Source: Rebecca billardiae RCC1528 (Eukaryota; Protista; Haptophyta). Taken from it: 64,000 bases of DNA. The notes below the pieces were generated by a model, which was given only the letters and a program-made list of their open reading frames with translations, was not told the origin of the DNA and did no database searches. The position numbers were made by a program, and so were the translations under genes. Of the stretch, positions 1 to 64,000 are shown piece after piece; position 1 is the stretch's first letter; every line of letters begins with the position of its first letter. The stretch covers positions 1,364,001 to 1,428,000 of the forward strand of contig OZ251230.1 of assembly GCA_965240325.2 (NCBI GenBank), given 5' to 3'.

Positions 1-1071
1 CGCCGCGCGCACGCACGCGTGCGCGAACGGCGCGTCGTGCGGCGCGAACGCGCGAGCGCCCATCGCCGCGACCGCGGCGAGCGACGCGGTCGCAATGGAC
101 GAGGGCGGCGCGAGGAAGCGCTCGAGCGTGTCCGCGGCGGGCCTGACCTGGAGGTCCTCGAACTCGGTGGGCGTGAGCTTGTGGTACACCGCGCCGTCCT
201 CGCGCTGCATCGTCAGCACCCACGCCAGGCCCCACCGCACCTCGTCGAGGAAGCGGGGCGTGCCCGGCACCGCGAGCGGCGGGAGGCTCGAGTTGGTCGC
301 AGACAGCGAGCGCGCGATCGCGTCGCCAAAGTGCTCGTGCGCGAGGAGCAGGTTGCCGATGGAGAAGGCCGTGTTCACCGTGTACTTGCCGTAGTCGCCG
401 GCGTCGTGCCACCCGCCCGCGGCCGAGAACGCGTGCGCCGGCCCCTCCTCGCGCGTGTGCGCGCGGTCGACGGTGCCGTCGTGCGCGTGGCACGCGCCGT
501 GCCCAAATGACTCGCCGTCGCGCGCGATGATCGGCCCGATGGCGACGCCGCAGCGCGCCAGCGTGAAGCTCTCGACGGCGCCGCGCAGGGGCTCGTGGAA
601 CACGTCGTCCGCCACGACGAACGGCACGGACCACACCACGTGACCCAGCCGAACGCGCACCGCCTGCAGAATGTACGTGCCGGGCGCCCGCAGCTCGGAG
701 AAGTCTGCGATCCACGTGAGCCGCCCCATGTCCGAGTGCTGCGACGACTTGACCCAGTCGCCGCTCAGGACGACGTCGTCGGCCAGGCAGCGATACGCCT
801 GGTCGCCGAGCTCGGGGACGCCCCAATGGCAGTGCCGCACCTTCCAGTGAACAGGCTCGCCGTAGAAGCGCGAGAACGGGATGGACGCGCGCTTCGTCTG
901 CGCGGGCGTGTACCCGACTGAGTTGAGGCGCACGTCCGGGCCGGGGACGCTCGCCCACGGCAGCCAAAACGCACGGCTCCCGTCCACGAGGAGCGCCACT
1001 ACCACCACCGCCAGTCGCCCCGACCAATTCCGGCGGAGCGGCGGGTGGTGAAGTCCAGCGGCGGCTCCCAT
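1..1071 (-). CDS. Secreted glycoside hydrolase family 9 (endoglucanase) with N-terminal CelD-like Ig domain; 3' end runs off the window
   Basis: Manual translation of the minus strand from ATG 1071: MGAAAG...RLAVVVVALLVDGSRA (signal-like), VRLNSVGYTPAQTKRA (CelD_N-like start), GGWHDAGDYGKYTVN (GH9 motif, ~376-417), FLDEVRWGLAWVLTMQREDGAVYHKL. Not in the ORF track because no stop falls inside the window. Confidence 0.9.
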   Translation of the reverse strand, partial: MGAAAGLHHPPLRRNWSGRLAVVVVALLVDGSRAFWLPWASVPGPDVRLNSVGYTPAQTKRASIPFSRFYGEPVHWKVRHCHWGVPELGDQAYRCLADDVVLSGDWVKSSQHSDMGRLTWIADFSELRAPGTYILQAVRVRLGHVVWSVPFVVADDVFHEPLRGAVESFTLARCGVAIGPIIARDGESFGHGACHAHDGTVDRAHTREEGPAHAFSAAGGWHDAGDYGKYTVNTAFSIGNLLLAHEHFGDAIARSLSATNSSLPPLAVPGTPRFLDEVRWGLAWVLTMQREDGAVYHKLTPTEFEDLQVRPAADTLERFLAPPSSIATASLAAVAAMGARAFAPHDAPFAHACVRAA

Positions 1072-1315
1072 CGTGGATCCCGATCCCGACGACGGTTTCA
1101 ACCTTTCAGGGGCGACGCACAATAGATTACCCGGGCTCGATATGAGTCGCGTGCTCGATTCATATTCAAGCACGTCTTGGCCTCGGTCCGGCGGCGGCGG
1201 CAGACATTGATCAAGCCGAGCGGGAGGGACGCATTTTTGGTGCTGCAGGCTGGGGACAACAGCATCAGGGCGCTTCACGGCCGCGCGCCCTTGGAGGGCG
1301 CTTGGCGTGGGCACG

Positions 1316-4300
1316 ATGCTGCGGGCTCCAGGTGATCGGGTAGCTCCATTCGGCGAGATCGTCCCCGGCTCGCCTCGGTCGCGTCTCTCGCCGAGCAAAC
1401 GAGTGCGCGCGGGCGCTCGCGCGCGTGTGCGATCCGCGCTCGTGTGCACTCGCTGCGCGTGCAGCGCAGCCCTGGCGCGTGTGGTGGGACGGCCGCGTCG
1501 GCGGATGGGGCGTGCGTCTGAGCGCCATCGTCGCCCGTGCCGCCCTCGCCTGCGCGCGCGCGGCGCGCCCTCGCCGCGCAGCGCGAGGAGGCGCTGATTG
1601 CGGCCGAGGGCACGCGGCTGGCCTTCTCGCACAACCAGCGGCTCAACGCGCCGATCAACGGGCTGGTGACGAACCGCACGTCGACGGCGAAGTACACGTA
1701 CTGGAACTTTATCCCGAAGAACCTCTTCGAGCAGTTCCGCCGGCTCGCCAGCTTCTACTTCCTCGTGGTCGGGCTGATCCAGGCGACGACCAACCTGTCG
1801 CCGACCGGCAAGTGGACGACGCTGCTGCCGCTGTGCTTCGTGATCTCGCTCAACGCGATCCGCGAGCTGTTCGAGGACGTGAAGCGGCACCGCTCCGACC
1901 GGCTCGACAACTCGCGGCGCACGCAGGTGCTGCGCGACGGCCAGCTCAACACGATCGCGTGGCAGCTCGTGCAGGTGGGCGACATTGTGGTCGTGAGCGA
2001 CGGCGAGGAGTTTCCCGCGGACTGCCTGCTGCTCAACGCCGAGCTGGACGGGGGCGAGGACGGGCAGGACTGCCTGGTGGAGACGTCGAACCTCGACGGC
2101 GAGTCCAACCTCAAGCAGAAGCACGCCGTCGCCCTGAACGACCCGCGCGTCGGCTCAGCGCCACGCACGCTCAAGCGCACCGAGCTGCCGCGCGTGCAGC
2201 TGCGCGCGGAGTACGAGCCGCCGTCGAACCGGCTGTACAGCCTGTCGGGCACGGTGTGCACGTGCGACGAGCGCGGCGAGCCGACGGGCCCGGCGCAGCC
2301 CGTCTCGATGCTCAACGTGCTCCTGCGCGGCACGACGCTGCGCAACACGCCGCGCGTGTTTGCGCTCGTGCTGTACGTCGGCAAGGACCTGCGATCGGTG
2401 CGCAACTCGGTCGCCACGCCGTCGAAGCGCTCGAACGTGGAGAAGCGGATCGACCAGTCGGTGCTGCTCATCTTCGTCTGCCTGCTCGTGATGTGCGTCG
2501 TCTCGTGGGTCCTCGCGTACATGGAGCGCGCGCTCAAGCCCGGCCACTGGTACCACGACGCGGGCGACCCGAATCAGTCGTTTGCGCTGCTGATCACGTT
2601 CCTGATCCTCTTCAACAACCTCGTGCCGATCTCGCTGTACGTGACGGTGGAGGTGATCAAGTTCATGATGTCGCGCTTCGTGGAGGACGACGTCAAGATG
2701 TACGGCGTCGAGCAGGACCAGCCCGCCACCTCGCGCACCTCCAACCTGCACGAGGACCTGGGCCAGGTGCAGTACGTCTTCACCGACAAGACGGGCACGC
2801 TCACGATGAACGAGATGGTCTTCTCGCGCTGCTCGGTCGACGGCGCGGTGTACGGGCACGGCGTGCCCGGCGGCGGCGGCGGTGCTGGCGGCGGCGGCGG
2901 CGGCGGCGGCGCGCGAGACGCGAGCCGCCGCGCGTCCGTCTCCGAGCTCCTGCCCGCCGCGCCCGACGACAGCCCGTTCGACCCGTCTGAGCTGCGGTAC
3001 GACTTCCGAGAGGGCGGCGAGCGCGCGACGCGCATCGACGAGTTCATGACGGTGATCTCGACGTGCCACTCGGCGATCCCGGTGCCGCCGGGCGAGGCGC
3101 AGGTGGCGCGCGCGCGCGCGAGCGGGGCCGCCGCCGCCGGCGGCGCGGCGGTGACGACGTACAAGGCGGCGAGCCAGGACGAGGGCGCGCTGCTGTCGGG
3201 CGCGGCGCACGCGGGCTGGGAGTGCGTGACCGCGCAGCGCAACCTGGTGGTCGTGCGCGTGTTCGGCGAGGAGCGGCGGTACGAGGTGCTCGCGGTGAAC
3301 GCGTTCACGCCGCAGCGCAAGCGCATGAGCGTGCTGCTGCGCGAGGGCGCGACGGGGCGGCTGGTCGTGTGCTGCAAGGGCGCGGACGACGTGATGCTCG
3401 AGTCGGTTGTGCAGCGAGACGACGACGGCGGCGGCGGCGGCGGCGGCGGAGGCGGCGGCGGCGGCGGTGGCGGGGCGAGTGGGCACGCGAGCACGGGCGG
3501 GGCGACGCCGACGCTCGGCTCGCGCCGCGCGTCGCACACGCCCCGCCCGCGCGGCGCGGGCAGCGGGCCGCAGTCCCGCTCCGCCGCGCAGCCGCCGTCC
3601 GCGCACGCGACCACGCTCGATCACCTGCACGCGTTCGCCTCGCGCGGGCTGCGCACGCTCGTCTTCGCGATCGGGTACCCGGACGAGCCGTCGGTCGAGC
3701 GCTGGCTCGCGTCGTATCGCGAGGCGACGCTCGCGGCGGAGAGCCGCGAGGAGCGCCTCGAGGCCGTCGCCGAGCAGCTCGAGGTCGGGCTGCGGCTGAT
3801 TGGCGCGAGCGCGATCGAGGACCGGCTGCAGCCAGGCGTGCCGCAGACCATCTCCGCGCTGCAGGACGGCGGGATGCGGATCTGGATGCTGACGGGCGAC
3901 AAGATGGAGACGGCGATCAACGTGGCGACCTCCGCGCACCTCATCTCCCACGACAACCCGCTCCTCGTCGTCGCCTCCCCCGAGCAGGACCCGGCCGAGC
4001 GCGCGATGCTCGCGGCGGCCGGCGGCTCAGGCGCCTCGGTGTCCAAGCTGCTGAGCGGCAAGATCCTCGCGAGGCTCGACGAGCTCGAGCAGTACCTGCG
4101 CAACGAGCGCTCGCGCGCGCGGGACTGTGCGATCGTGATCGACGGCCGCTCGCTCGCCGTCATCTTCGACGAGCTCGCGCTGCAGCGCAAGCTCATCCGC
4201 ATGTCGCGCCAGTGCTCGGCGGTCGTCGTGTGCCGTGTGAGCCCCCTGCAGAAGGCGCTGGCGATCCGGCTGGTCAAGCGGCACGTGCAGCCGACGCCGC

Positions 4301-7300
4301 TCACGCTGGCGATCGGCGACGGCGTGAACGACGTGTCGATGATCCAGGAGGCCGACGTGGGCGTGGGCATCCACGGCTTCGAGGGCACGCAGGCCACGCG
4401 CGCGTCCGACTACTCGATCGCGCAGTTCCGCTTCCTCGCGCGGCTGCTGCTCGTGCACGGCCGCACCAACTACCGGCGCGTGTGCACGACGTTCCTCTAC
4501 TCCTTCTACAAGAACATCGTGATGGTGCTCACGCTCTTCGCGTTCGGCATGGACTCGGCGTTCTCGGGCTCCTCGCTGTACGACGGCTACCTGATGGCCG
4601 TCTTCAACGTCTTCTTCACCTTCCTGCCTATCGTCGCGCACGGCATCTGCGAGGTGGACATCTCGCCGTCCGTGATCGCCCACTACCCGATCATGTACCG
4701 GGACGGGCAGCGGAACACGGAGATGAACGCGGCGCGCATGCTGATGTGGCTGCTCGACGCGCTGCTCCACGGCACCGTCGTCTACTTCATCGCCTCCGGC
4801 TGCCTCGGCCGCTGGGCCGACGACCCGTACGCGCTCAGCTCGCAGGTGCGCGGCACGATGGTGAACGGCGTGCTGGTGCTGGTGGTGTCGTACAAGCTCG
4901 CGCTGCACACGTCGCACTGGACGGTGATCAACGTGCTGTTCTGCGCGCTCTCGACGTTCGCGTGGTTCCTCTTCATCGCCGCGTACTCCTTCCTCGGCAT
5001 CCACCTCAACCAGGACTTCAACTGGGTGGGCGTGTACGCGATGGGCGCGCCGTCCTTCTGGTTGACGCTCATCCTCGTGCCGATCGCAGCGGTCGGGTAC
5101 GACGTGGCGGCGTGGTACGTGGCGACGATGTACTTCCCGACGACGCGGCGCGTGCTGATGGAGATCGACCGCGGGCACTTCGCCGCCGACCCCGACGCGC
5201 TCGCCTCCGCCGCCGCGCCGCCCGGCGCCGACGGCGGCGGCGTGGGCGCGTCCGCGTCCGCGTCGCGCCGCCCGTCCGGCGCGGGGCTGGGCGCGTACGA
5301 GGAGACGATGGGGATGGGCGAGTCGGCGCAGGCGGGCGCGCTGCACACGGTGCTCTCGACGGCGATGACGCGGAAGACGGGGACGAACGTGCACGACCTG
5401 CTCCAGCGGCGCGAGCAGATCGCCTTCGAGGACTCGATCGAGTCGATCATGCGCGAGGAGCGCGCGGCCACCGCCAACCCGCTGCCGAACGGCGGCGGCT
5501 ACGACTGGGTGTCGAGCGTGCAGCGCACGTGGCGCAAGCTGCGCTCGAACGCGGGCTCGTTCACCGCGGCGCTCTCGGGCCGGCGCCGCGTGCAGCGCAT
5601 GCACCCGCTCTGGCTCTACTTCAGCGACCGCGAGTACGAGCTCTCCTTCATGGTCTCCTTCATGCGGCGCAACTACCAGCTGGTGATCTTCTCGGTGATC
5701 GCCGTGATGCTCGTGCTCGCCGTGCACGCGTTTGTCGGGCTGGCGGACGGGCTGATCCGCGGGACGACGGTGGCGGGGCTGGCGATCGAGCTGGGCACGT
5801 TCGCGCTGATCGTGTTCTTCGGGCTGTACGTCCTCGTCCTGCGCTACTCCAGCTGGCCGCGTCGCTTCTTCGAGGCGCAGAACGTGGTGCTCTACTCGCT
5901 GGTCGGGTACGGCCTGTTGTACGCGCTCTCGGCCGCGCGCCCGCTCGTCATGCTCATCTTCCCCGTGTTCATGCACGCGGTCGCGCCGATCCGGTGGCAC
6001 CGCACGCTGCCGCTCGTGCTGCTGCACCACCCCGCGTTCGTGCTGCTCGAGCTCTTCCAGAACAACACCTTCGACCCGCTCTCCTCCTTCCTCTGGCTGG
6101 TGATCTTTGTCGCGACCACGATCGTCGGCCGGCCGCTCGAGCTCTCGGACCGGCACGACTTCCTGCTGCAGCAGCGGCTGCACGCGATCAAGTCGCGGAA
6201 CGACGCGATCCTGGACAACATGCTCCCGCCGCACGTGAACGCGCGGCGCAAGAAGGGCGAGCAGATCATCGCGAGCACCGAGCGCTCCGTCTCCGTCATC
6301 TTCTGCGACATCCAGGACTTCAAGCAGATTGTGAAGGACCACTCGCCCGCCGACCTGATCCGGCTGCTCGACTCTGTCTACTCGGCGATGGACAAGGTGT
6401 CGGACCGGCTGGGCGTGACGAAGATGGAGACGGTGGGGTACACGTACATGGCGTGCGCCGGGCTGCAGGGCGCGCCCACCTCGGACAAGGGCCACGCGTA
6501 CGACGCGGTGATGATGGCGTACGAGCTGCTGCGCGTCGCCTCGGGATTCCGCACGGTGAGCGCTCGGCCGATCGTCGTGCGGATCGGGATCAACTCGGGG
6601 CAGGTGCTGTCGGGGGTGGTGGGCGAGTCGAAGCCGCAGTACTGCCTGATCGGCGACACGGTGAACACCGCCGCGCGGATGCAGTCCAAGGGCGAGCGCA
6701 TGGAGATCCACATCTCCGAGGCGACGTACCTGCAGCTGCACAACACGGGCGTGCACGACGAGTTCGACTTTGTGCAACGGCAGGTGAACGCCAAGGGGAA
6801 GGGGCTGCTCACCACCTACCTCGTGCGGCTGAAGGGGCACCCGGGCGCGTCGGCGTTCGACGAGGGCGGCGTGGGCGGGAAGGCGCCCGCCATCGAGCGC
6901 GCGCGCGGCGAGCACGGCTCGAGCCGCGCCATGCACGGCGCGGGCGGCGACAAGCACCACTGGGCGGGCTTTCGCAGCCTCTTCACGCCCGGCGGCGGCG
7001 CGGGCACGCCGCGCGGCGCCGCCGCCGACCGCCGGCACTTTGGCGATCGCGGCTCGCCGGCGCAGCAGCACAACGGCGGCGGCGGCGGGAACGGCAGCCC
7101 GGCCCTCGCGCACACGCCCGAGGGCGGGCCCTCGCCCGACGGCCGGCGCGACTCGATCGGCAGCTCGGGCGGCGGGGCGCACGACGCGGCGGCCGCGGCC
7201 GCGTCGGCGGGCGACCGTCTCGAGCGGCGTCGCTCGTCGACTGCGCTCGTCGGGCTGATGACCGACCCGCTCAACCGCGGCGCGAACACGCAGCGGGTGC

Positions 7301-9512
7301 TGCTCCCCGTGGACGAGGAGACGCGCCGGCGCGAGGAGGCCGAGATCCGCCGCGACATGCGCTGGTGGGACCTGCGCTACGTGCCGGAGGACACGCGACT
7401 GCTCGAGACCGTGTTCGCGCGCTCGCACGCTCTCTCCTCTCTCCCCGAGATGCGCCGGGCGCTCGGCCTGCTCGCCGTCGGGCAGATGTGCTACTGCGCG
7501 TCGCAGGGCGTGACCGTCGGCTCGAACCCGGCGCGGCGGAGCACCGCGATCGTCGCGACCAGCGCGTCGATCGTGCTGCTGCTCGCGTGCGCGGTCACGT
7601 ACACGATGGCGCCGGTCGAGTCAGCGCTGCGCATGTCGCCTTCGGACGAGCGCACCAACGAGCGCATCCGCGCGTTTGTCGTCTTCGCGTACATGGCGTA
7701 CGGCGCGATGATCCCGCTGGCGCAGATCGCGAAGGGCGCGTACTTTGGCTCGTTCTCCTCCGCCACGCTGATCGCCTCCGCCGCGCTCGTCTCCTCCGCC
7801 GGCGGCATCCGCTTCCTCGAGGTGTGCGCCATCTCCTCTGTCTGGTTCTTCTCGTGGGTGCTGCAGGGCATGGGCGGCGGCTTTGTGCGCGGCGGCGCGC
7901 CCATCACCGTCTTCGCGGTGAGCGGGCTGGCGGGGCGCGACGGCGAGATCCGGAACGACGACGAGACGGTCTCGGGCGTCACGCTGCGGTGCGCGCCGCG
8001 CGCGCCCCGCGCCGCGCGGAGCGAGGCGGCCTCGGGCGCGCAAGCGCGTGCGCGCGCCGCGCGCGCCGCGCGTACCGCGCCGCGCCGCGCCGCGTGCGCG
8101 GGGCGGGCGCGCGCGCGCTCACGCGCACGCGCTTGCGCGCCGCCGCCGTGCGCCCATGCTGCGCTCCGTGCTCGTGCGGCCGCAGGGAGCCGGACCTGCA
8201 CACGCTCATCGTGCTCATCTTCTTCACAATGGTCGCCGTCTCGTACGCGTCGTACACGTCCGAGTTCTCCAAGCGCAGGCTGTATCTGCTCCTCTTCCGG
8301 ATGTGCGCGCGGCGCGGCGCGGCGCGGCGCGCCGGCGGCGCCGCCGGCCGGCCGGCCGCCGCCCAAGCAGCCAGCCGCGACTGAGCGCGCGCGCGCGTGC
8401 CCGCGCACGCGCGAGGCTCACGCGCGCGCGCGCGTGCTCGGCCGCGCGCCCCCCTTCGCGCGCGCAGGCACAACGAGCTGAGCCGCACCGACGAGCTGCT
8501 GCACAACATGATGCCGGTCTCCGTCGTCTCCAAGCTCAAGGAGCGCGTGCAAGTCGCGGAGCAGCACGACGGTGCGCGCGCGGCGCCGCGGCCCGGCCGG
8601 CCCGAGCGCGCGACGCGCATACTCGGCGCCGCGGACGGCGCGGGCGCGGTGCGCGCCGCCGGCGCCGCTCACCGTCGGCAGTGCCGCCTCGCGCGCTCCT
8701 GCCGCCCCGCCGCGCGCGCCGCGACAGGCGTGCTGCTCCTCTACTCGGACATCGCCGGCTTCACCGCAATGTCACACGCCGTGCGCGATCGGCCGGAGGA
8801 GGTGATTAAAATGCTCAAGCACCTGTTCAAAATCTTCGACGCGCTCACGCTGCAGCACGACCTGTTCAAGGTGCAGACGATCGGGGACGCGTACATCATC
8901 ATGAGCAACGTCGACTCGACCTCGCGCGTCGAGGGCCACCGCTCGCAGCAGGCGATGCACAAGGCGCAGCAGAACGCGCAGGCCATGATCCTGATGGCGT
9001 TTGACATGCTCAAGACGCTCGACGAGTACCCGGCGCCGCACGGCAAGCCGCTGCAGATGCGCATCGGCATCCACTACGGCTCGGTCGCCGCGGGCGTGAT
9101 CGGCACGAAGAAGCTGCGGTACGACATCTTCGGCACCGACGCGCTGCTGGGCAACGCGCTCGAGTCGAACGGCGTGCCCGGCGGGCTCGTCGTCTCGGAG
9201 GAGGTGGTGCCCCTTGTGCGCTCGCTGCCACAGTACACGCTCGTGCAGCATGAGCCCGTGCGCGTAGAGGAGGACGGCCGGCTGATCGGCGAGACGATGA
9301 CGTACCGCGTGCACCACTCGAACCAGCTGGCGATCCAGCGGCTGATCATGCGCGGGCCGTTCGAGCGGCTCGCCGATCACAGCGAGCGGAGGCGGCGGCG
9401 CGAGGCGGCGCGGCTCGCGGCGGACGCCGAGGCGAACGGCGACGGCGACGACGACGCGGGCGCGATCGTCCGGCCGCCGAGGGTACGCGTGCCGATGGGC
9501 GCGGGACTGTGA
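1316..9512 (+). CDS. P4-type ATPase (lipid flippase) fused to a two-domain transmembrane guanylyl cyclase; exons 1316-1402, 1582-7988, 8186-8302, 8468-8571, 8728-9512
   Basis: ATPase motifs ETSNLDGESNLK, NNLVPISLYVT, FTDKTGTLT, KGAD, MLTGDKMETA, AIGDGVNDVSM, followed by TM blocks. Cyclase 1: IFCDIQDF...KMETVG...PQYCLIGDTVNTAARM. Cyclase 2: LYSDIAGF...KVQTIGDAY...RYDIFGTD. Four GT...CAG introns (1403-1581, 7989-8185, 8303-8467, 8572-8727) join all segments in frame. Confidence 0.92.
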
Positions 9513-9914
9513 GGCTGCCATGCCAGCAAGGCCATCATCATCAGCGATATTTACTCGATCATCGCAGTGCCGACACCTCAGGAGTAGCCTAGTATCTGTC
9601 AGAAGCTGGAGAGTCAGAGAGGAAGGAGATCACTGCTGGAGCCTGTACATTCTGTCAGTCCCGGAAACAATAAAATGTTACCGCGAGGTGCGACCGCGTG
9701 AGCATGGCGCGAGGACTCCGAGGAGTGCTGCGCCCGTCACTCAATGCAAGCCCGCCGCCTGTTTGGCTTGGCCGTTGGGTGCCCGGTTTAGTTTTGTGAG
9801 TCGATCCCGGCCGCGGATCCGGAAGGGCAGACTACCGCCAGTTCGCGCGCTGCTTTTCTTTGTCCGGTGTGCAATATGCACCGGTGCGCACGAATCGAGT
9901 CGTCCAGTGGAGCA

Positions 9915-11696
9915 ATGTCGACGCACCGAAATCCACGCTGGCGTTGGGCGGCGGTGCTCATCGCACTGGCGGTGGACGCTCGACACTGCCGGCCGGGCTC
10001 GCGGTCGCGGGCATGCCGTCCGGATCCGCCCCCGCCGGCCATCGCGTCGCCCCCACCTAGTCCCTCGCATCACTCGCGGCGGAACTCTCACAGGCGGCAC
10101 GGGCATGACCGGCACACGTCGCCGTCGCCGCCGCCACCGCCGTCGCCGTCGCCACCGCCGCCGGTGCAATCGCCGCCACCATCACCGCCAGTCCCCGTGC
10201 ACCACGTGGACTGCTCGCACCCCAACTCAGGGAGGCTACGGCGAGAGTGCAGGTACATGCCGAACCCGCCACCGCCGCCGGGCCCACCGCCAGGCCCGCC
10301 ACCACCCCAGCCACCATCGCCGCCCGTGCCGCCCGCGCCGCCGCCGCTGCCGCCGTCACCCCCCGCGCCGCCTTCGCCGCGCTACGCGATGGAGTACGAG
10401 AACGAGGGCTGCGGCTCCGTCATGGAGCTCCGATTCGCCGTGTCCGCGCTCGAGTGCGCGCGACTGGTGGGAGCGGGCTTCTTCGCGTTCAACGAGCAGA
10501 CGCACTACTGCTTCAAGTGCACGTCGCGGCAGGTGCGCACGCGGCGGGCGCACGACGGGTACAACGTGTACCAGGCGTGGCACCGCCCGCCGCCCCCATC
10601 CTCGCCGCCGCACGCGCCGCCGCCGCCGCCGCCGCCGGTGATCAAGTTTGAGCGCTGCGCGCCGCCCTCGGAAGGCGACGTCCGACTGAGCGAGGACGCG
10701 GACACAGACCTGGCGGTGGTGCTCAACGTGTACCGCGAGGGCGGCTGGTCGTCCGTGTGCGCGAGGGGCGAGGCGCACGGCGACGACGAGCTCTCGCGAC
10801 TCTCGACGGTCGCGTGCAGACAGATGGGCTACGCCGCGGGCGCGACGCGCGCCTTTGTCGGGCGCGACGCATCGAGCATGCAGACGAACCCGCCGCTCGA
10901 GTGCAGCGGTGCGTGCGCCGCGCTGCGCGCCGCGACGGCGCGACGGCGCGGCTGGTGGCGCGCCGCGCCGCGCGCGCGCGCGCTCAGCCCCACCCTCTGC
11001 GCTCGCCCCGGCGCGCACGCCCTCCGCGGCGCAGGCGGCGAGCCGAGCTTACACGAGTGCGAGGTGCCAAAGCACGAGCGCCGCTTCGGCTGCTCGGCGC
11101 GCAGCGTGCTCGCCATCGAGTGCGCGGGCGAGATCGTGTCAGACCTGCCGCCGTGGTGCGACGCGGAGGAGGCGTTCGTCGGGCTGATTCAGCACCAGCG
11201 GGCGGAGGCTGCGCAGCCGCGCGCGCTGCCGCGTGCCGAGGCGGCGGGGACGGGGCCGGGGAGCGCGGGCGCTCGCTGGTCGGCGCTCGTGCCGTGTGCC
11301 GCCGCGCTCGTGACGCTCTTGACAGTGGCAGCCGCCGCACTCAGGCTGCGCAGGCAGCGCGGATTCGCAGGCTCGCTGGGCCGATGGCTGGACAGCGCGC
11401 ACCTGTCCGCCGCCGCGCGCGCGCGCTGGGTGCTTGCACGGCAGGCGCCAGAAGTGGCGCGAGGACGGATGCCAGGGCCACGGCCTGCACGCGTGGGCTC
11501 GCAGACAGTGGACGGAGATGTGAGAGATGTCGATGCCACGTGTGCACGCGTGGCGTCGCGGAACCCGCCCTGCGACGAGCGCAGCGAAAGACATCGCGAC
11601 CGGCCCTCGTCGCTGCCACCGCCATCGCATCCAGCTCCTCGGCCCACCGCTGCTGTTTCGGCGAGCCGCAGTCCAGCTGGGCTTCCGCTGGTCTGA
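9915..11696 (+). CDS. Membrane protein with signal peptide, SPPP/proline-rich stalks, an SRCR domain and a TM helix; intron 10909-11034
   Basis: MSTHRNPRWRWAAVLIALAVDA signal; extensin-like Pro runs; GDVRL...VYREGGWSSVC...VACRQMGY...LECSG|GEPSLHEC...LAIEC matches the SRCR Cys pattern once the 126-nt GTGCGT...GCAG intron is removed; hydrophobic ALVPCAAALVTLLTVAAAAL. Confidence 0.75.
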   Translation: MSTHRNPRWRWAAVLIALAVDARHCRPGSRSRACRPDPPPPAIASPPPSPSHHSRRNSHRRHGHDRHTSPSPPPPPSPSPPPPVQSPPPSPPVPVHHVDCSHPNSGRLRRECRYMPNPPPPPGPPPGPPPPQPPSPPVPPAPPPLPPSPPAPPSPRYAMEYENEGCGSVMELRFAVSALECARLVGAGFFAFNEQTHYCFKCTSRQVRTRRAHDGYNVYQAWHRPPPPSSPPHAPPPPPPPVIKFERCAPPSEGDVRLSEDADTDLAVVLNVYREGGWSSVCARGEAHGDDELSRLSTVACRQMGYAAGATRAFVGRDASSMQTNPPLECSGACAALRAATARRRGWWRAAPRARALSPTLCARPGAHALRGAGGEPSLHECEVPKHERRFGCSARSVLAIECAGEIVSDLPPWCDAEEAFVGLIQHQRAEAAQPRALPRAEAAGTGPGSAGARWSALVPCAAALVTLLTVAAAALRLRRQRGFAGSLGRWLDSAHLSAAARARWVLARQAPEVARGRMPGPRPARVGSQTVDGDVRDVDATCARVASRNPPCDERSERHRDRPSSLPPPSHPAPRPTAAVSASRSPAGLPLV

Positions 11697-12238
11697 TCGC
11701 TACAGATAGGACCACCACCGCTGCTCCGCGACGAGTGCGCCGCCGAGTTCGGGCGGGGCCAAAGCCCGAGTGGCGCCGGACCGTGCTGGCACTTGCTGCC
11801 ACTTGCATGGCTGATGGCAGCGCTGCGACCTCGGACGATATCGGACTAATCGGACTCTCAGCAAGTGGCCTCCGCCTCAGACCTCGATCAGTCTCAGAGA
11901 CTCTCTCTTTTAAGATTGTGCCTACGTATACTGCTACGACTACTCAGCCTGTACTGAGTACTACATAGTACACTGGTAACACTGTACGAGTCCGGTACGA
12001 CTCGCGATCGACCGTGTATCATCAGATGAGTGATGCAGGCGTCGTCCACTGCTCTGAATTGGATGCTGATGAGTATATAGTAGCCTCGACTACAGTCTGC
12101 TGAGAATCTCAGAGAGTCGCGACTGACGCAGACGACTCAGTCTGAATGACTAACAATGCTGACGAGACTGATGAACGTAACCTGCACTAGTTCTGCAGCC
12201 TCTGAGAACGTACGGTCTGCTGATATCGCCCCTGGTGG

Positions 12239-12908
12239 TCAGACATCTGCGCTTCGGACTCGCTCGCGCACCTTCTCCTCGAGCTCGAAGAGCTCGGGCT
12301 CGGCGCGCTCTGCGCCCATCTCGCGGAACGCATCGCACAGCCGGAAGAGGTATTCGGTGTTTGGCCCACTCGGGCCGTGCGCGGTCGCGATCGTGTGCGC
12401 GATGTCGTCGAGAGACGCCTCCCCGCCCCAGTTGGCACAGCTCGGAGTTCCCATGTAGGTGATCGCGGACGGCGCGAGCAGGCTACCGTCCTCGCCAAAC
12501 ACGTCCAGCTGCAGCCGACGATCGTACTGCTTCTCGCGGTGGTCCAGGTCCGCGAGAAGCTTCTCGCGTTCTCGCTCGTCCAGCCCTTCAGAGATGCGCG
12601 TGGCGACGCCCCAGACGCGCGCACCGGGCGAGGGGTCTTCGACGATACTGACTGTGCGGCCCGGGTAGTCGGGTGTGCCGCGATGATCGGTCGAGTGCAT
12701 CCACCACACCTGTGAGCACGCGAGGGGCGCGCACGTGCACTTGTCTCGCGTCAGCCAGTGCAAAGGCATGCGGCGGCCGCGGCGCACGCACCCGGCGGTA
12801 GCCTTCGATGTAGCCGGGCACGGTTGGCGTGCTCTCCGCGCCTTTCGGCGGCTTCCAGACGAGCGAGCCATAGCCGAAGACCCACACGGCCGGCGAAGTC
12901 GCCTTCAT
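12239..12908 (-). CDS. CHAC: Glutathione-specific gamma-glutamylcyclotransferase (ChaC family); intron 12710-12791
   Basis: VWVFGYGSLVWKP, GYIEGYRR|VWWMHSTDHRGTPDYPGR, LDHREK, GPSGPNTEYLFRL. The 82-nt GT...AG intron joins two ORF-track fragments in frame. Confidence 0.93.
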
Positions 12909-12988
12909 CCGGGACGACGACGACGACGCCGGTCGTGAGAATCGGCTCAGCGACGGAGCGACCCTCCCTGGAGGGAGCCGGCAATAAG

Positions 12989-14731
12989 ATGGCGGTCGGC
13001 GTCTGGCTCGCGACTGTCGCGCTGGCGATGCTGGCGGCTGCATCGCGCGAGGGCACGTTCGCGTGGCATAACGCATCGATCTACACGCTAGACGACGCGA
13101 GCCCGTACGCCTCCGCCCTATGCGCCGCTGATGGCTGGATCCGCGGGGTCGGCGACGCCTCGATTCTCGAATCGGCCGCATGCGCCCTCTCTCGTGGGCA
13201 CTCGGTGGACCTGCGCGGTGCGACAGTGGTACCAGGGCTAACGGATTCGCACGCGCACCTGATGGAAGAGGCAGCGCGCCTGACGCAGGCTGACCTCACG
13301 AGCGCGACCTCTGCGGAGGACATGGCGCAGCGCGCCGCCGCGTTTGCGCGCCACCTGCCAGCCCACAAGTGGGTGCAGGGCTTTGGCTGGGACCAGACGC
13401 GCTGGGCGAGCGGAGAGTTCCCCACGCGCTTCGACGTGGACGCCCTCATCCCCGACCGCCCTGCGTTCCTTATCCACATCAGCGGCCACGCCGCGCTGAT
13501 CAACTCGGCCGCTCTCGCGCGCATCTCACCCCTGCCAGAGCACGACCCGCCTGGCGGCCGCATCGAGCGCGACGCGAGCGGACGGCCGACGGGGATCCTC
13601 ACGGACAACGCGCAGAACCTGGCGCTCCGCGTGATCCCCAAGTGGTCCGACGCCGAGGCCCACGCGGCGCTCGGCAAGGTGCTCGCCGAGTGCGCGCGCC
13701 ACGGGCTGACTGGTGTACACGACCTCGCCGCGTACGCAGCCGACATCGAGCTGTACGCCCGGACCAACCTGACGCTGCGCGTGTACGCGATGCGGCGCGC
13801 AGACGAGGCCGCGCCCTCCGCACCGCACGTGCGCCGCGGGCTACTGACCGTGCGCGCCGTCAAGCTCTTCGCCGACGGCGCAATGGGCTCGTGGACCGCC
13901 GCGATGCTCGAGCCTTACGCGGACCGGCCGGGCGAGCGCGGCACGCTCGTCTACTCCGACGCAGCGCTCGAGGGGAACGTGAGCGCGTGGGCGGAGCGGG
14001 GGTACCAGGTATGCACGCACGCGATCGGCGACGCCGCCAACCGGCAGGTGCTCGGCGCGTACGAGCGCGTGCTACACGCGCGCCGCGCCGCGCGCGGGGG
14101 GGCGGACGCAGAGGATGGCCAAGCCTGTGAGGACGTGCGGTGGCGCGTTGAGCACGCGCAAATGCTCGCCCGCGCCGACGTTGGCCGATTCGCCGCACTG
14201 GGCGTCATACCCTCCATGCAGCCCTCGCACTGCGCCAGCGACCTCTCGTACGCCGAGCGTCGGCTGGGACCGGAGCGTGCCAAGCTCGCATACGCGTGGC
14301 GCTCGCTGCTGCAGAGCGGAGTCAAGCACATGCCGTTTGGCTCCGACTTCCCGACGGCGGGCACCGTGCCGCCACTGCTCGGGTTGCACGCAGCCGTGAC
14401 GCGGCAGCGCGCGGACGGTACCCCGGCGGCGGGGTGGCACCCTGAGCAGCGTGTGACGCGCCTGCAGGCGCTGCGCGGCTACACGACCGACGCCGCGTAC
14501 GCAAGCTTCCGCGAGGCGGAGCTCGGCCGCATCGCGCCCGGCTTCCGCGCAGACCTAACCGCCTTCGATCGCGACGTGCTCACGTGCCCCGCGGCAGACC
14601 TGCTCGTGACGCGTGTGCTTGCCACCGTCGTCGGTGGCAGGGTCGTCTTCTCACGGGGTCGTCGACCGAGCAGCTCGGATCGAGTCACTACGCGGCTGGA
14701 TGGCCGTTGCGGACGAGCCCAAGGTTGCTGA
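12989..14731 (+). CDS. Amidohydrolase 3 (YtcJ-like metal-dependent hydrolase) with N-terminal signal peptide
   Basis: VDLRGATVVPGLTDSHAHL (HxH), WVQGFGWDQ, VKLFADGAMGS, HAIGDAAN, WRVEHAQ, FGSDFP, GRIAPGFRADL; hydrophobic N-terminus from ATG 12989. Confidence 0.9.
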   Translation: MAVGVWLATVALAMLAAASREGTFAWHNASIYTLDDASPYASALCAADGWIRGVGDASILESAACALSRGHSVDLRGATVVPGLTDSHAHLMEEAARLTQADLTSATSAEDMAQRAAAFARHLPAHKWVQGFGWDQTRWASGEFPTRFDVDALIPDRPAFLIHISGHAALINSAALARISPLPEHDPPGGRIERDASGRPTGILTDNAQNLALRVIPKWSDAEAHAALGKVLAECARHGLTGVHDLAAYAADIELYARTNLTLRVYAMRRADEAAPSAPHVRRGLLTVRAVKLFADGAMGSWTAAMLEPYADRPGERGTLVYSDAALEGNVSAWAERGYQVCTHAIGDAANRQVLGAYERVLHARRAARGGADAEDGQACEDVRWRVEHAQMLARADVGRFAALGVIPSMQPSHCASDLSYAERRLGPERAKLAYAWRSLLQSGVKHMPFGSDFPTAGTVPPLLGLHAAVTRQRADGTPAAGWHPEQRVTRLQALRGYTTDAAYASFREAELGRIAPGFRADLTAFDRDVLTCPAADLLVTRVLATVVGGRVVFSRGRRPSSSDRVTTRLDGRCGRAQGC

Positions 14732-14949
14732 TATATATATAATATGACCGCGTTCCGCGGTCCTTTTCCGTAGAACGAACGTAGTTCGGGGCCCGCGGTG
14801 GCGGTGCACCCTCCGTCGCAGTCGTCCCGTACACGTGTAACTAGACTCCATCCAGCGCCGCGCCGCCCAGCGCCGCGCCGCCGCCGGCGTGCGCCGAGTG
14901 TGGACTGTCGGTCGTCGGCCGAGCTGCCCTCATCACAGACGGCCCTTAC

Positions 14950-15500
14950 CTGACCCCCTGCGCGTGCGCGACGGCCGACAGGCGGATGCGACTCGGCGTG
15001 ATCGACGCACGAGCGCGACTCTTGCACGCCAGGCCACCGGCGGAGCTGACTGACAGCCAGGGAGCCGGACGGCGCGGGACCGCGCGGATTCGACCGTTCG
15101 TTCGGGCCTGCCGCTGACCGTCGTCGCCGCGACGCCAGCAGCGCAGGAGTAGATGATCTGCAGGTCAGTAGGGTTCGACCTGCGCGCCTGCGCGACGGCC
15201 GACAGGCGGGCGCGAGGCGTGAGCGACGCATGAGCGCGACTCTACGTGCACACCAGGCACCACGCGGCCGAGCTGACTGACCGCGAGCCAGGGAGCACGG
15301 TGCGAGCAGCCATGCAGCACCGGTGCTTGCGCGCGCCGCGCGTGCACGGGGTGACACACCTCGGTCAGGCTCGGCACGCGTCGCAGAGGCACGGCCAGCT
15401 CTGGGCACGCCAGGCGCCCAGGCCACGCGGAGCTGACAGCCACGGGGAGCCGACGGCGCGCGGGGCCGCGGCCAGTTCCGAGTTCGACTTGCGCCTGCTC
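14950..15500. repeat. Degenerate tandem repeat, about 3 partial copies with ~200-bp period
   Basis: Recurring blocks ctgcgcg..cgacggccgacaggcgg, gagcgcgactct, ccaggc..gagctgac..gggagc near 14960, 15180 and 15410. Confidence 0.65.
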
Positions 15501-15671
15501 TGAAGAAGAGTTCTGGGAGACCCTGGCGGAGAGGCATGGCAAGGGGGGCGTGTGGTGAAGTCGGAGACTCAGAGATCGATCAGTCCGGCATCATGCGCCG
15601 CTGCCCCCGAGCTTGCGAGAGCCCGAACACAGGGCGGCGGCTGCGGCGGCGGCGGCCCGCGCGGCGGCACG

Positions 15672-15828
15672 GCCGCGCGGCCGGCCGCGCAGGCATCGAC
15701 AGGGCGCGGCAGGGGCGTGCGGAGTGACTAGTGAGCGGGCACGAACGCGATGTCGACGGCCGTCGGGACCCGCCGCAGACGCGCGCTCCAGGCGCCACTC
15801 GGCACTCGCCACGCGCACCTGCCCATCG
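15672..15828 (-). repeat. Dispersed repeat; inverted homolog of 61123-61263
   Basis: Shared cgatgggcaggtgcgc...gcgggtcccgac.gccgtcgacatcgcgttcgtgccc...gtcgatgcctgcgcg; both copies translate to [12 protein letters not shown] in the ORF track. Confidence 0.8.
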
Positions 15829-16167
15829 AGCGCCCCCTTGCGGACCAACCAAGAGTCGTCGCGGCTCGCTCGCCACCCCCGAACGAAGAAACCTGCACAC
15901 GTCGTCCTTGCGACGGCGGCAGGTTTTGAGCTCGCCCGCAGCTCGGTAAGTCAGTGACTATGGAATGGGCTGGCAACGAATAGCTGCGCGGGTATTTTCA
16001 ATACTAAGGCTTGCGGGTTTTAGACTCTAGAATCTCTAGATACCGCAACCGCCGCGAAGCCAAGTTCATATTCATCAAGGCGGAGGCAAACTAAAAGAGT
16101 CCGGTCATACGCGACCCGCTTCCTCTGCAATCCCAGCTTTCGGCATACGCGGGTACTACGATACATT

Positions 16168-16514
16168 ATGGCCCGCGGTGAAGATAAATACGATGAGAGT
16201 CGTTGCGGCGGCGAGGCCATATTTATTTATTACTATGGTCACACATGAACGAGAGGCTACCCACAATTACCCTGCCTGGCGCACTTGGGCGTGGGTTTCG
16301 TTGATTCCTCTGTTCACTATTCAAGACGGCGGACGCGCCCTTTTTCGACGCTAATGCACCTGTAAGGGAGTCTCAAAATCGAAACTCGGTCTCCTCCAGC
16401 CCTAAAAAATCGCCCCCCGTCCCTTTTTTCTTGATCAAAGATCTTTTTGAAACGTGGTTCGGGCCCGCTGGTGCGGGCTCCACGCTGCGCGCTCCGCCCT
16501 GCACCGCGGGCCAT
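16168..16514. mobile_element. MITE-like non-autonomous DNA transposon (~345 bp) with GGCCCGCGGTG TIRs flanked by AT
   Basis: atggcccgcggtg (16168-16180) and caccgcgggccat (16502-16514) are perfect inverted repeats around an AT-rich interior; about 145 bp of one end recurs inverted at 60549-60695. Confidence 0.65.
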
Positions 16515-17332
16515 CATTGGTAGTAGATCAAGATGAGAGACGGAGAGAGTAGAGAGAGTCATCGTCGTCTGTGTACTGTCTACTGAACGCGTATTTATTA
16601 TTGAAGTTCAGCGCTACTAGCTGTAGGCAGTCTGTGGATGAGGCCTGGACCGCCCGCCCCTGTCTGTCGTCATTAAACTACTACTGCTCGTCGTCGAGCA
16701 TCATTTGACATATCAACGCTATATCATCATCATCATCACAATGTATATATATATCGTCGCGCATCATCCGTGGTCGGAATCCGTGACAAGTCCGCGCATG
16801 CATCGATGATGATGCATAAAGGCCGCGGTGTACCATCAACGCTTATTATTGAATCTACTAGCTTACAGACGAATACTACTACTGCTACTACTACTACTAC
16901 TACAGTAACTTGAGCTTGATGATATGCTCGATGAATGATGATCACTTCCGACTTCGCCCGCGAGTGCCGGCCGGCCGGGCACCGCCCGGCGGGCACGCGT
17001 CGACGCCAGACGACACCGCCATCAAGACGGTGCGTCGTCGGGCTTCGTCCGCTCTGAGGCGAACTGCCTACTGATATATTGCCCGCCGCTGGACTAACTA
17101 GCTACTAGTAGTAGTGACTACTACTACTGCAAGGACTACTGAAGGAGGGGGGACGACGGCGAGGAGCGCTGATGACGATGATATGATATGATCCGCTTGT
17201 CGCTAGATTGGCTGAGACTGACCGATCCATTGAGTGCAGCTCTATTGAGTACTGACAGCGACGCCTCACCGTTGCATGCCAGCCATGCCTCAACGACTAC
17301 GTTATCCCCTTACCGCAGTTCACTTTGCTTCG

Positions 17333-17518
17333 TATGGAAGCAAAGTTGACGGCGTCCGCTGAGGGCGCCCTGCGGCCAGTCAGGGCGCCTTTGGGCGCTG
17401 AACGCCGCATGACACTGTGCAGGCATGGTCTAGCTACCCTCAGACACCCGCCAGACTGGTCCCTCCAGCTACAATGCCTCCACGATGGCATCCCGCGGCA
17501 GCGCGCCGAGCTGCCGTA
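17333..17518 (+). repeat. Dispersed ~185-bp repeat; direct copy at 24576-24754
   Basis: tatggaag.aaagttgacggcg.ccgctga...gctaccctcagaca...tccctccagctaca...gcctccacgatggcatc.cgcggcagcg.gccgagctgccgta is present in both. Confidence 0.8.
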
Positions 17519-18311
17519 CGGGCGTGTCGTGCCCGCCAGGCTGGCCGTGTGCCCGCGACACCCGGCTGCACGCCTTGCAGCTGCTTCAGGCAGGTAGGCG
17601 ATCGGTCGAGATGGCTGTAGGCGGTGTACGTACTGCACGCGCTGGTCTGCGCGCGTTCACCTGACTCGTCGCGCTGAACTCACTCACCTGCCAGTCGCGC
17701 GTGACACGCTTGGCGGCTTGCCGCACGCAGCAGCCGCAGGCCGCGCGCGCGGCGTGATTGCCGAGTGCAAGTCAGCCAGGAGCTCGGCGGGATGGGCGGT
17801 CATGTTTCTTCGTCTGTTTCGGTGTCGATCACATGCGCGACGCGCGCGCCCCGCTGCGCAAGTACACCCTCCTCATTGCCGACGTCACACAGGAAGCCGC
17901 ATGATGGATCTCGAGCTCGGAGAGCAGCGTCCGAGCACCACAGGCACTGACTGGCAGCCCGAGAGCCGACCGGCGGGTGACGTCCTTCACCCCGCCTGAT
18001 GCGGTACCGCGTGCGGCACCATACCGCAGCGATACGAGCACCTCAGAGGCGAATTGAGCACCCCTCAAAACTTTGCTTCTGGGCGTGCTCGAACACTCGT
18101 TTGGCACTCCGTTTGGACGCCGTGGCACCGGAGAAGGGGGAGGGCGGCGGCGATGAGGCTCGGGTGGCCCACGAACATGCTCACAAAGATGCCTCTCAGC
18201 CATCGCGCGCCCTCTCGCGGCGTCCACCTGCCCGCCGAGCACGCACCCGCGGGGGCGAACCCATCTTTGCTTCGTACAGAAGCAACCTGCGGTCGGAGGG
18301 GATAGTACCCC

Positions 18312-19426
18312 CAAGGGTGTCCAGGGTCCGCAACAGCCAGTGCGCAGCGCGGCAGAGGCTGTGACATCGCGAGGTCGCCGCTCGCCAGTGGGACTCGCCC
18401 GCCCGCCGCCGTGCACGGTGGCCGAGCCGCTCGCGCCGTGCGCTCCTGCGGCCGTCGGATCGGGCTGCGTAGGCGGCGCGCGGCGTGGGCCGTCGCAGAG
18501 CCACCCAGCGCCCCTCGCTGCGCCGCGCGCCTTCCTCGTCCTCGCCTCCTCCGCGCCTTGAAGCAGCACGCACACGCGCGGCGCCGCCACAAAAGCAGCG
18601 CAGGCGCTCGCGTGCAAGCGTGCGCGCGCGCAGCGCGACGGGCTCGACTCGGGGCTCGCGCCGCTGCGGGGGCATGCAGCACCATCCCATGCGCGCGCGA
18701 CGCCACCTCGAGCCTGCGCGTTTGACCGTCAGTGCACGCTGATGCACGTTACAAAATGGTCTGACTTGGCATCATCACACGTGCGACGGAAGCTTCCACA
18801 ACGGGCCTTGAGGGCGTCGACGCGATCGATGCGGAGACGGTCATGCTTGCGTGCGCTTCTCTTGTGGTCTCCACGCGTGCTGAGAAGCGCCGCGTACGTA
18901 GCTGTCATCGTGTCTTGCCTAAGAAGTTGTCCTGACGCATGGCAGGTTCTGGTCAGATTGGGCCTACTTCAACACGAGGACGTGTGAGCATTTGGCGCGT
19001 GACGGTCACAGCGATGCGCAGGCTCGAGGTGGCGTCGCGCGCGCATGGGATGGTGCTGCATGCCCCCGCAGCGGCGCGAGCCCCGAGTCGAGCCCGTCGC
19101 GCTGCGCGCGCGCACGCTTGCACGCGAGCGCCTGCGCTGCTTTTGTGGCGGCGCCGCGCGTGTGCGTGCTGCTTCAAGGCGCGGAGGAGGCGAGGACGAG
19201 GAAGGCGCGCGGCGCAGCGAGGGGCGCTGGGTGGCTCTGCGACGGCCCACGCCGCGCGCCGCCTACGCAGCCCGATCCGACGGCCGCAGGAGCGCACGGC
19301 GCGAGCGGCTCGGCCACCGTGCACGGCGGCGGGCGGGCGAGTCCCACTGGCGAGCGGCGACCTCGCGATGTCACAGCCTCTGCCGCGCTGCGCACTGGCT
19401 GTTATTGCGGACCCTGGACACCCTTG
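18312..19426. mobile_element. Foldback DNA transposon A (1115 bp): TIRs 18312-18719 and 19016-19426, 7-bp TSD GTACCCC
   Basis: The arms are reverse complements, apparently differing only by a 3-nt indel. Termini are CAAGGG...CCCTTG. gtacccc occurs at 18305-18311 and 19427-19433. No transposase ORF. Confidence 0.92.
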
Positions 19427-21203
19427 GTACCCCGGAACGCCGCAGATCAAAAGGCGGGAACCGGACATGTCGTTGGTCGGCCGGCCGGCGATGGCGGTAC
19501 GCGCTGCCGGCTGCCCTCGCGTGTTCGATCGGCTTCTTCAACATCCGCGGCGCACGTCTGCGCCGATGGGTCCGGCGCTCACGCGCGAGCGCGAGGCACC
19601 GAGTGCATCGACGCTTGCCGGGAACTCTGGCAAGAGCCCGAGCAGTGGCCGCGCGATCCCTCACGACGACGGCTCGCATGATGGCTCAGAGGAGGAGCCG
19701 AACGTCGGCTACCAGCCATATTCGCTGCAGGTCGAGGTCGGAGTCGGAGGGCGTGGACGGCGAGAACGGCGCCTCACGGGACGCCATCGCCCGCCAGGTA
19801 TGGCAGTGTGGGGAATGCGACGACAGGCAGGGCCCTGGCGCGGGCATGTACGCGCAGCTGGTGCAACGCGGAGCGCAACCAGGGCGGTAGAGGCTTTGGG
19901 CTGCACAGCTACCCCCAGCTGTCGCTCGGCTTCAAGCTGCGCAACCGCGGGCTCAATGCAGCAGCAGGGGCGCTGCCGCTGTAGCGGCGACTCGAGGGCG
20001 CGGTGCCCGGGTTCGTGCCGAAGAAGGGCGACCACATATCAGCATGCAGCCCTTCCGGCACGCGGTGGAGACAGTACGCGCACCTGCTGCGCGGGCGGCC
20101 GCACGAGGTTGACGCGGCACCGGCCGCGCGGGTCTCCGGGTACAAGGAGCTGCACACACGGGCGGCCGCGGCCCGGGCAACACGAGGCGCGGGTGCGTCG
20201 GAAGCGGCGCGCGCGCCTGCAAGCGCTTCGAGCCATTCTGGTCACACGCGCGGCAGCACCGCATGCCCCAGCCGCAGCTGCCGCCGCCGTCGGAGGAGCC
20301 AATCGTGACTTGTGGAGTCTAATCATTCCCGCCAAATCCCGAGCTTGCACCTGCGAGCGCGCCTGCTGCAGCACCCGCCGCCACGGCGCCCGCTGCTGCC
20401 CACGGTGCGCCTCGTGGCCGCGGCGCGCAACGGTCACTCAGCCTCGGCGCACGCGCCGACGGGCAGGGCGGCCCGGCTGCGCGCGCGGCAGTAGGCAGCC
20501 CACCGCGGGGGGCGAAGCGCACGCGCCACGCGGAGAGCAACTCGCCACTGTGGCAGCTATCACTATCGAGCCCGGAGCACCGGCGTAAGCGCCGCCAATC
20601 AGAGCCGCCGCTCGTGCTCAATCGCTTGGCAGAGGCGTCAGACGCGTCACCGAGCAAGCGGGCACGACCCGCGCCCCGTCGTGCGTCGCTGCCTGCCGCC
20701 TAGCCTCAGAGGCGGTCAGTATCGGCCGCGCGCGAGGCAAGCGGGGCCAGCGGGGCGTTAGACGCGCGCATAGCCTTCGTCCCGCGTGATGCAGCCGTTG
20801 GCTAGCTTTCAGATGGCCGCGGCCCTGGCAGACGAGCCTCTTCTTAGCCCACACGGCCAGCCTCGCGAGTAGCACCGCTCGTGCGACGTCGCGCCCGCGG
20901 GCTCCTCAGAGGGTAGCTCGACGGCGAGCCTCGCGCTCGCTCGGCATCGCCATTCTTAGCATGCCCGCCGGTTGGGCCGCCCAGAGCACTCACGTGGCCC
21001 GACGGCACGCGCCGTGTACACCTTAAGAACGCCCATATATGGCCGTAACCGTTATGTGACGAAACTGTAACTACCAATACTACCATGTAACTCCGCGGCG
21101 GCGTTCCGGGATACGATGGCGGTCGTATAATACGTACGTCGGTCACTCACGATCGGAATGACGACTCTGCTGAGTCTGCTCGGAATGACGATGACTGCTC
21201 TGA

Positions 21204-23186
21204 CTAATCATCGGCGTCGTCATCATCATCATTGTCGTCGTCGTCAGAATCCATTGATGACAGCTCGGCGGGTGAGCCGCCAGCCGCCGCCGCCGCCGCC
21301 GCCGCTTGCTGCTGCGCTTGCTCGAACGGGTGCGGGGCCATCATCTGGTGCCCGCCCATCATCTCGTCGGCATCTGCTTCCTCGACAGCGCGAAGCACTC
21401 GGCCGAGCCAGAAGCTCAGGTGGCCACCAGCGAGGCAGAAGTCCAGCGGGCGCAGCGTGCCCCGGCCGATCTCCAACTGAATATCGCCCCGCGCGGAGCG
21501 CCACTCCTGCCTGAGCTCGTCGGCGAGCTTGCGAATATCGGCGCCCTCCCGCAAGGTCTGCACGTGCTCCAACCGGCGCAGGATGTACTCGGGCTCGGCG
21601 CGCTCGGCCATGGTCGTGGCGCCGACGACCTCAGGCTGTGCGTGACCGATCATGTCGTAGGCGAGGGCAGTGGCGGCACGCCCGCGCTCGCCGATCGGCG
21701 CCGTCTCGTCCGTGACGAGCAAGCAGAGCGCCTTGGCCGCATTCGAGAGGTACACGCTCGGCTCGAAAGGGTGGTTCAGGTTGCCGCGGGCAACGTCGCC
21801 TTCCTTGAACGTGAATGATCCGAGGCCCAGCGCGTCGAGGGTGTCCATGCATGGGTACAGCAGGCCGCGCGAGTGGGCGAAGGTTTCGAACCACCCGAGC
21901 GCGTCAGCGGCGGCGCCTGTCGCCCACTGCGTGGCCTGCCCGGAGAGAGCGGCGTTCAGCGCGGCACGCTCGCATGGGGGGTAGTCCAATTCCGCCACGC
22001 CAGCGTGCAAACACAGCACGAGCGCCCGCAGCCCTCCGTGCAGGGATATCGCGCGGCTGCAGAACGCCATCATCACTGCCTCACTGGTGTCGGCATCGCC
22101 GCCGTCCTCGCCGTCGCCAGCGACGCTGCCAGCGCCGGAAGTGAGAGCGACGAACTGACGAAGCGTTGGAGGCACGTGCTCGAACAGCCCGACCAGCCGG
22201 CAGGCCAGGCAGCCGAGCGCTTGTGCAGCGACCATGCGCTCGGCGCCGCCCTCTCCCGTTGGGCCACACACCTGGCTCAGCATGCGGCATGCTAAGCACG
22301 CCACGTCCACGTCGAGCACCTCCTCGTCGAATGCGACCATGCGTGGATGTGCTTGGCCGCCGCCATCCGCAGCAGCAGGCGAAGCGGCTGGAGCAGGGGC
22401 GCCTGCATCCGCGGGTAGGGCCATCGGAGCCGCGCAGTACTCGCACACAGGAAGTAGCCGCCCCGCGCGCAGGCGGCCACAGCCGCGATCTGCTTCGTTC
22501 TCGGCCTCATCGTGCGCGGGTGCATGCGCTTCCCCAGCACCCTCCGAGCCCGAGGCCTCCTCCTCCGCCGCCGCCGCTTCTTCCTCCTGCTGATGCTCCG
22601 CGCCCTGCTCCTCCGCCGCCTCGCGGAGCATGAGCGAGCGGAAGGAGCCCGTGAACACGACGCACGCCCGGAAGAATTTCTCCTCGATCGGCAGCGCGGA
22701 ACGCAGCTGGCGCGGCGCCTCGCGCTGCTCCTCGCCAGTCTCTGCGTTGCTCTCGTCGGGCACCGGCGCTTGCGCAGCCGCCGCCGCTCGCATCACCACG
22801 AGCTGGTGTGCTCGTTCGGTGGCCACCTCCCGGAGGGCTGCGAGAGCGTCTCGCAGCGTGACCCTGGTCGCGGTGTGGTGCAGCATCTCGATTCGCTCCG
22901 TGACGATGGTCCGCGGCCACGGCGACGAATGGCACGCGTGGTTGACACAGGTGAATGCAACGACGGGCATCATGTCGCTCAGCTCGATAGCACCCCCCTC
23001 GGTGGGAATTGGCAGGTGGTGAAGGATGGCGGCCACAAGGTCCGGAGTCGTGAAGACGGCTTGTGCGGGGCTGTCGGCCGCAATCTCGCGCGCAGCGAGA
23101 GTCCCGAGAGCGCTCGCCGAGCCGCCAGCGCGACTGGCGTCGCTCGGGCTGTCTGCAGCCGACGAGCGAGCAGAGGAGAGCAGCAT
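21204..23186 (-). CDS. Hypothetical protein with F-box-like N-terminal motif, helical/ARM-like body and acidic C-terminus
   Basis: Long coding-like ORF; AVFTTPDLVAAILHHLP resembles an F-box start; CEYC and CLAC motifs; DDDD tail. ATG 23186 was chosen because the upstream extension runs into foldback B. Confidence 0.6.
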   Translation of the reverse strand: MLLSSARSSAADSPSDASRAGGSASALGTLAAREIAADSPAQAVFTTPDLVAAILHHLPIPTEGGAIELSDMMPVVAFTCVNHACHSSPWPRTIVTERIEMLHHTATRVTLRDALAALREVATERAHQLVVMRAAAAAQAPVPDESNAETGEEQREAPRQLRSALPIEEKFFRACVVFTGSFRSLMLREAAEEQGAEHQQEEEAAAAEEEASGSEGAGEAHAPAHDEAENEADRGCGRLRAGRLLPVCEYCAAPMALPADAGAPAPAASPAAADGGGQAHPRMVAFDEEVLDVDVACLACRMLSQVCGPTGEGGAERMVAAQALGCLACRLVGLFEHVPPTLRQFVALTSGAGSVAGDGEDGGDADTSEAVMMAFCSRAISLHGGLRALVLCLHAGVAELDYPPCERAALNAALSGQATQWATGAAADALGWFETFAHSRGLLYPCMDTLDALGLGSFTFKEGDVARGNLNHPFEPSVYLSNAAKALCLLVTDETAPIGERGRAATALAYDMIGHAQPEVVGATTMAERAEPEYILRRLEHVQTLREGADIRKLADELRQEWRSARGDIQLEIGRGTLRPLDFCLAGGHLSFWLGRVLRAVEEADADEMMGGHQMMAPHPFEQAQQQAAAAAAAAGGSPAELSSMDSDDDDNDDDDDADD

Positions 23187-23305
23187 CGGGTTCGCAGGGG
23201 CGACCGTGGCAGCGCCCCGCCGCCCCGGCCGGGGCTCATCTAAGGTTCCAGAATCCACATCGAGCCCCCGACGACCTCGGCACGGGATCAACCTCGAAGT
23301 CGAGG

Positions 23306-24427
23306 CAAGGGGAGTCAGGGTACAGCACGTCCAGTTGGGCTGCAGCTGGAGCTTGGGTCCAAAAGCTTCCCGCCGCGCAGCGGCACTCGCCGCCGCCGCC
23401 GCCGTCGATGGGCGGTTGTGGCGCGCACGGCGTGAGCCGCTGCGGGCGCTGAGGTGCGCGCGACGGCGGCGCGCCCGGCGGCGCTGCTGTAGGAGACCAC
23501 TGCCCTCCTCTCTGCCCCGCGCGCTTCGCTCGTCGTCGCCGTCTCCGCGCCTGCGACCAGCGCGCACGCGATCGCCGCACCGCCCGGCAGCCGGGGCAAT
23601 CTCAGCCGTGACTGCGCATGTGCGTCGCGACCTGGTCGGCCCAGCGCGCGAGGCGCGTGTGGGCGAGGCAGGGCCAGTGTGGCCGCGCGCCATGCCGCCT
23701 CGACCTTGCGCCGGTGGGCATGTCGCCGGCCTTGCACCTCTGTCGACAACGTTGACAACCAATGCGGCACGCAAGCGCAGACGTCAGTGTGCACGATCGA
23801 GGCAGTAGGCGTACAGACGCGATAGTTGCAGAGCCTTTTGTGATCATGCGAGTCATGCATTGTCAGCGACTCTCGCCCAGGTCGTCTGCGCGCTGAACTG
23901 ACGTTTTGACTGAGTGCCTCGAGATCGCCTCGACGATGGCCCGTGCATTGCTTGAACACTCACCACAGTCCAAGCGGGCAACCAGACACATGTGCTCAGT
24001 TCCCTGTTGTACGCTCTGATGGGCTTACTTGAGGCGGCATGGCGCGCGGCCACACTGGTCCTACCTCGCCCACACGCGCCTCGCGCGCTGGGCCGACCAG
24101 GTCGCGACGCACATGCGCAGTCACGGCTGAGATTGCCCCGGCGGCCGGGCGGTGCGGCGCTCGCGTGCGCGCTGAGTCGCAGGCGCGGAGACGGCGACGA
24201 CGAGCGAAGCGCGCGGGGCAGAGAGGAGGGCAGAGGCCTCCTACAGCAGCGCCGCCGGGCGCGCCGCCGTCGCGCGCACCTCAGCGCCCGCAGTGGCTCA
24301 CGCCGTGCGCGCCACAACCGCCCCTCGACGGCGGCGGCGGCGGCGAGTGCCGCTGCGCCGCGGGAAGCTTTTGGACCCAAGCTCCAGCTGCAGCCCAACT
24401 GGACGTGCTGTACCCTGACTCCCCTTG
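23306..24427. mobile_element. Foldback DNA transposon B (1122 bp): TIRs 23306-23701 and 24031-24427, 7-bp TSD GTCGAGG
   Basis: Reverse-complementary arms with roughly ten differences. Termini are CAAGGGGAGTCAGGG...CCCTGACTCCCCTTG. gtcgagg occurs at 23299-23305 and 24428-24434. Confidence 0.92.
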
Positions 24428-24575
24428 GTCGAGGCAAGGGTCGGACATCCTGAAAGTGCTCGCGACACCCAGACCGGCGGCCCAACTGGTATTAATATTT
24501 GCGTGCAGTTGAAGTTCACAATTGGCGGCGTTCACAGTTTGCCTCGCCGTACTGATGTTGAGTGATGTACGACCA

Positions 24576-24754
24576 TATGGAAGTAAAGTTGACGGCGGCC
24601 GCTGATGAGCGCGCCTTGCGGCCAGGCCAGTCCACGCCTTTGAGCGCTGAACGCGGCGTGGTCGCTACCCTCAGACAGCCGTCAGCCTACTCCCTCCAGC
24701 TACAGTACAACGCCTCCACGATGGCATCGCGCGGCAGCGTGCCGAGCTGCCGTA
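24576..24754 (+). repeat. Second copy of the 17333-17518 repeat
   Basis: Direct alignment by eye, with several short indels. Confidence 0.8.
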
Positions 24755-24893
24755 GTGCCGGCCAGGTCGGGCGTCCGCCCGCGTCAGGGCCGGCGCCGCT
24801 GCGCATGACAGCAGACAGCTGTAGCGCAAACAGGGCCCATCATCGGGCCAAGGGGGTTCGAATCGGGCAGCCCGACCCACGGCTGGCGGCCAC

Positions 24894-27800
24894 TTACGCG
24901 CATGGCGGGTCACTGCGCAGCTGGCGCGCTGATGGTGCCCCTCCCTCCAGCTCGGCCGCGAGCTCGGCGAAGCCGGCCTTGCGAGCGAGATCTGCGGGGG
25001 TCTGGCCACGCACGTCGGGCTCCAGCGCGCGCTCGCCGCCGAGCTGCGCCGGCCCCGAGCGCAGCCAAGTGCACAGCTGCGCGTGGCCACCGTACGCCGC
25101 CTTGTGGAGCGCGTGGTGACCCTGCGTGTTGGGCGCGCCCAGATCAACCCCATGGGCGAGGAGCCATGCACACGCGTCCAGTTGCCCGGCGAGCGCAGCA
25201 AAGTGCGCGGCGGAGCAGACCCATCGGTTCGAGTGTGCGACGTCCGCACCGCGCCGTGCGAGCGCATCGCACGCTCGCACGTGGCCACCCCATGCGGCGA
25301 GCTGCAGTGGGGTCGTCCCGTCCTTCGTCAGCGCGTCGACGCCGAGGCCGCACGCATCGATCAGCCACGCGGCGACGCGCACGTGGCCGTGACGTGCGGC
25401 CCAGTGCAACGCGGTGCGCCCAGACTTGCGATCGCGCGCGTCCGCGCGCGCGCCGCTCGCGACGAGGAGCTGGCACACGCCCAGGTGGCCACCAGACGCG
25501 GCCCAGTGGAGCCCCGGGCCGCCGAATCGATCGGTGGTGTCCACGCTCCAGCCGCCACGGAGCGCAGCGCGCACAGCCGCCGTGTCCCCGCGCCGGCACG
25601 CGTCGAGCGTCGGCTCGAGCTGGAAAGCCTCGTCTGCGGCGCTCCGCGCGGCGCGCGCCTCGAGCAGCTTTGCGCGCGTGCCGTTGTGGTGCGCCCCTTC
25701 ATCGCCGGTGCGCGTGGCCGCCAGATTGGGCGCGGGCTCGCCATCCACCGCGCTCGCCGAGGCGCTGAGCGTCGTGTGTGCCCGGAGCCGCGCCACGATG
25801 GCCGACGCCAGAGCGCGCGGCGTCGGGTGCTCGAGCGGCGCGGTCGGCGGGAGCTCCAGGCTGCGCGCCGCGGCTGGCGAGGCGGTCGGATCGCGGCTCG
25901 TGCCTCCGAGCGCCGTACGCAGCTCGGCCCCTAGCGTGTCCAGCAGCACGCCCACGCCGAGTGAGTCGAGGCCAGCCGATGAGAAGGGCGTCTCTGCGCC
26001 GGGCCACGCCGCGACTGCCGGCGCGTCCGTCTCGGCGGTTGCAGCGCGGCCGTCGACGATCGCGGCCGCGCGCGCGGCGGCGCGGAGCACGGCGGCCTCG
26101 ACAGCCCGAGCCAACGGGTCGGCCGCCGGCTCGACGCCGCCGTGCGCGCCTCGTCCGGACGCCTCCGCGGCGGTGGGCGCCGGCAGGATCTGGCCGGCCG
26201 CGTGCAAGTCAGCGCGGGCAGTGGCCGAGCCGTGGCCGTCACGTGCTGCTTCCGCCGAGGGCGACGGCCGGTCACCCGGGCTCGCGCTGCTGCGCTCTGG
26301 CCTGATCGTAGCGCCTGTGCCCGGCGTGGCTGGCGGCAGCAGCGGCAGCGCCCCCCTGTCAAGCTTGCCCGCGGCCGAGAGCGGCAGCGCACGCACCGGC
26401 ACGAGCCGCGCCGGCGCCATGTACGGAGGCAGCCAGCGCCGAGCATGCGCCAACAGCTCATGCTCGAGGGACGGCCAGCCGGCGTCGAGGAGCGTCGCGG
26501 TGTCCACCAGGCTGTGCGCCCCAGCCCGGCCATCCGAGCTGCCGCCCAGGCCCGGCGCAGCCGGCGTGGAAGCGGCTGCTGCCTCAGTCTCAGCGCCGGG
26601 GTCAGCACCGCTGCCGAGAGTAGCCCTTGGCGGGTTCGGACCGCCGAGCCATGGCTGTCGCTGCGGGGCTTGGCGCGCGCGAGGCTCGTCGAGCGCGTGC
26701 TGCACGCCATTCTGCGGTCGTGCCTCGGCCCACGCCGCGCGGCCGACCGCTCCGACCCTCTCGACTGCCGCCTCCGCCTCAGCCGAAGCCCAGTCGAGCC
26801 CAGCGACCGCGGCCTCCACCCAATCCTCACGCCGGGCGGGCCCGTTGGGCGCGAGCGCCGAGCCAGCCGGCGGCGGCGGGGGCGCGCCCGCGCTCGCTGA
26901 AGCGGCCGGGTCGTCGGGGGAGCCGTCGGCCTGCTGCCCAGCGCGGGCATGCTCCTGGGCAGCCGCGGCATCGCGCAGCATCACGTACGCCACCAGCTCC
27001 GCACGGCCAGAAGGGTGCGGCAGTGCAGCAGTGGTCCCTGTCGGCGCAGGCTCGGGCGGTGCAGCGCCTTCGGGGTCAGCGCGCGAGGCGCCAGTCGCGG
27101 GCGTGCGCACGGCGGCGGCGGCGGCCACGACGCGCGCGTGCGTGGCGAGGCACGCCTCCACCTCGCCCAGCTCGATCCGATGCCCGCGCAGCTTGACCTG
27201 CGCCGCGGCGGCGCCGCTCAGACGGCCACCGACCTCCACGATGGGGACACCGCCGCCCCCGCTTCCGCTGGCTGGTCGAATGAGCCGCGCGCGGTCGCCG
27301 GTTCGGAACCAGCGTACGGGCGCGGTGGGCTCTAGGGCGTGGCAGCCGTCCCCTCTGAGCAGCAGCTCCGCAGGCGGCGGGCGTGCGTGCACGAAGCGCC
27401 CGGCGTCGTGCACGCGCGCCGTGGCCGTGCGCTCAGCCGAGGCGCGCCGCACTCCGCGCTCGGCGGCGCGCGGCGCCACGTAGCCCTCCGCCAGGCAGGC
27501 ACCGCCCACCCACAGCTCCCCCTCCACGCCGAAGGCGGCCCACGTGCCGGGGTGCTCGTCGGCGTGCTCGCCACCTTCCTCGTCGCCCGTGCCGCCCGTG
27601 CGCACGGCGCAGAACGAGCGGAGCACAGGCCGCCCGACGGCGCGCGCAACGGCGGCGTGGGCGGCGCGGGGCGGCCGCGCGCCCAAAGCGTCCACAGCCT
27701 CGCACTCCGCTGCGGCGCCCGCGCCGTCGGGCGCCGCGGCGGGCTCGTGCACGCGGCGCGCCGTGCACCAGATCGTCGCCTCGGTCGGGCCGTACACGTT

Positions 27801-28838
27801 GAACAGCGCCGCGCACCGCGTGCTGAGAGGCACCAGCTCAGGCGGCATGGCCTCGCCGCCGCAGATTGCAATCAGACCGCGCGAGCCGGCCCAGCCTGCC
27901 TGGCTGAGGAGGCGGAAGGTGGCGGGCGTCGCCTGCAGAACGAGCGCGGACGGGCCCCACGCCGCGTCGCTGTCGTCCGCACCGAGCACGTGCCCGCCCG
28001 CCGCGCCGGGAGCGCCGGCGTCCTCTCCGTGCTGCGGCTCGGTCCGCGCGCGCGGCGCGCACAGCGGGTGCGGCAGCAACCGGCCGAGGTGCGCGCGCAG
28101 CGCCGCGCCCGAGGACGCGTCGGCGCGCGTGCACAGCACGAGGAGCGGGCCGTAGCACAGGGGCACGAAGATCTCCAGAGCCGAGATGTCGAAGCACACC
28201 GTCGTCACCGCCAGCCACGCGCGCGCCGCGCCGAGCCTGAGGCCATCGCGCCCAGCCGGTCCGTCGACACGCCCGCCAAAGTGCTCGAGCGCGTTGGCGA
28301 GCGCGCCGTGCGAGACGGCGACGCCCTTGGGCGCGCCGGTGGAGCCCGAGGTGTACATCACGTACGCGCGCGCGCGCGCGTCGAGGGCCGGCGGGTAGCT
28401 CCCCACGCCCGCGCCCGCCGCCGGGCGTGGCGAGAGCAGGACACCGTCGTGTGAGAGGACGACGTGCGCGCGCACGCCGGCATCCGCGCCGAGCGCCGCG
28501 CCGACGGCGCCGCAGCTGACGAGAGCGGCGGCGCGAGAGTCCGCCAGCACGTACTGAAGCCGTCGCGTCGGGTGCGATGGATCGAGGGGCACGTAAGCGC
28601 AGCCGGCGAAGAGGATGCCCACGAGCGCGGCGAGGAGCCCAATGCCGCGCTCGGCGCAGACGCCGACGGCATCGCCCTCGCGCACGCCCGCTGCGGTGAG
28701 CGCGTCGGCCACCGCCTCGACGAGGGAGCGCAGCTCTCTGCGCGTCAGCTCGCGCCCATCGAACTCGACGGCCGCCTCGTCGGGGAATGCCGTCCACCGG
28801 CGCGAGACAAGACACGGGAGCAGCGCGTCGGCTGCCAT
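24894..28838 (-). CDS. Single-module NRPS-like protein: adenylation domain, carrier (T) domain, ankyrin repeats
   Basis: A-domain cores AYVPLDPSHP, AYVMYTSGSTGAPKGV, FDIS, NVYGPTEAT, GELWVGG, FRTGD, QVKLRGHRIELGEVE, LPLSAAGKLDR; carrier motif AGLDSLGV; ankyrins GLHWAASGGH, GRTALHWAARHGH, GTTPLQLAAWGGH, SAAHFAALAG, ALHKAAYGGH, GQTPADLA. Confidence 0.9.
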   Translation of the reverse strand: MAADALLPCLVSRRWTAFPDEAAVEFDGRELTRRELRSLVEAVADALTAAGVREGDAVGVCAERGIGLLAALVGILFAGCAYVPLDPSHPTRRLQYVLADSRAAALVSCGAVGAALGADAGVRAHVVLSHDGVLLSPRPAAGAGVGSYPPALDARARAYVMYTSGSTGAPKGVAVSHGALANALEHFGGRVDGPAGRDGLRLGAARAWLAVTTVCFDISALEIFVPLCYGPLLVLCTRADASSGAALRAHLGRLLPHPLCAPRARTEPQHGEDAGAPGAAGGHVLGADDSDAAWGPSALVLQATPATFRLLSQAGWAGSRGLIAICGGEAMPPELVPLSTRCAALFNVYGPTEATIWCTARRVHEPAAAPDGAGAAAECEAVDALGARPPRAAHAAVARAVGRPVLRSFCAVRTGGTGDEEGGEHADEHPGTWAAFGVEGELWVGGACLAEGYVAPRAAERGVRRASAERTATARVHDAGRFVHARPPPAELLLRGDGCHALEPTAPVRWFRTGDRARLIRPASGSGGGGVPIVEVGGRLSGAAAAQVKLRGHRIELGEVEACLATHARVVAAAAAVRTPATGASRADPEGAAPPEPAPTGTTAALPHPSGRAELVAYVMLRDAAAAQEHARAGQQADGSPDDPAASASAGAPPPPPAGSALAPNGPARREDWVEAAVAGLDWASAEAEAAVERVGAVGRAAWAEARPQNGVQHALDEPRARQAPQRQPWLGGPNPPRATLGSGADPGAETEAAAASTPAAPGLGGSSDGRAGAHSLVDTATLLDAGWPSLEHELLAHARRWLPPYMAPARLVPVRALPLSAAGKLDRGALPLLPPATPGTGATIRPERSSASPGDRPSPSAEAARDGHGSATARADLHAAGQILPAPTAAEASGRGAHGGVEPAADPLARAVEAAVLRAAARAAAIVDGRAATAETDAPAVAAWPGAETPFSSAGLDSLGVGVLLDTLGAELRTALGGTSRDPTASPAAARSLELPPTAPLEHPTPRALASAIVARLRAHTTLSASASAVDGEPAPNLAATRTGDEGAHHNGTRAKLLEARAARSAADEAFQLEPTLDACRRGDTAAVRAALRGGWSVDTTDRFGGPGLHWAASGGHLGVCQLLVASGARADARDRKSGRTALHWAARHGHVRVAAWLIDACGLGVDALTKDGTTPLQLAAWGGHVRACDALARRGADVAHSNRWVCSAAHFAALAGQLDACAWLLAHGVDLGAPNTQGHHALHKAAYGGHAQLCTWLRSGPAQLGGERALEPDVRGQTPADLARKAGFAELAAELEGGAPSARQLRSDPPCA

Positions 28839-29095
28839 GCTGATTCTGCTGGAATCTCAGAAATCGACGAGGCAGAAATCTCCTCTCACCAACGAAACGG
28901 TTTCGACTGATGCTCATTGTGGTCGCTTTCCTAAGTGAAAATAGAACCCGAGCTACTAAAGTCTCCTGCTTGGTTGATGCGCGCGCGCCACTTTCGAGAG
29001 CGGGTCAACGTCGAGCGCGTGGACGTGGGTCGCAGACGTGCCCGCCTGCCTCGCGTGCAGCGCGCATTCCGCGCCTCGCGCTTGGCCGTGGCGCC

Positions 29096-30259
29096 ATGCT
29101 GGATAGCGTGGAGACGGGCGTGCCCGTCACCGCGTGTGACCTCACGAGCTGCGGGAGGCGAACTGCGACCGTCGCGGCGCGCGCTGCAGCTGCTCTGCTG
29201 GTCCTAGGCACAATCGGCGCGCTCGGCGTGCTCGGCGTGCACGCGGGTGGCGCGCGGACGGGAGCCTCGGGCCCGCAGTATCGTCGCCGCGATCGGTACA
29301 CGGCAAAGCACACGCCGGCGCCGGCGGCACAATCGGCGTTGAGCGAGCACGCGCTCGCGCTCAACGACACGGCCACCGCCGACATGGCGGCGTGCGACGG
29401 CCTCCCTCCCCCGGTGCCCGGCGACGTGAAGCTGACGCACTACCCGTCGGGATTCGTGCTCACGTTCTCGGACGACGGGATCTGGCGCCCGATGTGCGCC
29501 AACTTCGTCACGGTGCAGAGCACGCGCGTCGTGTGCCGCATGCTCGGGTACGGCGGCTCGACCACGCACCACAACGCGCGCCTGTCCAAGGACAATGTGT
29601 CGCACGGGTTGAGCCCGGGCGTGCAGTGCGAGGGCTCGGAGACGAACGTGCACGGCTGCAGGCGCGACCCGGACTTCGACGCGGGCTGGTCCGACTGCCA
29701 GAAGTACCCGAGCGCGATGGCCCTGTACGTGAAGTGCAACGGCAACATCGGGCCCGCTGCCTCGAATGATTACCAGATGGACAGGCGCTTCACGCCGTCG
29801 CTCAAGCACGTGGCGCGCGTGTGCGGCTCGAGCGGCATCCTGCGGTCGATCATGAGCGACATCGAGGGCGTGAACGACGCGGACTACTCGCACGCGCCGC
29901 TCGAGTCCTCCTCCTCCTCCGGCGGCACCAACGTCGGCGCCATCGTCGGTCCGCTCTTTGCAGGGCTCGGGCTGACCGCGATCACGGCAGGCGCGCACGC
30001 CGCGGCGCAGCACAAGCAGGAAGCGCTGCAACGGGAGCAGATGCAGCTGCAGCAGCAGCAGCTGCAGCAGCAGCAGCAGCAGCAGTGGCAGCCGCCGCCC
30101 GAGTTCGACAAGACGGACTACCGCACGAGGGCGGCCGGCGCGTCGCGCGGCTTCTCACTCGTCGACGAGCTGCGCGGCCTCGCGGAGCTGCACGAAGAGG
30201 GCCTTCTGACGGACGGCGAGTACTCGGCTGCGAAAGCAAAGGTGCTGGGCTCGTATTGA
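29096..30259 (+). CDS. Membrane protein with SRCR domain, two hydrophobic segments, polyQ and C-terminal SHOCT domain
   Basis: GDVKL...GIWRPMC...VVCRMLGY...VQCEGSETNVHGC...YVKC (SRCR); LVDELRGLAELHEEGLLTDGEYSAAKAKVL (SHOCT pattern). Confidence 0.8.
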   Translation: MLDSVETGVPVTACDLTSCGRRTATVAARAAAALLVLGTIGALGVLGVHAGGARTGASGPQYRRRDRYTAKHTPAPAAQSALSEHALALNDTATADMAACDGLPPPVPGDVKLTHYPSGFVLTFSDDGIWRPMCANFVTVQSTRVVCRMLGYGGSTTHHNARLSKDNVSHGLSPGVQCEGSETNVHGCRRDPDFDAGWSDCQKYPSAMALYVKCNGNIGPAASNDYQMDRRFTPSLKHVARVCGSSGILRSIMSDIEGVNDADYSHAPLESSSSSGGTNVGAIVGPLFAGLGLTAITAGAHAAAQHKQEALQREQMQLQQQQLQQQQQQQWQPPPEFDKTDYRTRAAGASRGFSLVDELRGLAELHEEGLLTDGEYSAAKAKVLGSY

Positions 30260-30550
30260 CATGGGCGTTGGGGCGCGCTGCGTGAGCATGCCGACGCGGC
30301 GTCGACTCGTCAGGGCGCCACGCATCCGATCAGCAGTCAGTGTCGGCCGTGTCCGGGACCCGCGGCCGGGCATGGGCGGCATGGCATCGCCGCATCGTGG
30401 CATCGCGCCGCTGCATCCGCCGTAGATCGTGTCGTCGCGCCGTTCGTCTCTGAGCCATCTTAACGCTACTACGACGGTGCGCAGCAGAAGCATCAGCAGC
30501 ATTATGAGTCCTAGTCGGGGCCATGTAGACATATATATATCAGCTAGGCA

Positions 30551-31327
30551 TCAGTGCACGGCCTCCTTCGTCCCGCCACCCAGCGTGCTGTAGCCCGCAC
30601 TGCTGACCCAGCGGCTGCGCACGCGCGCCAGGCACAAGCCAACCGCCAGCGGAATGGCAAGCGTGACCACGAGGATCCAGACGGTAAGCCCGGCATGGCT
30701 GAGCACGCCCGCATGCAACAGCCGTGCGGGCAGGAAAAGCCCGAGCCCGTGCGCCACCGGGCCGCCGTACACGAGAGACGCGACGATCAGCAGTCTCGCC
30801 TCCGCCTCCGCGCTCACGCGGCAGATGTACTTGAGCCAGATCAGCCCACCCGGCACCAGCAGCGTGGCGCTCTGCACCGCGCCTGGATTGTACGCGAGCG
30901 TGACGAGCGCGGGCAGGCAGTGCGCAAACGCTCCATTACACAGGCACAGACCCCAGCACAGGCTCGCAGGCGTAAGGTCTGCGGTGCACTCAGCGTACAG
31001 AGCGCAGCTGGGGAACGCGACCCAGACAATCGCCACGTTGATGATGGTGATCATGCGCGGCGTGAGGATCGGCTCGCCGACCATATCGTTGAAGAAGTCG
31101 ATGAACGCGTATCGCCTGCCCAGGCAGTCCCACCCGTGCTCCTCAAACTGGTGCAAGCTGTAGACTGGTACCATCGCCCACGCGAGCGCGAGCAACGCAG
31201 AGTGCCGCGACTCTGGTGCAGGCCTGGACGCGAGGTGCAGCACCACGGCTCCGCCGATCGCGAGACCGATGAACATCCAGTGCTCGTCGAACCAGTTCAC
31301 GTCGTCGCCGTCGAGCGGGTCTGACAT
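30551..31327 (-). CDS. HXXEE-domain multi-pass membrane protein
   Basis: YSLHQFEEHGW and YNPGAV motifs; about six TM helices; intronless. Confidence 0.85.
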   Translation of the reverse strand: MSDPLDGDDVNWFDEHWMFIGLAIGGAVVLHLASRPAPESRHSALLALAWAMVPVYSLHQFEEHGWDCLGRRYAFIDFFNDMVGEPILTPRMITIINVAIVWVAFPSCALYAECTADLTPASLCWGLCLCNGAFAHCLPALVTLAYNPGAVQSATLLVPGGLIWLKYICRVSAEAEARLLIVASLVYGGPVAHGLGLFLPARLLHAGVLSHAGLTVWILVVTLAIPLAVGLCLARVRSRWVSSAGYSTLGGGTKEAVH

Positions 31328-31446
31328 GGCAACTTGCGGTTGGACGGGAGCGAGTCCGGGCGAAAGCTCCTGAGCGCTGCGAGCTTGCGTCAGCGGAGCC
31401 CGTGCGTGGGCGCCGTCTTGGCGCCGTCATGTTCAATGTGCTTCCA

Positions 31447-31566
31447 CATAACCGCGCGCGTCGCGCTCCGCCTTATGGCGGTCCGGTGTTTACGTTGGGC
31501 GGCTGCCTAGCTTGCCTGGGGCCGCCAGACGTCACGGGGGGCCGGGCGGCGAGACAGCGCCCGCCC
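31447..31566. repeat. DIRS repeat B2 (120 bp), identical to B1 at 32068-32187
   Basis: cataaccgcgcgcgtcgcgctccgccttatggcgg...gagacagcgcccgccc, offset 621. Confidence 0.95.
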
Positions 31567-31631
31567 CCACGCGGACGCTGACTCAAGCCGCACCCTGCCC
31601 CGGCGCGGCGATCCAACGCCGAGGGAGGGCG

Positions 31632-32068
31632 GGCGGGAGGCGGAGGAGCGCAGCTGGTTGTCCGTGCGGCTGCTCGGCGCCAAGCGTGGCCCGTCGGCTG
31701 GGTTTGGTAGTCGGGCGGCGGTCCGGTCGGCGGTCGGGCAGGGCGAGGTGCGCCGTGCGGTCGGGCGGGAAAGCGGACGGCTGCTGGGCGAAACTCGCTC
31801 CTGTTCGCCAAAGCCGGTCACTGCCCGTCAACTCCCGGCGCGCGCTCACTTTTCTGCGGTCCGCGCCAAAAGCGAGCTGCCACACGCTCGGAACGCTGTC
31901 CGGGGGCGCGCTGCGAGCTCCGAGCTCCGAGCCCGTCCGGGCGGGGGTGCGGTCGGAGGGGCGCTGGAGGAGGGTATCGGGCGGCGGCGAAGCGGCGCCG
32001 GCAGTCATAACGCGATAACCGCCGCAGACTGCCAAACCCGCCACTCCCGTCGCGTCGGCCATCGCCCC
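31632..32068. repeat. DIRS repeat A2 (437 bp), apparently identical to A1 at 36772-37208
   Basis: Line-by-line match at offset 5140; identical peptides in the ORF track. Confidence 0.95.
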
Positions 32069-32299
32069 ATAACCGCGCGCGTCGCGCTCCGCCTTATGGC
32101 GGTCCGGTGTTTACGTTGGGCGGCTGCCTAGCTTGCCTGGGGCCGCCAGACGTCACGGGGGGCCGGGCGGCGAGACAGCGCCCGCCCACAGGGGCGCAGC
32201 GCCAGGCGCCACGCCGGCATGGGCGGCGTCGGCCGGCGCGGTCGAGGCCAGGCCCGGCCCCGACCCCCAGAGACGCTGCGCCCGGCCACGCCCCGACGC

Positions 32300-32800
32300 A
32301 CGCCGTCAGCGCCAAGCGCGTGCCGTCGGGCGGGGCAGCTCCCGGGAAGTACGTGCGGGGCGCAGGCCCCGCCCACCGCCCCGCAGCGGTGATCTCGGCC
32401 GCGGGAAGCCCCAGGAACGGCCAGCGTCGCCACGGCCGAGCGTCGAACCGAGTTGGCGCCAACACACGTTGTGGGAGCCCCAGCGCCCGACACTCATCGT
32501 GCAGCCACGCCAGATACGCCGCGCGAAAGCCTCGCACGCGCGCCAACCCGCCCGGTGTCGGCCGTCGACGGCGGGCAGCACCCCGAGCTCCGCGAAGCGA
32601 CGTCCAGCCAGCGTGCGTAGCCCTGAATCGCCATGCGCCCCTTGGACCTTGGACGCGAAGGGCGAAGCGCCGAAGCCCGCTGTCCGGCTGTGGCAAACCG
32701 CCGGGCCGCCTGCGCTGTGGGAGCGATGGCGGCCGGTGGAAGCGGCGGGGAGTAGGCGACGCACGCCGCGCGAACGAGGACGGTCGCGCGGCACGCGAGC
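32300..32800 (-). pseudogene. Frameshifted C-terminal part of a tyrosine recombinase
   Basis: Spread across frames: RSKG..QG...CCP (~32570-32650), GANSVRRSAVATLA (HxxR-equivalent, ~32420-32460), GLPAAEITAAGRWAGPAPRTYF (GRW and catalytic Tyr, ~32345-32412). Confidence 0.7.
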
Positions 32801-32819
32801 GACGGCGGACGCGCCGCGG

Positions 32820-33601
32820 ATGATCGGCGCGCACGCATGACGATCGGCGCATGATGATCGGCGCGCGCGCATGATCGGCGCATGATGATCGGCGCGCGCG
32901 CATGATGATCGGCGCGCGCGCATGATGATCGGCGCGCGCGCATGATGATCGGCGCATGATGATCGGCGCGGGCGCATGATCGGCGCATGATCGGCGCATG
33001 ATGATCGGCGCGCGCGCGTGATCGGCGCATGATGATCGGCGCGGGCGCATGATCGGCGCATGATCGGCGCGTGATGATCGGCGCGCGCGCATGATCGGCG
33101 CATGATCGGCGCATGATGATCGGCGCGGGCGCATGATCGGCGCATGATCGGCGCATGATCGGCGCATGATCGGCGCATGATCGGCGCATGATGATCGGCG
33201 CGCGCGCATGATCGGCGCATGATGATCGGCGCGGGCGCATGATCGGCGCATGATCGGCGCATGATCGGCGCATGATGATCGGCGCGCGCGCATGATCGGC
33301 GCATGATGATCGGCGCGGGCGCATGATCGGCGCATGATCGGCGCATGATCGGCGCATGATCGGCGCATGATCGGCGCATGATGATCGGCGCGCGCGCATG
33401 ATCGGCGCATGATGATCGGCGCGCGCGCATGATGATCGGCGCATGACGATCGGCGCGCGCGCATGATCGGCGCAAGATGACCGGCGCGCGCGCATGATGA
33501 TCGGCGCGCGCGCATGATGATCGGCGTGCGCGCGTGATGATCGGCGCGCGCGCATGATGCTCGGCGCATGTTGACCGGCGCGCGCGCATGATGAGCGGCG
33601 C
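32820..33601. repeat. Composite minisatellite, about 50 units of (ATG)1-2 ATCGGCGC (GCGCGC/GGGCGC)0-1
   Basis: Directly visible; mostly 11-, 14- and 20-bp units with higher-order ordering and more degenerate edges. Confidence 0.97.
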
Positions 33602-33736
33602 GGACGGTGGCGCGCGGCGCCGCCACCCGCCGCCGCGGCGTCGAAGGCAGCAGCAGCGAACGCCGATGGTTCTTGGCTGGGCCAGGCGAGCATGCCGGGG
33701 GCACGCAGCAGGCGTGCACGATCGGCACTAGCAGGG

Positions 33737-34759
33737 TCAAGGGGCAGGTCGGCCGGCTGAGTCAGCACTGCTGACCCGCCCCGCTGGCTGCTGAGCGGCG
33801 GCGACCGGGCGTTCAGGGCAGGCCGTGCTGATCGCCGGCCGCCGCGAAGGACGCGGCGGCCTCATCCCGGGCACGATCTTGGTCGGCTTGGCCGACGGCG
33901 GCAGACCCGCGGCGCGCAGCGTCGAGCAGTAGAGCTGGAATGCCCGATCGAGGTCCCCCCGGTGCGAGCTCCACCCGAAACCGTCATCGACAAAATTCTT
34001 GAGCTTGAAGCGCAGCTCCCCCGACCAGCGCGCCACGAACGCGTGCCGCAGCAGATCTGAGAGCCGGCAAAACAGGAACGGCGCGGACGCGGCGCCGAAG
34101 GGGAGCGAGGTGTACACGTAGTAGGCGCCCTCCCACCAAATGCAGAGCAGCCACAGATCCTCCGGGCGCACGGCGACGCGCGTGTATGCCGCGTCGATGT
34201 CCACCTTGAAGATCCAGGTGCCGGGGGTCAGATCGGCCAGGAGCTCGTCCAGCGACTCAAAGGTGAACCGCGGCGCGCGGATGTCGGCGTTCACGCCCGA
34301 GGCCGTCATGTCCACGATGAGGCGGAAGTCGTCCTCGTCCTTCGGTACGCAACCGAGCGGCGACACCGCCACTGGCCGCGGCAGGGGCCGGCCGCCGCGC
34401 GCCGGCCCCGCCAGCACGCCCGATGACACATACTCGGCGAGCCGCGCGCGCACAAACTCGGGCTGCGCCAGCGAGGAACGGTGGTTGGGACGGAACCGCG
34501 ACACGCGCGCGCCGCGGTAGAGCAGATCGACGCCGTCACGCAGCTCCACGGACAGGTCAACGCCGGTGAAGGCATGGATGAAGGACGCCAGCGCCACGTA
34601 GTTGCGCTGCATGGCGTTGGGCACGAGACTGTGTGCGAGGTCAGCGCGCAGGCCGGTGCGCGCGACCATCTCGGCGGAGGTGATGGGCGGGCGAGTCATA
34701 GCGAGCGGCGCGCCGCGGAACGCGGCGGGCACCGACAGGGGATCTCGTCGCGCGCCCAC
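33737..34759 (-). CDS. DIRS-type reverse transcriptase, truncated after the catalytic core (no RNase H)
   Basis: NHRS, VSPLGCVPK, FRLIVDM, FKVDIDAAY, LPFGAASAPFLF, NFVDDGF; similarity is lost after KIVPG. Confidence 0.9.
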   Translation of the reverse strand: MGARRDPLSVPAAFRGAPLAMTRPPITSAEMVARTGLRADLAHSLVPNAMQRNYVALASFIHAFTGVDLSVELRDGVDLLYRGARVSRFRPNHRSSLAQPEFVRARLAEYVSSGVLAGPARGGRPLPRPVAVSPLGCVPKDEDDFRLIVDMTASGVNADIRAPRFTFESLDELLADLTPGTWIFKVDIDAAYTRVAVRPEDLWLLCIWWEGAYYVYTSLPFGAASAPFLFCRLSDLLRHAFVARWSGELRFKLKNFVDDGFGWSSHRGDLDRAFQLYCSTLRAAGLPPSAKPTKIVPGMRPPRPSRRPAISTACPERPVAAAQQPAGRVSSADSAGRPAP

Positions 34760-34765
34760 CGCCTC

Positions 34766-36763
34766 CTAGACGCGGCCCACGCCCGTGTGCTGCTGCACGT
34801 GCGCTGTCTCGGCGTGCGCGCCGGCCAAGTGGCCAAGGCTCCCGCACAGAGCGCACTTGGTGGCGTGCGCGAGCGTGAAGTTGTGCTGCATCTGCGCAGA
34901 CGGTTGGCCGCCGGCCGACCGGTACGCGGCGAACAGCGGGCACGCCGCCGCGGAGCAGTCGCCGAATAGCTGGTGCCGTAGGCAGCCGTGCGCGCGGAAG
35001 ACGCGGTGGTTGGCCTCCGAGAGCAGGGGCCGCCCGCTCGCGTCGCACACACCCCCGTACCGCGCCAGCTCGCGCGCCAGCGTCAGCGGCGGCACGCCCC
35101 CCGCAGAGGCGGCGCCCGGGAACGGTTGCGGCAGCGTCCGCGGCGGCCCGCCTGGCGGCGGGGGCGGCGGGCCGGGAGGCGGCGCCTGCGGCCCCGGCGG
35201 GTACGGCGCCGGTGTGTACGGCGCCGGCCCGGGCGCCCAGGCCGAACCCGCCGGCGGCACGTACGTGAGCGCGAGCGGCGCGGGCCCGGGCTGCGCCCCC
35301 TGTACCGGCGGCGCCGGCGGGGCCGGCGCTGCCGCCTGCAGCCCCTGCGGGTACGGCGCCGGCGGGCACAGCGCCGGGCGGGGCGCCCAGGACGATCCTG
35401 CCGAGGGTGCGCACGTGAACGAGAGCGGCACGGGCCCGTGCGGCGCCACCTGCATCGGCGCCGACCACGACCAGCAGCCCCACTCCGCTGCGCCGGGCGC
35501 CGCCCCGCCAAAGCCGGGCGACAGGTCCTGCACCATCAGCGACGGCGGCGGCGGCGGAATCGGCATGCTCCCACCGTAGACGCGCATCAGCGGGCGCATG
35601 GCAAACTTGTCATGGAAGGGGTTGTCGTTCTTGTAGCAGTCGAAGAACGGCTCCCGCCCGCCACCGATGCTCGCCACCAGCGCCGCCACGCCCGAGCGCG
35701 CGTCGAGCACCCGCCCGAGGCTCTCCGAGAATTCAGAGTGGAACTGTGCCGCCGCCCGCCAGTCGCGCGCCTCAGCGAGCTGCATCACGAAGCCCCTGTA
35801 CTCGCGCAGCACCTCGGCGTCACCCGCGCGCGTGCAGAAGCCCTCGGCCTGCTCGACGAGCAGTATGAAGTGGAGCTGGCTGAGGAGCTGGTAGGCCTCG
35901 CGCAGCTCGCCCTTCGTGTTGAAGTAGACGCTTCGATCGACCTGCGCGTGCGGCACCTCAGCCATGTTGAAGGACTCCCAGACGACCGAACCCGCCGCGT
36001 TCGCCGGCACGCCCAAGCCGCGCCGCATGGACGAAAACGCCCCGCGAGCCGGGAAGCTCGGCCTCCCCCCCCCGGTCCCACGGAGTTGGCCGCCCGCGCC
36101 GCCCGCGAGCGCGCAAGCGTTCGCGAACTCGTGCGCGGCCCCCGCAAGGAAGCCAGCCCCACCGAAGGGGACGGGATGCGGCACGAGCGAGCTGGGCGGG
36201 GCGAGGGGCGCCGCCGCGTCCGGCGCCGGCCGGACGCCCCAGGGCGGCGGCCGCGGCGGCGGGACAGAGGTGGGCCCCGTCGGTGCGCCGTCGGCGGGCG
36301 GCGCGCCCGAGTGGCCACCGACCGCCCCATCACCCGCACCGTTGCCGTGGACGCCGCGAAGGAAGTCAGTGAGGCTGTTCGCGAGGTCGGGTGGTAGGCC
36401 AGTCGGAATGCCCGGCTGGCCAGCGGGCGCGGCCGGGGGGGCGGGTGCCTGCGGCTGCGCAGCAGCCGCCGTCGACGCGGCGCCGGCCGCTCACCCGGGC
36501 GCGGGCGCGGGAGCAGCCCCCGCCGTCGTCCTGGCACCGGCCGCCGGCGCGGTCGCGGGCGGCGGCTGGACCGGCAGCGGGCCGAGCTGCTGCACCGGCG
36601 CGGCAGGCGGCAGGGTACTTGCTTGGCGGCCACCCGCGCGCCCACCCCGGCCCCGACCGCGGCCCCCGCCGCCGCGCCCACGAGCGCCGAGGACCTGCTG
36701 GTTGACGACGGCCGCTGCCGCCGCGCGGCGCCGCGACACGCGTTGGACTGCAGGCACCGCCAT
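34766..36763 (-). pseudogene. gag-like ORF1 with Pro-rich region and C-terminal Cys/His fingers; one in-frame TGA at 36491-36493
   Basis: ORF-track entries 36491..36961 and 34766..36184 share a frame and are separated by one TGA; ATG at 36763 lies just inside A1; C-terminal CLRHQLFGDCSAAAC...H...KCALCGSLGH. Confidence 0.7.
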
Positions 36764-36771
36764 GTCGGGAC

Positions 36772-37208
36772 GGCGGGAGGCGGAGGAGCGCAGCTGGTTG
36801 TCCGTGCGGCTGCTCGGCGCCAAGCGTGGCCCGTCGGCTGGGTTTGGTAGTCGGGCGGCGGTCCGGTCGGCGGTCGGGCAGGGCGAGGTGCGCCGTGCGG
36901 TCGGGCGGGAAAGCGGACGGCTGCTGGGCGAAACTCGCTCCTGTTCGCCAAAGCCGGTCACTGCCCGTCAACTCCCGGCGCGCGCTCACTTTTCTGCGGT
37001 CCGCGCCAAAAGCGAGCTGCCACACGCTCGGAACGCTGTCCGGGGGCGCGCTGCGAGCTCCGAGCTCCGAGCCCGTCCGGGCGGGGGTGCGGTCGGAGGG
37101 GCGCTGGAGGAGGGTATCGGGCGGCGGCGAAGCGGCGCCGGCAGTCATAACGCGATAACCGCCGCAGACTGCCAAACCCGCCACTCCCGTCGCGTCGGCC
37201 ATCGCCCC
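36772..37208. repeat. DIRS repeat A1 (element 5' end)
   Basis: Copy of 31632-32068. Confidence 0.95.
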
Positions 37209-37255
37209 GAAACCCTCGCGGCGGCGCGGTCGTCACGACGAGGCGGCCGGAGGCG

Positions 37256-40200
37256 ATGAGGCCGTGGCACGGCCCAGAGGACCTCGCCGGGCTGGGCGAG
37301 CAGCTCGTCGGCGGCTGGGCTGGCGCGCCCACGGCGGTGCTGATCGCCAGCGTGGCCGCACTCCTCCTTACCGCGCTCGCCCACCGCAGGCACGCGCTGC
37401 TTGCGCGTGCGCGTGCGTGGCGGGCGGCAGTCTCGGCCCGCGCGAGCGCGCGCGCGCGCAAGGCGGACTTCTTGGCGCGCGCCGGTGCCGACTACGGGTA
37501 CGGCGGATCACTTGCCGGCCACATCGATAGCTGGCGTGCGGCTGAGCTGCCCGCGCTCATCCCGCCCCTCGGCGCTCGGTCCCGCGCGCGGTCGCGCGCG
37601 CGCGGCACGTGCGCGCCCATCATCTACCTGGACTACGCTGGCGCCGCGCTGCCCGTGGCGTCCCAGCTACGCGAGGTGCACGCGCTTCTCGAGGGGTGCG
37701 CGTTCGGCAATCCGCACTCGAGCGGCCCGGCCGCCGCCGCCTCCGCGCGCGCCGCCGAGCGCGCGCGCCAGATGACGCTCCGGCTGCTGTGTGGTCCGGA
37801 CGCGCACAACTGGGAGTGCGTCTTCGTCTCGGGCGCGAGCGCGGGCCTGCGGCTCGTCGCGGAGGCGTTCCCGTTCGCGCAGGGCTCGCGCTTCGCCCAC
37901 GCGGAGGACGCGCACACCTCCGTCCTCGGCATGCGCCGCGTCGCCGAGGCCGCGGGCGCAGACGTGCGCTGTGTGCGCGCCGGCTCGGCCGCAGCGGACT
38001 GGGCGCGGCTCGCACCGCTCGCGTGCGCTGACGGCGCGGAGGCGCAGGAGGAGCAGGCGGCGGCGGAGCGGCGGCACCACCTCGCCGTGCTTGCGCTCGA
38101 GTCCAACTTTGACGGCCGACGCGTCGACCTCGCCGCGGTGAGCGCCGCGCTCCACGCGCGCGCGCCGCCGCGTACCGACCGATCACCCGGCGCGATGGCG
38201 GCAGCCGCTGCCGACGGCGACAGCGGCGCCGGCTGCCGCGCCGCGGATGACGGCGGTGGCCGACTGCCCGGCGCGAACGACCGGTGGTGGGTGCTCGCGG
38301 ACGTGGCGAAGGCGGCGAGCACCGGGCCGGTCGACCTCGGTGCCCTCGGCGCCGACTTCGCCGTCCTTTCGTTCTACAAGCTGTTTGGCGCGCCCACGGG
38401 CCTCGGGTGCGTGCTCGCGACGCGGCGCGGCGCGCGGCTGCTGCGCGCCGCGCGCGAGCGGGGCGGGTACTATGGCGGCGGCACGGTGTCTGCGGTGCTC
38501 GCACGCTCGAGCGTGGCGGTGCCGCGCCCGTCCTTCGCCGCGGCGTTCGCCGACGGCACGCCCCACTTCCTCGGCGCGCTGCAGCTGCCCGCCGGCTTTG
38601 GCGCCGTCGAGCGCATCGGCGGGTTTGGGGCGGTGTGTGCGCACACGCGCGCGCTCGGCGCGGAGCTGCGCGCGCGGCTGGGTGCGCTGCGGCACGCCGA
38701 CGGCTCGGAGGCGGTGGTGCTCTACGGCGCAGAGTGCGCGAGCTCGTCCATCGTCGCCTTCAACGTGCGCCTCCCGCGAGCCGCCGACCCGAACGCCGGG
38801 GCGGGCTGGGTGAGTGCTGCCGAGGTGGTGAGGCTGGCAGCGTGCGCGCGGCCGGCGCTGCAGCTGCGCTCGGGGTGCTTCTGCAACCCGGGCGCGTGCC
38901 AGGCGGCGCTCGGGCTGGACGACGAGGCGGTGCTCGCCTCGCTCGCCGCCGGCCACGTCTGCGGCGACGAGCGCGACCTCGACCCGCGCACGGGCCGGCC
39001 GCTCGCCGCCGTCCGCGCGTCGGTTGGCAAGGACTCGAGCTGGGAGGACGTGGACGGGCTGGTCCGGTTCGTCGCCCGGACTTTCGTGCTCGACGGTCCG
39101 GATGGGCGGGCGGAGGCGGCGGAGGGCGGCGCGGCGTCAGCGCGCGAGGAGGGCGCCGAGCCGGCGGCGCCGCCCTCCCCGCGCCCGCCGCCGCCGCACG
39201 TGCTCACCCAGCTGTACGTGCACCCACTCAAGTCGTGCGCGGCGCAGGCCGCGCGCCGGTGGCCGCTGTGCGCGCGCTGCGGCCGGCTTCGGTATGATCG
39301 CGAGTGGGCGGTGGTCGACGCGACGGGCGCGGCGATGCGGCTGCGGCAGTACCCGGCGCTCGCGCACATCCGGCCGAGCGTCGACCTGCGCGCGCGCACG
39401 CTCACGCTGCGGTGCGACAGCATGGCTGCGGCGCTCACTCTGCCGCTGGACGGCGAGGCAGGCGGCGCGGCGGGCGGCGCGGCGCGCGGCGCGGGGGGTG
39501 ACGGGCCGGGCGGCGATGCGCGCGTGCTCGATGCTGGGTGCGGCTGTGCCCGCCGGCCCAGCGCCGCGCGCGACGGCGGCGCCGCTGCGCACGCCGCGTG
39601 CGCGCTTCGGTGGGCCGCCGAGGGCGGCTGCTGCACCCCGGAGGGCGGCCCCTCTCCGGTCGGGTCAGCGGGCGCTCACGATCAGCCGCCGCAGCCGCCG
39701 CCGCAGCAGCAGCGGCCGGAGCGGCCGCAGCAGCCGGCGGCTCGCGCGCGGGCGGGCGGCGCGGCCGCGGCCATGCGCCATGCCGTCGAGGGCGAGACCG
39801 AGCCCGGCCTGAGCGTGTGTGGCGAGGCGTGCGCGGGGAAGCAGTGGGGCGGCAGCGCCGCCGCCGCGTGGCTCTCGGAAGCTCTGGGCGTGTCTTGCCG
39901 ACTGATGCGCGCCGCCGCGTCTGTGTCCAGCCTGGCAGAGCCGACCGCGCCCCCTGCGGCGCCCGGCGGCCTGGGCGGGGCGGCGGGCAGCAGCGCGAAG
40001 GCCGCACGCAGCCGCGGCGGTGCCGTCGAGGAGGAGGACGGGCCGCGCCGGCCCGATCCCGGCCGCGAGCGGCTGGCGTTCGCCAACGAGGCACCCCTCC
40101 TCCTACTCTCACAGCCAGCGGTCGACCGGCTCAACCGCGCGCTTGCCGCACGCGCCGCGCCCGCCGTGAAGGCACTCCACTTCCGGCCGAACCTGGTGGT

Positions 40201-40762
40201 GGCCCCGCTCAGCGCGGCGCGCGCGCGCGCGGCCGCGTGGGTCGCGCCGGCGCGCGCCGGCGCCGCCGCCGCGGGGCCGACGCACCCCGAGGACGGCTGG
40301 CGCTCGATCGAGCTCGCGTGCGTGCGCGGCGCAGACGCTGTCACTCCGCCGCCGCCCGCGGCGCCTGTCGACGCGCGGCTGAGGCTGCGCGTGACAGGCC
40401 CGTGCGCGCGCTGCGCCACGGTGGACGTGGACCCGACGCGCGGCGAGACGAACGGCGCCGCGCTACGCACGCTCGCGCGGTACCGCCGCGTGGGCCAGGA
40501 CGTGCACTTTGGCGTGTTCCTCGCGCCCGAGCGCCGCGCTGCGCGCGCGTCGGACACGTCGTCCGAGTCAGCAGACACGGCGGCCGAGGGCGGAGGGGAG
40601 GAGGCAGATGGAGGCGGCGGCGGTGCTGGCGGCGCGGGCGCGCGGCTGGGCGAGCAGCCGGCGGGCGCGGGTGCCGATGCCGAGGCGGACGCGGACGCGG
40701 AGGCGGAGCCGGGCGTGCTCTGGGTGCGTGTGGACACGTTCGCGCAGCCCTGCACCAGCTGA
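37256..40762 (+). CDS. MOCOS: Molybdenum cofactor sulfurase (NifS-like PLP domain plus MOSC domain) with hydrophobic N-terminal extension
   Basis: IYLDYAGAAL, FGNPHS, DFAVLSFYKLFGAPTGLG, LRSGCFCNPGAC, LYVHPLKSCAA, YDREWAVVD, FANEAPLLL, FRPNLVV, GPCARC. Confidence 0.93.
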   Translation: MRPWHGPEDLAGLGEQLVGGWAGAPTAVLIASVAALLLTALAHRRHALLARARAWRAAVSARASARARKADFLARAGADYGYGGSLAGHIDSWRAAELPALIPPLGARSRARSRARGTCAPIIYLDYAGAALPVASQLREVHALLEGCAFGNPHSSGPAAAASARAAERARQMTLRLLCGPDAHNWECVFVSGASAGLRLVAEAFPFAQGSRFAHAEDAHTSVLGMRRVAEAAGADVRCVRAGSAAADWARLAPLACADGAEAQEEQAAAERRHHLAVLALESNFDGRRVDLAAVSAALHARAPPRTDRSPGAMAAAAADGDSGAGCRAADDGGGRLPGANDRWWVLADVAKAASTGPVDLGALGADFAVLSFYKLFGAPTGLGCVLATRRGARLLRAARERGGYYGGGTVSAVLARSSVAVPRPSFAAAFADGTPHFLGALQLPAGFGAVERIGGFGAVCAHTRALGAELRARLGALRHADGSEAVVLYGAECASSSIVAFNVRLPRAADPNAGAGWVSAAEVVRLAACARPALQLRSGCFCNPGACQAALGLDDEAVLASLAAGHVCGDERDLDPRTGRPLAAVRASVGKDSSWEDVDGLVRFVARTFVLDGPDGRAEAAEGGAASAREEGAEPAAPPSPRPPPPHVLTQLYVHPLKSCAAQAARRWPLCARCGRLRYDREWAVVDATGAAMRLRQYPALAHIRPSVDLRARTLTLRCDSMAAALTLPLDGEAGGAAGGAARGAGGDGPGGDARVLDAGCGCARRPSAARDGGAAAHAACALRWAAEGGCCTPEGGPSPVGSAGAHDQPPQPPPQQQRPERPQQPAARARAGGAAAAMRHAVEGETEPGLSVCGEACAGKQWGGSAAAAWLSEALGVSCRLMRAAASVSSLAEPTAPPAAPGGLGGAAGSSAKAARSRGGAVEEEDGPRRPDPGRERLAFANEAPLLLLSQPAVDRLNRALAARAAPAVKALHFRPNLVVAPLSAARARAAAWVAPARAGAAAAGPTHPEDGWRSIELACVRGADAVTPPPPAAPVDARLRLRVTGPCARCATVDVDPTRGETNGAALRTLARYRRVGQDVHFGVFLAPERRAARASDTSSESADTAAEGGGEEADGGGGGAGGAGARLGEQPAGAGADAEADADAEAEPGVLWVRVDTFAQPCTS

Positions 40763-40777
40763 GCACGCGCTGGCTGA

Positions 40778-40806
40778 GACGGGCCAAGGGACTCCCTTGG
40801 ACGGGC
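40778..40806. mobile_element. Putative excision footprint of the CAAGGG foldback family
   Basis: gacgggc-caagggactcccttg-gacgggc: 15 bp of both element termini between an exact 7-bp direct repeat. Confidence 0.8.
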
Positions 40807-42043
40807 GCGCCCAGCCGCGCGCCGGCTGGCAGCGTCCTCGCCGGGCATGGATGGCGCTGGGCAAGGTGCTGGCGAAGGTGCGTGCACGCGGCTCACGCGG
40901 GGAGGGAGGCATCCCAACGCGCCACCCCAGCCGCGAGTGCGCCGCGCAGCCCGGCACGGCAGGGGGAGGGGCAGGGAGGGCGCACCGCACGGTGTGCGCG
41001 CGGGGATGAGGAGGCTGGGTGTGCGATGCCTCACGCAATGAGCGCTGATAGAACTCAATGGATCCTTCTGACCCGCCGCGCAGGCCGGACGCGCGGGGCT
41101 GGGGCGGGTGCGAGCGCCCTCGCACGAGCTGCACGCGCCAGCCGCGCGTGCGTGTGTGGCTCCCCTGCGCGCACGCACACGCACGCGGCGGCTCCCCGAG
41201 TGCGCGCGAGTGCTCACGCGTCGGGGTGCTGCCGCCCACTGCTGGCCAACCCCTGACACGGTCCGCCGGCGCACTCGCCCGGGCGCAGCAGGTGCCGCCA
41301 GCAGGCGAGCCAAGGCACACGAATGGCATTGACACAGCGCAACTTGTCCAGTGCCGCACTTGATGGGCTGATCAATCGGCCGTACCACGTGGCCATTGGC
41401 CCGCGTCCGACTCGATTAGCGCGGGCCGTTGGCTGTACTGTTAATTAATCGCAGGCGGCGCGCGCGCGCGCGTCCAGCGTCGCTGGCGTGGCACGACCAC
41501 AGCTGCCACAGCACTGCCTGCGTGAGCCTGAGACTCGGACGCGCCAGGTCCTGGCCGGGACGCGGGCTGAAGCGCGCCGGCGTCCGAACCCGTCGGGGCC
41601 GCGGAATATACGTGAGATTGCGTGTCTGGCGGACGCACAACGATCATTGAGACTCCACAGCGTTGAGCATTGTCCAGCGATTCACTCGGCTCAGTTCGAA
41701 GGCCAACGTGGCCCGCAGCGGCGACCTCTGATGCACTGCTTGCACGCCTTACATCCTCGCGCCCGCGACGTCCCAGACCACATTTCTCACGCCCGCGTGG
41801 CCGCTTCGGCTTCCTGACGCGCGGAAGATTTTGATATGGGGGATCGACAATGTTCGTCGCGGCTTTCTCGTCCGGCTCAGATCGCGGGAGAGGCACACCG
41901 GAACTCGCTGGGGCTGGTGTGCATCCCGCGTGGAGCTCCTCATTGCGCCCGTCCCCGTCTGGGCGCCGGCGTGCGGGGTGGACGAGTCGTGCGCGGTGTG
42001 CCGGGCGCTCATCCCTCATTGTGCCCTGGCGGGCGGGAGTAGG

Positions 42044-45000
42044 ATGCCCCGGCCGCCGGCGTGCGGTGTGGACGAGTCGTGCGCGGTGCGCCGGGCGCTC
42101 ATCCGAATCGTCGAGTGGCCCTGGTTCGATCGGGCGATCATCGCGCTCATCCTGGCCAACTCGGCGGCGGCGGCGGCGCTGCCGCCGCCCGCGGCGGGCA
42201 TTCCGACGCCCGCGTGGATCGATCAGCTCACATTCATCTCGCAGCTGGTCTTCACGGTGGAGCTCGGGCTGCGCGGCTTTGCGAGCTCCCTCCGCTCGTA
42301 CGTGCGCGACCCGTGGAACATCTTCGACTTCACCGTCGTCTTTGCGCTCTGGCTGCCGTACTTGATCCCTGGGATGGACAACCTGGTCGCGATCCGCTGC
42401 GTGCGCGCGCTGCGCCCGCTGCGCACGATCAACCGGATGCGCTCGATCCGCACGCTGTGCGAGACGATGGTCCGCGCCTCGCGCGGCCTCGCGTCCGTCC
42501 TGGCGCTCTGCGCCTTCATCTTCACCATCTTCTCGATCCTGGGCATGCAGCTGTTTGGCGGCACGCTGCGCGGCCGGTGCGCCGCGTCCGCGGCCGAGGT
42601 GGCGGACGTGCGCCACGCGGACGACGCGCCGATGTGCTGGCCGGAACACGAGCGGCCGGGCGGGTGCCCGCCGGGGCAGCACTGCATCGACGTCGGTTCC
42701 AACCCGCTCGGCGGCGCGATCGGCTTCGACTCGTTCGGGCGCGCGCTGTGGACGGTGTTCATGTCGGTCACGCTCGAGGGCTGGTCTGCGGTCATGTACC
42801 TGGAGATGGAGGCGTTCGGCCCATGGGCGAGCGTGTACTTCGTCGCGTTGGTCGTGCTGGGCTCGTTTGTGGTGCTCAACCTCTTCCTCGTGATCATCCA
42901 CGACCAGTTTGTGCCGTCCGACAGCAAGCGCTCGCCGAAGAAGCAAGGCCCCGAGCCGCAGCGGCGCCGCTCGAGCGCGGTGCGGATGGCCGTGGCGCAG
43001 CGCGTCAGCGCGGTGGCGCCGGGCCTGCCCTTCCAGCAGGTGATGACCGGGCTCGTCGTGGCGAACACCGCGTGCATGTGCCTCTACTACTACGGCATGC
43101 CCGTCGCGCTCGAGCACGCCCTCGAGATCGCCAACCTCGTGTTCGTGGGCGCGTTCAGCCTCGAGATGTGCGTGATGGTGTACGCCCTCGGGCCGCGCGG
43201 CTACGTGCACGACCCGATGAACGTGCTGGACGGGACGATCGTGCTCGTCTCGCTGCTGGAGATCATCGCGGCGTACGGCCACATCAACATCGGCATCCAC
43301 ATGACCGCGCTGCGCTCGCTGCGCCTCTTCCGCGTCGCCAAGCTGGCGCGCTCGTACCGCGGGCTGCGCAAGGTGGTGCAGATGATGGTGCTCTCAGTCG
43401 CGGAGTTGGGCGGGCTGCTCGTGCTGCTCACGCTGCTGCTCTTCGTGTACGCGCTGCTCGGCGAGCAGATCTTCGGGCTGCGGTACAGCGCGGCCGCGGG
43501 CTTCACCGAGAACCCGCGCGCCAACTTCGACAGCCTCCCCTTTGCGCTCATCTCGACGTTCATCGCGCTCACGGGCGAGAACTGGACCGACATGTATGTC
43601 GACGCGTATCGGGTGGCGCCCGTGTCGGCGACCGCCTTCTTCGGCACGATCATCGTGGTGGGCAACTTCGTGGTGATCAACCTGGTGATCACCATCCTCA
43701 TCTCCAACGTGCAGCGCGTGAGTGACGAGGAGCGCTCGGAGCACAGCAAGCGAAAGAGCGCCGCCAGCCCCATGTTTGCGCTGGCGGAGGAGGCGCCGGC
43801 GGAGGCGGAGGCGGCGAGGGCGGCGGAGGCGGAGGCGGCGGAGGCGCAGGCGCGCAGGCACGACGCGGTCGCGGTCGTCGGCTCGCTGCTCCGCGCCGGC
43901 CGCGAGGACGAGGCGGCAGCCCCGCGCTCGCCACACGCGCCCGAGCTCGCCGACCAGCCGTCGCTGGGCGGCCACTCGACCGCGTCCGCCGAGTCGGACG
44001 AGTCCGGGCTGCTCGGGCGCGGCGGCGAGGGCGGCGTGCGCGGCGCGTGGCGCGCGGCGCTGCGGCTGCGCGCGCGCGCGCACCGCGTAGTCGAGTCGGC
44101 GCGGTTCGAGCAGTGCATGCTCGCGCTGATCGTCGCGTCGGCGGTGGTGATTCTGCTCGAGCCCCTCGACACCGAGGCCGCGGCGCTCCGGCCCGCGTGG
44201 CAGCTGCGCACGCTCGACGCGCTCGACCTCGCCGTCACGCTCGCGTTCACCGCCGAGCTGCTGCTCAAGCACTTTGCGCTCGGCGTGCACGCGTACTGGG
44301 CGTCGTCGTGGAACCGGCTGGACGGCGCGATCGTGCTGCTCTCCGTTGCCGCGCTCTTCGGCGGCGACGAGGGCAGCGGCGAGGTCTTCAAGTGCCTACG
44401 GCTCGCGCGGCTGCTCCGGCCGCTCCGGCTGATCACGCACCACTCGGGCATGAAGCTGATCGTGAACGCGCTGCTGCTGACGCTGCCGATGGTCCTCAAC
44501 GTGTGCATCGTCTGCGTGCTCTTCCTCGTGATCTTCGGGATCCTCGGCGTGTCGTGCTTCGGCGGGATGTTCGCCGAGTGCAACGACCCGAGCGTGCGCA
44601 CCGAGGGCGCGTGCGTCGGCACGTTCAGCCCAGCCGACGGCCCGGCGGGCGAGCTCGTGCCGCGCGCGTGGCGCAACCCGCCGCTCGGCAGCTTCGACAA
44701 CCTGCTCTCCGCCTCGCTGCTCCTCTTCGAGCTTTCCAGCCTCGAGGGCTGGCCCACCGCGATGTTCCGCGGGATCGACGCCGTCGCGCCGGGCGTCGCG
44801 CCCGAGCGCGACGCCAACCCCGCCGCGGCGCTCTACTTTGTCACGTGGACCCTCGTCGGCGCTCTGTTCGTGAGGAATTTATTTATCGGCGTGATCGTCG
44901 ACACGTTCAACTCGATCAAGCAGGAGCAGGACGGGCTGCTGCTGATGACGCCGGAGCAGCAGCAGTGGGTGCTCGCGAACCAGCTGATGGTGCGGGCGAA

Positions 45001-47614
45001 CGCGATCCAGCGCGCCGCGCGGCCCGCGTGGGCCCCCGCCCAGCAGCTGTACGACCTCGTGACCTCGGCGCGCTTCGAGCGCGCGATCGGCCTCACGATT
45101 CTGCTCAACACGCTCTGCATGGCCGCGGACGGGTACGGGAGCCCGGCGTGGCTCGAGGCGGCCCTCGGCGTCGCCAACGTGGTCTTTGTGCTCGTCTTCA
45201 CCTCGGAGGCCGCAGCCAAGCTCGTCGCCTTCACCCCCGCCAAGTACTTTGCCGACCGGTGGAACAGCTTTGACTTTGTGATTGTCGTCGGCTCGCTCGT
45301 CGACTTGAGCGTCTCGGGCGCGCTCGGCGCGATGGCGGACGGCTCGCCGCTGCCCGACGCGGCGGGCGAGGGCGGCTCGGACGCGGCCGAGGGCGGCTCC
45401 GAGCTGCCGATCTCGCCGACCGTGCTCCGCGTGCTTCGCCTCTTCCGCGTCGCGCGCATCGCGCGCATCGCGCACTCCACCGCCGAGGTGCGCCTGCTGC
45501 TCGTGACGCTGAACAAGGCGCTCCCGTCTCTGTCCAACGTGGTCGCGCTGCTGCTGCTGCTGCTCTTCGTGTGCGCGGTGATCGGGATGCACCTCTTCTT
45601 CCGCATCACGGACGGCGACCTGCTCGACGACCACACCAACTTCGGCACGTTTGGCGGCTCGCTGCTCACTCTCTTCCGCAGCGCGACGGGCGAGGACTGG
45701 AACGCGATCATGCACGACCTGATGGCGGGCGAGAACTGCGCGGAGGACGCGGCCGCGCGCTTCCACGGCTGCGCGCGCTGGGCGGCGATCCCCTTCTTCG
45801 TGGCGTACACGCTCATCTCGACGTTCGTGATGCTCAACCTGCTCATCGCCATCGTCCTCGACCAGTTTGCCGAGGGGCGGCAGCGCCAGCGCGCGTCCTA
45901 CGAGAACCCGTCCTCCGTGGGCGAGTGGCACATCGACGCGTTCAGAGACGCGTGGGCGCAGCACGACCCGGACGCGCGGCAGCGCATCCTCGTGACGAGC
46001 ATGCCCAGCCTGCTCGGAGCGATCCCGCACCCGCTCGGGCTGCAGGGGACGCGCTCGTACACGCCGCGCGCCGACACGATGCGCATGATCAAGAGGCTCA
46101 ACATCACTGTGTACCACACGGAGGCGCGGCCGGGCGGCGTGATCGGGCGCGCGCGGCTGCTCTCGCGCAGGCTGTCCCAGGCGGTTGTCTCGGCGCCTGT
46201 CGTGCGGCTCGCCGCGCTGCGCGACTTGGACGCAGCCGCCGCCGCGCCGGCACGCGCCGCGGCGACGTCCGATGCGCAGCCGGGTGTGGAGCTCGCGCAC
46301 GCGGACTCGGGCTCCGCCTCGGCGCGCCGCCGCCGCCTGCTGCCGGGGAAGCTCATTCCCGGCGCGCTCCGGCGCGGCCCGCGCCAGCCCTCGGCGCCGG
46401 TCTCCGCCGACTGGGTCACCTACCACGACGTGCTCGAGGCGCTGATCGCCGACGCGTTCCGCGCGGTGGCGGTGACGACGGACGAGCTGGAGGAAGTGTC
46501 GCCGCTCGCGCGCGAGCTGAGCCGGCGCAGGCAGAAGCGGCGGCAGAAGGTGCGGCACATCGTGACGGGCGAGAAGCCGAAGCGCACGCCGCGCACCGCC
46601 GTGCTGAGGAAGCTCGGCTGGGCGCGGCTCGAGGAGAAGGACGCCGAGGGCTCGGCTCTGCCCGAGCTGCCCACCGAGCACATCTCCCGGGCGTACGCGG
46701 CGGCGCAGCTGCAGCGCGCCTACCGCGAGCGCTGCCTGCGCGCAGCAAGCCGGGCCTCGAGCACCATCGCGCCTTCCAGCTCCCCCAGCCGCCGCCCAAG
46801 CCGCGTGGCCGACTTGAGGCACGCGTCGGTGCCGCGCGCGCCCGAGGCGGTGCCGGCGGCGCGATCGGCGTCTGGCGCGGTGGCCGCCGCTCCGACAGCG
46901 GATGACATGAGCGCCGCGATCGCGGCCCTGTCGGCGCCCGCGGCAGCGCCTGCTGCGCACGTGGAGCCCGACACGGCAGAGCCCACGCCCGCGCCTCGGG
47001 CGGCGTGCGCACACTCGAACGCGAGTGACAACAACGTGAGACGGGCGGAGCTCAAGTCGGCAGCGCCCGTGGACGTCGGTGGCGGGAAGATCGCCACCGA
47101 CCAGCCACGCTTGACCCGGCCAGAGGAGCCGAGCGCGCCAGCCGAAGCGGCTACGCCGCCGAGAGGCGCCGAGCTGCACGAGCCATCCGCCGAGGACGCC
47201 GCCCCGGCGGCATCCGGCTGCGCAACGGCCACCAGCTCAGAGCCGGCGTGGACGGAGGGCGCGCACGATTACGACTCGATGTGGTTCCGAGCATGCTCAG
47301 CATCGGCGGAGCGCGAGGCGCGGCGCACAGCTCGTGCATCCACGGCGGCACTTGGCGTGCCGCCGCTGCTGCAGAGCCCACTCGACGAGTCCTCCGGCGC
47401 GGCCGGCCGTCGTCGCCAAACCTTGCCGAACGGCTGCTTCGCCGCTGCTTTGTCCTCGATGGCGACTGCGGCGGCGCCGGCCGCTGGAGAGCAGCGAGCG
47501 CCGCAGCAGCGTGGAAGCGATGATGGCAGCGGCGACGCAGATGGCGCCGCCCGCGATTTTGGCCAGCATCGACGGCCAGGCTGTGCACGAGCAACCACCG
47601 TCCCGATGCTGTAG
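42044..47614 (+). CDS. Four-domain voltage-gated cation channel alpha subunit with EEEE filter (Cav-like); start codon uncertain
   Basis: Four S4 segments (IRCVRALRPLRTINR, LRSLRLFRVAKLAR, FKCLRLARLLRPLRLI, LRVLRLFRVARIAR); pore loops TLEGW, TGENW, SLEGW, TGEDW; post-IVS6 FRDAWAQHDPD; IQ-like AAAQLQRAYR. The first in-frame ATG is at 42044. Confidence 0.92.
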   Translation: MPRPPACGVDESCAVRRALIRIVEWPWFDRAIIALILANSAAAAALPPPAAGIPTPAWIDQLTFISQLVFTVELGLRGFASSLRSYVRDPWNIFDFTVVFALWLPYLIPGMDNLVAIRCVRALRPLRTINRMRSIRTLCETMVRASRGLASVLALCAFIFTIFSILGMQLFGGTLRGRCAASAAEVADVRHADDAPMCWPEHERPGGCPPGQHCIDVGSNPLGGAIGFDSFGRALWTVFMSVTLEGWSAVMYLEMEAFGPWASVYFVALVVLGSFVVLNLFLVIIHDQFVPSDSKRSPKKQGPEPQRRRSSAVRMAVAQRVSAVAPGLPFQQVMTGLVVANTACMCLYYYGMPVALEHALEIANLVFVGAFSLEMCVMVYALGPRGYVHDPMNVLDGTIVLVSLLEIIAAYGHINIGIHMTALRSLRLFRVAKLARSYRGLRKVVQMMVLSVAELGGLLVLLTLLLFVYALLGEQIFGLRYSAAAGFTENPRANFDSLPFALISTFIALTGENWTDMYVDAYRVAPVSATAFFGTIIVVGNFVVINLVITILISNVQRVSDEERSEHSKRKSAASPMFALAEEAPAEAEAARAAEAEAAEAQARRHDAVAVVGSLLRAGREDEAAAPRSPHAPELADQPSLGGHSTASAESDESGLLGRGGEGGVRGAWRAALRLRARAHRVVESARFEQCMLALIVASAVVILLEPLDTEAAALRPAWQLRTLDALDLAVTLAFTAELLLKHFALGVHAYWASSWNRLDGAIVLLSVAALFGGDEGSGEVFKCLRLARLLRPLRLITHHSGMKLIVNALLLTLPMVLNVCIVCVLFLVIFGILGVSCFGGMFAECNDPSVRTEGACVGTFSPADGPAGELVPRAWRNPPLGSFDNLLSASLLLFELSSLEGWPTAMFRGIDAVAPGVAPERDANPAAALYFVTWTLVGALFVRNLFIGVIVDTFNSIKQEQDGLLLMTPEQQQWVLANQLMVRANAIQRAARPAWAPAQQLYDLVTSARFERAIGLTILLNTLCMAADGYGSPAWLEAALGVANVVFVLVFTSEAAAKLVAFTPAKYFADRWNSFDFVIVVGSLVDLSVSGALGAMADGSPLPDAAGEGGSDAAEGGSELPISPTVLRVLRLFRVARIARIAHSTAEVRLLLVTLNKALPSLSNVVALLLLLLFVCAVIGMHLFFRITDGDLLDDHTNFGTFGGSLLTLFRSATGEDWNAIMHDLMAGENCAEDAAARFHGCARWAAIPFFVAYTLISTFVMLNLLIAIVLDQFAEGRQRQRASYENPSSVGEWHIDAFRDAWAQHDPDARQRILVTSMPSLLGAIPHPLGLQGTRSYTPRADTMRMIKRLNITVYHTEARPGGVIGRARLLSRRLSQAVVSAPVVRLAALRDLDAAAAAPARAAATSDAQPGVELAHADSGSASARRRRLLPGKLIPGALRRGPRQPSAPVSADWVTYHDVLEALIADAFRAVAVTTDELEEVSPLARELSRRRQKRRQKVRHIVTGEKPKRTPRTAVLRKLGWARLEEKDAEGSALPELPTEHISRAYAAAQLQRAYRERCLRAASRASSTIAPSSSPSRRPSRVADLRHASVPRAPEAVPAARSASGAVAAAPTADDMSAAIAALSAPAAAPAAHVEPDTAEPTPAPRAACAHSNASDNNVRRAELKSAAPVDVGGGKIATDQPRLTRPEEPSAPAEAATPPRGAELHEPSAEDAAPAASGCATATSSEPAWTEGAHDYDSMWFRACSASAEREARRTARASTAALGVPPLLQSPLDESSGAAGRRRQTLPNGCFAAALSSMATAAAPAAGEQRAPQQRGSDDGSGDADGAARDFGQHRRPGCARATTVPML

Positions 47615-47802
47615 CTTACTCATCGTCGCGACGCGATGCATTTCAGACGCGATGCTGATAGCTCGCAGGTCAATCATCAGTCGTGTTAGTGATGTCGCTC
47701 AACGTACGGCCCGACACCCGTCGGTGACGACGATCAACAGACATTACGCGGATGCCACGACGCGACGGCATGAGAAGAGTCAGAGAGTATATAGACGACT
47801 AA

Positions 47803-47864
47803 AGAGAGAGCGAGAGACGAGAGAGACGAGTCACGAGAGAGAGAGACGAGAGTCAGAGAGAGAG

Positions 47865-47914
<50 letters not shown>
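47803..47914. repeat. (GA)n microsatellite
   Basis: Directly visible. Confidence 0.95.
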
Positions 47915-47917
<3 letters not shown>

Positions 47918-48444
47918 TGCGCACGATTATACATACCGCCATTGCTACTACATTATTAGAGTAACTACTATAGTTATACGCGTTATGCGCATAATGACAC
48001 TGCCGGCCGCGGCATTGTTGCGCGCGGCCCCGGCCACTGCTAGGCTGCTTACAAGTTACAGTCTGCGTCGACGGCTGCTCTGCTAGCTTAAGACGTAGCT
48101 ATAGTTCGTCCGAGAGTTCTACTAGCAGCGGGTGCGCCCGTCGCACTGGCTGGCGAGTGGCGGGTCAGCGCGCTGCCAGCGGCGGTGCGGTCCGGCGGCC
48201 GGCGCGGACCGTCTGTCTGGCCTGCGCCTGTTGAGCCTGTCCGGGACCGGGCCGCCGTGAGAGGCGAGAGACTGAGAGAGTCGATCACCTCATCAGAGAA
48301 TCGGGCACTCATTGTGAAGTCATCAGACTCAGTCGTAGTATAGCCGCGTAACTTAGCTAGGCCGAAGTCAACTACCCGCTGCAGCGGCATGAACGATTTT
48401 CACAGGATGCGATCCGCAGAATTTAGAAGACCAAATGTTGTCGG

Positions 48445-48987
48445 CTAGCACAATTCTGCCTCGCCGCGGAGGTATTCACCGATGTCTGCCTGGTGGAAGG
48501 CGACGATGCCAGTTGGCTCGAGCTTTCGGCATTGCGCAGTGGACTGCGCAGTCACGCCGAAGCCCAGCGGCACGTCGGCCATGTTGAACACCACCACGCC
48601 CTGATACTGCGGCGTGTCCTCCGTGATCCTGCCCAAGCCCGCCTTCAGCACGTGGTTGCCGTACAGGTACGACTGCTCGGAGGACGGCTTGAGCCACACC
48701 TTGTACTGCGCGTGTTTGGCGATGTGGTCGAGGCAGGTGACATGCAACCGGAACTTGCCGGTCTTCGTGAACTTGCCGAAGCACGTGCCCACGCACACGA
48801 GGTTGTCCCGCGGTACAGACATTGCCAACTTGAGCAGATCGACGCTCATGTAGTATACGCGGTCGTTGTGCAGCCGGAAGCACCAGTCGCCGTCCGGCCG
48901 TTCGAGCAGGAGGCGCACGTTCTCGCCGATAAACTTGGCGAGCTTCTCGAAGAACGCCTTCATCTCATCCTCCGTCAGCGGCCGCAT
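48445..48987 (-). CDS. NIP7: 60S ribosome subunit biogenesis protein NIP7
   Basis: [21 protein letters not shown]...[10 protein letters not shown]...[21 protein letters not shown]...[15 protein letters not shown]...[11 protein letters not shown]; 180 aa. Confidence 0.97.
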
Positions 48988-49213
48988 CGCAGCCACGGGC
49001 CAGCCAAGCTGCACGATGCCGCGCGCAGCGGACCGTGTCTGTGGACGTCGTCGTCACCGGACATAAAGAAAAGGCCCGGATTCCCACCGGCACCGCCGGA
49101 CGTGAAACGGCCGAGCCGCTCCACCCCAAACACGCGCGGGGTGCGCGACCCAGCCAGGACGCCCCGTCCCACCCAGCCCTTGAAGGCGCGACTGCGCGTC
49201 CTCGCCCCAGAGC

Positions 49214-50773
49214 ATGCAGGCTGTGGGCGATGCCCTCGACCGATACTTCCATGTGTCTGAGCGCGGCTCGACGCTGATGACCGAGCTCCGCGCGGGCACG
49301 GTCACGTTCATGACGATGGCGTACATCTTGCTTGTCAACCCGACAATCCTGGGCGGCGCGGGCATGCCTTTCCGCCCCGTCGCATCGGCGACAGCACTCA
49401 CCGCGATCGTGGGCTCTGCGTTTGTCGGTATCTTCGCAAACTTGCCGTTCGGTCTGATGCCCGGCATGGGCCTCAACGCGTACTTTGCGTATGGAGTGTG
49501 CGTCGCGCGTAACATGTCGTACGGCCTGGCTCTCACGACGGTGCTGGTTGAAGGCGTGGTGTTCGCGCTGCTCACCGTGTGCGGTGCGTCCAACTTCATT
49601 CAGGGCGTGATGCCGCACAATCTCAAGCATGCCATCACCGTGGGCATCGGCCTCTTCCAGGCCTTCATCGGCTTTCGCATGACGGGATTGGTCGTGCCCA
49701 ACACCGAGACACTGGTGACGCTCGGCAACGTGACGAGCGTCGAGGTGCTGCTCGGCGTCTCGACGACGCTGCTCGTCGCCGTCCTCACGGTGAAGCAGGT
49801 GCAAGGCGCCATGCTCATCGGCATGCTCTCGTCCGCATGCGTCTCGTGGATCAGCGGACTGCATCCGCTCCCCACGAGTGTGGTTGAGCTTCCCACGCTT
49901 GACGGCACGTTCAATCGAATCGTCCTTGGCGAGTATGTGCAGCGCTGGCAGGAGACGGTGCCGCTCACGCTCGCGTTCCTCTTTGTCGCGGTCTTCGACA
50001 CGGCGGGCGTGCAGTTCGGCGCGGGGCTGCAGGCCGGGCTGATCAACCCAAAGACGCACCAGCTGCCCGGCTCGCAGGCCTCGTTCCTGGGCTCGGCGTT
50101 CGCCACCATCCTCGGAGCCTTCACGGGCAGCTCCCCGATCATCATCGCCAACGAGACGTGCGCGGGCGTGGCGGACGGCGGGCGCACGGGACTCACGGCC
50201 CTAGTCATCTCAGGCTACTTCTTCGTCGCCGCGTTCTTCATACCGGTCTTCTCTGCCGTGCCACCCACCGCGACGGCACCCGCGCTCATCATCGTCGGTG
50301 CGTGCCGTCTCGTGCCTCGCGCTCGACCCGCGGTCCGCCTTGCCCGTGCTCACCGCGCCGCCCGCGCCACCTCCCCCGTCCCCGCAGGCGCGCTCATGAT
50401 GAGCGCCTCCGGTGCGATGAACTGGCGTGACTTCAATGAGTCCTTCCCTGCGTACCTCACGATCTCGATGATGCCTCTCACATATTCGATCGCAAATGGA
50501 GTCGTGGCAGGCCTGCTGTCGCACGTGGTCCTCGGCTTTCTCACCAGCCCATGGTGGCACCCGCTCGCCGTGCGCGCGGGCTGGCTCCACCCGAGCAAGC
50601 TGCCGCCCGCAACCACGCCAGGGAGCGCGCACGAAAGCGTCGCAGCCTCGCCACACGCCGTGTGCCGCCCCGCGCTCCAGCCGCACTCCTCGGCATCCGA
50701 GGAGCACCTGCCCACGACGCTCCGTCCGAGCCCAGGCGCAACGATGAGTCAGCCGCTGCTGCCATCGCGCTAG
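49214..50773 (+). CDS. AzgA-family (NCS2) adenine/guanine/hypoxanthine permease; intron 50298-50387
   Basis: ERGSTLMTELRAGTVTFMTMAYIL, PGMGLNAYF, GIGLF, FDTAG, GGRTGLTA, PALIIVG|ALMM, MPLTYSIANG. Confidence 0.92.
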   Translation: MQAVGDALDRYFHVSERGSTLMTELRAGTVTFMTMAYILLVNPTILGGAGMPFRPVASATALTAIVGSAFVGIFANLPFGLMPGMGLNAYFAYGVCVARNMSYGLALTTVLVEGVVFALLTVCGASNFIQGVMPHNLKHAITVGIGLFQAFIGFRMTGLVVPNTETLVTLGNVTSVEVLLGVSTTLLVAVLTVKQVQGAMLIGMLSSACVSWISGLHPLPTSVVELPTLDGTFNRIVLGEYVQRWQETVPLTLAFLFVAVFDTAGVQFGAGLQAGLINPKTHQLPGSQASFLGSAFATILGAFTGSSPIIIANETCAGVADGGRTGLTALVISGYFFVAAFFIPVFSAVPPTATAPALIIVGACRLVPRARPAVRLARAHRAARATSPVPAGALMMSASGAMNWRDFNESFPAYLTISMMPLTYSIANGVVAGLLSHVVLGFLTSPWWHPLAVRAGWLHPSKLPPATTPGSAHESVAASPHAVCRPALQPHSSASEEHLPTTLRPSPGATMSQPLLPSR

Positions 50774-51698
50774 CGACGGGACTGTGTGGCCGCCGCCAAG
50801 TTCCCACAGCAGGAGTTCGATCGGCGGTCGTCCACGCCACTCGCCGCATCACGGCGCGCGCGGGCCGGGTGACAAATGAGTCGTCGGAATAATCGTCAGC
50901 CCTGGACCCGGTAGTAAGTAGTAACGGATGCGTCACCCGCAGCGTCGGCGGTACGTCGCCCACGATTACTGCATATTCGTAATTCGACTGATGATGAGAC
51001 TCAGACTGAGACGAGGCTCGGCAGTGGCGGCAGTCATGCAGTCATCAGTCATGCACGGTCTGAGGTATAGTAATTACAGACACCAGGACCAACAGTAGTG
51101 ATTACGACTATACGCCAAGCCCTTTGCATCGGACGTCTGACTAGTGACGACTAGCTAGCTCCTGAATCTTACCGCTGTACACGTTATTACGACGGTAGTG
51201 CGACTCTGTCACTCTGTCAAGCTGTCGGATGTCGGGATGACTTGACTCGTGAGCGTCGGGCCGGTTACTGGCTGAGGCTAAGCTGCCCGGGACGCCGCAC
51301 TACTACTACAGCCTTCAAACTCAACAGTGTGCCTCGTCCGAGTCCGAACTGAAATTACGACGTAGCTAGTCTTACGCGATGTTCACTGACCAGCAGTGAC
51401 CACGCCAGCAGTGCCATTGACTACCGTAGTAACTAACTACAGTCTACATCACTTTCACATATTACGTGGCCCGGTGGTCGGTGGCCGTCGCTGACCGTCT
51501 GACGACTCCGGGCTTGGCACTGCACGACGAACTACGAAGCTGCCTATAGTCCCGCTCACCGTTCGCCACAGCAATACTCGTCACTGACACTAGTCACTCA
51601 CACGCTGCTATATAGGCACTCTGTAGTAGCTTAGTAGTAACTAGCTGCTTATTAGTGGCAACTCAAGTGAGGCACGTACGGCTACCGGATCGCTAGAG

Positions 51699-52370
51699 CA
51701 GGATCACTAGTCAGGCTGGCCCACCTCATCATTACAACGGTGTCGTGGGTCGTAGGACTAGGAGTCACGTGCCGGCGGTAGTCGTGCCGTCGTGCGGCGT
51801 GCTGCGGCCACGCCGCGGGCCTCGGGCTCGTGTAAGTGTAGTTGCTGTGCAGCCGTAAAAAGTGCCGTGACAGCCGGCACAGCGCGGCCCGTTGAGCCTC
51901 GGCTGCCGAGTGCCGCGTAAAGCTAGTGACACAGACACAGAGAGATCTGCTGAAGACGTAGTCGATCTCAAGAGAGACAGCAGACTTGTTACTGACACTG
52001 AGAGAGAGAGACGAGTCTCGCTATACTCTATAGCAGCCAGCAAGTCACAGGATCACTCAGAATCACCGCCGGGCTGGCCCACTTCATAATTATGCAACGG
52101 TGTAGGCTGTAGCCTGTAGGTCGTAGTCTCTCTGACTAGGAGTCACGCGCGTGCCGGCGGTAGTCGTGCCGCCGTCGTGCGGCGTGCTGCGGCCACGCCG
52201 CGGGCATCGGGCTCGTGTAAGTGTTCCTGTGCAGCCGTAAAGATTAAGAGTGCCGTGACAGTCACTGACAGCCACAGCGCGGCCCGTTGAGCCTCGGCCG
52301 CCGAGTGCCGCGTAGTGACACAGACACAGAGAGATCTGCTGAAGACCTCGATCTCAAGAGAGAGAGAGAG
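51699..52370. repeat. Diverged tandem duplication (51699-51980 and 52048-52370)
   Basis: caggatcact...gtgccggcggtagtcgtgccg...gtgacacagacacagagagatctgctgaagac...gatctcaagagaga occurs twice. Confidence 0.9.
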
Positions 52371-52602
52371 TCTCAGTGAGAGTCGGGCCGCCGCGAGGCG
52401 TAAGCAGGGTCACTCGGGAGTGCGGCGTGTCGAATTCCGTGACCGGCGCCGATTCAACGGGCAGAGCGCGCGCACGGCACCGGCGCATCGCCATGGGCGG
52501 ACTGCCCGTCCTCGCCCCCCCCCCCCCCCCCCGCCCCCCCCCCGCCCCCCCCTCCACGCGCGGCCACGCCCCCTGAGCCCACTTTCGCCCATTGCGGACC
52601 AC

Positions 52603-53412
52603 TCAAACGAAGAAGAGGCCGAGCACCGCGCCCATGGTGAGCGTGCCCGCAGCCAGTCTGAGCACGTCCCAGCGGCGCTGCCGCAGGATGATCTCCTCGA
52701 TCACACGGTCGGTGGAGGAGTGCATGTGCTCGAAGCAGTGGCCCGCGTGCTCGTCGTACGAGTCGATGAGCACCATCTGCCCGCCGTGCGGCAGCGAGCA
52801 CCACGTGCTCTTCGTGAGGGGGCGCTTGCTCGTGCCGCCCTGCCCTCCGGTAAGCAGCACGACAGCCAGCTTGTCTGAGAACTCTTCGCAGAAGTTGCGG
52901 AGGTTGGTGGCGGCCTCCTCGTCGAGGTGCAGCGCTTTGCGTCCGTCCAGGTAGAGCGCATTGAACGACGAGAGGTACTCGCGCAGCTCCGCTTCGCTGA
53001 TCACGCCGTCCGCGTCGGCATCGAGCGCTGCAAACGCCATCGCCGCCCGAGCGTCGCCGCCCTCCAGAAGCGCCAGCACGCCCTCGTCGAAGGCCTCAGG
53101 GCTGACCGTGTCGGCGCCCTTGGCCATAACGCTGAACCAACGGTCCGTCACGTACACCGCCCGCCGGCACGCCGCCTCCGCCATGCCTTGCCGCGCCTCA
53201 TCCAGCTCTGCGCCGGAGCCGGCGCGCGCCGCGCTCAGCACCTTGACGCACACGACGCCAAAGGCCTCGCCAAAGGCGGCGCGGTCCATCGGCTCGGTGG
53301 GCCGAGGGTAGTTGCTCAAGGCCGCCGGGAGCGCCGTCGGCGTGCTCAGGCATCGCCCCCACAACGTGCCAACCCGTCCTGCCGAACCTCGGAGAAGACG
53401 CGCGCACAGCAT
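52603..53412 (-). CDS. EF-hand protein with mitochondrial-type presequence and C-terminal hydrophobic anchor
   Basis: MLCARLLRGSAGRVGTLWGRCLST; FAALDADADGVISEAEL (canonical EF loop); terminal LAAGTLTMGAVLGLFFV. Confidence 0.75.
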   Translation of the reverse strand: MLCARLLRGSAGRVGTLWGRCLSTPTALPAALSNYPRPTEPMDRAAFGEAFGVVCVKVLSAARAGSGAELDEARQGMAEAACRRAVYVTDRWFSVMAKGADTVSPEAFDEGVLALLEGGDARAAMAFAALDADADGVISEAELREYLSSFNALYLDGRKALHLDEEAATNLRNFCEEFSDKLAVVLLTGGQGGTSKRPLTKSTWCSLPHGGQMVLIDSYDEHAGHCFEHMHSSTDRVIEEIILRQRRWDVLRLAAGTLTMGAVLGLFFV

Positions 53413-53547
53413 GGCTGCAACACCTTGATGGTCGTGGACCGATGCAAGTTGCACCGGTCGCTCGGGGAAGTCCGGTGGCGCGCTACTTCAATTTGAGATT
53501 GCACCCGCCGTTCCCAGGTGCACCCCCCGGGCTGTCAGGGTGCCACC

Positions 53548-56500
53548 ATGCGCGCGACGCAGTCGGCGGCCGTGCTGCCTGCGCACCGCTCGTTGCAGCT
53601 GGGCGTCCCGGCACGCCCGGCGGCGGACGAGCAGTACCGACAGCGCCGCTCCACGGAGGCGCTACTGCTCAGCATGGCGCGCGGCGACGCGGCGCGGTCG
53701 GCCGCCATGTCGGCGGCGAGTCAAGACGCTCGCAGCTTCCTGCGCGACATCTCGGCCAAGCGACGGCTGCGCGATCTCGAGGCGGAGGAAGCGCGGGCTC
53801 GCGAGCGAAACGCGCGTCTCCTTCACGATCTCGCCGCGCACAAGGCCTCCGAGTCCACCCTCGCCGCCCCAGTGCTCTCGGCCGGCACACCGGCGGACGA
53901 GCTCTCGCGCGCGCGAGTGCAGTTCCGCGCGCGCACGTCGGCTCTCAAGGGCGAGTGGCGCGACGAGGTGGAGCGCGTGCTGGAGTCTGATCGGGATGAT
54001 GCGCTGGCCGATGTGCAGCGCATCGCGCACGAGCGTGAGGCGCTCGAGCGCGAGGCCGAGCGCGAGGCACGCCTGCAGGCGCGAGCCGCTGAAGCGTCCG
54101 AGGCGCGCTCTCGCGCGCGCATCCTCGCCCGGCGGCCGCTGCCGCGGCCCGCATCGGCGGTATTCTTGTCGCAGGTGGCGAACAACCGCGTGCGTGATCG
54201 CTCGGACGACCCGCCCTTCTCGGCCACCCCGCCCTCGAGCGCGATCGCGCCGCCGCCAGTCGCGCCAGATGGCGATGGCGCGCTCGACGACGGACCGGCC
54301 GCGGGCGGCGAACCGCGGGCGGCGGCGCTCCACCGGCTCCACCGGGCGGCGGACTCCGCGCCCGTGCTGCGTGGCGCTAGGCCGACGCCGGCTGAGGGCT
54401 CTTCCGCCGGAGAGGACGGCGCCGGCAAGCGCGCGGCGCCGGCGCGAGGCGCGGCCGGCGGTCGGCCGGCCGCCGCCTCCATCTCCGCCTCTGCTGGCGC
54501 CATCTCGTGCGCCCTCGACCCGTCGACGTCGTACTGCGCGGTGTTCGCCGGGCCGACAGCGGCCGCCCTGCAGGGCGTGCCCACGTCCGAGTCCGGCCTG
54601 GCCCACGAGCACCGCGAGTCCGGAGCTTCGCTCAGCGCGTACACTGAGTACGGGTACGGTGGCAGACACGGCCGGCGGCAGAGTGGCTACGACGGCGGTT
54701 ACGCCGACCGTTACGCCGAGCGGTACAGCGCGCTCGCCGAGGGCCCGTGGTCGGTGGAGGAGTACAGAGAGCTCATTCGGGAGCCGGAGGCCGTGCCCGC
54801 GGGGCGCGCGCCCACGCCGCCCGCGCCGTGGGGCCTGCCCCCGCCGCCGCCGGGCATGGCGATTGCCTATGTCCCGATCGGCAGCGTGGGCGTGGGCGCG
54901 GGCGCGGGCGTGGGCGTGGGGCCGCTGCCGCCGCCGGCCGCCGCGGCGCCACCGGGGAGCGAGCCGCCGCCCGCGGGGCCGCCGATTGGGGCGGCCATGC
55001 CGCAGCCGCCGTACGGCTGGAGCTACCCGCCGCCGCCGCTCCCCTCCTACGGCGGTTACGGCGGCTACCACCCAGCCATGTTCGGGGCCGTGCCTCCGCC
55101 GTACTACCACTTGCCTCCGTTTGCTCAGCAGCCGCCGCCGCCGCACCAGCAGCCGCAGCCGCCGTACGCGCAGCCGTACCCGCCGCAGCCGTACCCGCAG
55201 CCGTACGCGTCGCAGCCGTACCCGCAGCCGTACCCGCAGCCGTACCCGCAGCCGTACCCGCAGCCGTACCCGCAGCCGTACCCGCAGCCGTACCCCCCGC
55301 AGCCAGATGCGGCGGCTGCCGCGGCGGCGGCGCCGCCGCAGCCAGCGCACGGCGCGGGTGCGGCGCACGCGCACGCGAGCGCGGCAGCGGGCGCGCAGGG
55401 CTCGCCTGCGCGGCCGCCCACACTCCCACCCACACAGCCGCCAACGCCCGCCCTCGCGCCGCACGCGCACCAGCTCGACGCCTCCCGCCACGCGCCATCC
55501 GTGCCAGAGGCGGCCGCGGCGCGAGAGGCGCACGCGCACACACCGCCTGGGGCGCGCCCGGCGGTGGAGGCGGTGTCGCCGGAGATGGCGCAGCCGTGGA
55601 TGCAGCCGAAGCAGCCCGAGCAGGCGGTGCCGCTGCACGCCGCTCCGAGCGCGCGCCCGCAGCTCGAGCCGCCCGCGCCCCACGCGACGGGATACGCATA
55701 CAGCCAACCGCCGCCACCAGTCTCCGACAGGGCCACGGCGCCCCCCGCCGGCCGCGCGGACGGCGGGCGCCGCCGCGCGGACGGCGGGCGCCCGGAGGCG
55801 GCGCGCTCGCCCACGCAGCCGCTGGCGCCGCCGGGCGCGCACACGCACGCGGGCGTGGGCTCGCCGCACGCTTCTGGCGAGCTCGGCGCCGCGGCCTCGC
55901 CGCTGCGCGAGCAGGCCGCGCTGGATCGCGCACACAGCGCGGGCGCGCCACGGGGCGGCGCGGGGGAAGCACAGGTGCGCGCGGAGGCGGAGGGCGAGCG
56001 CCCGCCGCCGAGCGCGGCTGCGGGCGCACCGCCCGCGGCGCCGACGGCTCCGTCGAGCGCCGAGGGCGGCGGCTCGACGCCGCCGGGCGCCGAGCGCAAG
56101 CCAGCCGCGGGCTCGGCGCCCTCGTTCAGCTCGCGCATCGCGGCTGTGAAGGCGCCGCGCCGCGCGGGCGGCACACTTGGCACCGGACTCTCTGGCACCG
56201 GACTCTCGGGCGCAATTCCATTCGGCGAGTCGGAGGGCGCGGCGGAGGCGGGGCTCGCGCAGCCCAGCACGCCGCAGCGCTCGCCCTCCGACCGCGGCGG
56301 CAGCGTCCTCGGCGGCGGCGCCGCCGCCTCCGCCGCCCCGTCGCTCTCGCACTCGGCGACACCGCCGGCGCCAGCCGGCGGCGCCGCCACAGGGGCGGGC
56401 GCACACGCCGATGAATATGAGGACGACTTCGATGAAGAATCGATTTCGATCGCCGAGGGCTCGGCGGATGCGGCGGTGGTGGCGGCCGCGCTGGGCAGCG

Positions 56501-57508
56501 TCGGCGCGAAGCCGACCACGGCCAACGCGGGCGGGACGTCCGCCGCCGTGTCGCGCGTCGTCAGCTCCGGGCCGCCGAGCGGACGGCGCGCCAGCTGCGT
56601 GCCCGCTCAGCCGCCAGAGGAGCTAGCGCCGACCGCTGTGTCGGCCGCCGGTTCGGCGGCGGGATCGGCGGCGGGATCGGGTGTGGGATCGGCCGCGGAG
56701 CCGCCGCGGCCGAGCAGTGCGGGGGCGGGCTCGGTGGCCGGTGTTGCGCAGCAGCCCGCGCCCACCTTCGCCGCGCGCCCCGCGCCCACCGGCCGCCGCG
56801 CCGCGACCCGCCTTCTGCCGGGGCCGGCAGATGCGGAGGAGGGCGGCGGCGAGGGCTTGGATGGCGGCGGTGCGGCGGGAGCCGCGCCGCTGAGCACGGC
56901 CCGAGCGGCGCCGACGGGGTCCACAGCGCCCTCGGCGGTCCGTGCCGCGTCTGCCGCCCTGGACGACTCGATCTCATCGCTGGAGGAGAGCTCGACGGCT
57001 GAGGCAACCGCCGCGGCGGAGCGTGAGCGCACGGCGGCGGCCGAGCGCGCGGCCGCTGCTGAGCGCGAGCGGGCGGCCGCGGCCGAGCGCGCCGCCGCGG
57101 CCGAGCGCGCCGTGGCTGTGGAGCGCGCCGCCGCCGCCGAGCGCGCCGCCGCCGCCGAGCGCGCCGCCGCCGAGGAGCGCGCCGCCGCCGAGGCGCTCGC
57201 CGCCGAAGCCGAGCAGGCTGCCGAGGACGAGCGTGTCGCCCGTGAGCACGCGGCGGCCGCGCGGCGTCGGGAGGCGGAGGAGGAGAGACGACGCGCGGAG
57301 GCGGCGCGCGCCGAGCGCGCGCGCGCGGAGCAGGAGGCGCAGGAGGCGAGGCAGGCGCAGCAGCGGCAGCCTGCGCGGGCGTCGGCCGCGACGCGCAACT
57401 ACGCCCTCGACGAGTCGTACGACGACGACGACTTCGCCGACGGCGCGGGCGGCGGTGGGTACGGCGCGGGCGGCAGCAGCAACCCGGCAGCCGCTGCGGC
57501 GGCGGCGC

Positions 57509-57566
<58 letters not shown>

Positions 57567-59070
57567 GCAGCAGCAGCAAGAGGAAGAGGAGGAGGAGGAG
57601 GAGGAGCCGGTGGACCCGGCTTTGCTCGTCGGGCTGTGCAAGGCGCTCGTCGAGACGCACCTCACCGACCTCGACGAGCGGCGCGGCGCCGCGGCCGCGG
57701 CCGTGCACCGCTCCGGCGCTGCGTGTGAGGACGAGGAGTGGGAGGACTTGGTGCAGCGCGTGGCGGCCAAGGCGGGGGCGGGGCGGATCGAGGCGGGCGC
57801 GTGCACGCGCGCGCTGCGCACCGCGCTCGAGATGTACCCGACGCCGATCGTCCCGGCCGACTTCGTGCAGAGCCTCGTGCAGCGCGCCGCGGGCGGCGAG
57901 TCGCCGCCGACAATGAGCACGCTCAAGCGATTTACTGACGCGCAGGCGTATAAGTTGTACCAGCTGCTTGTGGTGCACGCGGCCGAGCTGGCGGCGAGCG
58001 GGGCGCTGAGCTCGGTGGAGGCGGTGGAGGTGCTGCTGCCGCTCGTCGTGCCGGCGGGCACGGAGCAGGGCGGGCGGCGCGAGGTGGTGCGCTTCATGCT
58101 CGCCGCCATCGCGCCCGAGACGTTGAGCGCGCCGCCGCCGCCGCCGCCGGCCGGCGGCGCGGGCCGCGCGGGCGCGCGCGATCGGCCAGCGTCCGCGGCA
58201 GCCGGGACCGCTGCTGCGGGCGGCGGCGCGCCGAGTGCCGGCGGCGGCGTGTCCGGCCGCCCGGCCTCCGCCGCCGGCGCGCAGCCGTCCCGCGCGGGGA
58301 GCAGCTCGGGGCTCCCCAGCGCGGGCGCCGCCTCGCCCTCGCCGACCTCTGAGACTTCAGCGGCCAGCGGCGGGCGGCGCCGCTGGCCGTGGCAGCGCGG
58401 CGCCAAGAGCCCGAAGGGCGGCAAGGGCGGCAGCGCGGCCGCGGCGCAGGGCGCGGGCGGCGCGGCGCAGCAGCCGGCGGCGGCGGCCCAGCGGCAGCAG
58501 CAGCAGCCGCCGCCCCCTCCGCCGCCGCCCGCCGCCGCGCCGCCGCCCAGCTCATACTCCTCGCCCGCACCCGCCTCGCACGCGGGGCGCGTGCCGGCGC
58601 CGGGCTCGGCTGCGTCGGCCAAATCGAACGACTCCTTCGACGCCGTGGACAACTTCTGGTCCGCGCGCACGGGCGGCGAGGCGGGGGGGCGGACGACGAC
58701 GGGCGCGGCGGCGCGGCCGGCGGAGCCGCGCGCGGCGCCCGCGCAGCCGCCAGCCGCCGGCTCGAGCGGAGCGGCGGGTCGCGGCTCGACGGCGCGGCCG
58801 CCCGCTCTCTCGTCCAGTGCGCTCGGCGGCCCAGGCTATCAGCTCGGCGGCGGCGCGCGCGGGGCGCAGAGTCTGCAGCTGGCGGAGGCGGACGAGTTCG
58901 ACGAGATTGAGGACGAGTTTGATGTCCTCTCGCCCACCCCGCGCGCCGCGCCGAGCGGGCTGTCCGCCACCGCGCCGCAGCCCGCGGGCGCAAGGCCTCC
59001 GAGCAAGCCGCCGAGCGGGCCTGCCGGCAGGACCCTCGCCGGCTTCGGCTCGGCTGACCTCTTCCTGTAG
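53548..59070 (+). CDS. Large low-complexity/coiled-coil protein (PYPQ, AAAER, polyQ/E repeats); possible GC-AG intron 54103-54174
   Basis: 5.5-kb ORF with gccaccATG context; N-terminal coiled coil; (PYPQ)n at ~55170-55295; globular-looking segment at ~57610-58120; acidic C-terminus. Confidence 0.75.
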
Positions 59071-59446
59071 GCGGCGCTGATATCTATCGATCGAGCGCTC
59101 ATGATGTCGAGCTGCTGCTGGCCGGCTGGCGCTGGCGGCTGGATGCAGCGCCTGCCTGCCACTTGGCCGACTTGGGGCCCTGCCGGCCGGGTGGTGCGGA
59201 TTTGAGATTGGTCCGAGAGACCGGGCACGCCCACCTTCGGAATAACGGAATTCGCTCGGGAATTCGAGAGCTCGTCGAGTCGTTGTGCCGATCTCCAGAT
59301 CGAAAGACTGTTCATGACTGAAGACGGTCGAAGCGGCACGCCCAAACCCTGAGATGGCCGTAAATCCGTATTCATCAGTACGAACTCGTGCTGACTTGTG
59401 CGGGTAGCGTGCCTCACGCTGATCGGTGTGCCGTCTGCGAAGCTTC

Positions 59447-60250
59447 ATGGCGACCAACGCCCCCGCCGCCGCGCCGGTGGGTGACGAGCCTGATGTACCC
59501 GAAGGAGCCAAATGCTTCGTGTGCCTCGACGAGGCGCACGAAACGAACGAACCTTTGATCGCCCATGTCTGCATGTGCCGCCAGATGCACGTGCACCACC
59601 GCTGCCTCGAACAATACCTGAATGCGCCGGCTCGGATGGCACTGCCCATGGAAGAGCGGCTGGCGTGTTCGATCTGCTTGCAGCGGTATCGCGTCACGTC
59701 AAAACGTAAGGTGGCCAAAGCTGACGCAGCGCCCGCCTTCTTGTGGTCGCGCGTGAACAAGACTAACCTCATGCTTGGGATGCTCATCATGGTCGGACCC
59801 GCCATCCTGATCGCGGTGATCAGCTCTGCAGAGACCACGCTCTGGGCGTCGTTCTTCCTGGTGGTCGGCGCCATCCTGATTGCCTCGCTCGGTGGCTTCA
59901 CCGCGTGCTGGGCCCTCTGCGTGCCGCAGTTCACGTCAGAGGAGGACGAACGCAGGACTGCTCACGCGCATGGACTGATCAGCATCCAGGTGGTCGATCA
60001 GGCGCCGCCGCAGCTAAGTGAGGCCGCGGAGGGCTCGAGCGCCGATGTACCCAGCGGATCGCCGGGAGGGCGTTTCGCTGCTGACGCGGTGCTCGCCGTG
60101 GACGACGAGACGCCAACACCCACGGCCGCCAGCTCCCCCTCGGCTGTGCAAGTCTCCGTTGTGGCGGCTGCAGCGCGCAGCAGCGCGCAGCGCGAGGCAG
60201 GCGAACAAGCACCCCCGGCCGTGCCAGACGGCACAGTCATACCAGTCTGA
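59447..60250 (+). CDS. RING-CH (MARCH-like) membrane E3 ubiquitin ligase
   Basis: CFVC...CMC...VHHRCL...CSIC (C4HC3) followed by two TM helices. Confidence 0.87.
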   Translation: MATNAPAAAPVGDEPDVPEGAKCFVCLDEAHETNEPLIAHVCMCRQMHVHHRCLEQYLNAPARMALPMEERLACSICLQRYRVTSKRKVAKADAAPAFLWSRVNKTNLMLGMLIMVGPAILIAVISSAETTLWASFFLVVGAILIASLGGFTACWALCVPQFTSEEDERRTAHAHGLISIQVVDQAPPQLSEAAEGSSADVPSGSPGGRFAADAVLAVDDETPTPTAASSPSAVQVSVVAAAARSSAQREAGEQAPPAVPDGTVIPV

Positions 60251-60548
60251 TGCCGTGTGCTCAGCGCACTCGTGTCCAAGGTCTGGTCCGTGTGGCACCG
60301 CTGTGGCTAGGCCCTACCACTCGGAACCAGCGATTGGGCACCGTGGCCCCGATGCCCGCTGACGGCGTGGCGCCGCACATTATCACTCAGTCTCAGAATC
60401 AGGTGTTGCAGCGACTTTGATGATCAAACTACTCCGACTCCGCCGACGAACTCACCTGACAGCTCACGTCTGCTCACGACGCTGTCGTCGCTTCCGCGTA
60501 GTATCGTCTATAGTCGAGTATGGCAGCATCATATATTATATATATATT

Positions 60549-60905
60549 ATGGCCCGCGGTGCAGGGCGGAGCGCGCAGCGTGGAGCCCGCTCCGTGGGCC
60601 CTAACCACGTTTCAAAAAGATCTTTGATCAAGAAAAAAGGGACGGGGGACGATTTTCATGGCTGGAGGAGACCGAGTTTCGAATTTTGAGACCCTCTCTA
60701 ACACGCATCACGGCCGAAAAAGGTCGCGCCCACAACAAGTTCATAGTAAAGCGTGGAGTGACGCCCGTCCAAAAAACTTCACGCCCTTTAGGATCCCTAA
60801 CGTAACGAACCGTTACGAGCGATTTTTCCGGCCAATGAGATTGCAGCAAGGTCCAAGGAGCGATGACGTATCTAGATAGAGATTGCCGCGAACCGATGTG
60901 GCCAT
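60549..60905. mobile_element. Second, diverged member of the GGCCCGCGGTG MITE family; right boundary uncertain
   Basis: 60549-60695 matches the reverse complement of ~16370-16514; a degenerate ccgcg...ggccat ends at 60905, giving a similar total length. Confidence 0.55.
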
Positions 60906-61122
60906 GTACGTCCCTTGAATCAGTTGAATCAACTATTCAATCGCGCCGTGTCTGTATCAGGAGCCAACATGGCAAGGGTCAGTAGCCGATGCGCCAAATC
61001 TCAATACTATCTGACACGAGTCTGGAGCCGGACGGCTGCCCAGCAAAGCCAAACCTTGCGGTTGCTGCGCACTCTCCGCGAGAGGGTCGCGAGCCGCACG
61101 AGCGACCGACGGGTGAGTACGG

Positions 61123-61263
61123 CGATGGGCAGGTGCGCGCGGCGAGTTGCGCCTGGAGCGCGCGGCTGTGGCGGGTCCCGACTGCCGTCGACATCGCGTT
61201 CGTGCCCCCGCTCACTCCACGCGCCCCCGCCGCCCCGTGTCGATGCCTGCGCGCGGCCGCGCG
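61123..61263 (+). repeat. Dispersed repeat homologous to 15672-15828
   Basis: See partner feature. Confidence 0.8.
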
Positions 61264-61273
61264 CGTCGCCCCC

Positions 61274-61443
<170 letters not shown>

Positions 61444-62031
61444 CATGTGTGTGCTGTGTGATTTGATAGTTGCTATGACGGCGTCGTTGGCTCCCGCGGG
61501 CGCTTAAGCCGCGCACTGTCTGCGTGAGTAGTCGGCTTTAATCAGTGGTGCCCACGTAACATAAACAGTACGTGTCAGACCGGTCATAGTAATACCATGT
61601 ACCGTCGCAGTCACGCTTGACACTCACTACTAATCAGGACGTCGCTGCCTGCATCGGACCGCCGTTCAGACAGCGCATGAGTAGTCGTGTTCTACACGAC
61701 CGCTACGCGCTGTCTTCGTCGTCCCGACGAGTTCACGACGTTCCGCGGGCCCGAGATCGGCGGAGATGACGAGGCCCGGAGTGTAGTGCCCCGCCGGGCC
61801 CTGCGCCTCGGGATTCACTCCCAAGGCTCGTCTACCAGTCATCGGCCGTGCCGGTAGTCAATCTATACATTCATGTAACAGTGACAATCTAATTTTCAAT
61901 CCGCGAGCGCTGCGCTGGGCCGGGCGGCTGCCGGTTGACGGACTCCCCGATCGAGCTGCAGCCTGGCCGCCAGGCACTGGTTGACAGTCGCCCAGGTCAA
62001 CGGCCTGGCAGCAGCGCGGCGCAGAGGCGGT

Positions 62032-62460
62032 CTAGTCGAGACGCTGGCTTGCCGGCTCTGCCGGTGACTCCCTCAAAGGGCTCCCGCGTAATACCGTAGT
62101 TGGCGTCGAACCATCAGAGAGCTGCGAGCTGATTGTAGAAGCGGTCAATGTATGGAGAATACCCACCACGAGCCGTGTTGCGTGCCTGAGGATGCTACCC
62201 GCGATCGCCGGCAGAGGTAGAATCAGGTATGGCGTGGCTTTCCTATCCGCGCGAATATCGTCGCTGAGATGCACGACATCCTCCTCCAGGCGCCGCGCGA
62301 TCAGCAGCGTCACAGTCCACACGCACACCGCAAACACGGTTGGACACAAAAAACCAACAAGAGCACCAAACGTGAGGACCACATTCGCTGGCAGCCAAAT
62401 TGACCGCACTTGCACGAACAGCAGCGTACGGGCAGCACGCGTCTCGACCTCGTGCGCCAT
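62032..62460 (-). CDS. Possible small hydrophobic protein
   Basis: 142-aa ATG ORF with hydrophobic segments, divergent from the next gene; its lower GC is atypical of the neighbouring genes, so it is uncertain. Confidence 0.3.
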   Translation of the reverse strand: MAHEVETRAARTLLFVQVRSIWLPANVVLTFGALVGFLCPTVFAVCVWTVTLLIARRLEEDVVHLSDDIRADRKATPYLILPLPAIAGSILRHATRLVVGILHTLTASTISSQLSDGSTPTTVLRGSPLRESPAEPASQRLD

Positions 62461-62652
62461 GGTCCTTGCCCCCGGGACGGTTGCTCAAGGATACGGATTA
62501 GATCGCCCGGTCCGCCATGGAATGATACAGTTTACTAAGAATAAGAGACGCACACAGCTCAGGCAGGCGAGATTGAACAGTATGGAGATACGTATGGAAG
62601 TCGCCTGGGCTGCAGCTGCAGCTGCTGGCCTGGCCGGCTTGGGCGGCTTGTA

Positions 62653-63945
62653 ATGGCTGGGCGATGGCGGCCTCGGCCTCGACCTTTGGGCTGGCGATGG
62701 TGTGTGAGCGCAGCGGCGGCGACCCTATCGGTCGCCTCGGCGCACGTGGTCGACATGCGCGTCGCGTGCCCCCACTATGAGCGCTGCGACGGCTGCTCGG
62801 TCGCGACTCACGTCCACGAGCCGCCTGTCCTCGAGCGTGCACGCCGCTTCTTCTCGACGGAGGCAAACGTCGAGCAATTGCCCAGCGTGATGGCGAGTGC
62901 GACGGGATGGCGGACTCACGCCAAGCTGGCCGTGCGGGGCACCTCCGCCGACCCGATGCTCGGCCTCTTCCGCCGCGGCACGCACGAGGTCGAGCCCATC
63001 CCGGAGTGTGCCGTGCACCACCGATCGATCAACGCGGCCGCCGCCGAGCTGCTCGCGCTGCTGCGCGAGACGCGCACCTCTATCTACGACGAGGGCAGCC
63101 AGTCCGGCCTACTGCGCTACGTGCAGCTCAATGTCGAGCGCTCGAGCTCGACCGTGCAGCTCGTGCTCGTCTGCAACGCCCCGCCCGAGCCGCCGGACCG
63201 CCGCCCGCCCGCGGCGATGACGAGCCTGCTCGCGGCGCTGCGCGAGCGCGCCGCGCACGACGGGAGCGTGTGGCACTCGGTGTGGGTGCACTACAACGAC
63301 GAGCGAAGGAACAACATCCTGAGCTACAAGCCCGCCCCGCCCGGCTCGACGCGGTGGCACTGCGTCCTTGGCGAACCTGCGGTGCGTGAGCGCGTGCTCC
63401 ACCGCGAATTTGAATATTCGCCGTGGGTCTTCAGGCAGGCAAACCTGGACGGATTCGAAAGAATCGTCGAGCGCGTGGCGGCGCGCGTCGGCGAGGATGC
63501 TCGCGTGTGCGAGCTGTACGCGGGGATCGGGCTCATCGGGCTCAACTGCCTCGAGCGCGCGCGCAGCGTGCGCTGCTCGGATGTCAATCCGCTGCTTGAT
63601 GAGCCGGTCGCGGCCGCACTTGCGGCGCTCCCCGCAGAGCTGCGCGCGCGCGCGACGTACACGCGACGCGACGCAGGCGAGAGCGCGGAGGAGTTCAAGG
63701 CGCGGCCTGACGAGCTCATCGTCGACCCGCCGCGCAAGGGCCTTGATCGCGCCGTGCTCGAGCTGCTCCATCGCACGCCGAGCGTGCGCGCGCTCCACTA
63801 CGTCTCATGCGGCTACCTCGCCCTCGAAAGGGACGCTCGTGAGCTGCTGAATGCCGGCTGGGTGGTGCGTGACGCAGAGGCGCACGTGCTCTTCCCGGGC
63901 GCGGATCACATCGAGACGCTTGTCTTCTTCGAGCGTCGCACCTAG
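62653..63945 (+). CDS. RNA (uracil-5)-methyltransferase, RlmD/TrmA family, with N-terminal targeting-like peptide
   Basis: CPHYERCDGC (Fe-S), FRQAN, ELYAGIGLIGL (SAM binding), IVDPPRKGL, YVSC (catalytic Cys), LFPGADHIETL. Confidence 0.92.
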   Translation: MAGRWRPRPRPLGWRWCVSAAAATLSVASAHVVDMRVACPHYERCDGCSVATHVHEPPVLERARRFFSTEANVEQLPSVMASATGWRTHAKLAVRGTSADPMLGLFRRGTHEVEPIPECAVHHRSINAAAAELLALLRETRTSIYDEGSQSGLLRYVQLNVERSSSTVQLVLVCNAPPEPPDRRPPAAMTSLLAALRERAAHDGSVWHSVWVHYNDERRNNILSYKPAPPGSTRWHCVLGEPAVRERVLHREFEYSPWVFRQANLDGFERIVERVAARVGEDARVCELYAGIGLIGLNCLERARSVRCSDVNPLLDEPVAAALAALPAELRARATYTRRDAGESAEEFKARPDELIVDPPRKGLDRAVLELLHRTPSVRALHYVSCGYLALERDARELLNAGWVVRDAEAHVLFPGADHIETLVFFERRT

Positions 63946-64000
63946 CCACTGTGGGGCCAGCACGACGATATCGTCAGCTGACACTAGGCGGCGGCCGTGC

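Follow-up and report, generated by a model that had tools for sequence, protein, structure and literature searches.

Two very probable members of one family of non-autonomous foldback transposons in a GC-rich haptophyte, one of them absent from a second haplotype

A 64-kb stretch of DNA from a GC-rich haptophyte (the window in what follows; 70% GC) contains two inverted-repeat elements, A and B, which are very probably diverged members of a single family of non-autonomous foldback-type class II (terminal inverted repeat, TIR) DNA transposons. The insertions are real and recent, as element B is missing from a second haplotype. The host is a Pavlovales-like haptophyte, and the closest named relative is Diacronema lutheri. 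Haptophyte mobile DNA is poorly catalogued, and the one published Pavlovales genome that we found comes with a RepeatModeler summary only, in which LTR elements and LINEs are dominant (PMC8379373).

Results

Structure of elements A and B

A preliminary description of this DNA had reported two elements with arms of about 400 bp and 7-bp target-site duplications, and their coordinates are borne out (Table 1). Both elements begin with CAAGGG, finish with CCCTTG, and have an exact 7-bp duplication on either side, which is the arrangement that defines a class II TIR transposon structurally (TIRs bounded by a duplication of fixed length). The window contains 48 pairs of CAAGGG and CCCTTG no more than 20 kb apart, and identical 7-bp flanks are found in A and B alone, two cases observed against 0.003 expected by chance. 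The longer tip motif CAAGGG-N4-CAGGGT is present in the window only at the four ends of A and B (0.14 expected), and no degenerate or solo termini were found elsewhere in it with up to three mismatches allowed.

Table 1. Coordinates of elements A and B and their target sites within the 64-kb window.
Feature	Position	Strand	Remarks
Element A, whole (1115 bp)	18312-19426		Foldback; ~400-bp inverted arms and ~300-bp spacer
A, left target-site duplication GTACCCC	18305..18311	.	Same 7-mer again at 19427-19433
A, left arm (408 bp, 77% GC), tip CAAGGGTGTCCAGGGT	18312..18719	+	Inverted repeat with 19016-19426
A, spacer / hairpin loop (296 bp, 57% GC)	18720..19015	.	Between the arms
A, right arm (411 bp)	19016..19426	-	3-bp insertion relative to left arm, ~20 nt from tip
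A, right target-site duplication GTACCCC	19427..19433	.	7-mer identical to left copy
Element B, whole (1122 bp)	23306-24427		Foldback; 4 kb from A
B, left target-site duplication GTCGAGG	23299..23305	.	Same 7-mer at 24428-24434; single in empty allele L001
B, left arm (396 bp, 76% GC), tip CAAGGGGAGTCAGGGT	23306..23701	+	Inverted repeat with 24031-24427
B, spacer / hairpin loop (329 bp, 58% GC)	23702..24030	.	
B, right arm (397 bp)	24031..24427	-	Inverted repeat with left arm
B, right target-site duplication GTCGAGG	24428..24434	.	7-mer identical to left copy
CAAGGG directly after B's right duplication	24435..24440	+	Target, not element; also in empty allele L001

The two arms of A are 99.3% matched, with 388 nt that are 100% complementary in addition to the tip, and the 3-bp indel is their sole difference; single-stranded A is predicted to fold into a continuous stem of about 400 bp (-766 kcal/mol). 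The arms of B match at 387 of 397 positions (97.5%), with nine mismatches and one indel. The CAAGGG that flanks B on the right makes the direct repeat around this element look 13 bp long. A 13-bp duplication (GTCGAGGCAAGGG) was rejected because it would leave B with asymmetric ends, at odds with A, and the extra CAAGGG is part of the target since the empty allele described below has it too.

The arms are homologous along their whole length and are non-coding

Between the two elements the arms are collinear from end to end with 63% identity, compared to 52-54% in shuffled controls. An ungapped block at the same offset in both (arm positions 197-273) has 58 matches in 77 positions (binomial p ~6e-15), and a second conserved block reaches 80% at alignment columns 76-105; no similarity was detectable between the two spacers. 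It had been thought that the arms align only at their tips, and weakly at the inner ends, so that size and geometry are conserved and sequence is not. Neither statement is correct, as the arm sequences are homologous, though diverged, and have few indels relative to each other, and this accounts for the geometry that A and B share.

About 72% of each element is arm sequence, and this shows no codon periodicity. A coding role was rejected because GC content does not vary with codon position and the lengths of the indels between A and B are not divisible by three; all of the arm reading frames are open only because of the GC content. None of the tested open reading frames that start inside A and B has a Pfam match, and tandem subrepeats sought in the arms with TRF amount to trivial two-copy 11-nt and (CGC)n runs. 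The elements thus belong to the foldback type, in which long arms form most of the element and there is no coding capacity.

An empty allele of B

The preliminary description had proposed looking for empty sites in other reads, and for B one was found. In contig L001 of the Logan assembly of an independent short-read set, ERR14847148, the flanks of B are joined with one copy of GTCGAGG, and the contig extends from an AMP-binding/ankyrin gene straight through the insertion site. Over 5.6 kb, three SNPs and a single 3-bp indel distinguish it from the window; it therefore represents a separate haplotype, and B is a polymorphic insertion. L001 ends exactly 30 nt into sequence common to the filled and empty alleles, and this is one less than the k-mer length of 31 that we take to have been used in its assembly; such an end would be the expected branch in the de Bruijn graph if the sample has both alleles. 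In principle, the empty allele could be a secondary product, with the hairpin promoting exact deletion from one duplication to the other, instead of a site that never received the insertion.

The filled/empty polymorphism was obtained for B and not for A. Exact look-ups of the products of A's flanking genes in ERR14847148 gave no match, probably due to SNPs or contig breaks, and a representative search recovered only paralogues from this sample that are 49-50% identical.

Searches for further copies and for a transposase

Two copies only were seen in the 64-kb window, and no autonomous copy or transposase was found in it; a reverse transcriptase is the only transposable element protein that was found there, and scans of the window for Rfam families and tRNAs found neither. 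Further copies were sought with a DNA pattern of the tip motif containing 19 specified bases, for which about 17 matches are expected by chance. There were 13 matches in JGI metagenomes and 19 in prokaryotic genomes, which is about the chance level, and none in viral contigs. All of the matches are single, and those in the JGI metagenomes lack an inverted counterpart and show no similarity to A or B in BLAST. A profile of 11 translations of arm frames, which are spurious proteins, found no further copies, and exact look-ups of 24 open reading frames or frame translations from A, B and their surroundings returned no matches. In approximately 48 kb of Diacronema lutheri DNA around a calcium-channel homologue, there is neither an element bounded by CAAGGG...CCCTTG nor any sequence similar to the arms.

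Discussion

Mobilization and the matching of the arms

These data support the proposal that A and B form one transposable element family, marked by long inverted arms, CAAGGG termini and 7-bp duplications, and that its host is a microbial eukaryote, here a haptophyte. Mobilization would occur in trans by an enzyme of the DDE type. A transposase encoded elsewhere in the genome would recognize the conserved tips of about 30 bp (CAAGGG-N4-CAGGGT-N5-AC-N2-CCAGT), and perhaps the conserved internal arm blocks as well, excise the element and integrate it at staggered cuts 7 bp apart, with gap repair after integration giving rise to the 7-bp duplication.

Element A had been considered younger than B on the grounds of its near-identical arms, and this does not follow, as B is polymorphic on a background diverged by only about 0.07% and its arms nevertheless differ by 2.5%. 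Arm mismatch would thus date the last homogenization of one arm by the other within a lineage, and not the insertion. That the arms are near-identical within a copy while the copies diverge suggests gene conversion between the arms, or mismatch correction, acting within each lineage. Re-synthesis of one arm at each jump is disfavored because the insertion of B is recent and its arms are already mismatched to this extent.

Superfamily relationships

Membership of an hATv-like group and of a P/Galileo-like group are about equally likely, and a MuDR or undescribed group is possible. That an hATv-type transposase mobilizes the family is a possibility, although one we would stop short of calling probable. 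The hATv elements are a Repbase subgroup of hAT found in haptophytes only ('Shanks' in Tisochrysis lutea, and others in Chrysochromulina and Emiliania), with duplications of 7 bp rather than 8 bp (PMC10138859). The host of A and B is likewise a haptophyte, and their 7-bp duplications fit hATv and not canonical hAT (8 bp). For Shanks, which is active, the duplications are 7 bp long, and its numerous non-autonomous derivatives, of 0.5-3 kb, lie close to genes (PMC10138859); recent activity and non-autonomous copies near genes are further likenesses. The CAAGG termini match the hAT terminal motif YARNG (PMC3014272), and the Shanks tip, TAGGG...CAGGGG, is laid out like CAAGGG-N4-CAGGGT, with YA(A)GGG followed by a second CAGGG 10-15 nt inward. 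However, this apparent similarity is short, and there is no sequence similarity to Shanks past it. The TIRs of Shanks are imperfect and 26 bp long and its non-autonomous copies are internal-deletion derivatives, in contrast to the foldback form and ~400-bp arms of A and B. In the window, neither element has a transposase associated with it. A target preference in common with Shanks was rejected, because 24 of its intact duplications show no GT bias, with only one starting with GT.

The MuDR/Foldback superfamily, which would place A and B alongside Drosophila FB and nematode Tm1, or a superfamily not yet described, is a possible though doubtful home for the family. The architecture is that of FB and Tm1, with long inverted arms that dominate the element and could form a hairpin or cruciform. 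FB arms consist of tandem subrepeats and FB duplications are 9 bp long, whereas the arms of A and B are unique sequence and the duplication is 7 bp. The duplications of MULEs are usually 9-10 bp and their termini usually have a G-rich start, and both the 7-bp duplication and the CA start seen here depart from this pattern. Nonetheless, 7 bp falls inside the 4-10 bp range of IS256/MuDR duplications (PMC10045372), long TIRs are given as usual for MULEs (PMC3310237) and Tm1 is called a Mutator/Foldback family (PMC3169594).

The preliminary description had favored the P superfamily, with A and B as a haptophyte counterpart of the '2-TIR' copies of Drosophila Galileo, moved by a THAP/P-type transposase; we consider this possible but not probable. 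The case for P is built only on the length of the duplication, the CA terminus and the length of the arms, and none of these is diagnostic. The resemblance to the '2-TIR' copies of Galileo, Newton and Kepler is nonetheless close in structure, with a 7-bp duplication, non-coding arms of several hundred bp and a target that starts with GT (PMC2775673; PMC3573991), together with CA...TG termini. Galileo has TIRs of about 575 bp around a middle segment of about 350 bp, and these are more than 99% identical within a copy and about 7% divergent between copies (PMC2775673). In A and B, too, long arms enclose a short middle segment, and the arms of one copy resemble each other far more than those of different copies do, as in GalileoN, although the A-B arm divergence is 37%. 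The Galileo target consensus is GTAGTAC (PMC2775673), and both duplications here begin with GT (GTAC in A), for which the chance is about 0.01 given base composition and allowing either orientation (n = 2), but neither has the AC end expected of a palindromic Galileo-like target. The 7-bp duplication lies within the 7-8 bp range of the P superfamily without being specific to it, as it is also common to the ranges of hATv, Dada and MuDR, and the authors of the Galileo studies regard TIR length as unreliable for classification (PMC3573991). The arms do not have the internal tandem repeats of some Galileo subfamilies, no P-type transposase was found in the window, and the host is a haptophyte rather than an insect.

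Dada elements make duplications of 6-7 bp, and the sites they insert into contain the subterminal motif of the element, always equally far from the duplication (PMC3706591), a feature that the CAAGGG beside B's target recalls. However, Dada elements have no TIRs and insert into multicopy small-RNA genes (snRNA and tRNA), and A and B, with 400-bp TIRs in a window where no tRNA or Rfam RNA was detected, do not fit this description. Finally, perfect palindromes are a known long-read artefact, produced by chimeric reads, and the independent data set showed the flanks of B and not its interior, but it is extremely improbable that the arms are assembly artefacts. The same termini occur at two independent loci whose arms, though homologous, have diverged by 37%, and each locus has an exact 7-bp duplication, which artefacts do not produce. 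In addition, the empty allele has exactly one duplication copy, and the short-read contig breaks exactly at the 30-mer common to the junctions.

Implications

The presence/absence polymorphism implies that cut-and-paste elements are moving, or have recently moved, in this haptophyte lineage. B lies 120 bp upstream of the first in-frame ATG (position 23186) of one gene (21207-23186), and the stop codon of another gene is 467 bp upstream of B, and because it is near these two genes its polymorphism could affect expression. Read-through transcripts would form perfect hairpin RNAs of about 400 bp next to genes. Short-read assemblies break at perfect palindromes of 400 bp, as the end of L001 shows, and such palindromes can also promote rearrangements, a property of Galileo in Drosophila. 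An autonomous partner would show whether the haptophyte elements with 7-bp duplications are all hATv or also include a P-like lineage.

A and B might, though this is less likely than not, belong to a foldback lineage that is native to Pavlovales-type haptophytes and falls either within hATv or in an undescribed superfamily. It would be currently active, with concerted evolution keeping its 400-bp arms matched, and in that case GC-biased conversion could account for the 76% GC of the arms against 57% in the loop. If this is true, these elements would be the first long-TIR or foldback form of their group, and a candidate endogenous tool for insertional mutagenesis in these algae.

Two related foldback elements

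The haptophyte elements A and B are genuine and belong to one family of non-autonomous, foldback-type DNA transposons that has moved recently. Read from left to right, A consists of GTACCCC, the terminus CAAGGGTGTCCAGGGT, the element interior, the terminus ACCCTGGACACCCTTG and a second GTACCCC, and B of GTCGAGG, CAAGGGGAGTCAGGGT, its interior, ACCCTGACTCCCCTTG and a second GTCGAGG. A search for repeats between 17500 and 25500 returned the inverted repeats listed in the table. The arms are 408/411 nt in A and 396/397 nt in B, with a spacer of 329 nt in B, and their GC content is 76-77% compared to 57-58% in the spacers. The two arms of A are identical but for an indel of 3 bp that lies some 20 nt inside the tip, and single-stranded A, folded as DNA, forms a single stem of about 400 bp with no interruption; the arms of B differ by nine substitutions (transitions and transversions mixed) and one 1-bp indel. 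The arms are non-coding, because codon-position GC is flat in all frames, the indels between A and B arms are not multiples of three in length, and none of the tested ORFs starting inside A and B matches Pfam. No tandem subrepeats were found in them by TRF.

Features of the window (window coordinates)
Feature	Coordinates	Strand	Remarks
P4-ATPase fused to guanylate cyclase	1537-9512	+	very long ORFs; second cyclase domain in adjoining ORF 8397-9512
Hairpin motif TTTGCTTCGTAnnGAAGCAA, 20 nt	17324-17343; 18266-18285	+	about 940 bp apart
A	18312-19426		1115 bp
A arms	18332-18719; 19016-19403		388 nt, 100% complementary, separation 296 nt
A tip pair	18311-18333; 19405-19427		23 nt, extends the arms
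Gene downstream of B	21207-23186	-	no Pfam domain
B	23306-24427		1122 bp
B outer arms	23306-23557; 24176-24427		252 nt, 98%
B inner part	23558-23701; 24031-24174		144 nt, 97%
CAAGGG after right duplication of B	24435-24440		also in empty allele
AMP-binding (adenylation) domain, then ankyrin repeats	24894-28838	-	single-exon gene
Probable retroelement	32094-36184	-	reverse transcriptase (RVT_1) ORF 33737-34759
ORF of 1850 codons	53518-59070	+	78-79% GC stretch; no Pfam match
Compound microsatellite (CA)n(TA)n	61285-61453		about 170 bp
Four-domain voltage-gated cation channel			
MOSC/aminotransferase			
Amidohydrolase			

In the 64-kb window the motif CAAGGG-N4-CAGGGT occurs four times, only at the four element ends (0.14 expected), and 2 of 48 CAAGGG/CCCTTG pairs spaced 50 bp to 20 kb apart have identical outside 7-mers, these being A and B (0.003 expected). 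No degenerate termini were found in the window with up to three mismatches allowed, and there are no additional long inverted repeats except the compound microsatellite, which explains all of the remaining reported 'inverted repeats'.

An allele lacking B

The preliminary description proposed looking for empty sites in other reads, and one was recovered for B. The AMP-binding/ankyrin protein has a Logan entry of identical length that is roughly 100% identical, and the contig that carries this gene (L001; ERR14847148, 5659 bp) aligns to window positions 30072-24428 and then directly to 23311-23282. When it is aligned to the window with B taken out, it shows a single GTCGAGG in place of B and its two flanking copies. 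The other differences are three substitutions, at 24841, 28525 and 29758, and one 3-bp indel (28966-28968). Since these are natural variants rather than homopolymer errors, L001 represents a different haplotype or strain that lacks B and is diverged by about 0.07%. A 31-mer covering the left flank, the duplication, CAAGGG and the right flank cannot be derived from the filled allele, and the empty allele is thus physically present in the ERR14847148 reads. Of the stretch common to both alleles (CAAGGG, duplication and left flank), L001 includes exactly 30 nt before it stops; with a Logan contig graph built at k=31, as we presume, this is where a branch point would be expected if the filled allele is in the same sample. 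Its opposite end lies inside a (CAG)n run.

The CAAGGG adjoining the right duplication of B is part of the target, because it is also found in the empty allele, and it lengthens the apparent direct repeat around B to 13 bp. We retain a length of 7 bp, which makes the two ends symmetric and matches the duplication of A. The probability of such a coincidence is roughly 1 in 1000, and it may be due to chance or to a transposase preference for targets resembling its own end, as has been proposed for Dada.

Descent and homogenization of the arms

The A and B arms were previously thought to align only at their tips. However, four-way and pairwise global alignments show them to be collinear over their whole length, with 63% identity compared to 52-54% for shuffled arms, and with indels that are all short. 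The conserved blocks are the tip, columns 76-105 (80%) and columns 196-270 (73-80%), and arm positions 197-273 align ungapped and at equal offset in the two elements with 58 of 77 matches (p ~6e-15, with chance matches at a rate of 0.318 per site). No similarity between the two spacers is detectable in either orientation. Because the arms are collinear homologues with only short indels, the geometry common to A and B reflects ordinary common descent.

The haplotypes with and without B have diverged by only 0.07%, whereas the arms of B differ by 2.5%, so the mismatches most probably came in with the donor copy. If so, the element moves with both of its arms, neither of which is rebuilt from the other at each transposition, and arm identity is no clock for insertion; the suggestion that A is younger than B is therefore not established. 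In Galileo, arm identity is >99% within a copy and ~93% between copies (PMC2775673), and A and B likewise combine high within-copy with low between-copy identity, a pattern that implies concerted evolution of the arms. Speculatively, the GC excess of the arms over the loop fits GC-biased conversion.

Genomic context and search for relatives

The window is ~70% GC, and among its genes are long, single-exon eukaryotic ones. Fusions of a P4-ATPase with a guanylate cyclase are best known in alveolates and some stramenopiles. The closest named relative of the voltage-gated channel is in Diacronema lutheri (44% amino-acid and 65-70% nucleotide identity), whose genome is 73% GC with 45% single-exon genes (PMC8379373). 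These features mark the host as a Pavlovales-like haptophyte. It is a different organism from D. lutheri, since no near-identical proteins to those of the window were found at NCBI.

A sits within 5.7 kb of sequence that shows no clear coding periodicity. The hairpin motif occurs twice where 0.01 would be expected by chance; its second copy ends 20 bp left of the insertion site of A, and there is no similarity between the surroundings of the two copies. B occupies a short intergenic region, 467 bp past the AMP-binding/ankyrin stop codon. It also lies upstream of the next minus-strand gene, 120 bp from the first in-frame ATG of that gene (23186), and codon periodicity there starts near 23000. 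This gene has two paralogues in the ERR14847148 sample (L038 and L040), both only 49-50% identical, and it looks like a member of a small lineage-specific family. Among 5.8 billion proteins, those nearest to the AMP-binding/ankyrin protein are bacterial NRPS modules (~34% identity), and the gene may thus have been acquired horizontally. Long ORFs overlap on both strands around the 1850-codon ORF, which is a putative gene at most.

The sole transposable element protein found in the window is the reverse transcriptase, whose ORF sits between two long same-strand ORFs without Pfam matches in a segment of marked AT skew. The 19-base tip pattern matches 13 loci in JGI metagenomes, all singly and with neither an inverted partner nor similarity to A or B; 19 sites in 596 Gb of prokaryotic genomes, all single, compared to about 17 expected by chance; and none in viral contigs. 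Spurious gene predictions within the arms led to no other copies, and no such element is present in about 48 kb of D. lutheri DNA.

Superfamily affiliation

An affinity with hATv, a Repbase hAT subgroup of 16 members known only from three haptophytes, is a tentative possibility. It includes Shanks of Tisochrysis lutea, which is demonstrably active, has 7-bp duplications and 80 non-autonomous derivatives (PMC10138859), and is a closer precedent. The CAAGG termini of A and B fit the hAT motif YARNG (PMC3014272), and their two-motif layout recurs in the tip of Shanks, TAGGG...CAGGGG. However, the TIRs of Shanks measure 26 bp, its short copies are not foldbacks but deletion derivatives, and 1 of 24 duplications read starts with GT, showing no GT bias. 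MuDR or another group can be entertained just as cautiously; IS256/MuDR duplications are 4-10 bp (PMC10045372).

Placement in the P superfamily, near Galileo, is likewise a tentative possibility, of slightly lower weight. Galileo duplicates 7 bp of its target (consensus GTAGTAC), has TIRs 0.3-1.2 kb long and includes two-TIR copies that are non-coding (PMC3573991, PMC2775673). A and B work likewise, and that both of their duplications begin with GT is a mild point for this assignment, but P membership is a candidate only: duplication length, TIR length and the two-TIR form are none of them defining, and the Galileo authors regard TIR length as unreliable for classification (PMC3573991). The hAT subgroup specific to haptophytes has a claim no weaker than that of P. 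Dada, with duplications of 6-7 bp (PMC3706591), is excluded because A and B have TIRs and lack a small-RNA target. The family formed by A and B is evidence that class II elements are active in genomes of the Pavlovales type, and it points to an uncharacterised transposase.

Follow-up and report, generated by a model that had tools for sequence, protein, structure and literature searches.

The window analysed here is the whole 64,000-nucleotide stretch of DNA from Rebecca billardiae RCC1528 (contig OZ251230.1, positions 1,364,001 to 1,428,000), and window coordinates are counted from its first letter. At a distance of 16 nt from the stop codon of a MOCOS-type open reading frame, presumably in the 3′ UTR of that gene, direct reading gives GACGGGC + CAAGGGACTCCCTTG + GACGGGC (lower-case core, caagggactcccttg), so that the gacgggc-flanked 15-bp core claimed by the original prediction just past the MOCOS stop is confirmed at 40778-40806. 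The features of the window on which the argument relies are the following.

37256 to 40762, plus strand: MOCOS-type open reading frame of 1168 aa with Aminotran_5, MOSC_N and MOSC domains
40778 to 40784, no strand assigned: left copy of the target-site duplication (TSD), GACGGGC, identical to 40800-40806
40785 to 40799, no strand assigned: 15-bp core CAAGGGACTCCCTTG with both tip remnants, CAAGG + GACTC + CCTTG
40800 to 40806, no strand assigned: right copy of the TSD, GACGGGC, as in the window sequence
18312 to 19426, no strand assigned: full-length foldback element A, tip CAAGGGTGTCC, TSD GTACCCC
23306 to 24427, no strand assigned: full-length foldback element B, tip CAAGGGGAGTC, TSD GTCGAGG

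The 29-mer made of the core and the two TSD copies is found once in the window, with up to 3 mismatches permitted, and the pattern CAAGGG N0-30 CCCTTG also occurs once, against an expectation of 0.06. The junction carries a 2-nt direct-repeat ambiguity (GA...GA). A 1.4-kb query spanning the locus returned the self-match alone from the assembly, with neither a second haplotype nor a paralogue, and the upstream flank of the scar, scanned against metagenome contigs for exact matches, gave none.

Elements A and B are 1.1 kb long each, with arms of approximately 400 nt that are 99-100% complementary. When subfamily D (tip CAAGGGAGTCAAGGGTGCCC, approx. 1109 bp) is also taken into account, the arms are again approximately 400 nt and 98.5-100% complementary, so that most of the element consists of inverted repeats. 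For element B, 327 genomic candidates were found at first look, and the 40 of them that were scored yielded 42 matches, nearly all 97-100% identical. Tips beginning CAAGGGAGTC number 198 (control, 8), the majority belonging to subfamily D among the matches listed. Perfect 7-bp TSDs are present in 36 of the 37 fetched full-length D and B copies having both ends. Subfamily C is a 268-bp MITE (tip CAAGGGGCTTACAAAATACCAC) with an imperfect terminal repeat of approximately 87 nt (83% identity), not of the foldback type, and its TSDs are perfect in seven of eight copies; subfamily E, the 5-G type, has the tip CAAGGGGGTTCAA. A literature search for a foldback family in haptophytes found nothing. A triplicated segment carrying a D element, in which a footprint or an empty paralogue was sought, proved to be occupied in all three copies, and a short-element candidate at window positions 15540-15840, without a TSD, was discarded.

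Other observations concern the organization of the tips. One D element (contig 10, 2718422-2719595; L107) is extended symmetrically by 15 bp beyond each of its tips (CAAGGGTAGTAAGGG...), its 7-bp TSD lying outside the extension, and the D tip resembles CAAGGGAGT set before a CAAGGGTG-type tip; from such sequence comparisons, the tips of the family seem to be layered outward. D copies sit in the tips of other members, with the TSDs CAAGGGT and GTCAAGG (L097; contig 3, 1230693-1230741), and self-nesting is therefore common in the family. Immediately after the right TSD of element B (window 24435-24450) the flank begins CAAGGGTCGGACATCC; the landing site of element B may have bordered on an older tip, for which no partner end was found within the window. 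An unrelated sequence, ATTCTATGATTTAACGACACAGG..., interrupts two right tips, one in a B copy and the other in a D derivative, in both cases at the point after GACTC, and may be another element favouring the GACTC tip position. Finally, inverted CAAGGGGCTTACAAA(A) tip pairs lying 0.6-1.5 kb apart have only the first 15-19 nt in common and lack TSDs that match; instead of being elements, they may be remnants or simply neighbours with no relation to each other. The interrupted tips and the inverted pairs (L132-L134) are located as follows.

Contig 14, approx. 837.9k (L110): ATTCTATGATTTAACGACACAGG-interrupted tip
Contig 8, 879443-879535 (L069): ATTCTATGATTTAACGACACAGG-interrupted tip
Contig 7, 2192271-2192838: inverted CAAGGGGCTTACAAA(A) pair
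Contig 29, 1099289-1100341: inverted CAAGGGGCTTACAAA(A) pair
Contig 17, 1340362-1341877: inverted CAAGGGGCTTACAAA(A) pair

The check attached to the original prediction, a genome-wide count of the motif set against a control, reveals a marked excess: CAAGGG N0-25 CCCTTG occurs 339 times, compared with 16 occurrences of the reversed control. Enrichment is thus 21-fold for units of 12-37 bp and 5.5-fold for those with 38-67-bp cores (105 versus 19 in the control). The TSD fraction was measured on a sample made of the first 50 of the 339 sites. At 24 of the 50, the unit is immediately flanked by a perfect direct repeat whose length is exactly 7 bp, while flanking repeats of 5, 6, 8 or 9 bp are found at 0-1 sites, as are 7-mer repeats shifted by 1-10 bp from the unit. 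The core length is 12-21 bp in sampled units with TSDs and reaches 34 bp in those without. By applying the sampled fraction (48%) to the 339 sites, roughly 160 clean scars of the simple type can be estimated in the genome, longer scars being extra. The exact 15-mer CAAGGGACTCCCTTG is present in 11 copies (control, 0), six of which have perfect 7-bp TSDs and one more a match at five of seven positions; besides the MOCOS site, it is therefore found at 10 loci, five of them with perfect 7-bp TSDs. The scar motif is a non-chance structure.

With respect to the donor, the core had been read initially as a left tip joined to a right tip resembling that of element B. The two-tip composition holds, but the assignment of the right tip does not: element B as the donor needs a lost C, whereas subfamily D fits without any indel, its tip CAAGGGAGTCAAGGGTGCCC matching exactly. 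When two 10-nt D tips (CAAGGGAGTC on the left, GACTCCCTTG on the right) are overlapped by 5 nt (GAGTC versus GACTC), CAAGG-GACTC-CCTTG is obtained, which is exactly the observed core. Judged by its tip sequence, the donor of the scar is a member of subfamily D. Two tails can pair at GAGTC because this stretch is self-complementary except for its centre, and annealing at the first self-complementary stretch of the tip matches the scar lengths across subfamilies. Thus, GAGTC at tip positions 7-11 predicts a 17-bp scar for subfamily B, TTCAA at positions 9-13 of CAAGGGGGTTCAA a 21-bp scar for subfamily E, and the same rule a 20-bp scar for the CAAGGGCGGTACC-type tip; all three were seen. The commonest scar, CAAGGGCCCTTG, fits tips starting CAAGGGCC (GGCC at positions 5-8), with which several repeat families begin (for the 8-mer, approx. 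1250 per strand, versus approx. 530 for the control), and it appears to derive from tips of this type. The D and B tips contain stronger self-complementary stretches deeper in (GGGTGCCC and CGCG in D, GTAC in B), which are not the usual junctions in D and B scars; in these subfamilies the tails may be either shorter or resected.

That the scars mark former insertion sites is indicated by their flanks. A TSD profile, G-Y-N-N-N-R-C/G (G dominant at position 1, T/C at 2, A/G at 6 and C/G at 7), is common to 42 full-length copies and 28 scars. In an unbiased scar sample, a pyrimidine is found at position 2 in 22 of 25 cases (p = 1.6e-4) and a purine at position 6 in 21 of 25 (p = 9e-4). The MOCOS-site TSD agrees with the family profile in having G at 1, R at 6 and C at 7, and its A at position 2 is rare in the family. 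Alignment of a sister scar within a dispersed repeat with two empty paralogues demonstrates an insertion of exactly 19 bp, made of one extra CCTGAGC and a 12-bp core. At another scar (L010) filler has been copied from its own TSD, and TSD-templated filler is a hallmark of end joining. At the MOCOS site itself, a duplication of the length proper to the family (7 bp) directly flanks a remnant derived from the tips of a family present in the genome. Strong support for the proposal that excision left both tips within an intact 7-bp TSD comes from the excess of the motif across the genome, flanking repeats of exactly 7 bp, a target profile common to scars and full-length copies, the empty site of the sister scar and the exact match with the D tip. 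What lies at the MOCOS site is a true excision scar, a fairly ordinary by-product in a transposon family that is active.

The length of tip retained carries information on the cut. In subfamilies A, B, D and E each side keeps 5-14 nt (5-10 nt at the MOCOS site), and in C up to 22-23 nt; remnants of 36-38 bp recur in C, the 38-bp unit at at least seven loci and a 37-bp variant at four; an insert limit of approximately 34 bp, as predicted initially, therefore fails. Of the 20 subfamily C remnants examined, 11 have a long side that runs to tip position 22/23 and meets the opposite tip, at its position 16 or 15, through a single T:A pair. In a one-sided C remnant, GTCGGAC is followed by exactly 22 nt of tip and again by GTCGGAC, the opposite tip being wholly absent.

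Contig 22, 1341108-1341143 (L151:44-79): one-sided subfamily C remnant

Such a constant end point speaks for a cut at a fixed distance of approximately 22-23 nt inside the end in subfamily C, and against purely stochastic copying. Overall, the retained lengths would fit a long stagger, not specifically one of 17 nt. The class with 38-67-bp cores also includes internal-deletion derivatives, one of which is a 65-bp derivative of B.

Excision may nevertheless have been real while the tips are uninformative on the cut. After a break made by any cut-and-paste transposase, SDSA or interrupted gap repair on a sister chromatid or homologue could have copied a few nucleotides, with the strands annealing at GAGTC. 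The nascent strands would have the same sequence as the tails of a staggered cut, so that every observed junction fits; units with 38-67-bp cores (105 versus 19), including the 65-bp internal-deletion derivative of B, would be part of the expected continuum, and the templated TSD filler at one scar (L010) is also in keeping with such repair. Stalling is stochastic, however, whereas the long side in C is fixed at 22/23 in 11 of 20 remnants and at 22 in the one-sided remnant, and the enrichment is 21-fold for 12-37-bp units against 5.5-fold for 38-67 bp. We regard this origin of the tips as possible, though rather unlikely; it would remove the inference of a P-type cut and leave excision in place. 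Loss of the element with no transposase at all, the foldback palindrome being lost through processing of a hairpin or cruciform, or through replication slippage between GA...GA, with the base of the stem left behind, appears very improbable. Long near-perfect palindromes are generally held to be unstable, the arms of A, B and D (approx. 400 nt, 98.5-100% complementary) qualify as such, and the 2-nt direct-repeat ambiguity at the junction agrees with slippage. Yet C, a 268-bp MITE with an 83% repeat of approximately 87 nt, leaves the same TSD-flanked remnants, both TSDs are intact when slippage at 7 bp should beat slippage at 2 nt, and the one-sided remnant (L151) with its fixed 22-nt end does not fit.

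The 15-bp palindrome might instead be a minimal mobile two-tip unit that inserted as such with a 7-bp duplication, since flanks alone cannot separate insertions from excision scars and identical units recur, with differing TSDs, at numerous loci (11 for the 15-mer; in C, at least seven for the 38-bp unit and four for the 37-bp unit). The recurrence is, however, accounted for by deterministic annealing at GAGTC, many junction types are present per subfamily, as repair products should show, and a duplex of 12-15 bp is not long enough to bend so that a paired-end complex could form; insertion of such a unit is hence highly improbable. A genome of approximately 70% G+C that is rich in short repeats could in principle also generate a chance palindrome between chance copies of a 7-bp repeat. 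With a window expectation of 0.06, genome-wide counts of 339 versus 16, 11 versus 0 for the 15-mer and flanking repeats of 7 bp only, a chance origin is effectively refuted.

Returning to excision of a D element, it is very probable that such an element inserted at GACGGGC and was later excised by cut-and-paste with its tips kept. For the site itself we infer the following order of events. A non-coding D foldback of approximately 1.1 kb (tip CAAGGGAGTC...) would have inserted at GACGGGC, 16 nt past the MOCOS stop, with duplication of 7 bp, and a cut-and-paste transposase would later have removed it. The outermost nucleotides of the element would have remained as single-strand tails of identical sequence on the two donor flanks, arising either from a cut of the non-transferred strand well inside the end or from the copying of a few nucleotides from a sister copy. 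The tails are then proposed to pair at the near-palindrome GAGTC (tip positions 6-10, with a central G-G mismatch), and trimming, filling and ligation would lead to 10 + 10 − 5 = 15 bp between two intact TSDs. The enzyme would most likely be a P-superfamily-type transposase acting in trans, the candidate being a P/THAP9-like gene on contig 21.

This gene is the single genomic match to the P-transposase RNase H model in profile searches. Its location and that of an adjoining repeat pair are given here.

Contig 21, 1532842-1536795 (L053:3843-7796), minus strand: intact P-like open reading frame of 1317 aa with P-transposase domains
Contig 21, 1524538-1532329 (L052/L053): direct-repeat pair

The RNaseH_N (E = 1.9e-7), GBD (0.027) and RNaseH_C (0.1) models match in the canonical order. 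The sole PDB match is the Drosophila P transposase (6p5a; E = 0.0025, C-terminal half), with aligned stretches that include SD.PHLIK.RN and LEHHFG and with conservation of the glutamate aligned to chain residue 531; the nearest protein-atlas neighbours are almost all P/THAP9 clusters. The C-terminal 540 aa correspond to a P/THAP9-type core, preceded by approximately 800 N-terminal aa with no family assigned. A THAP domain was not found with Pfam at E values up to 10, a divergent zinc finger being still possible. No paralogues of the catalytic region were found in the genome, the gene being single-copy; no CAAGGG/CCCTTG ends with matching 7-mers were found within approximately 14 kb around it, and no transposase was found encoded between CAAGGG inverted repeats of the family itself. 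A short motif 3′ of the reading frame, considered as a link to the family, was found to belong to another repeat. Two 563-bp direct repeats, 100% identical, 7229 bp apart and spanning approximately 7.8 kb, adjoin the gene and look like a very young LTR retrotransposon. From its sequence, the 1317-aa protein is a plausible trans-acting source of transposase for the foldback family.

The scar had also been presented as independent support for P-type chemistry, a role that it does not fill: the tips are 5-23 nt long rather than a fixed 17, gap repair gives the same scars, and the sole P-like gene is single-copy, lacks CAAGGG bounds and gave no THAP match. P-type chemistry is compatible with the data, and in its favour are the 7-bp TSDs, the Galileo-like foldback shape and target motif, and the one intact P/THAP9-like gene. 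By analogy, the P-type reading is the best available for the scars, and we consider its chances to be about even. On a more speculative and, in our view, unlikely reading, the scars would be the cleavage record of an undescribed algal P-like branch cutting approximately 22-23 nt inside the end, as opposed to 17, and might seed MITE subfamilies, in that filler captured between two retained tips would generate a new element with the same 16-23-nt ends. If true, it would account for the layered look of some tips and for the identity of unrelated short elements over exactly their first 16-22 nt.

The scar shows that the foldback family excises, so that it moves by cut-and-paste and not by copying alone, and that its passage leaves permanent palindromic insertions of 19-45 bp in or near genes, in this case beside a coding region. 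The consequence at the MOCOS site is small (22 extra bases past the stop codon). The genome-wide scar catalogue represents a natural read-out of the cut and of algal end joining obtained without genetics, and its analysis supplies a concrete candidate enzyme in an organism with few tools. What the present work contributes is the assignment of the donor to a subfamily, controls for flank length, a target profile common to scars and full-length copies, the end point at 22/23 nt and a P-like gene as candidate.

Among known systems, the staggered cut of P transposase is unusually long, at 17 nt (PMC7776569), and NHEJ after excision leaves overhang sequence between the TSDs (PMC3878927). Drosophila P footprints are similar to the present scars in that both TSDs are kept, with few to many inverted-repeat nucleotides between them, and in the location of junctions at short self-complementary stretches of identical tails. 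They differ in the TSD (8 bp versus 7 bp), the tip (CATGATG versus CAAGGG), the tails (17 nt versus 5-10 nt at the site and up to 22-23 in C) and the host, here a haptophyte-type alga. Galileo, which belongs to the P superfamily and is foldback-like, with 7-bp TSDs of consensus GTANTAC (PMC4168063), shares with the algal family the long inverted repeats and foldback shape, the TSD length, the many non-autonomous copies and a weakly palindromic target (G-Y-N-N-N-R-C/G in the alga). However, Galileo has copies with a THAP transposase between their own ends, whereas no coding CAAGGG-ended copy was found here, and its arms are internally repetitive rather than simple. The scars of Tc1/mariner and Stowaway elements are likewise composed of TSD, terminal nucleotides of the element and TSD, but with 2-3-nt tails per end and a TA duplication (PMC3878927) instead of 5-23 nt and 7 bp. 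hAT, Mutator and Transib elements also leave donor-site scars flanked by TSD remnants; their enzymes are reported to form hairpins on the flanks (PMC3878927; PMC5499845), which leads to altered or palindromic flank nucleotides and not to retained tips. Excision of piggyBac is seamless (PMC3878927), and for other superfamilies in rice both TSDs were intact in just 8 of 94 excisions (PMC4423477). With both TSDs kept and 5-14 nt retained per tip, the scars are therefore closer to those of P elements than to any others described.
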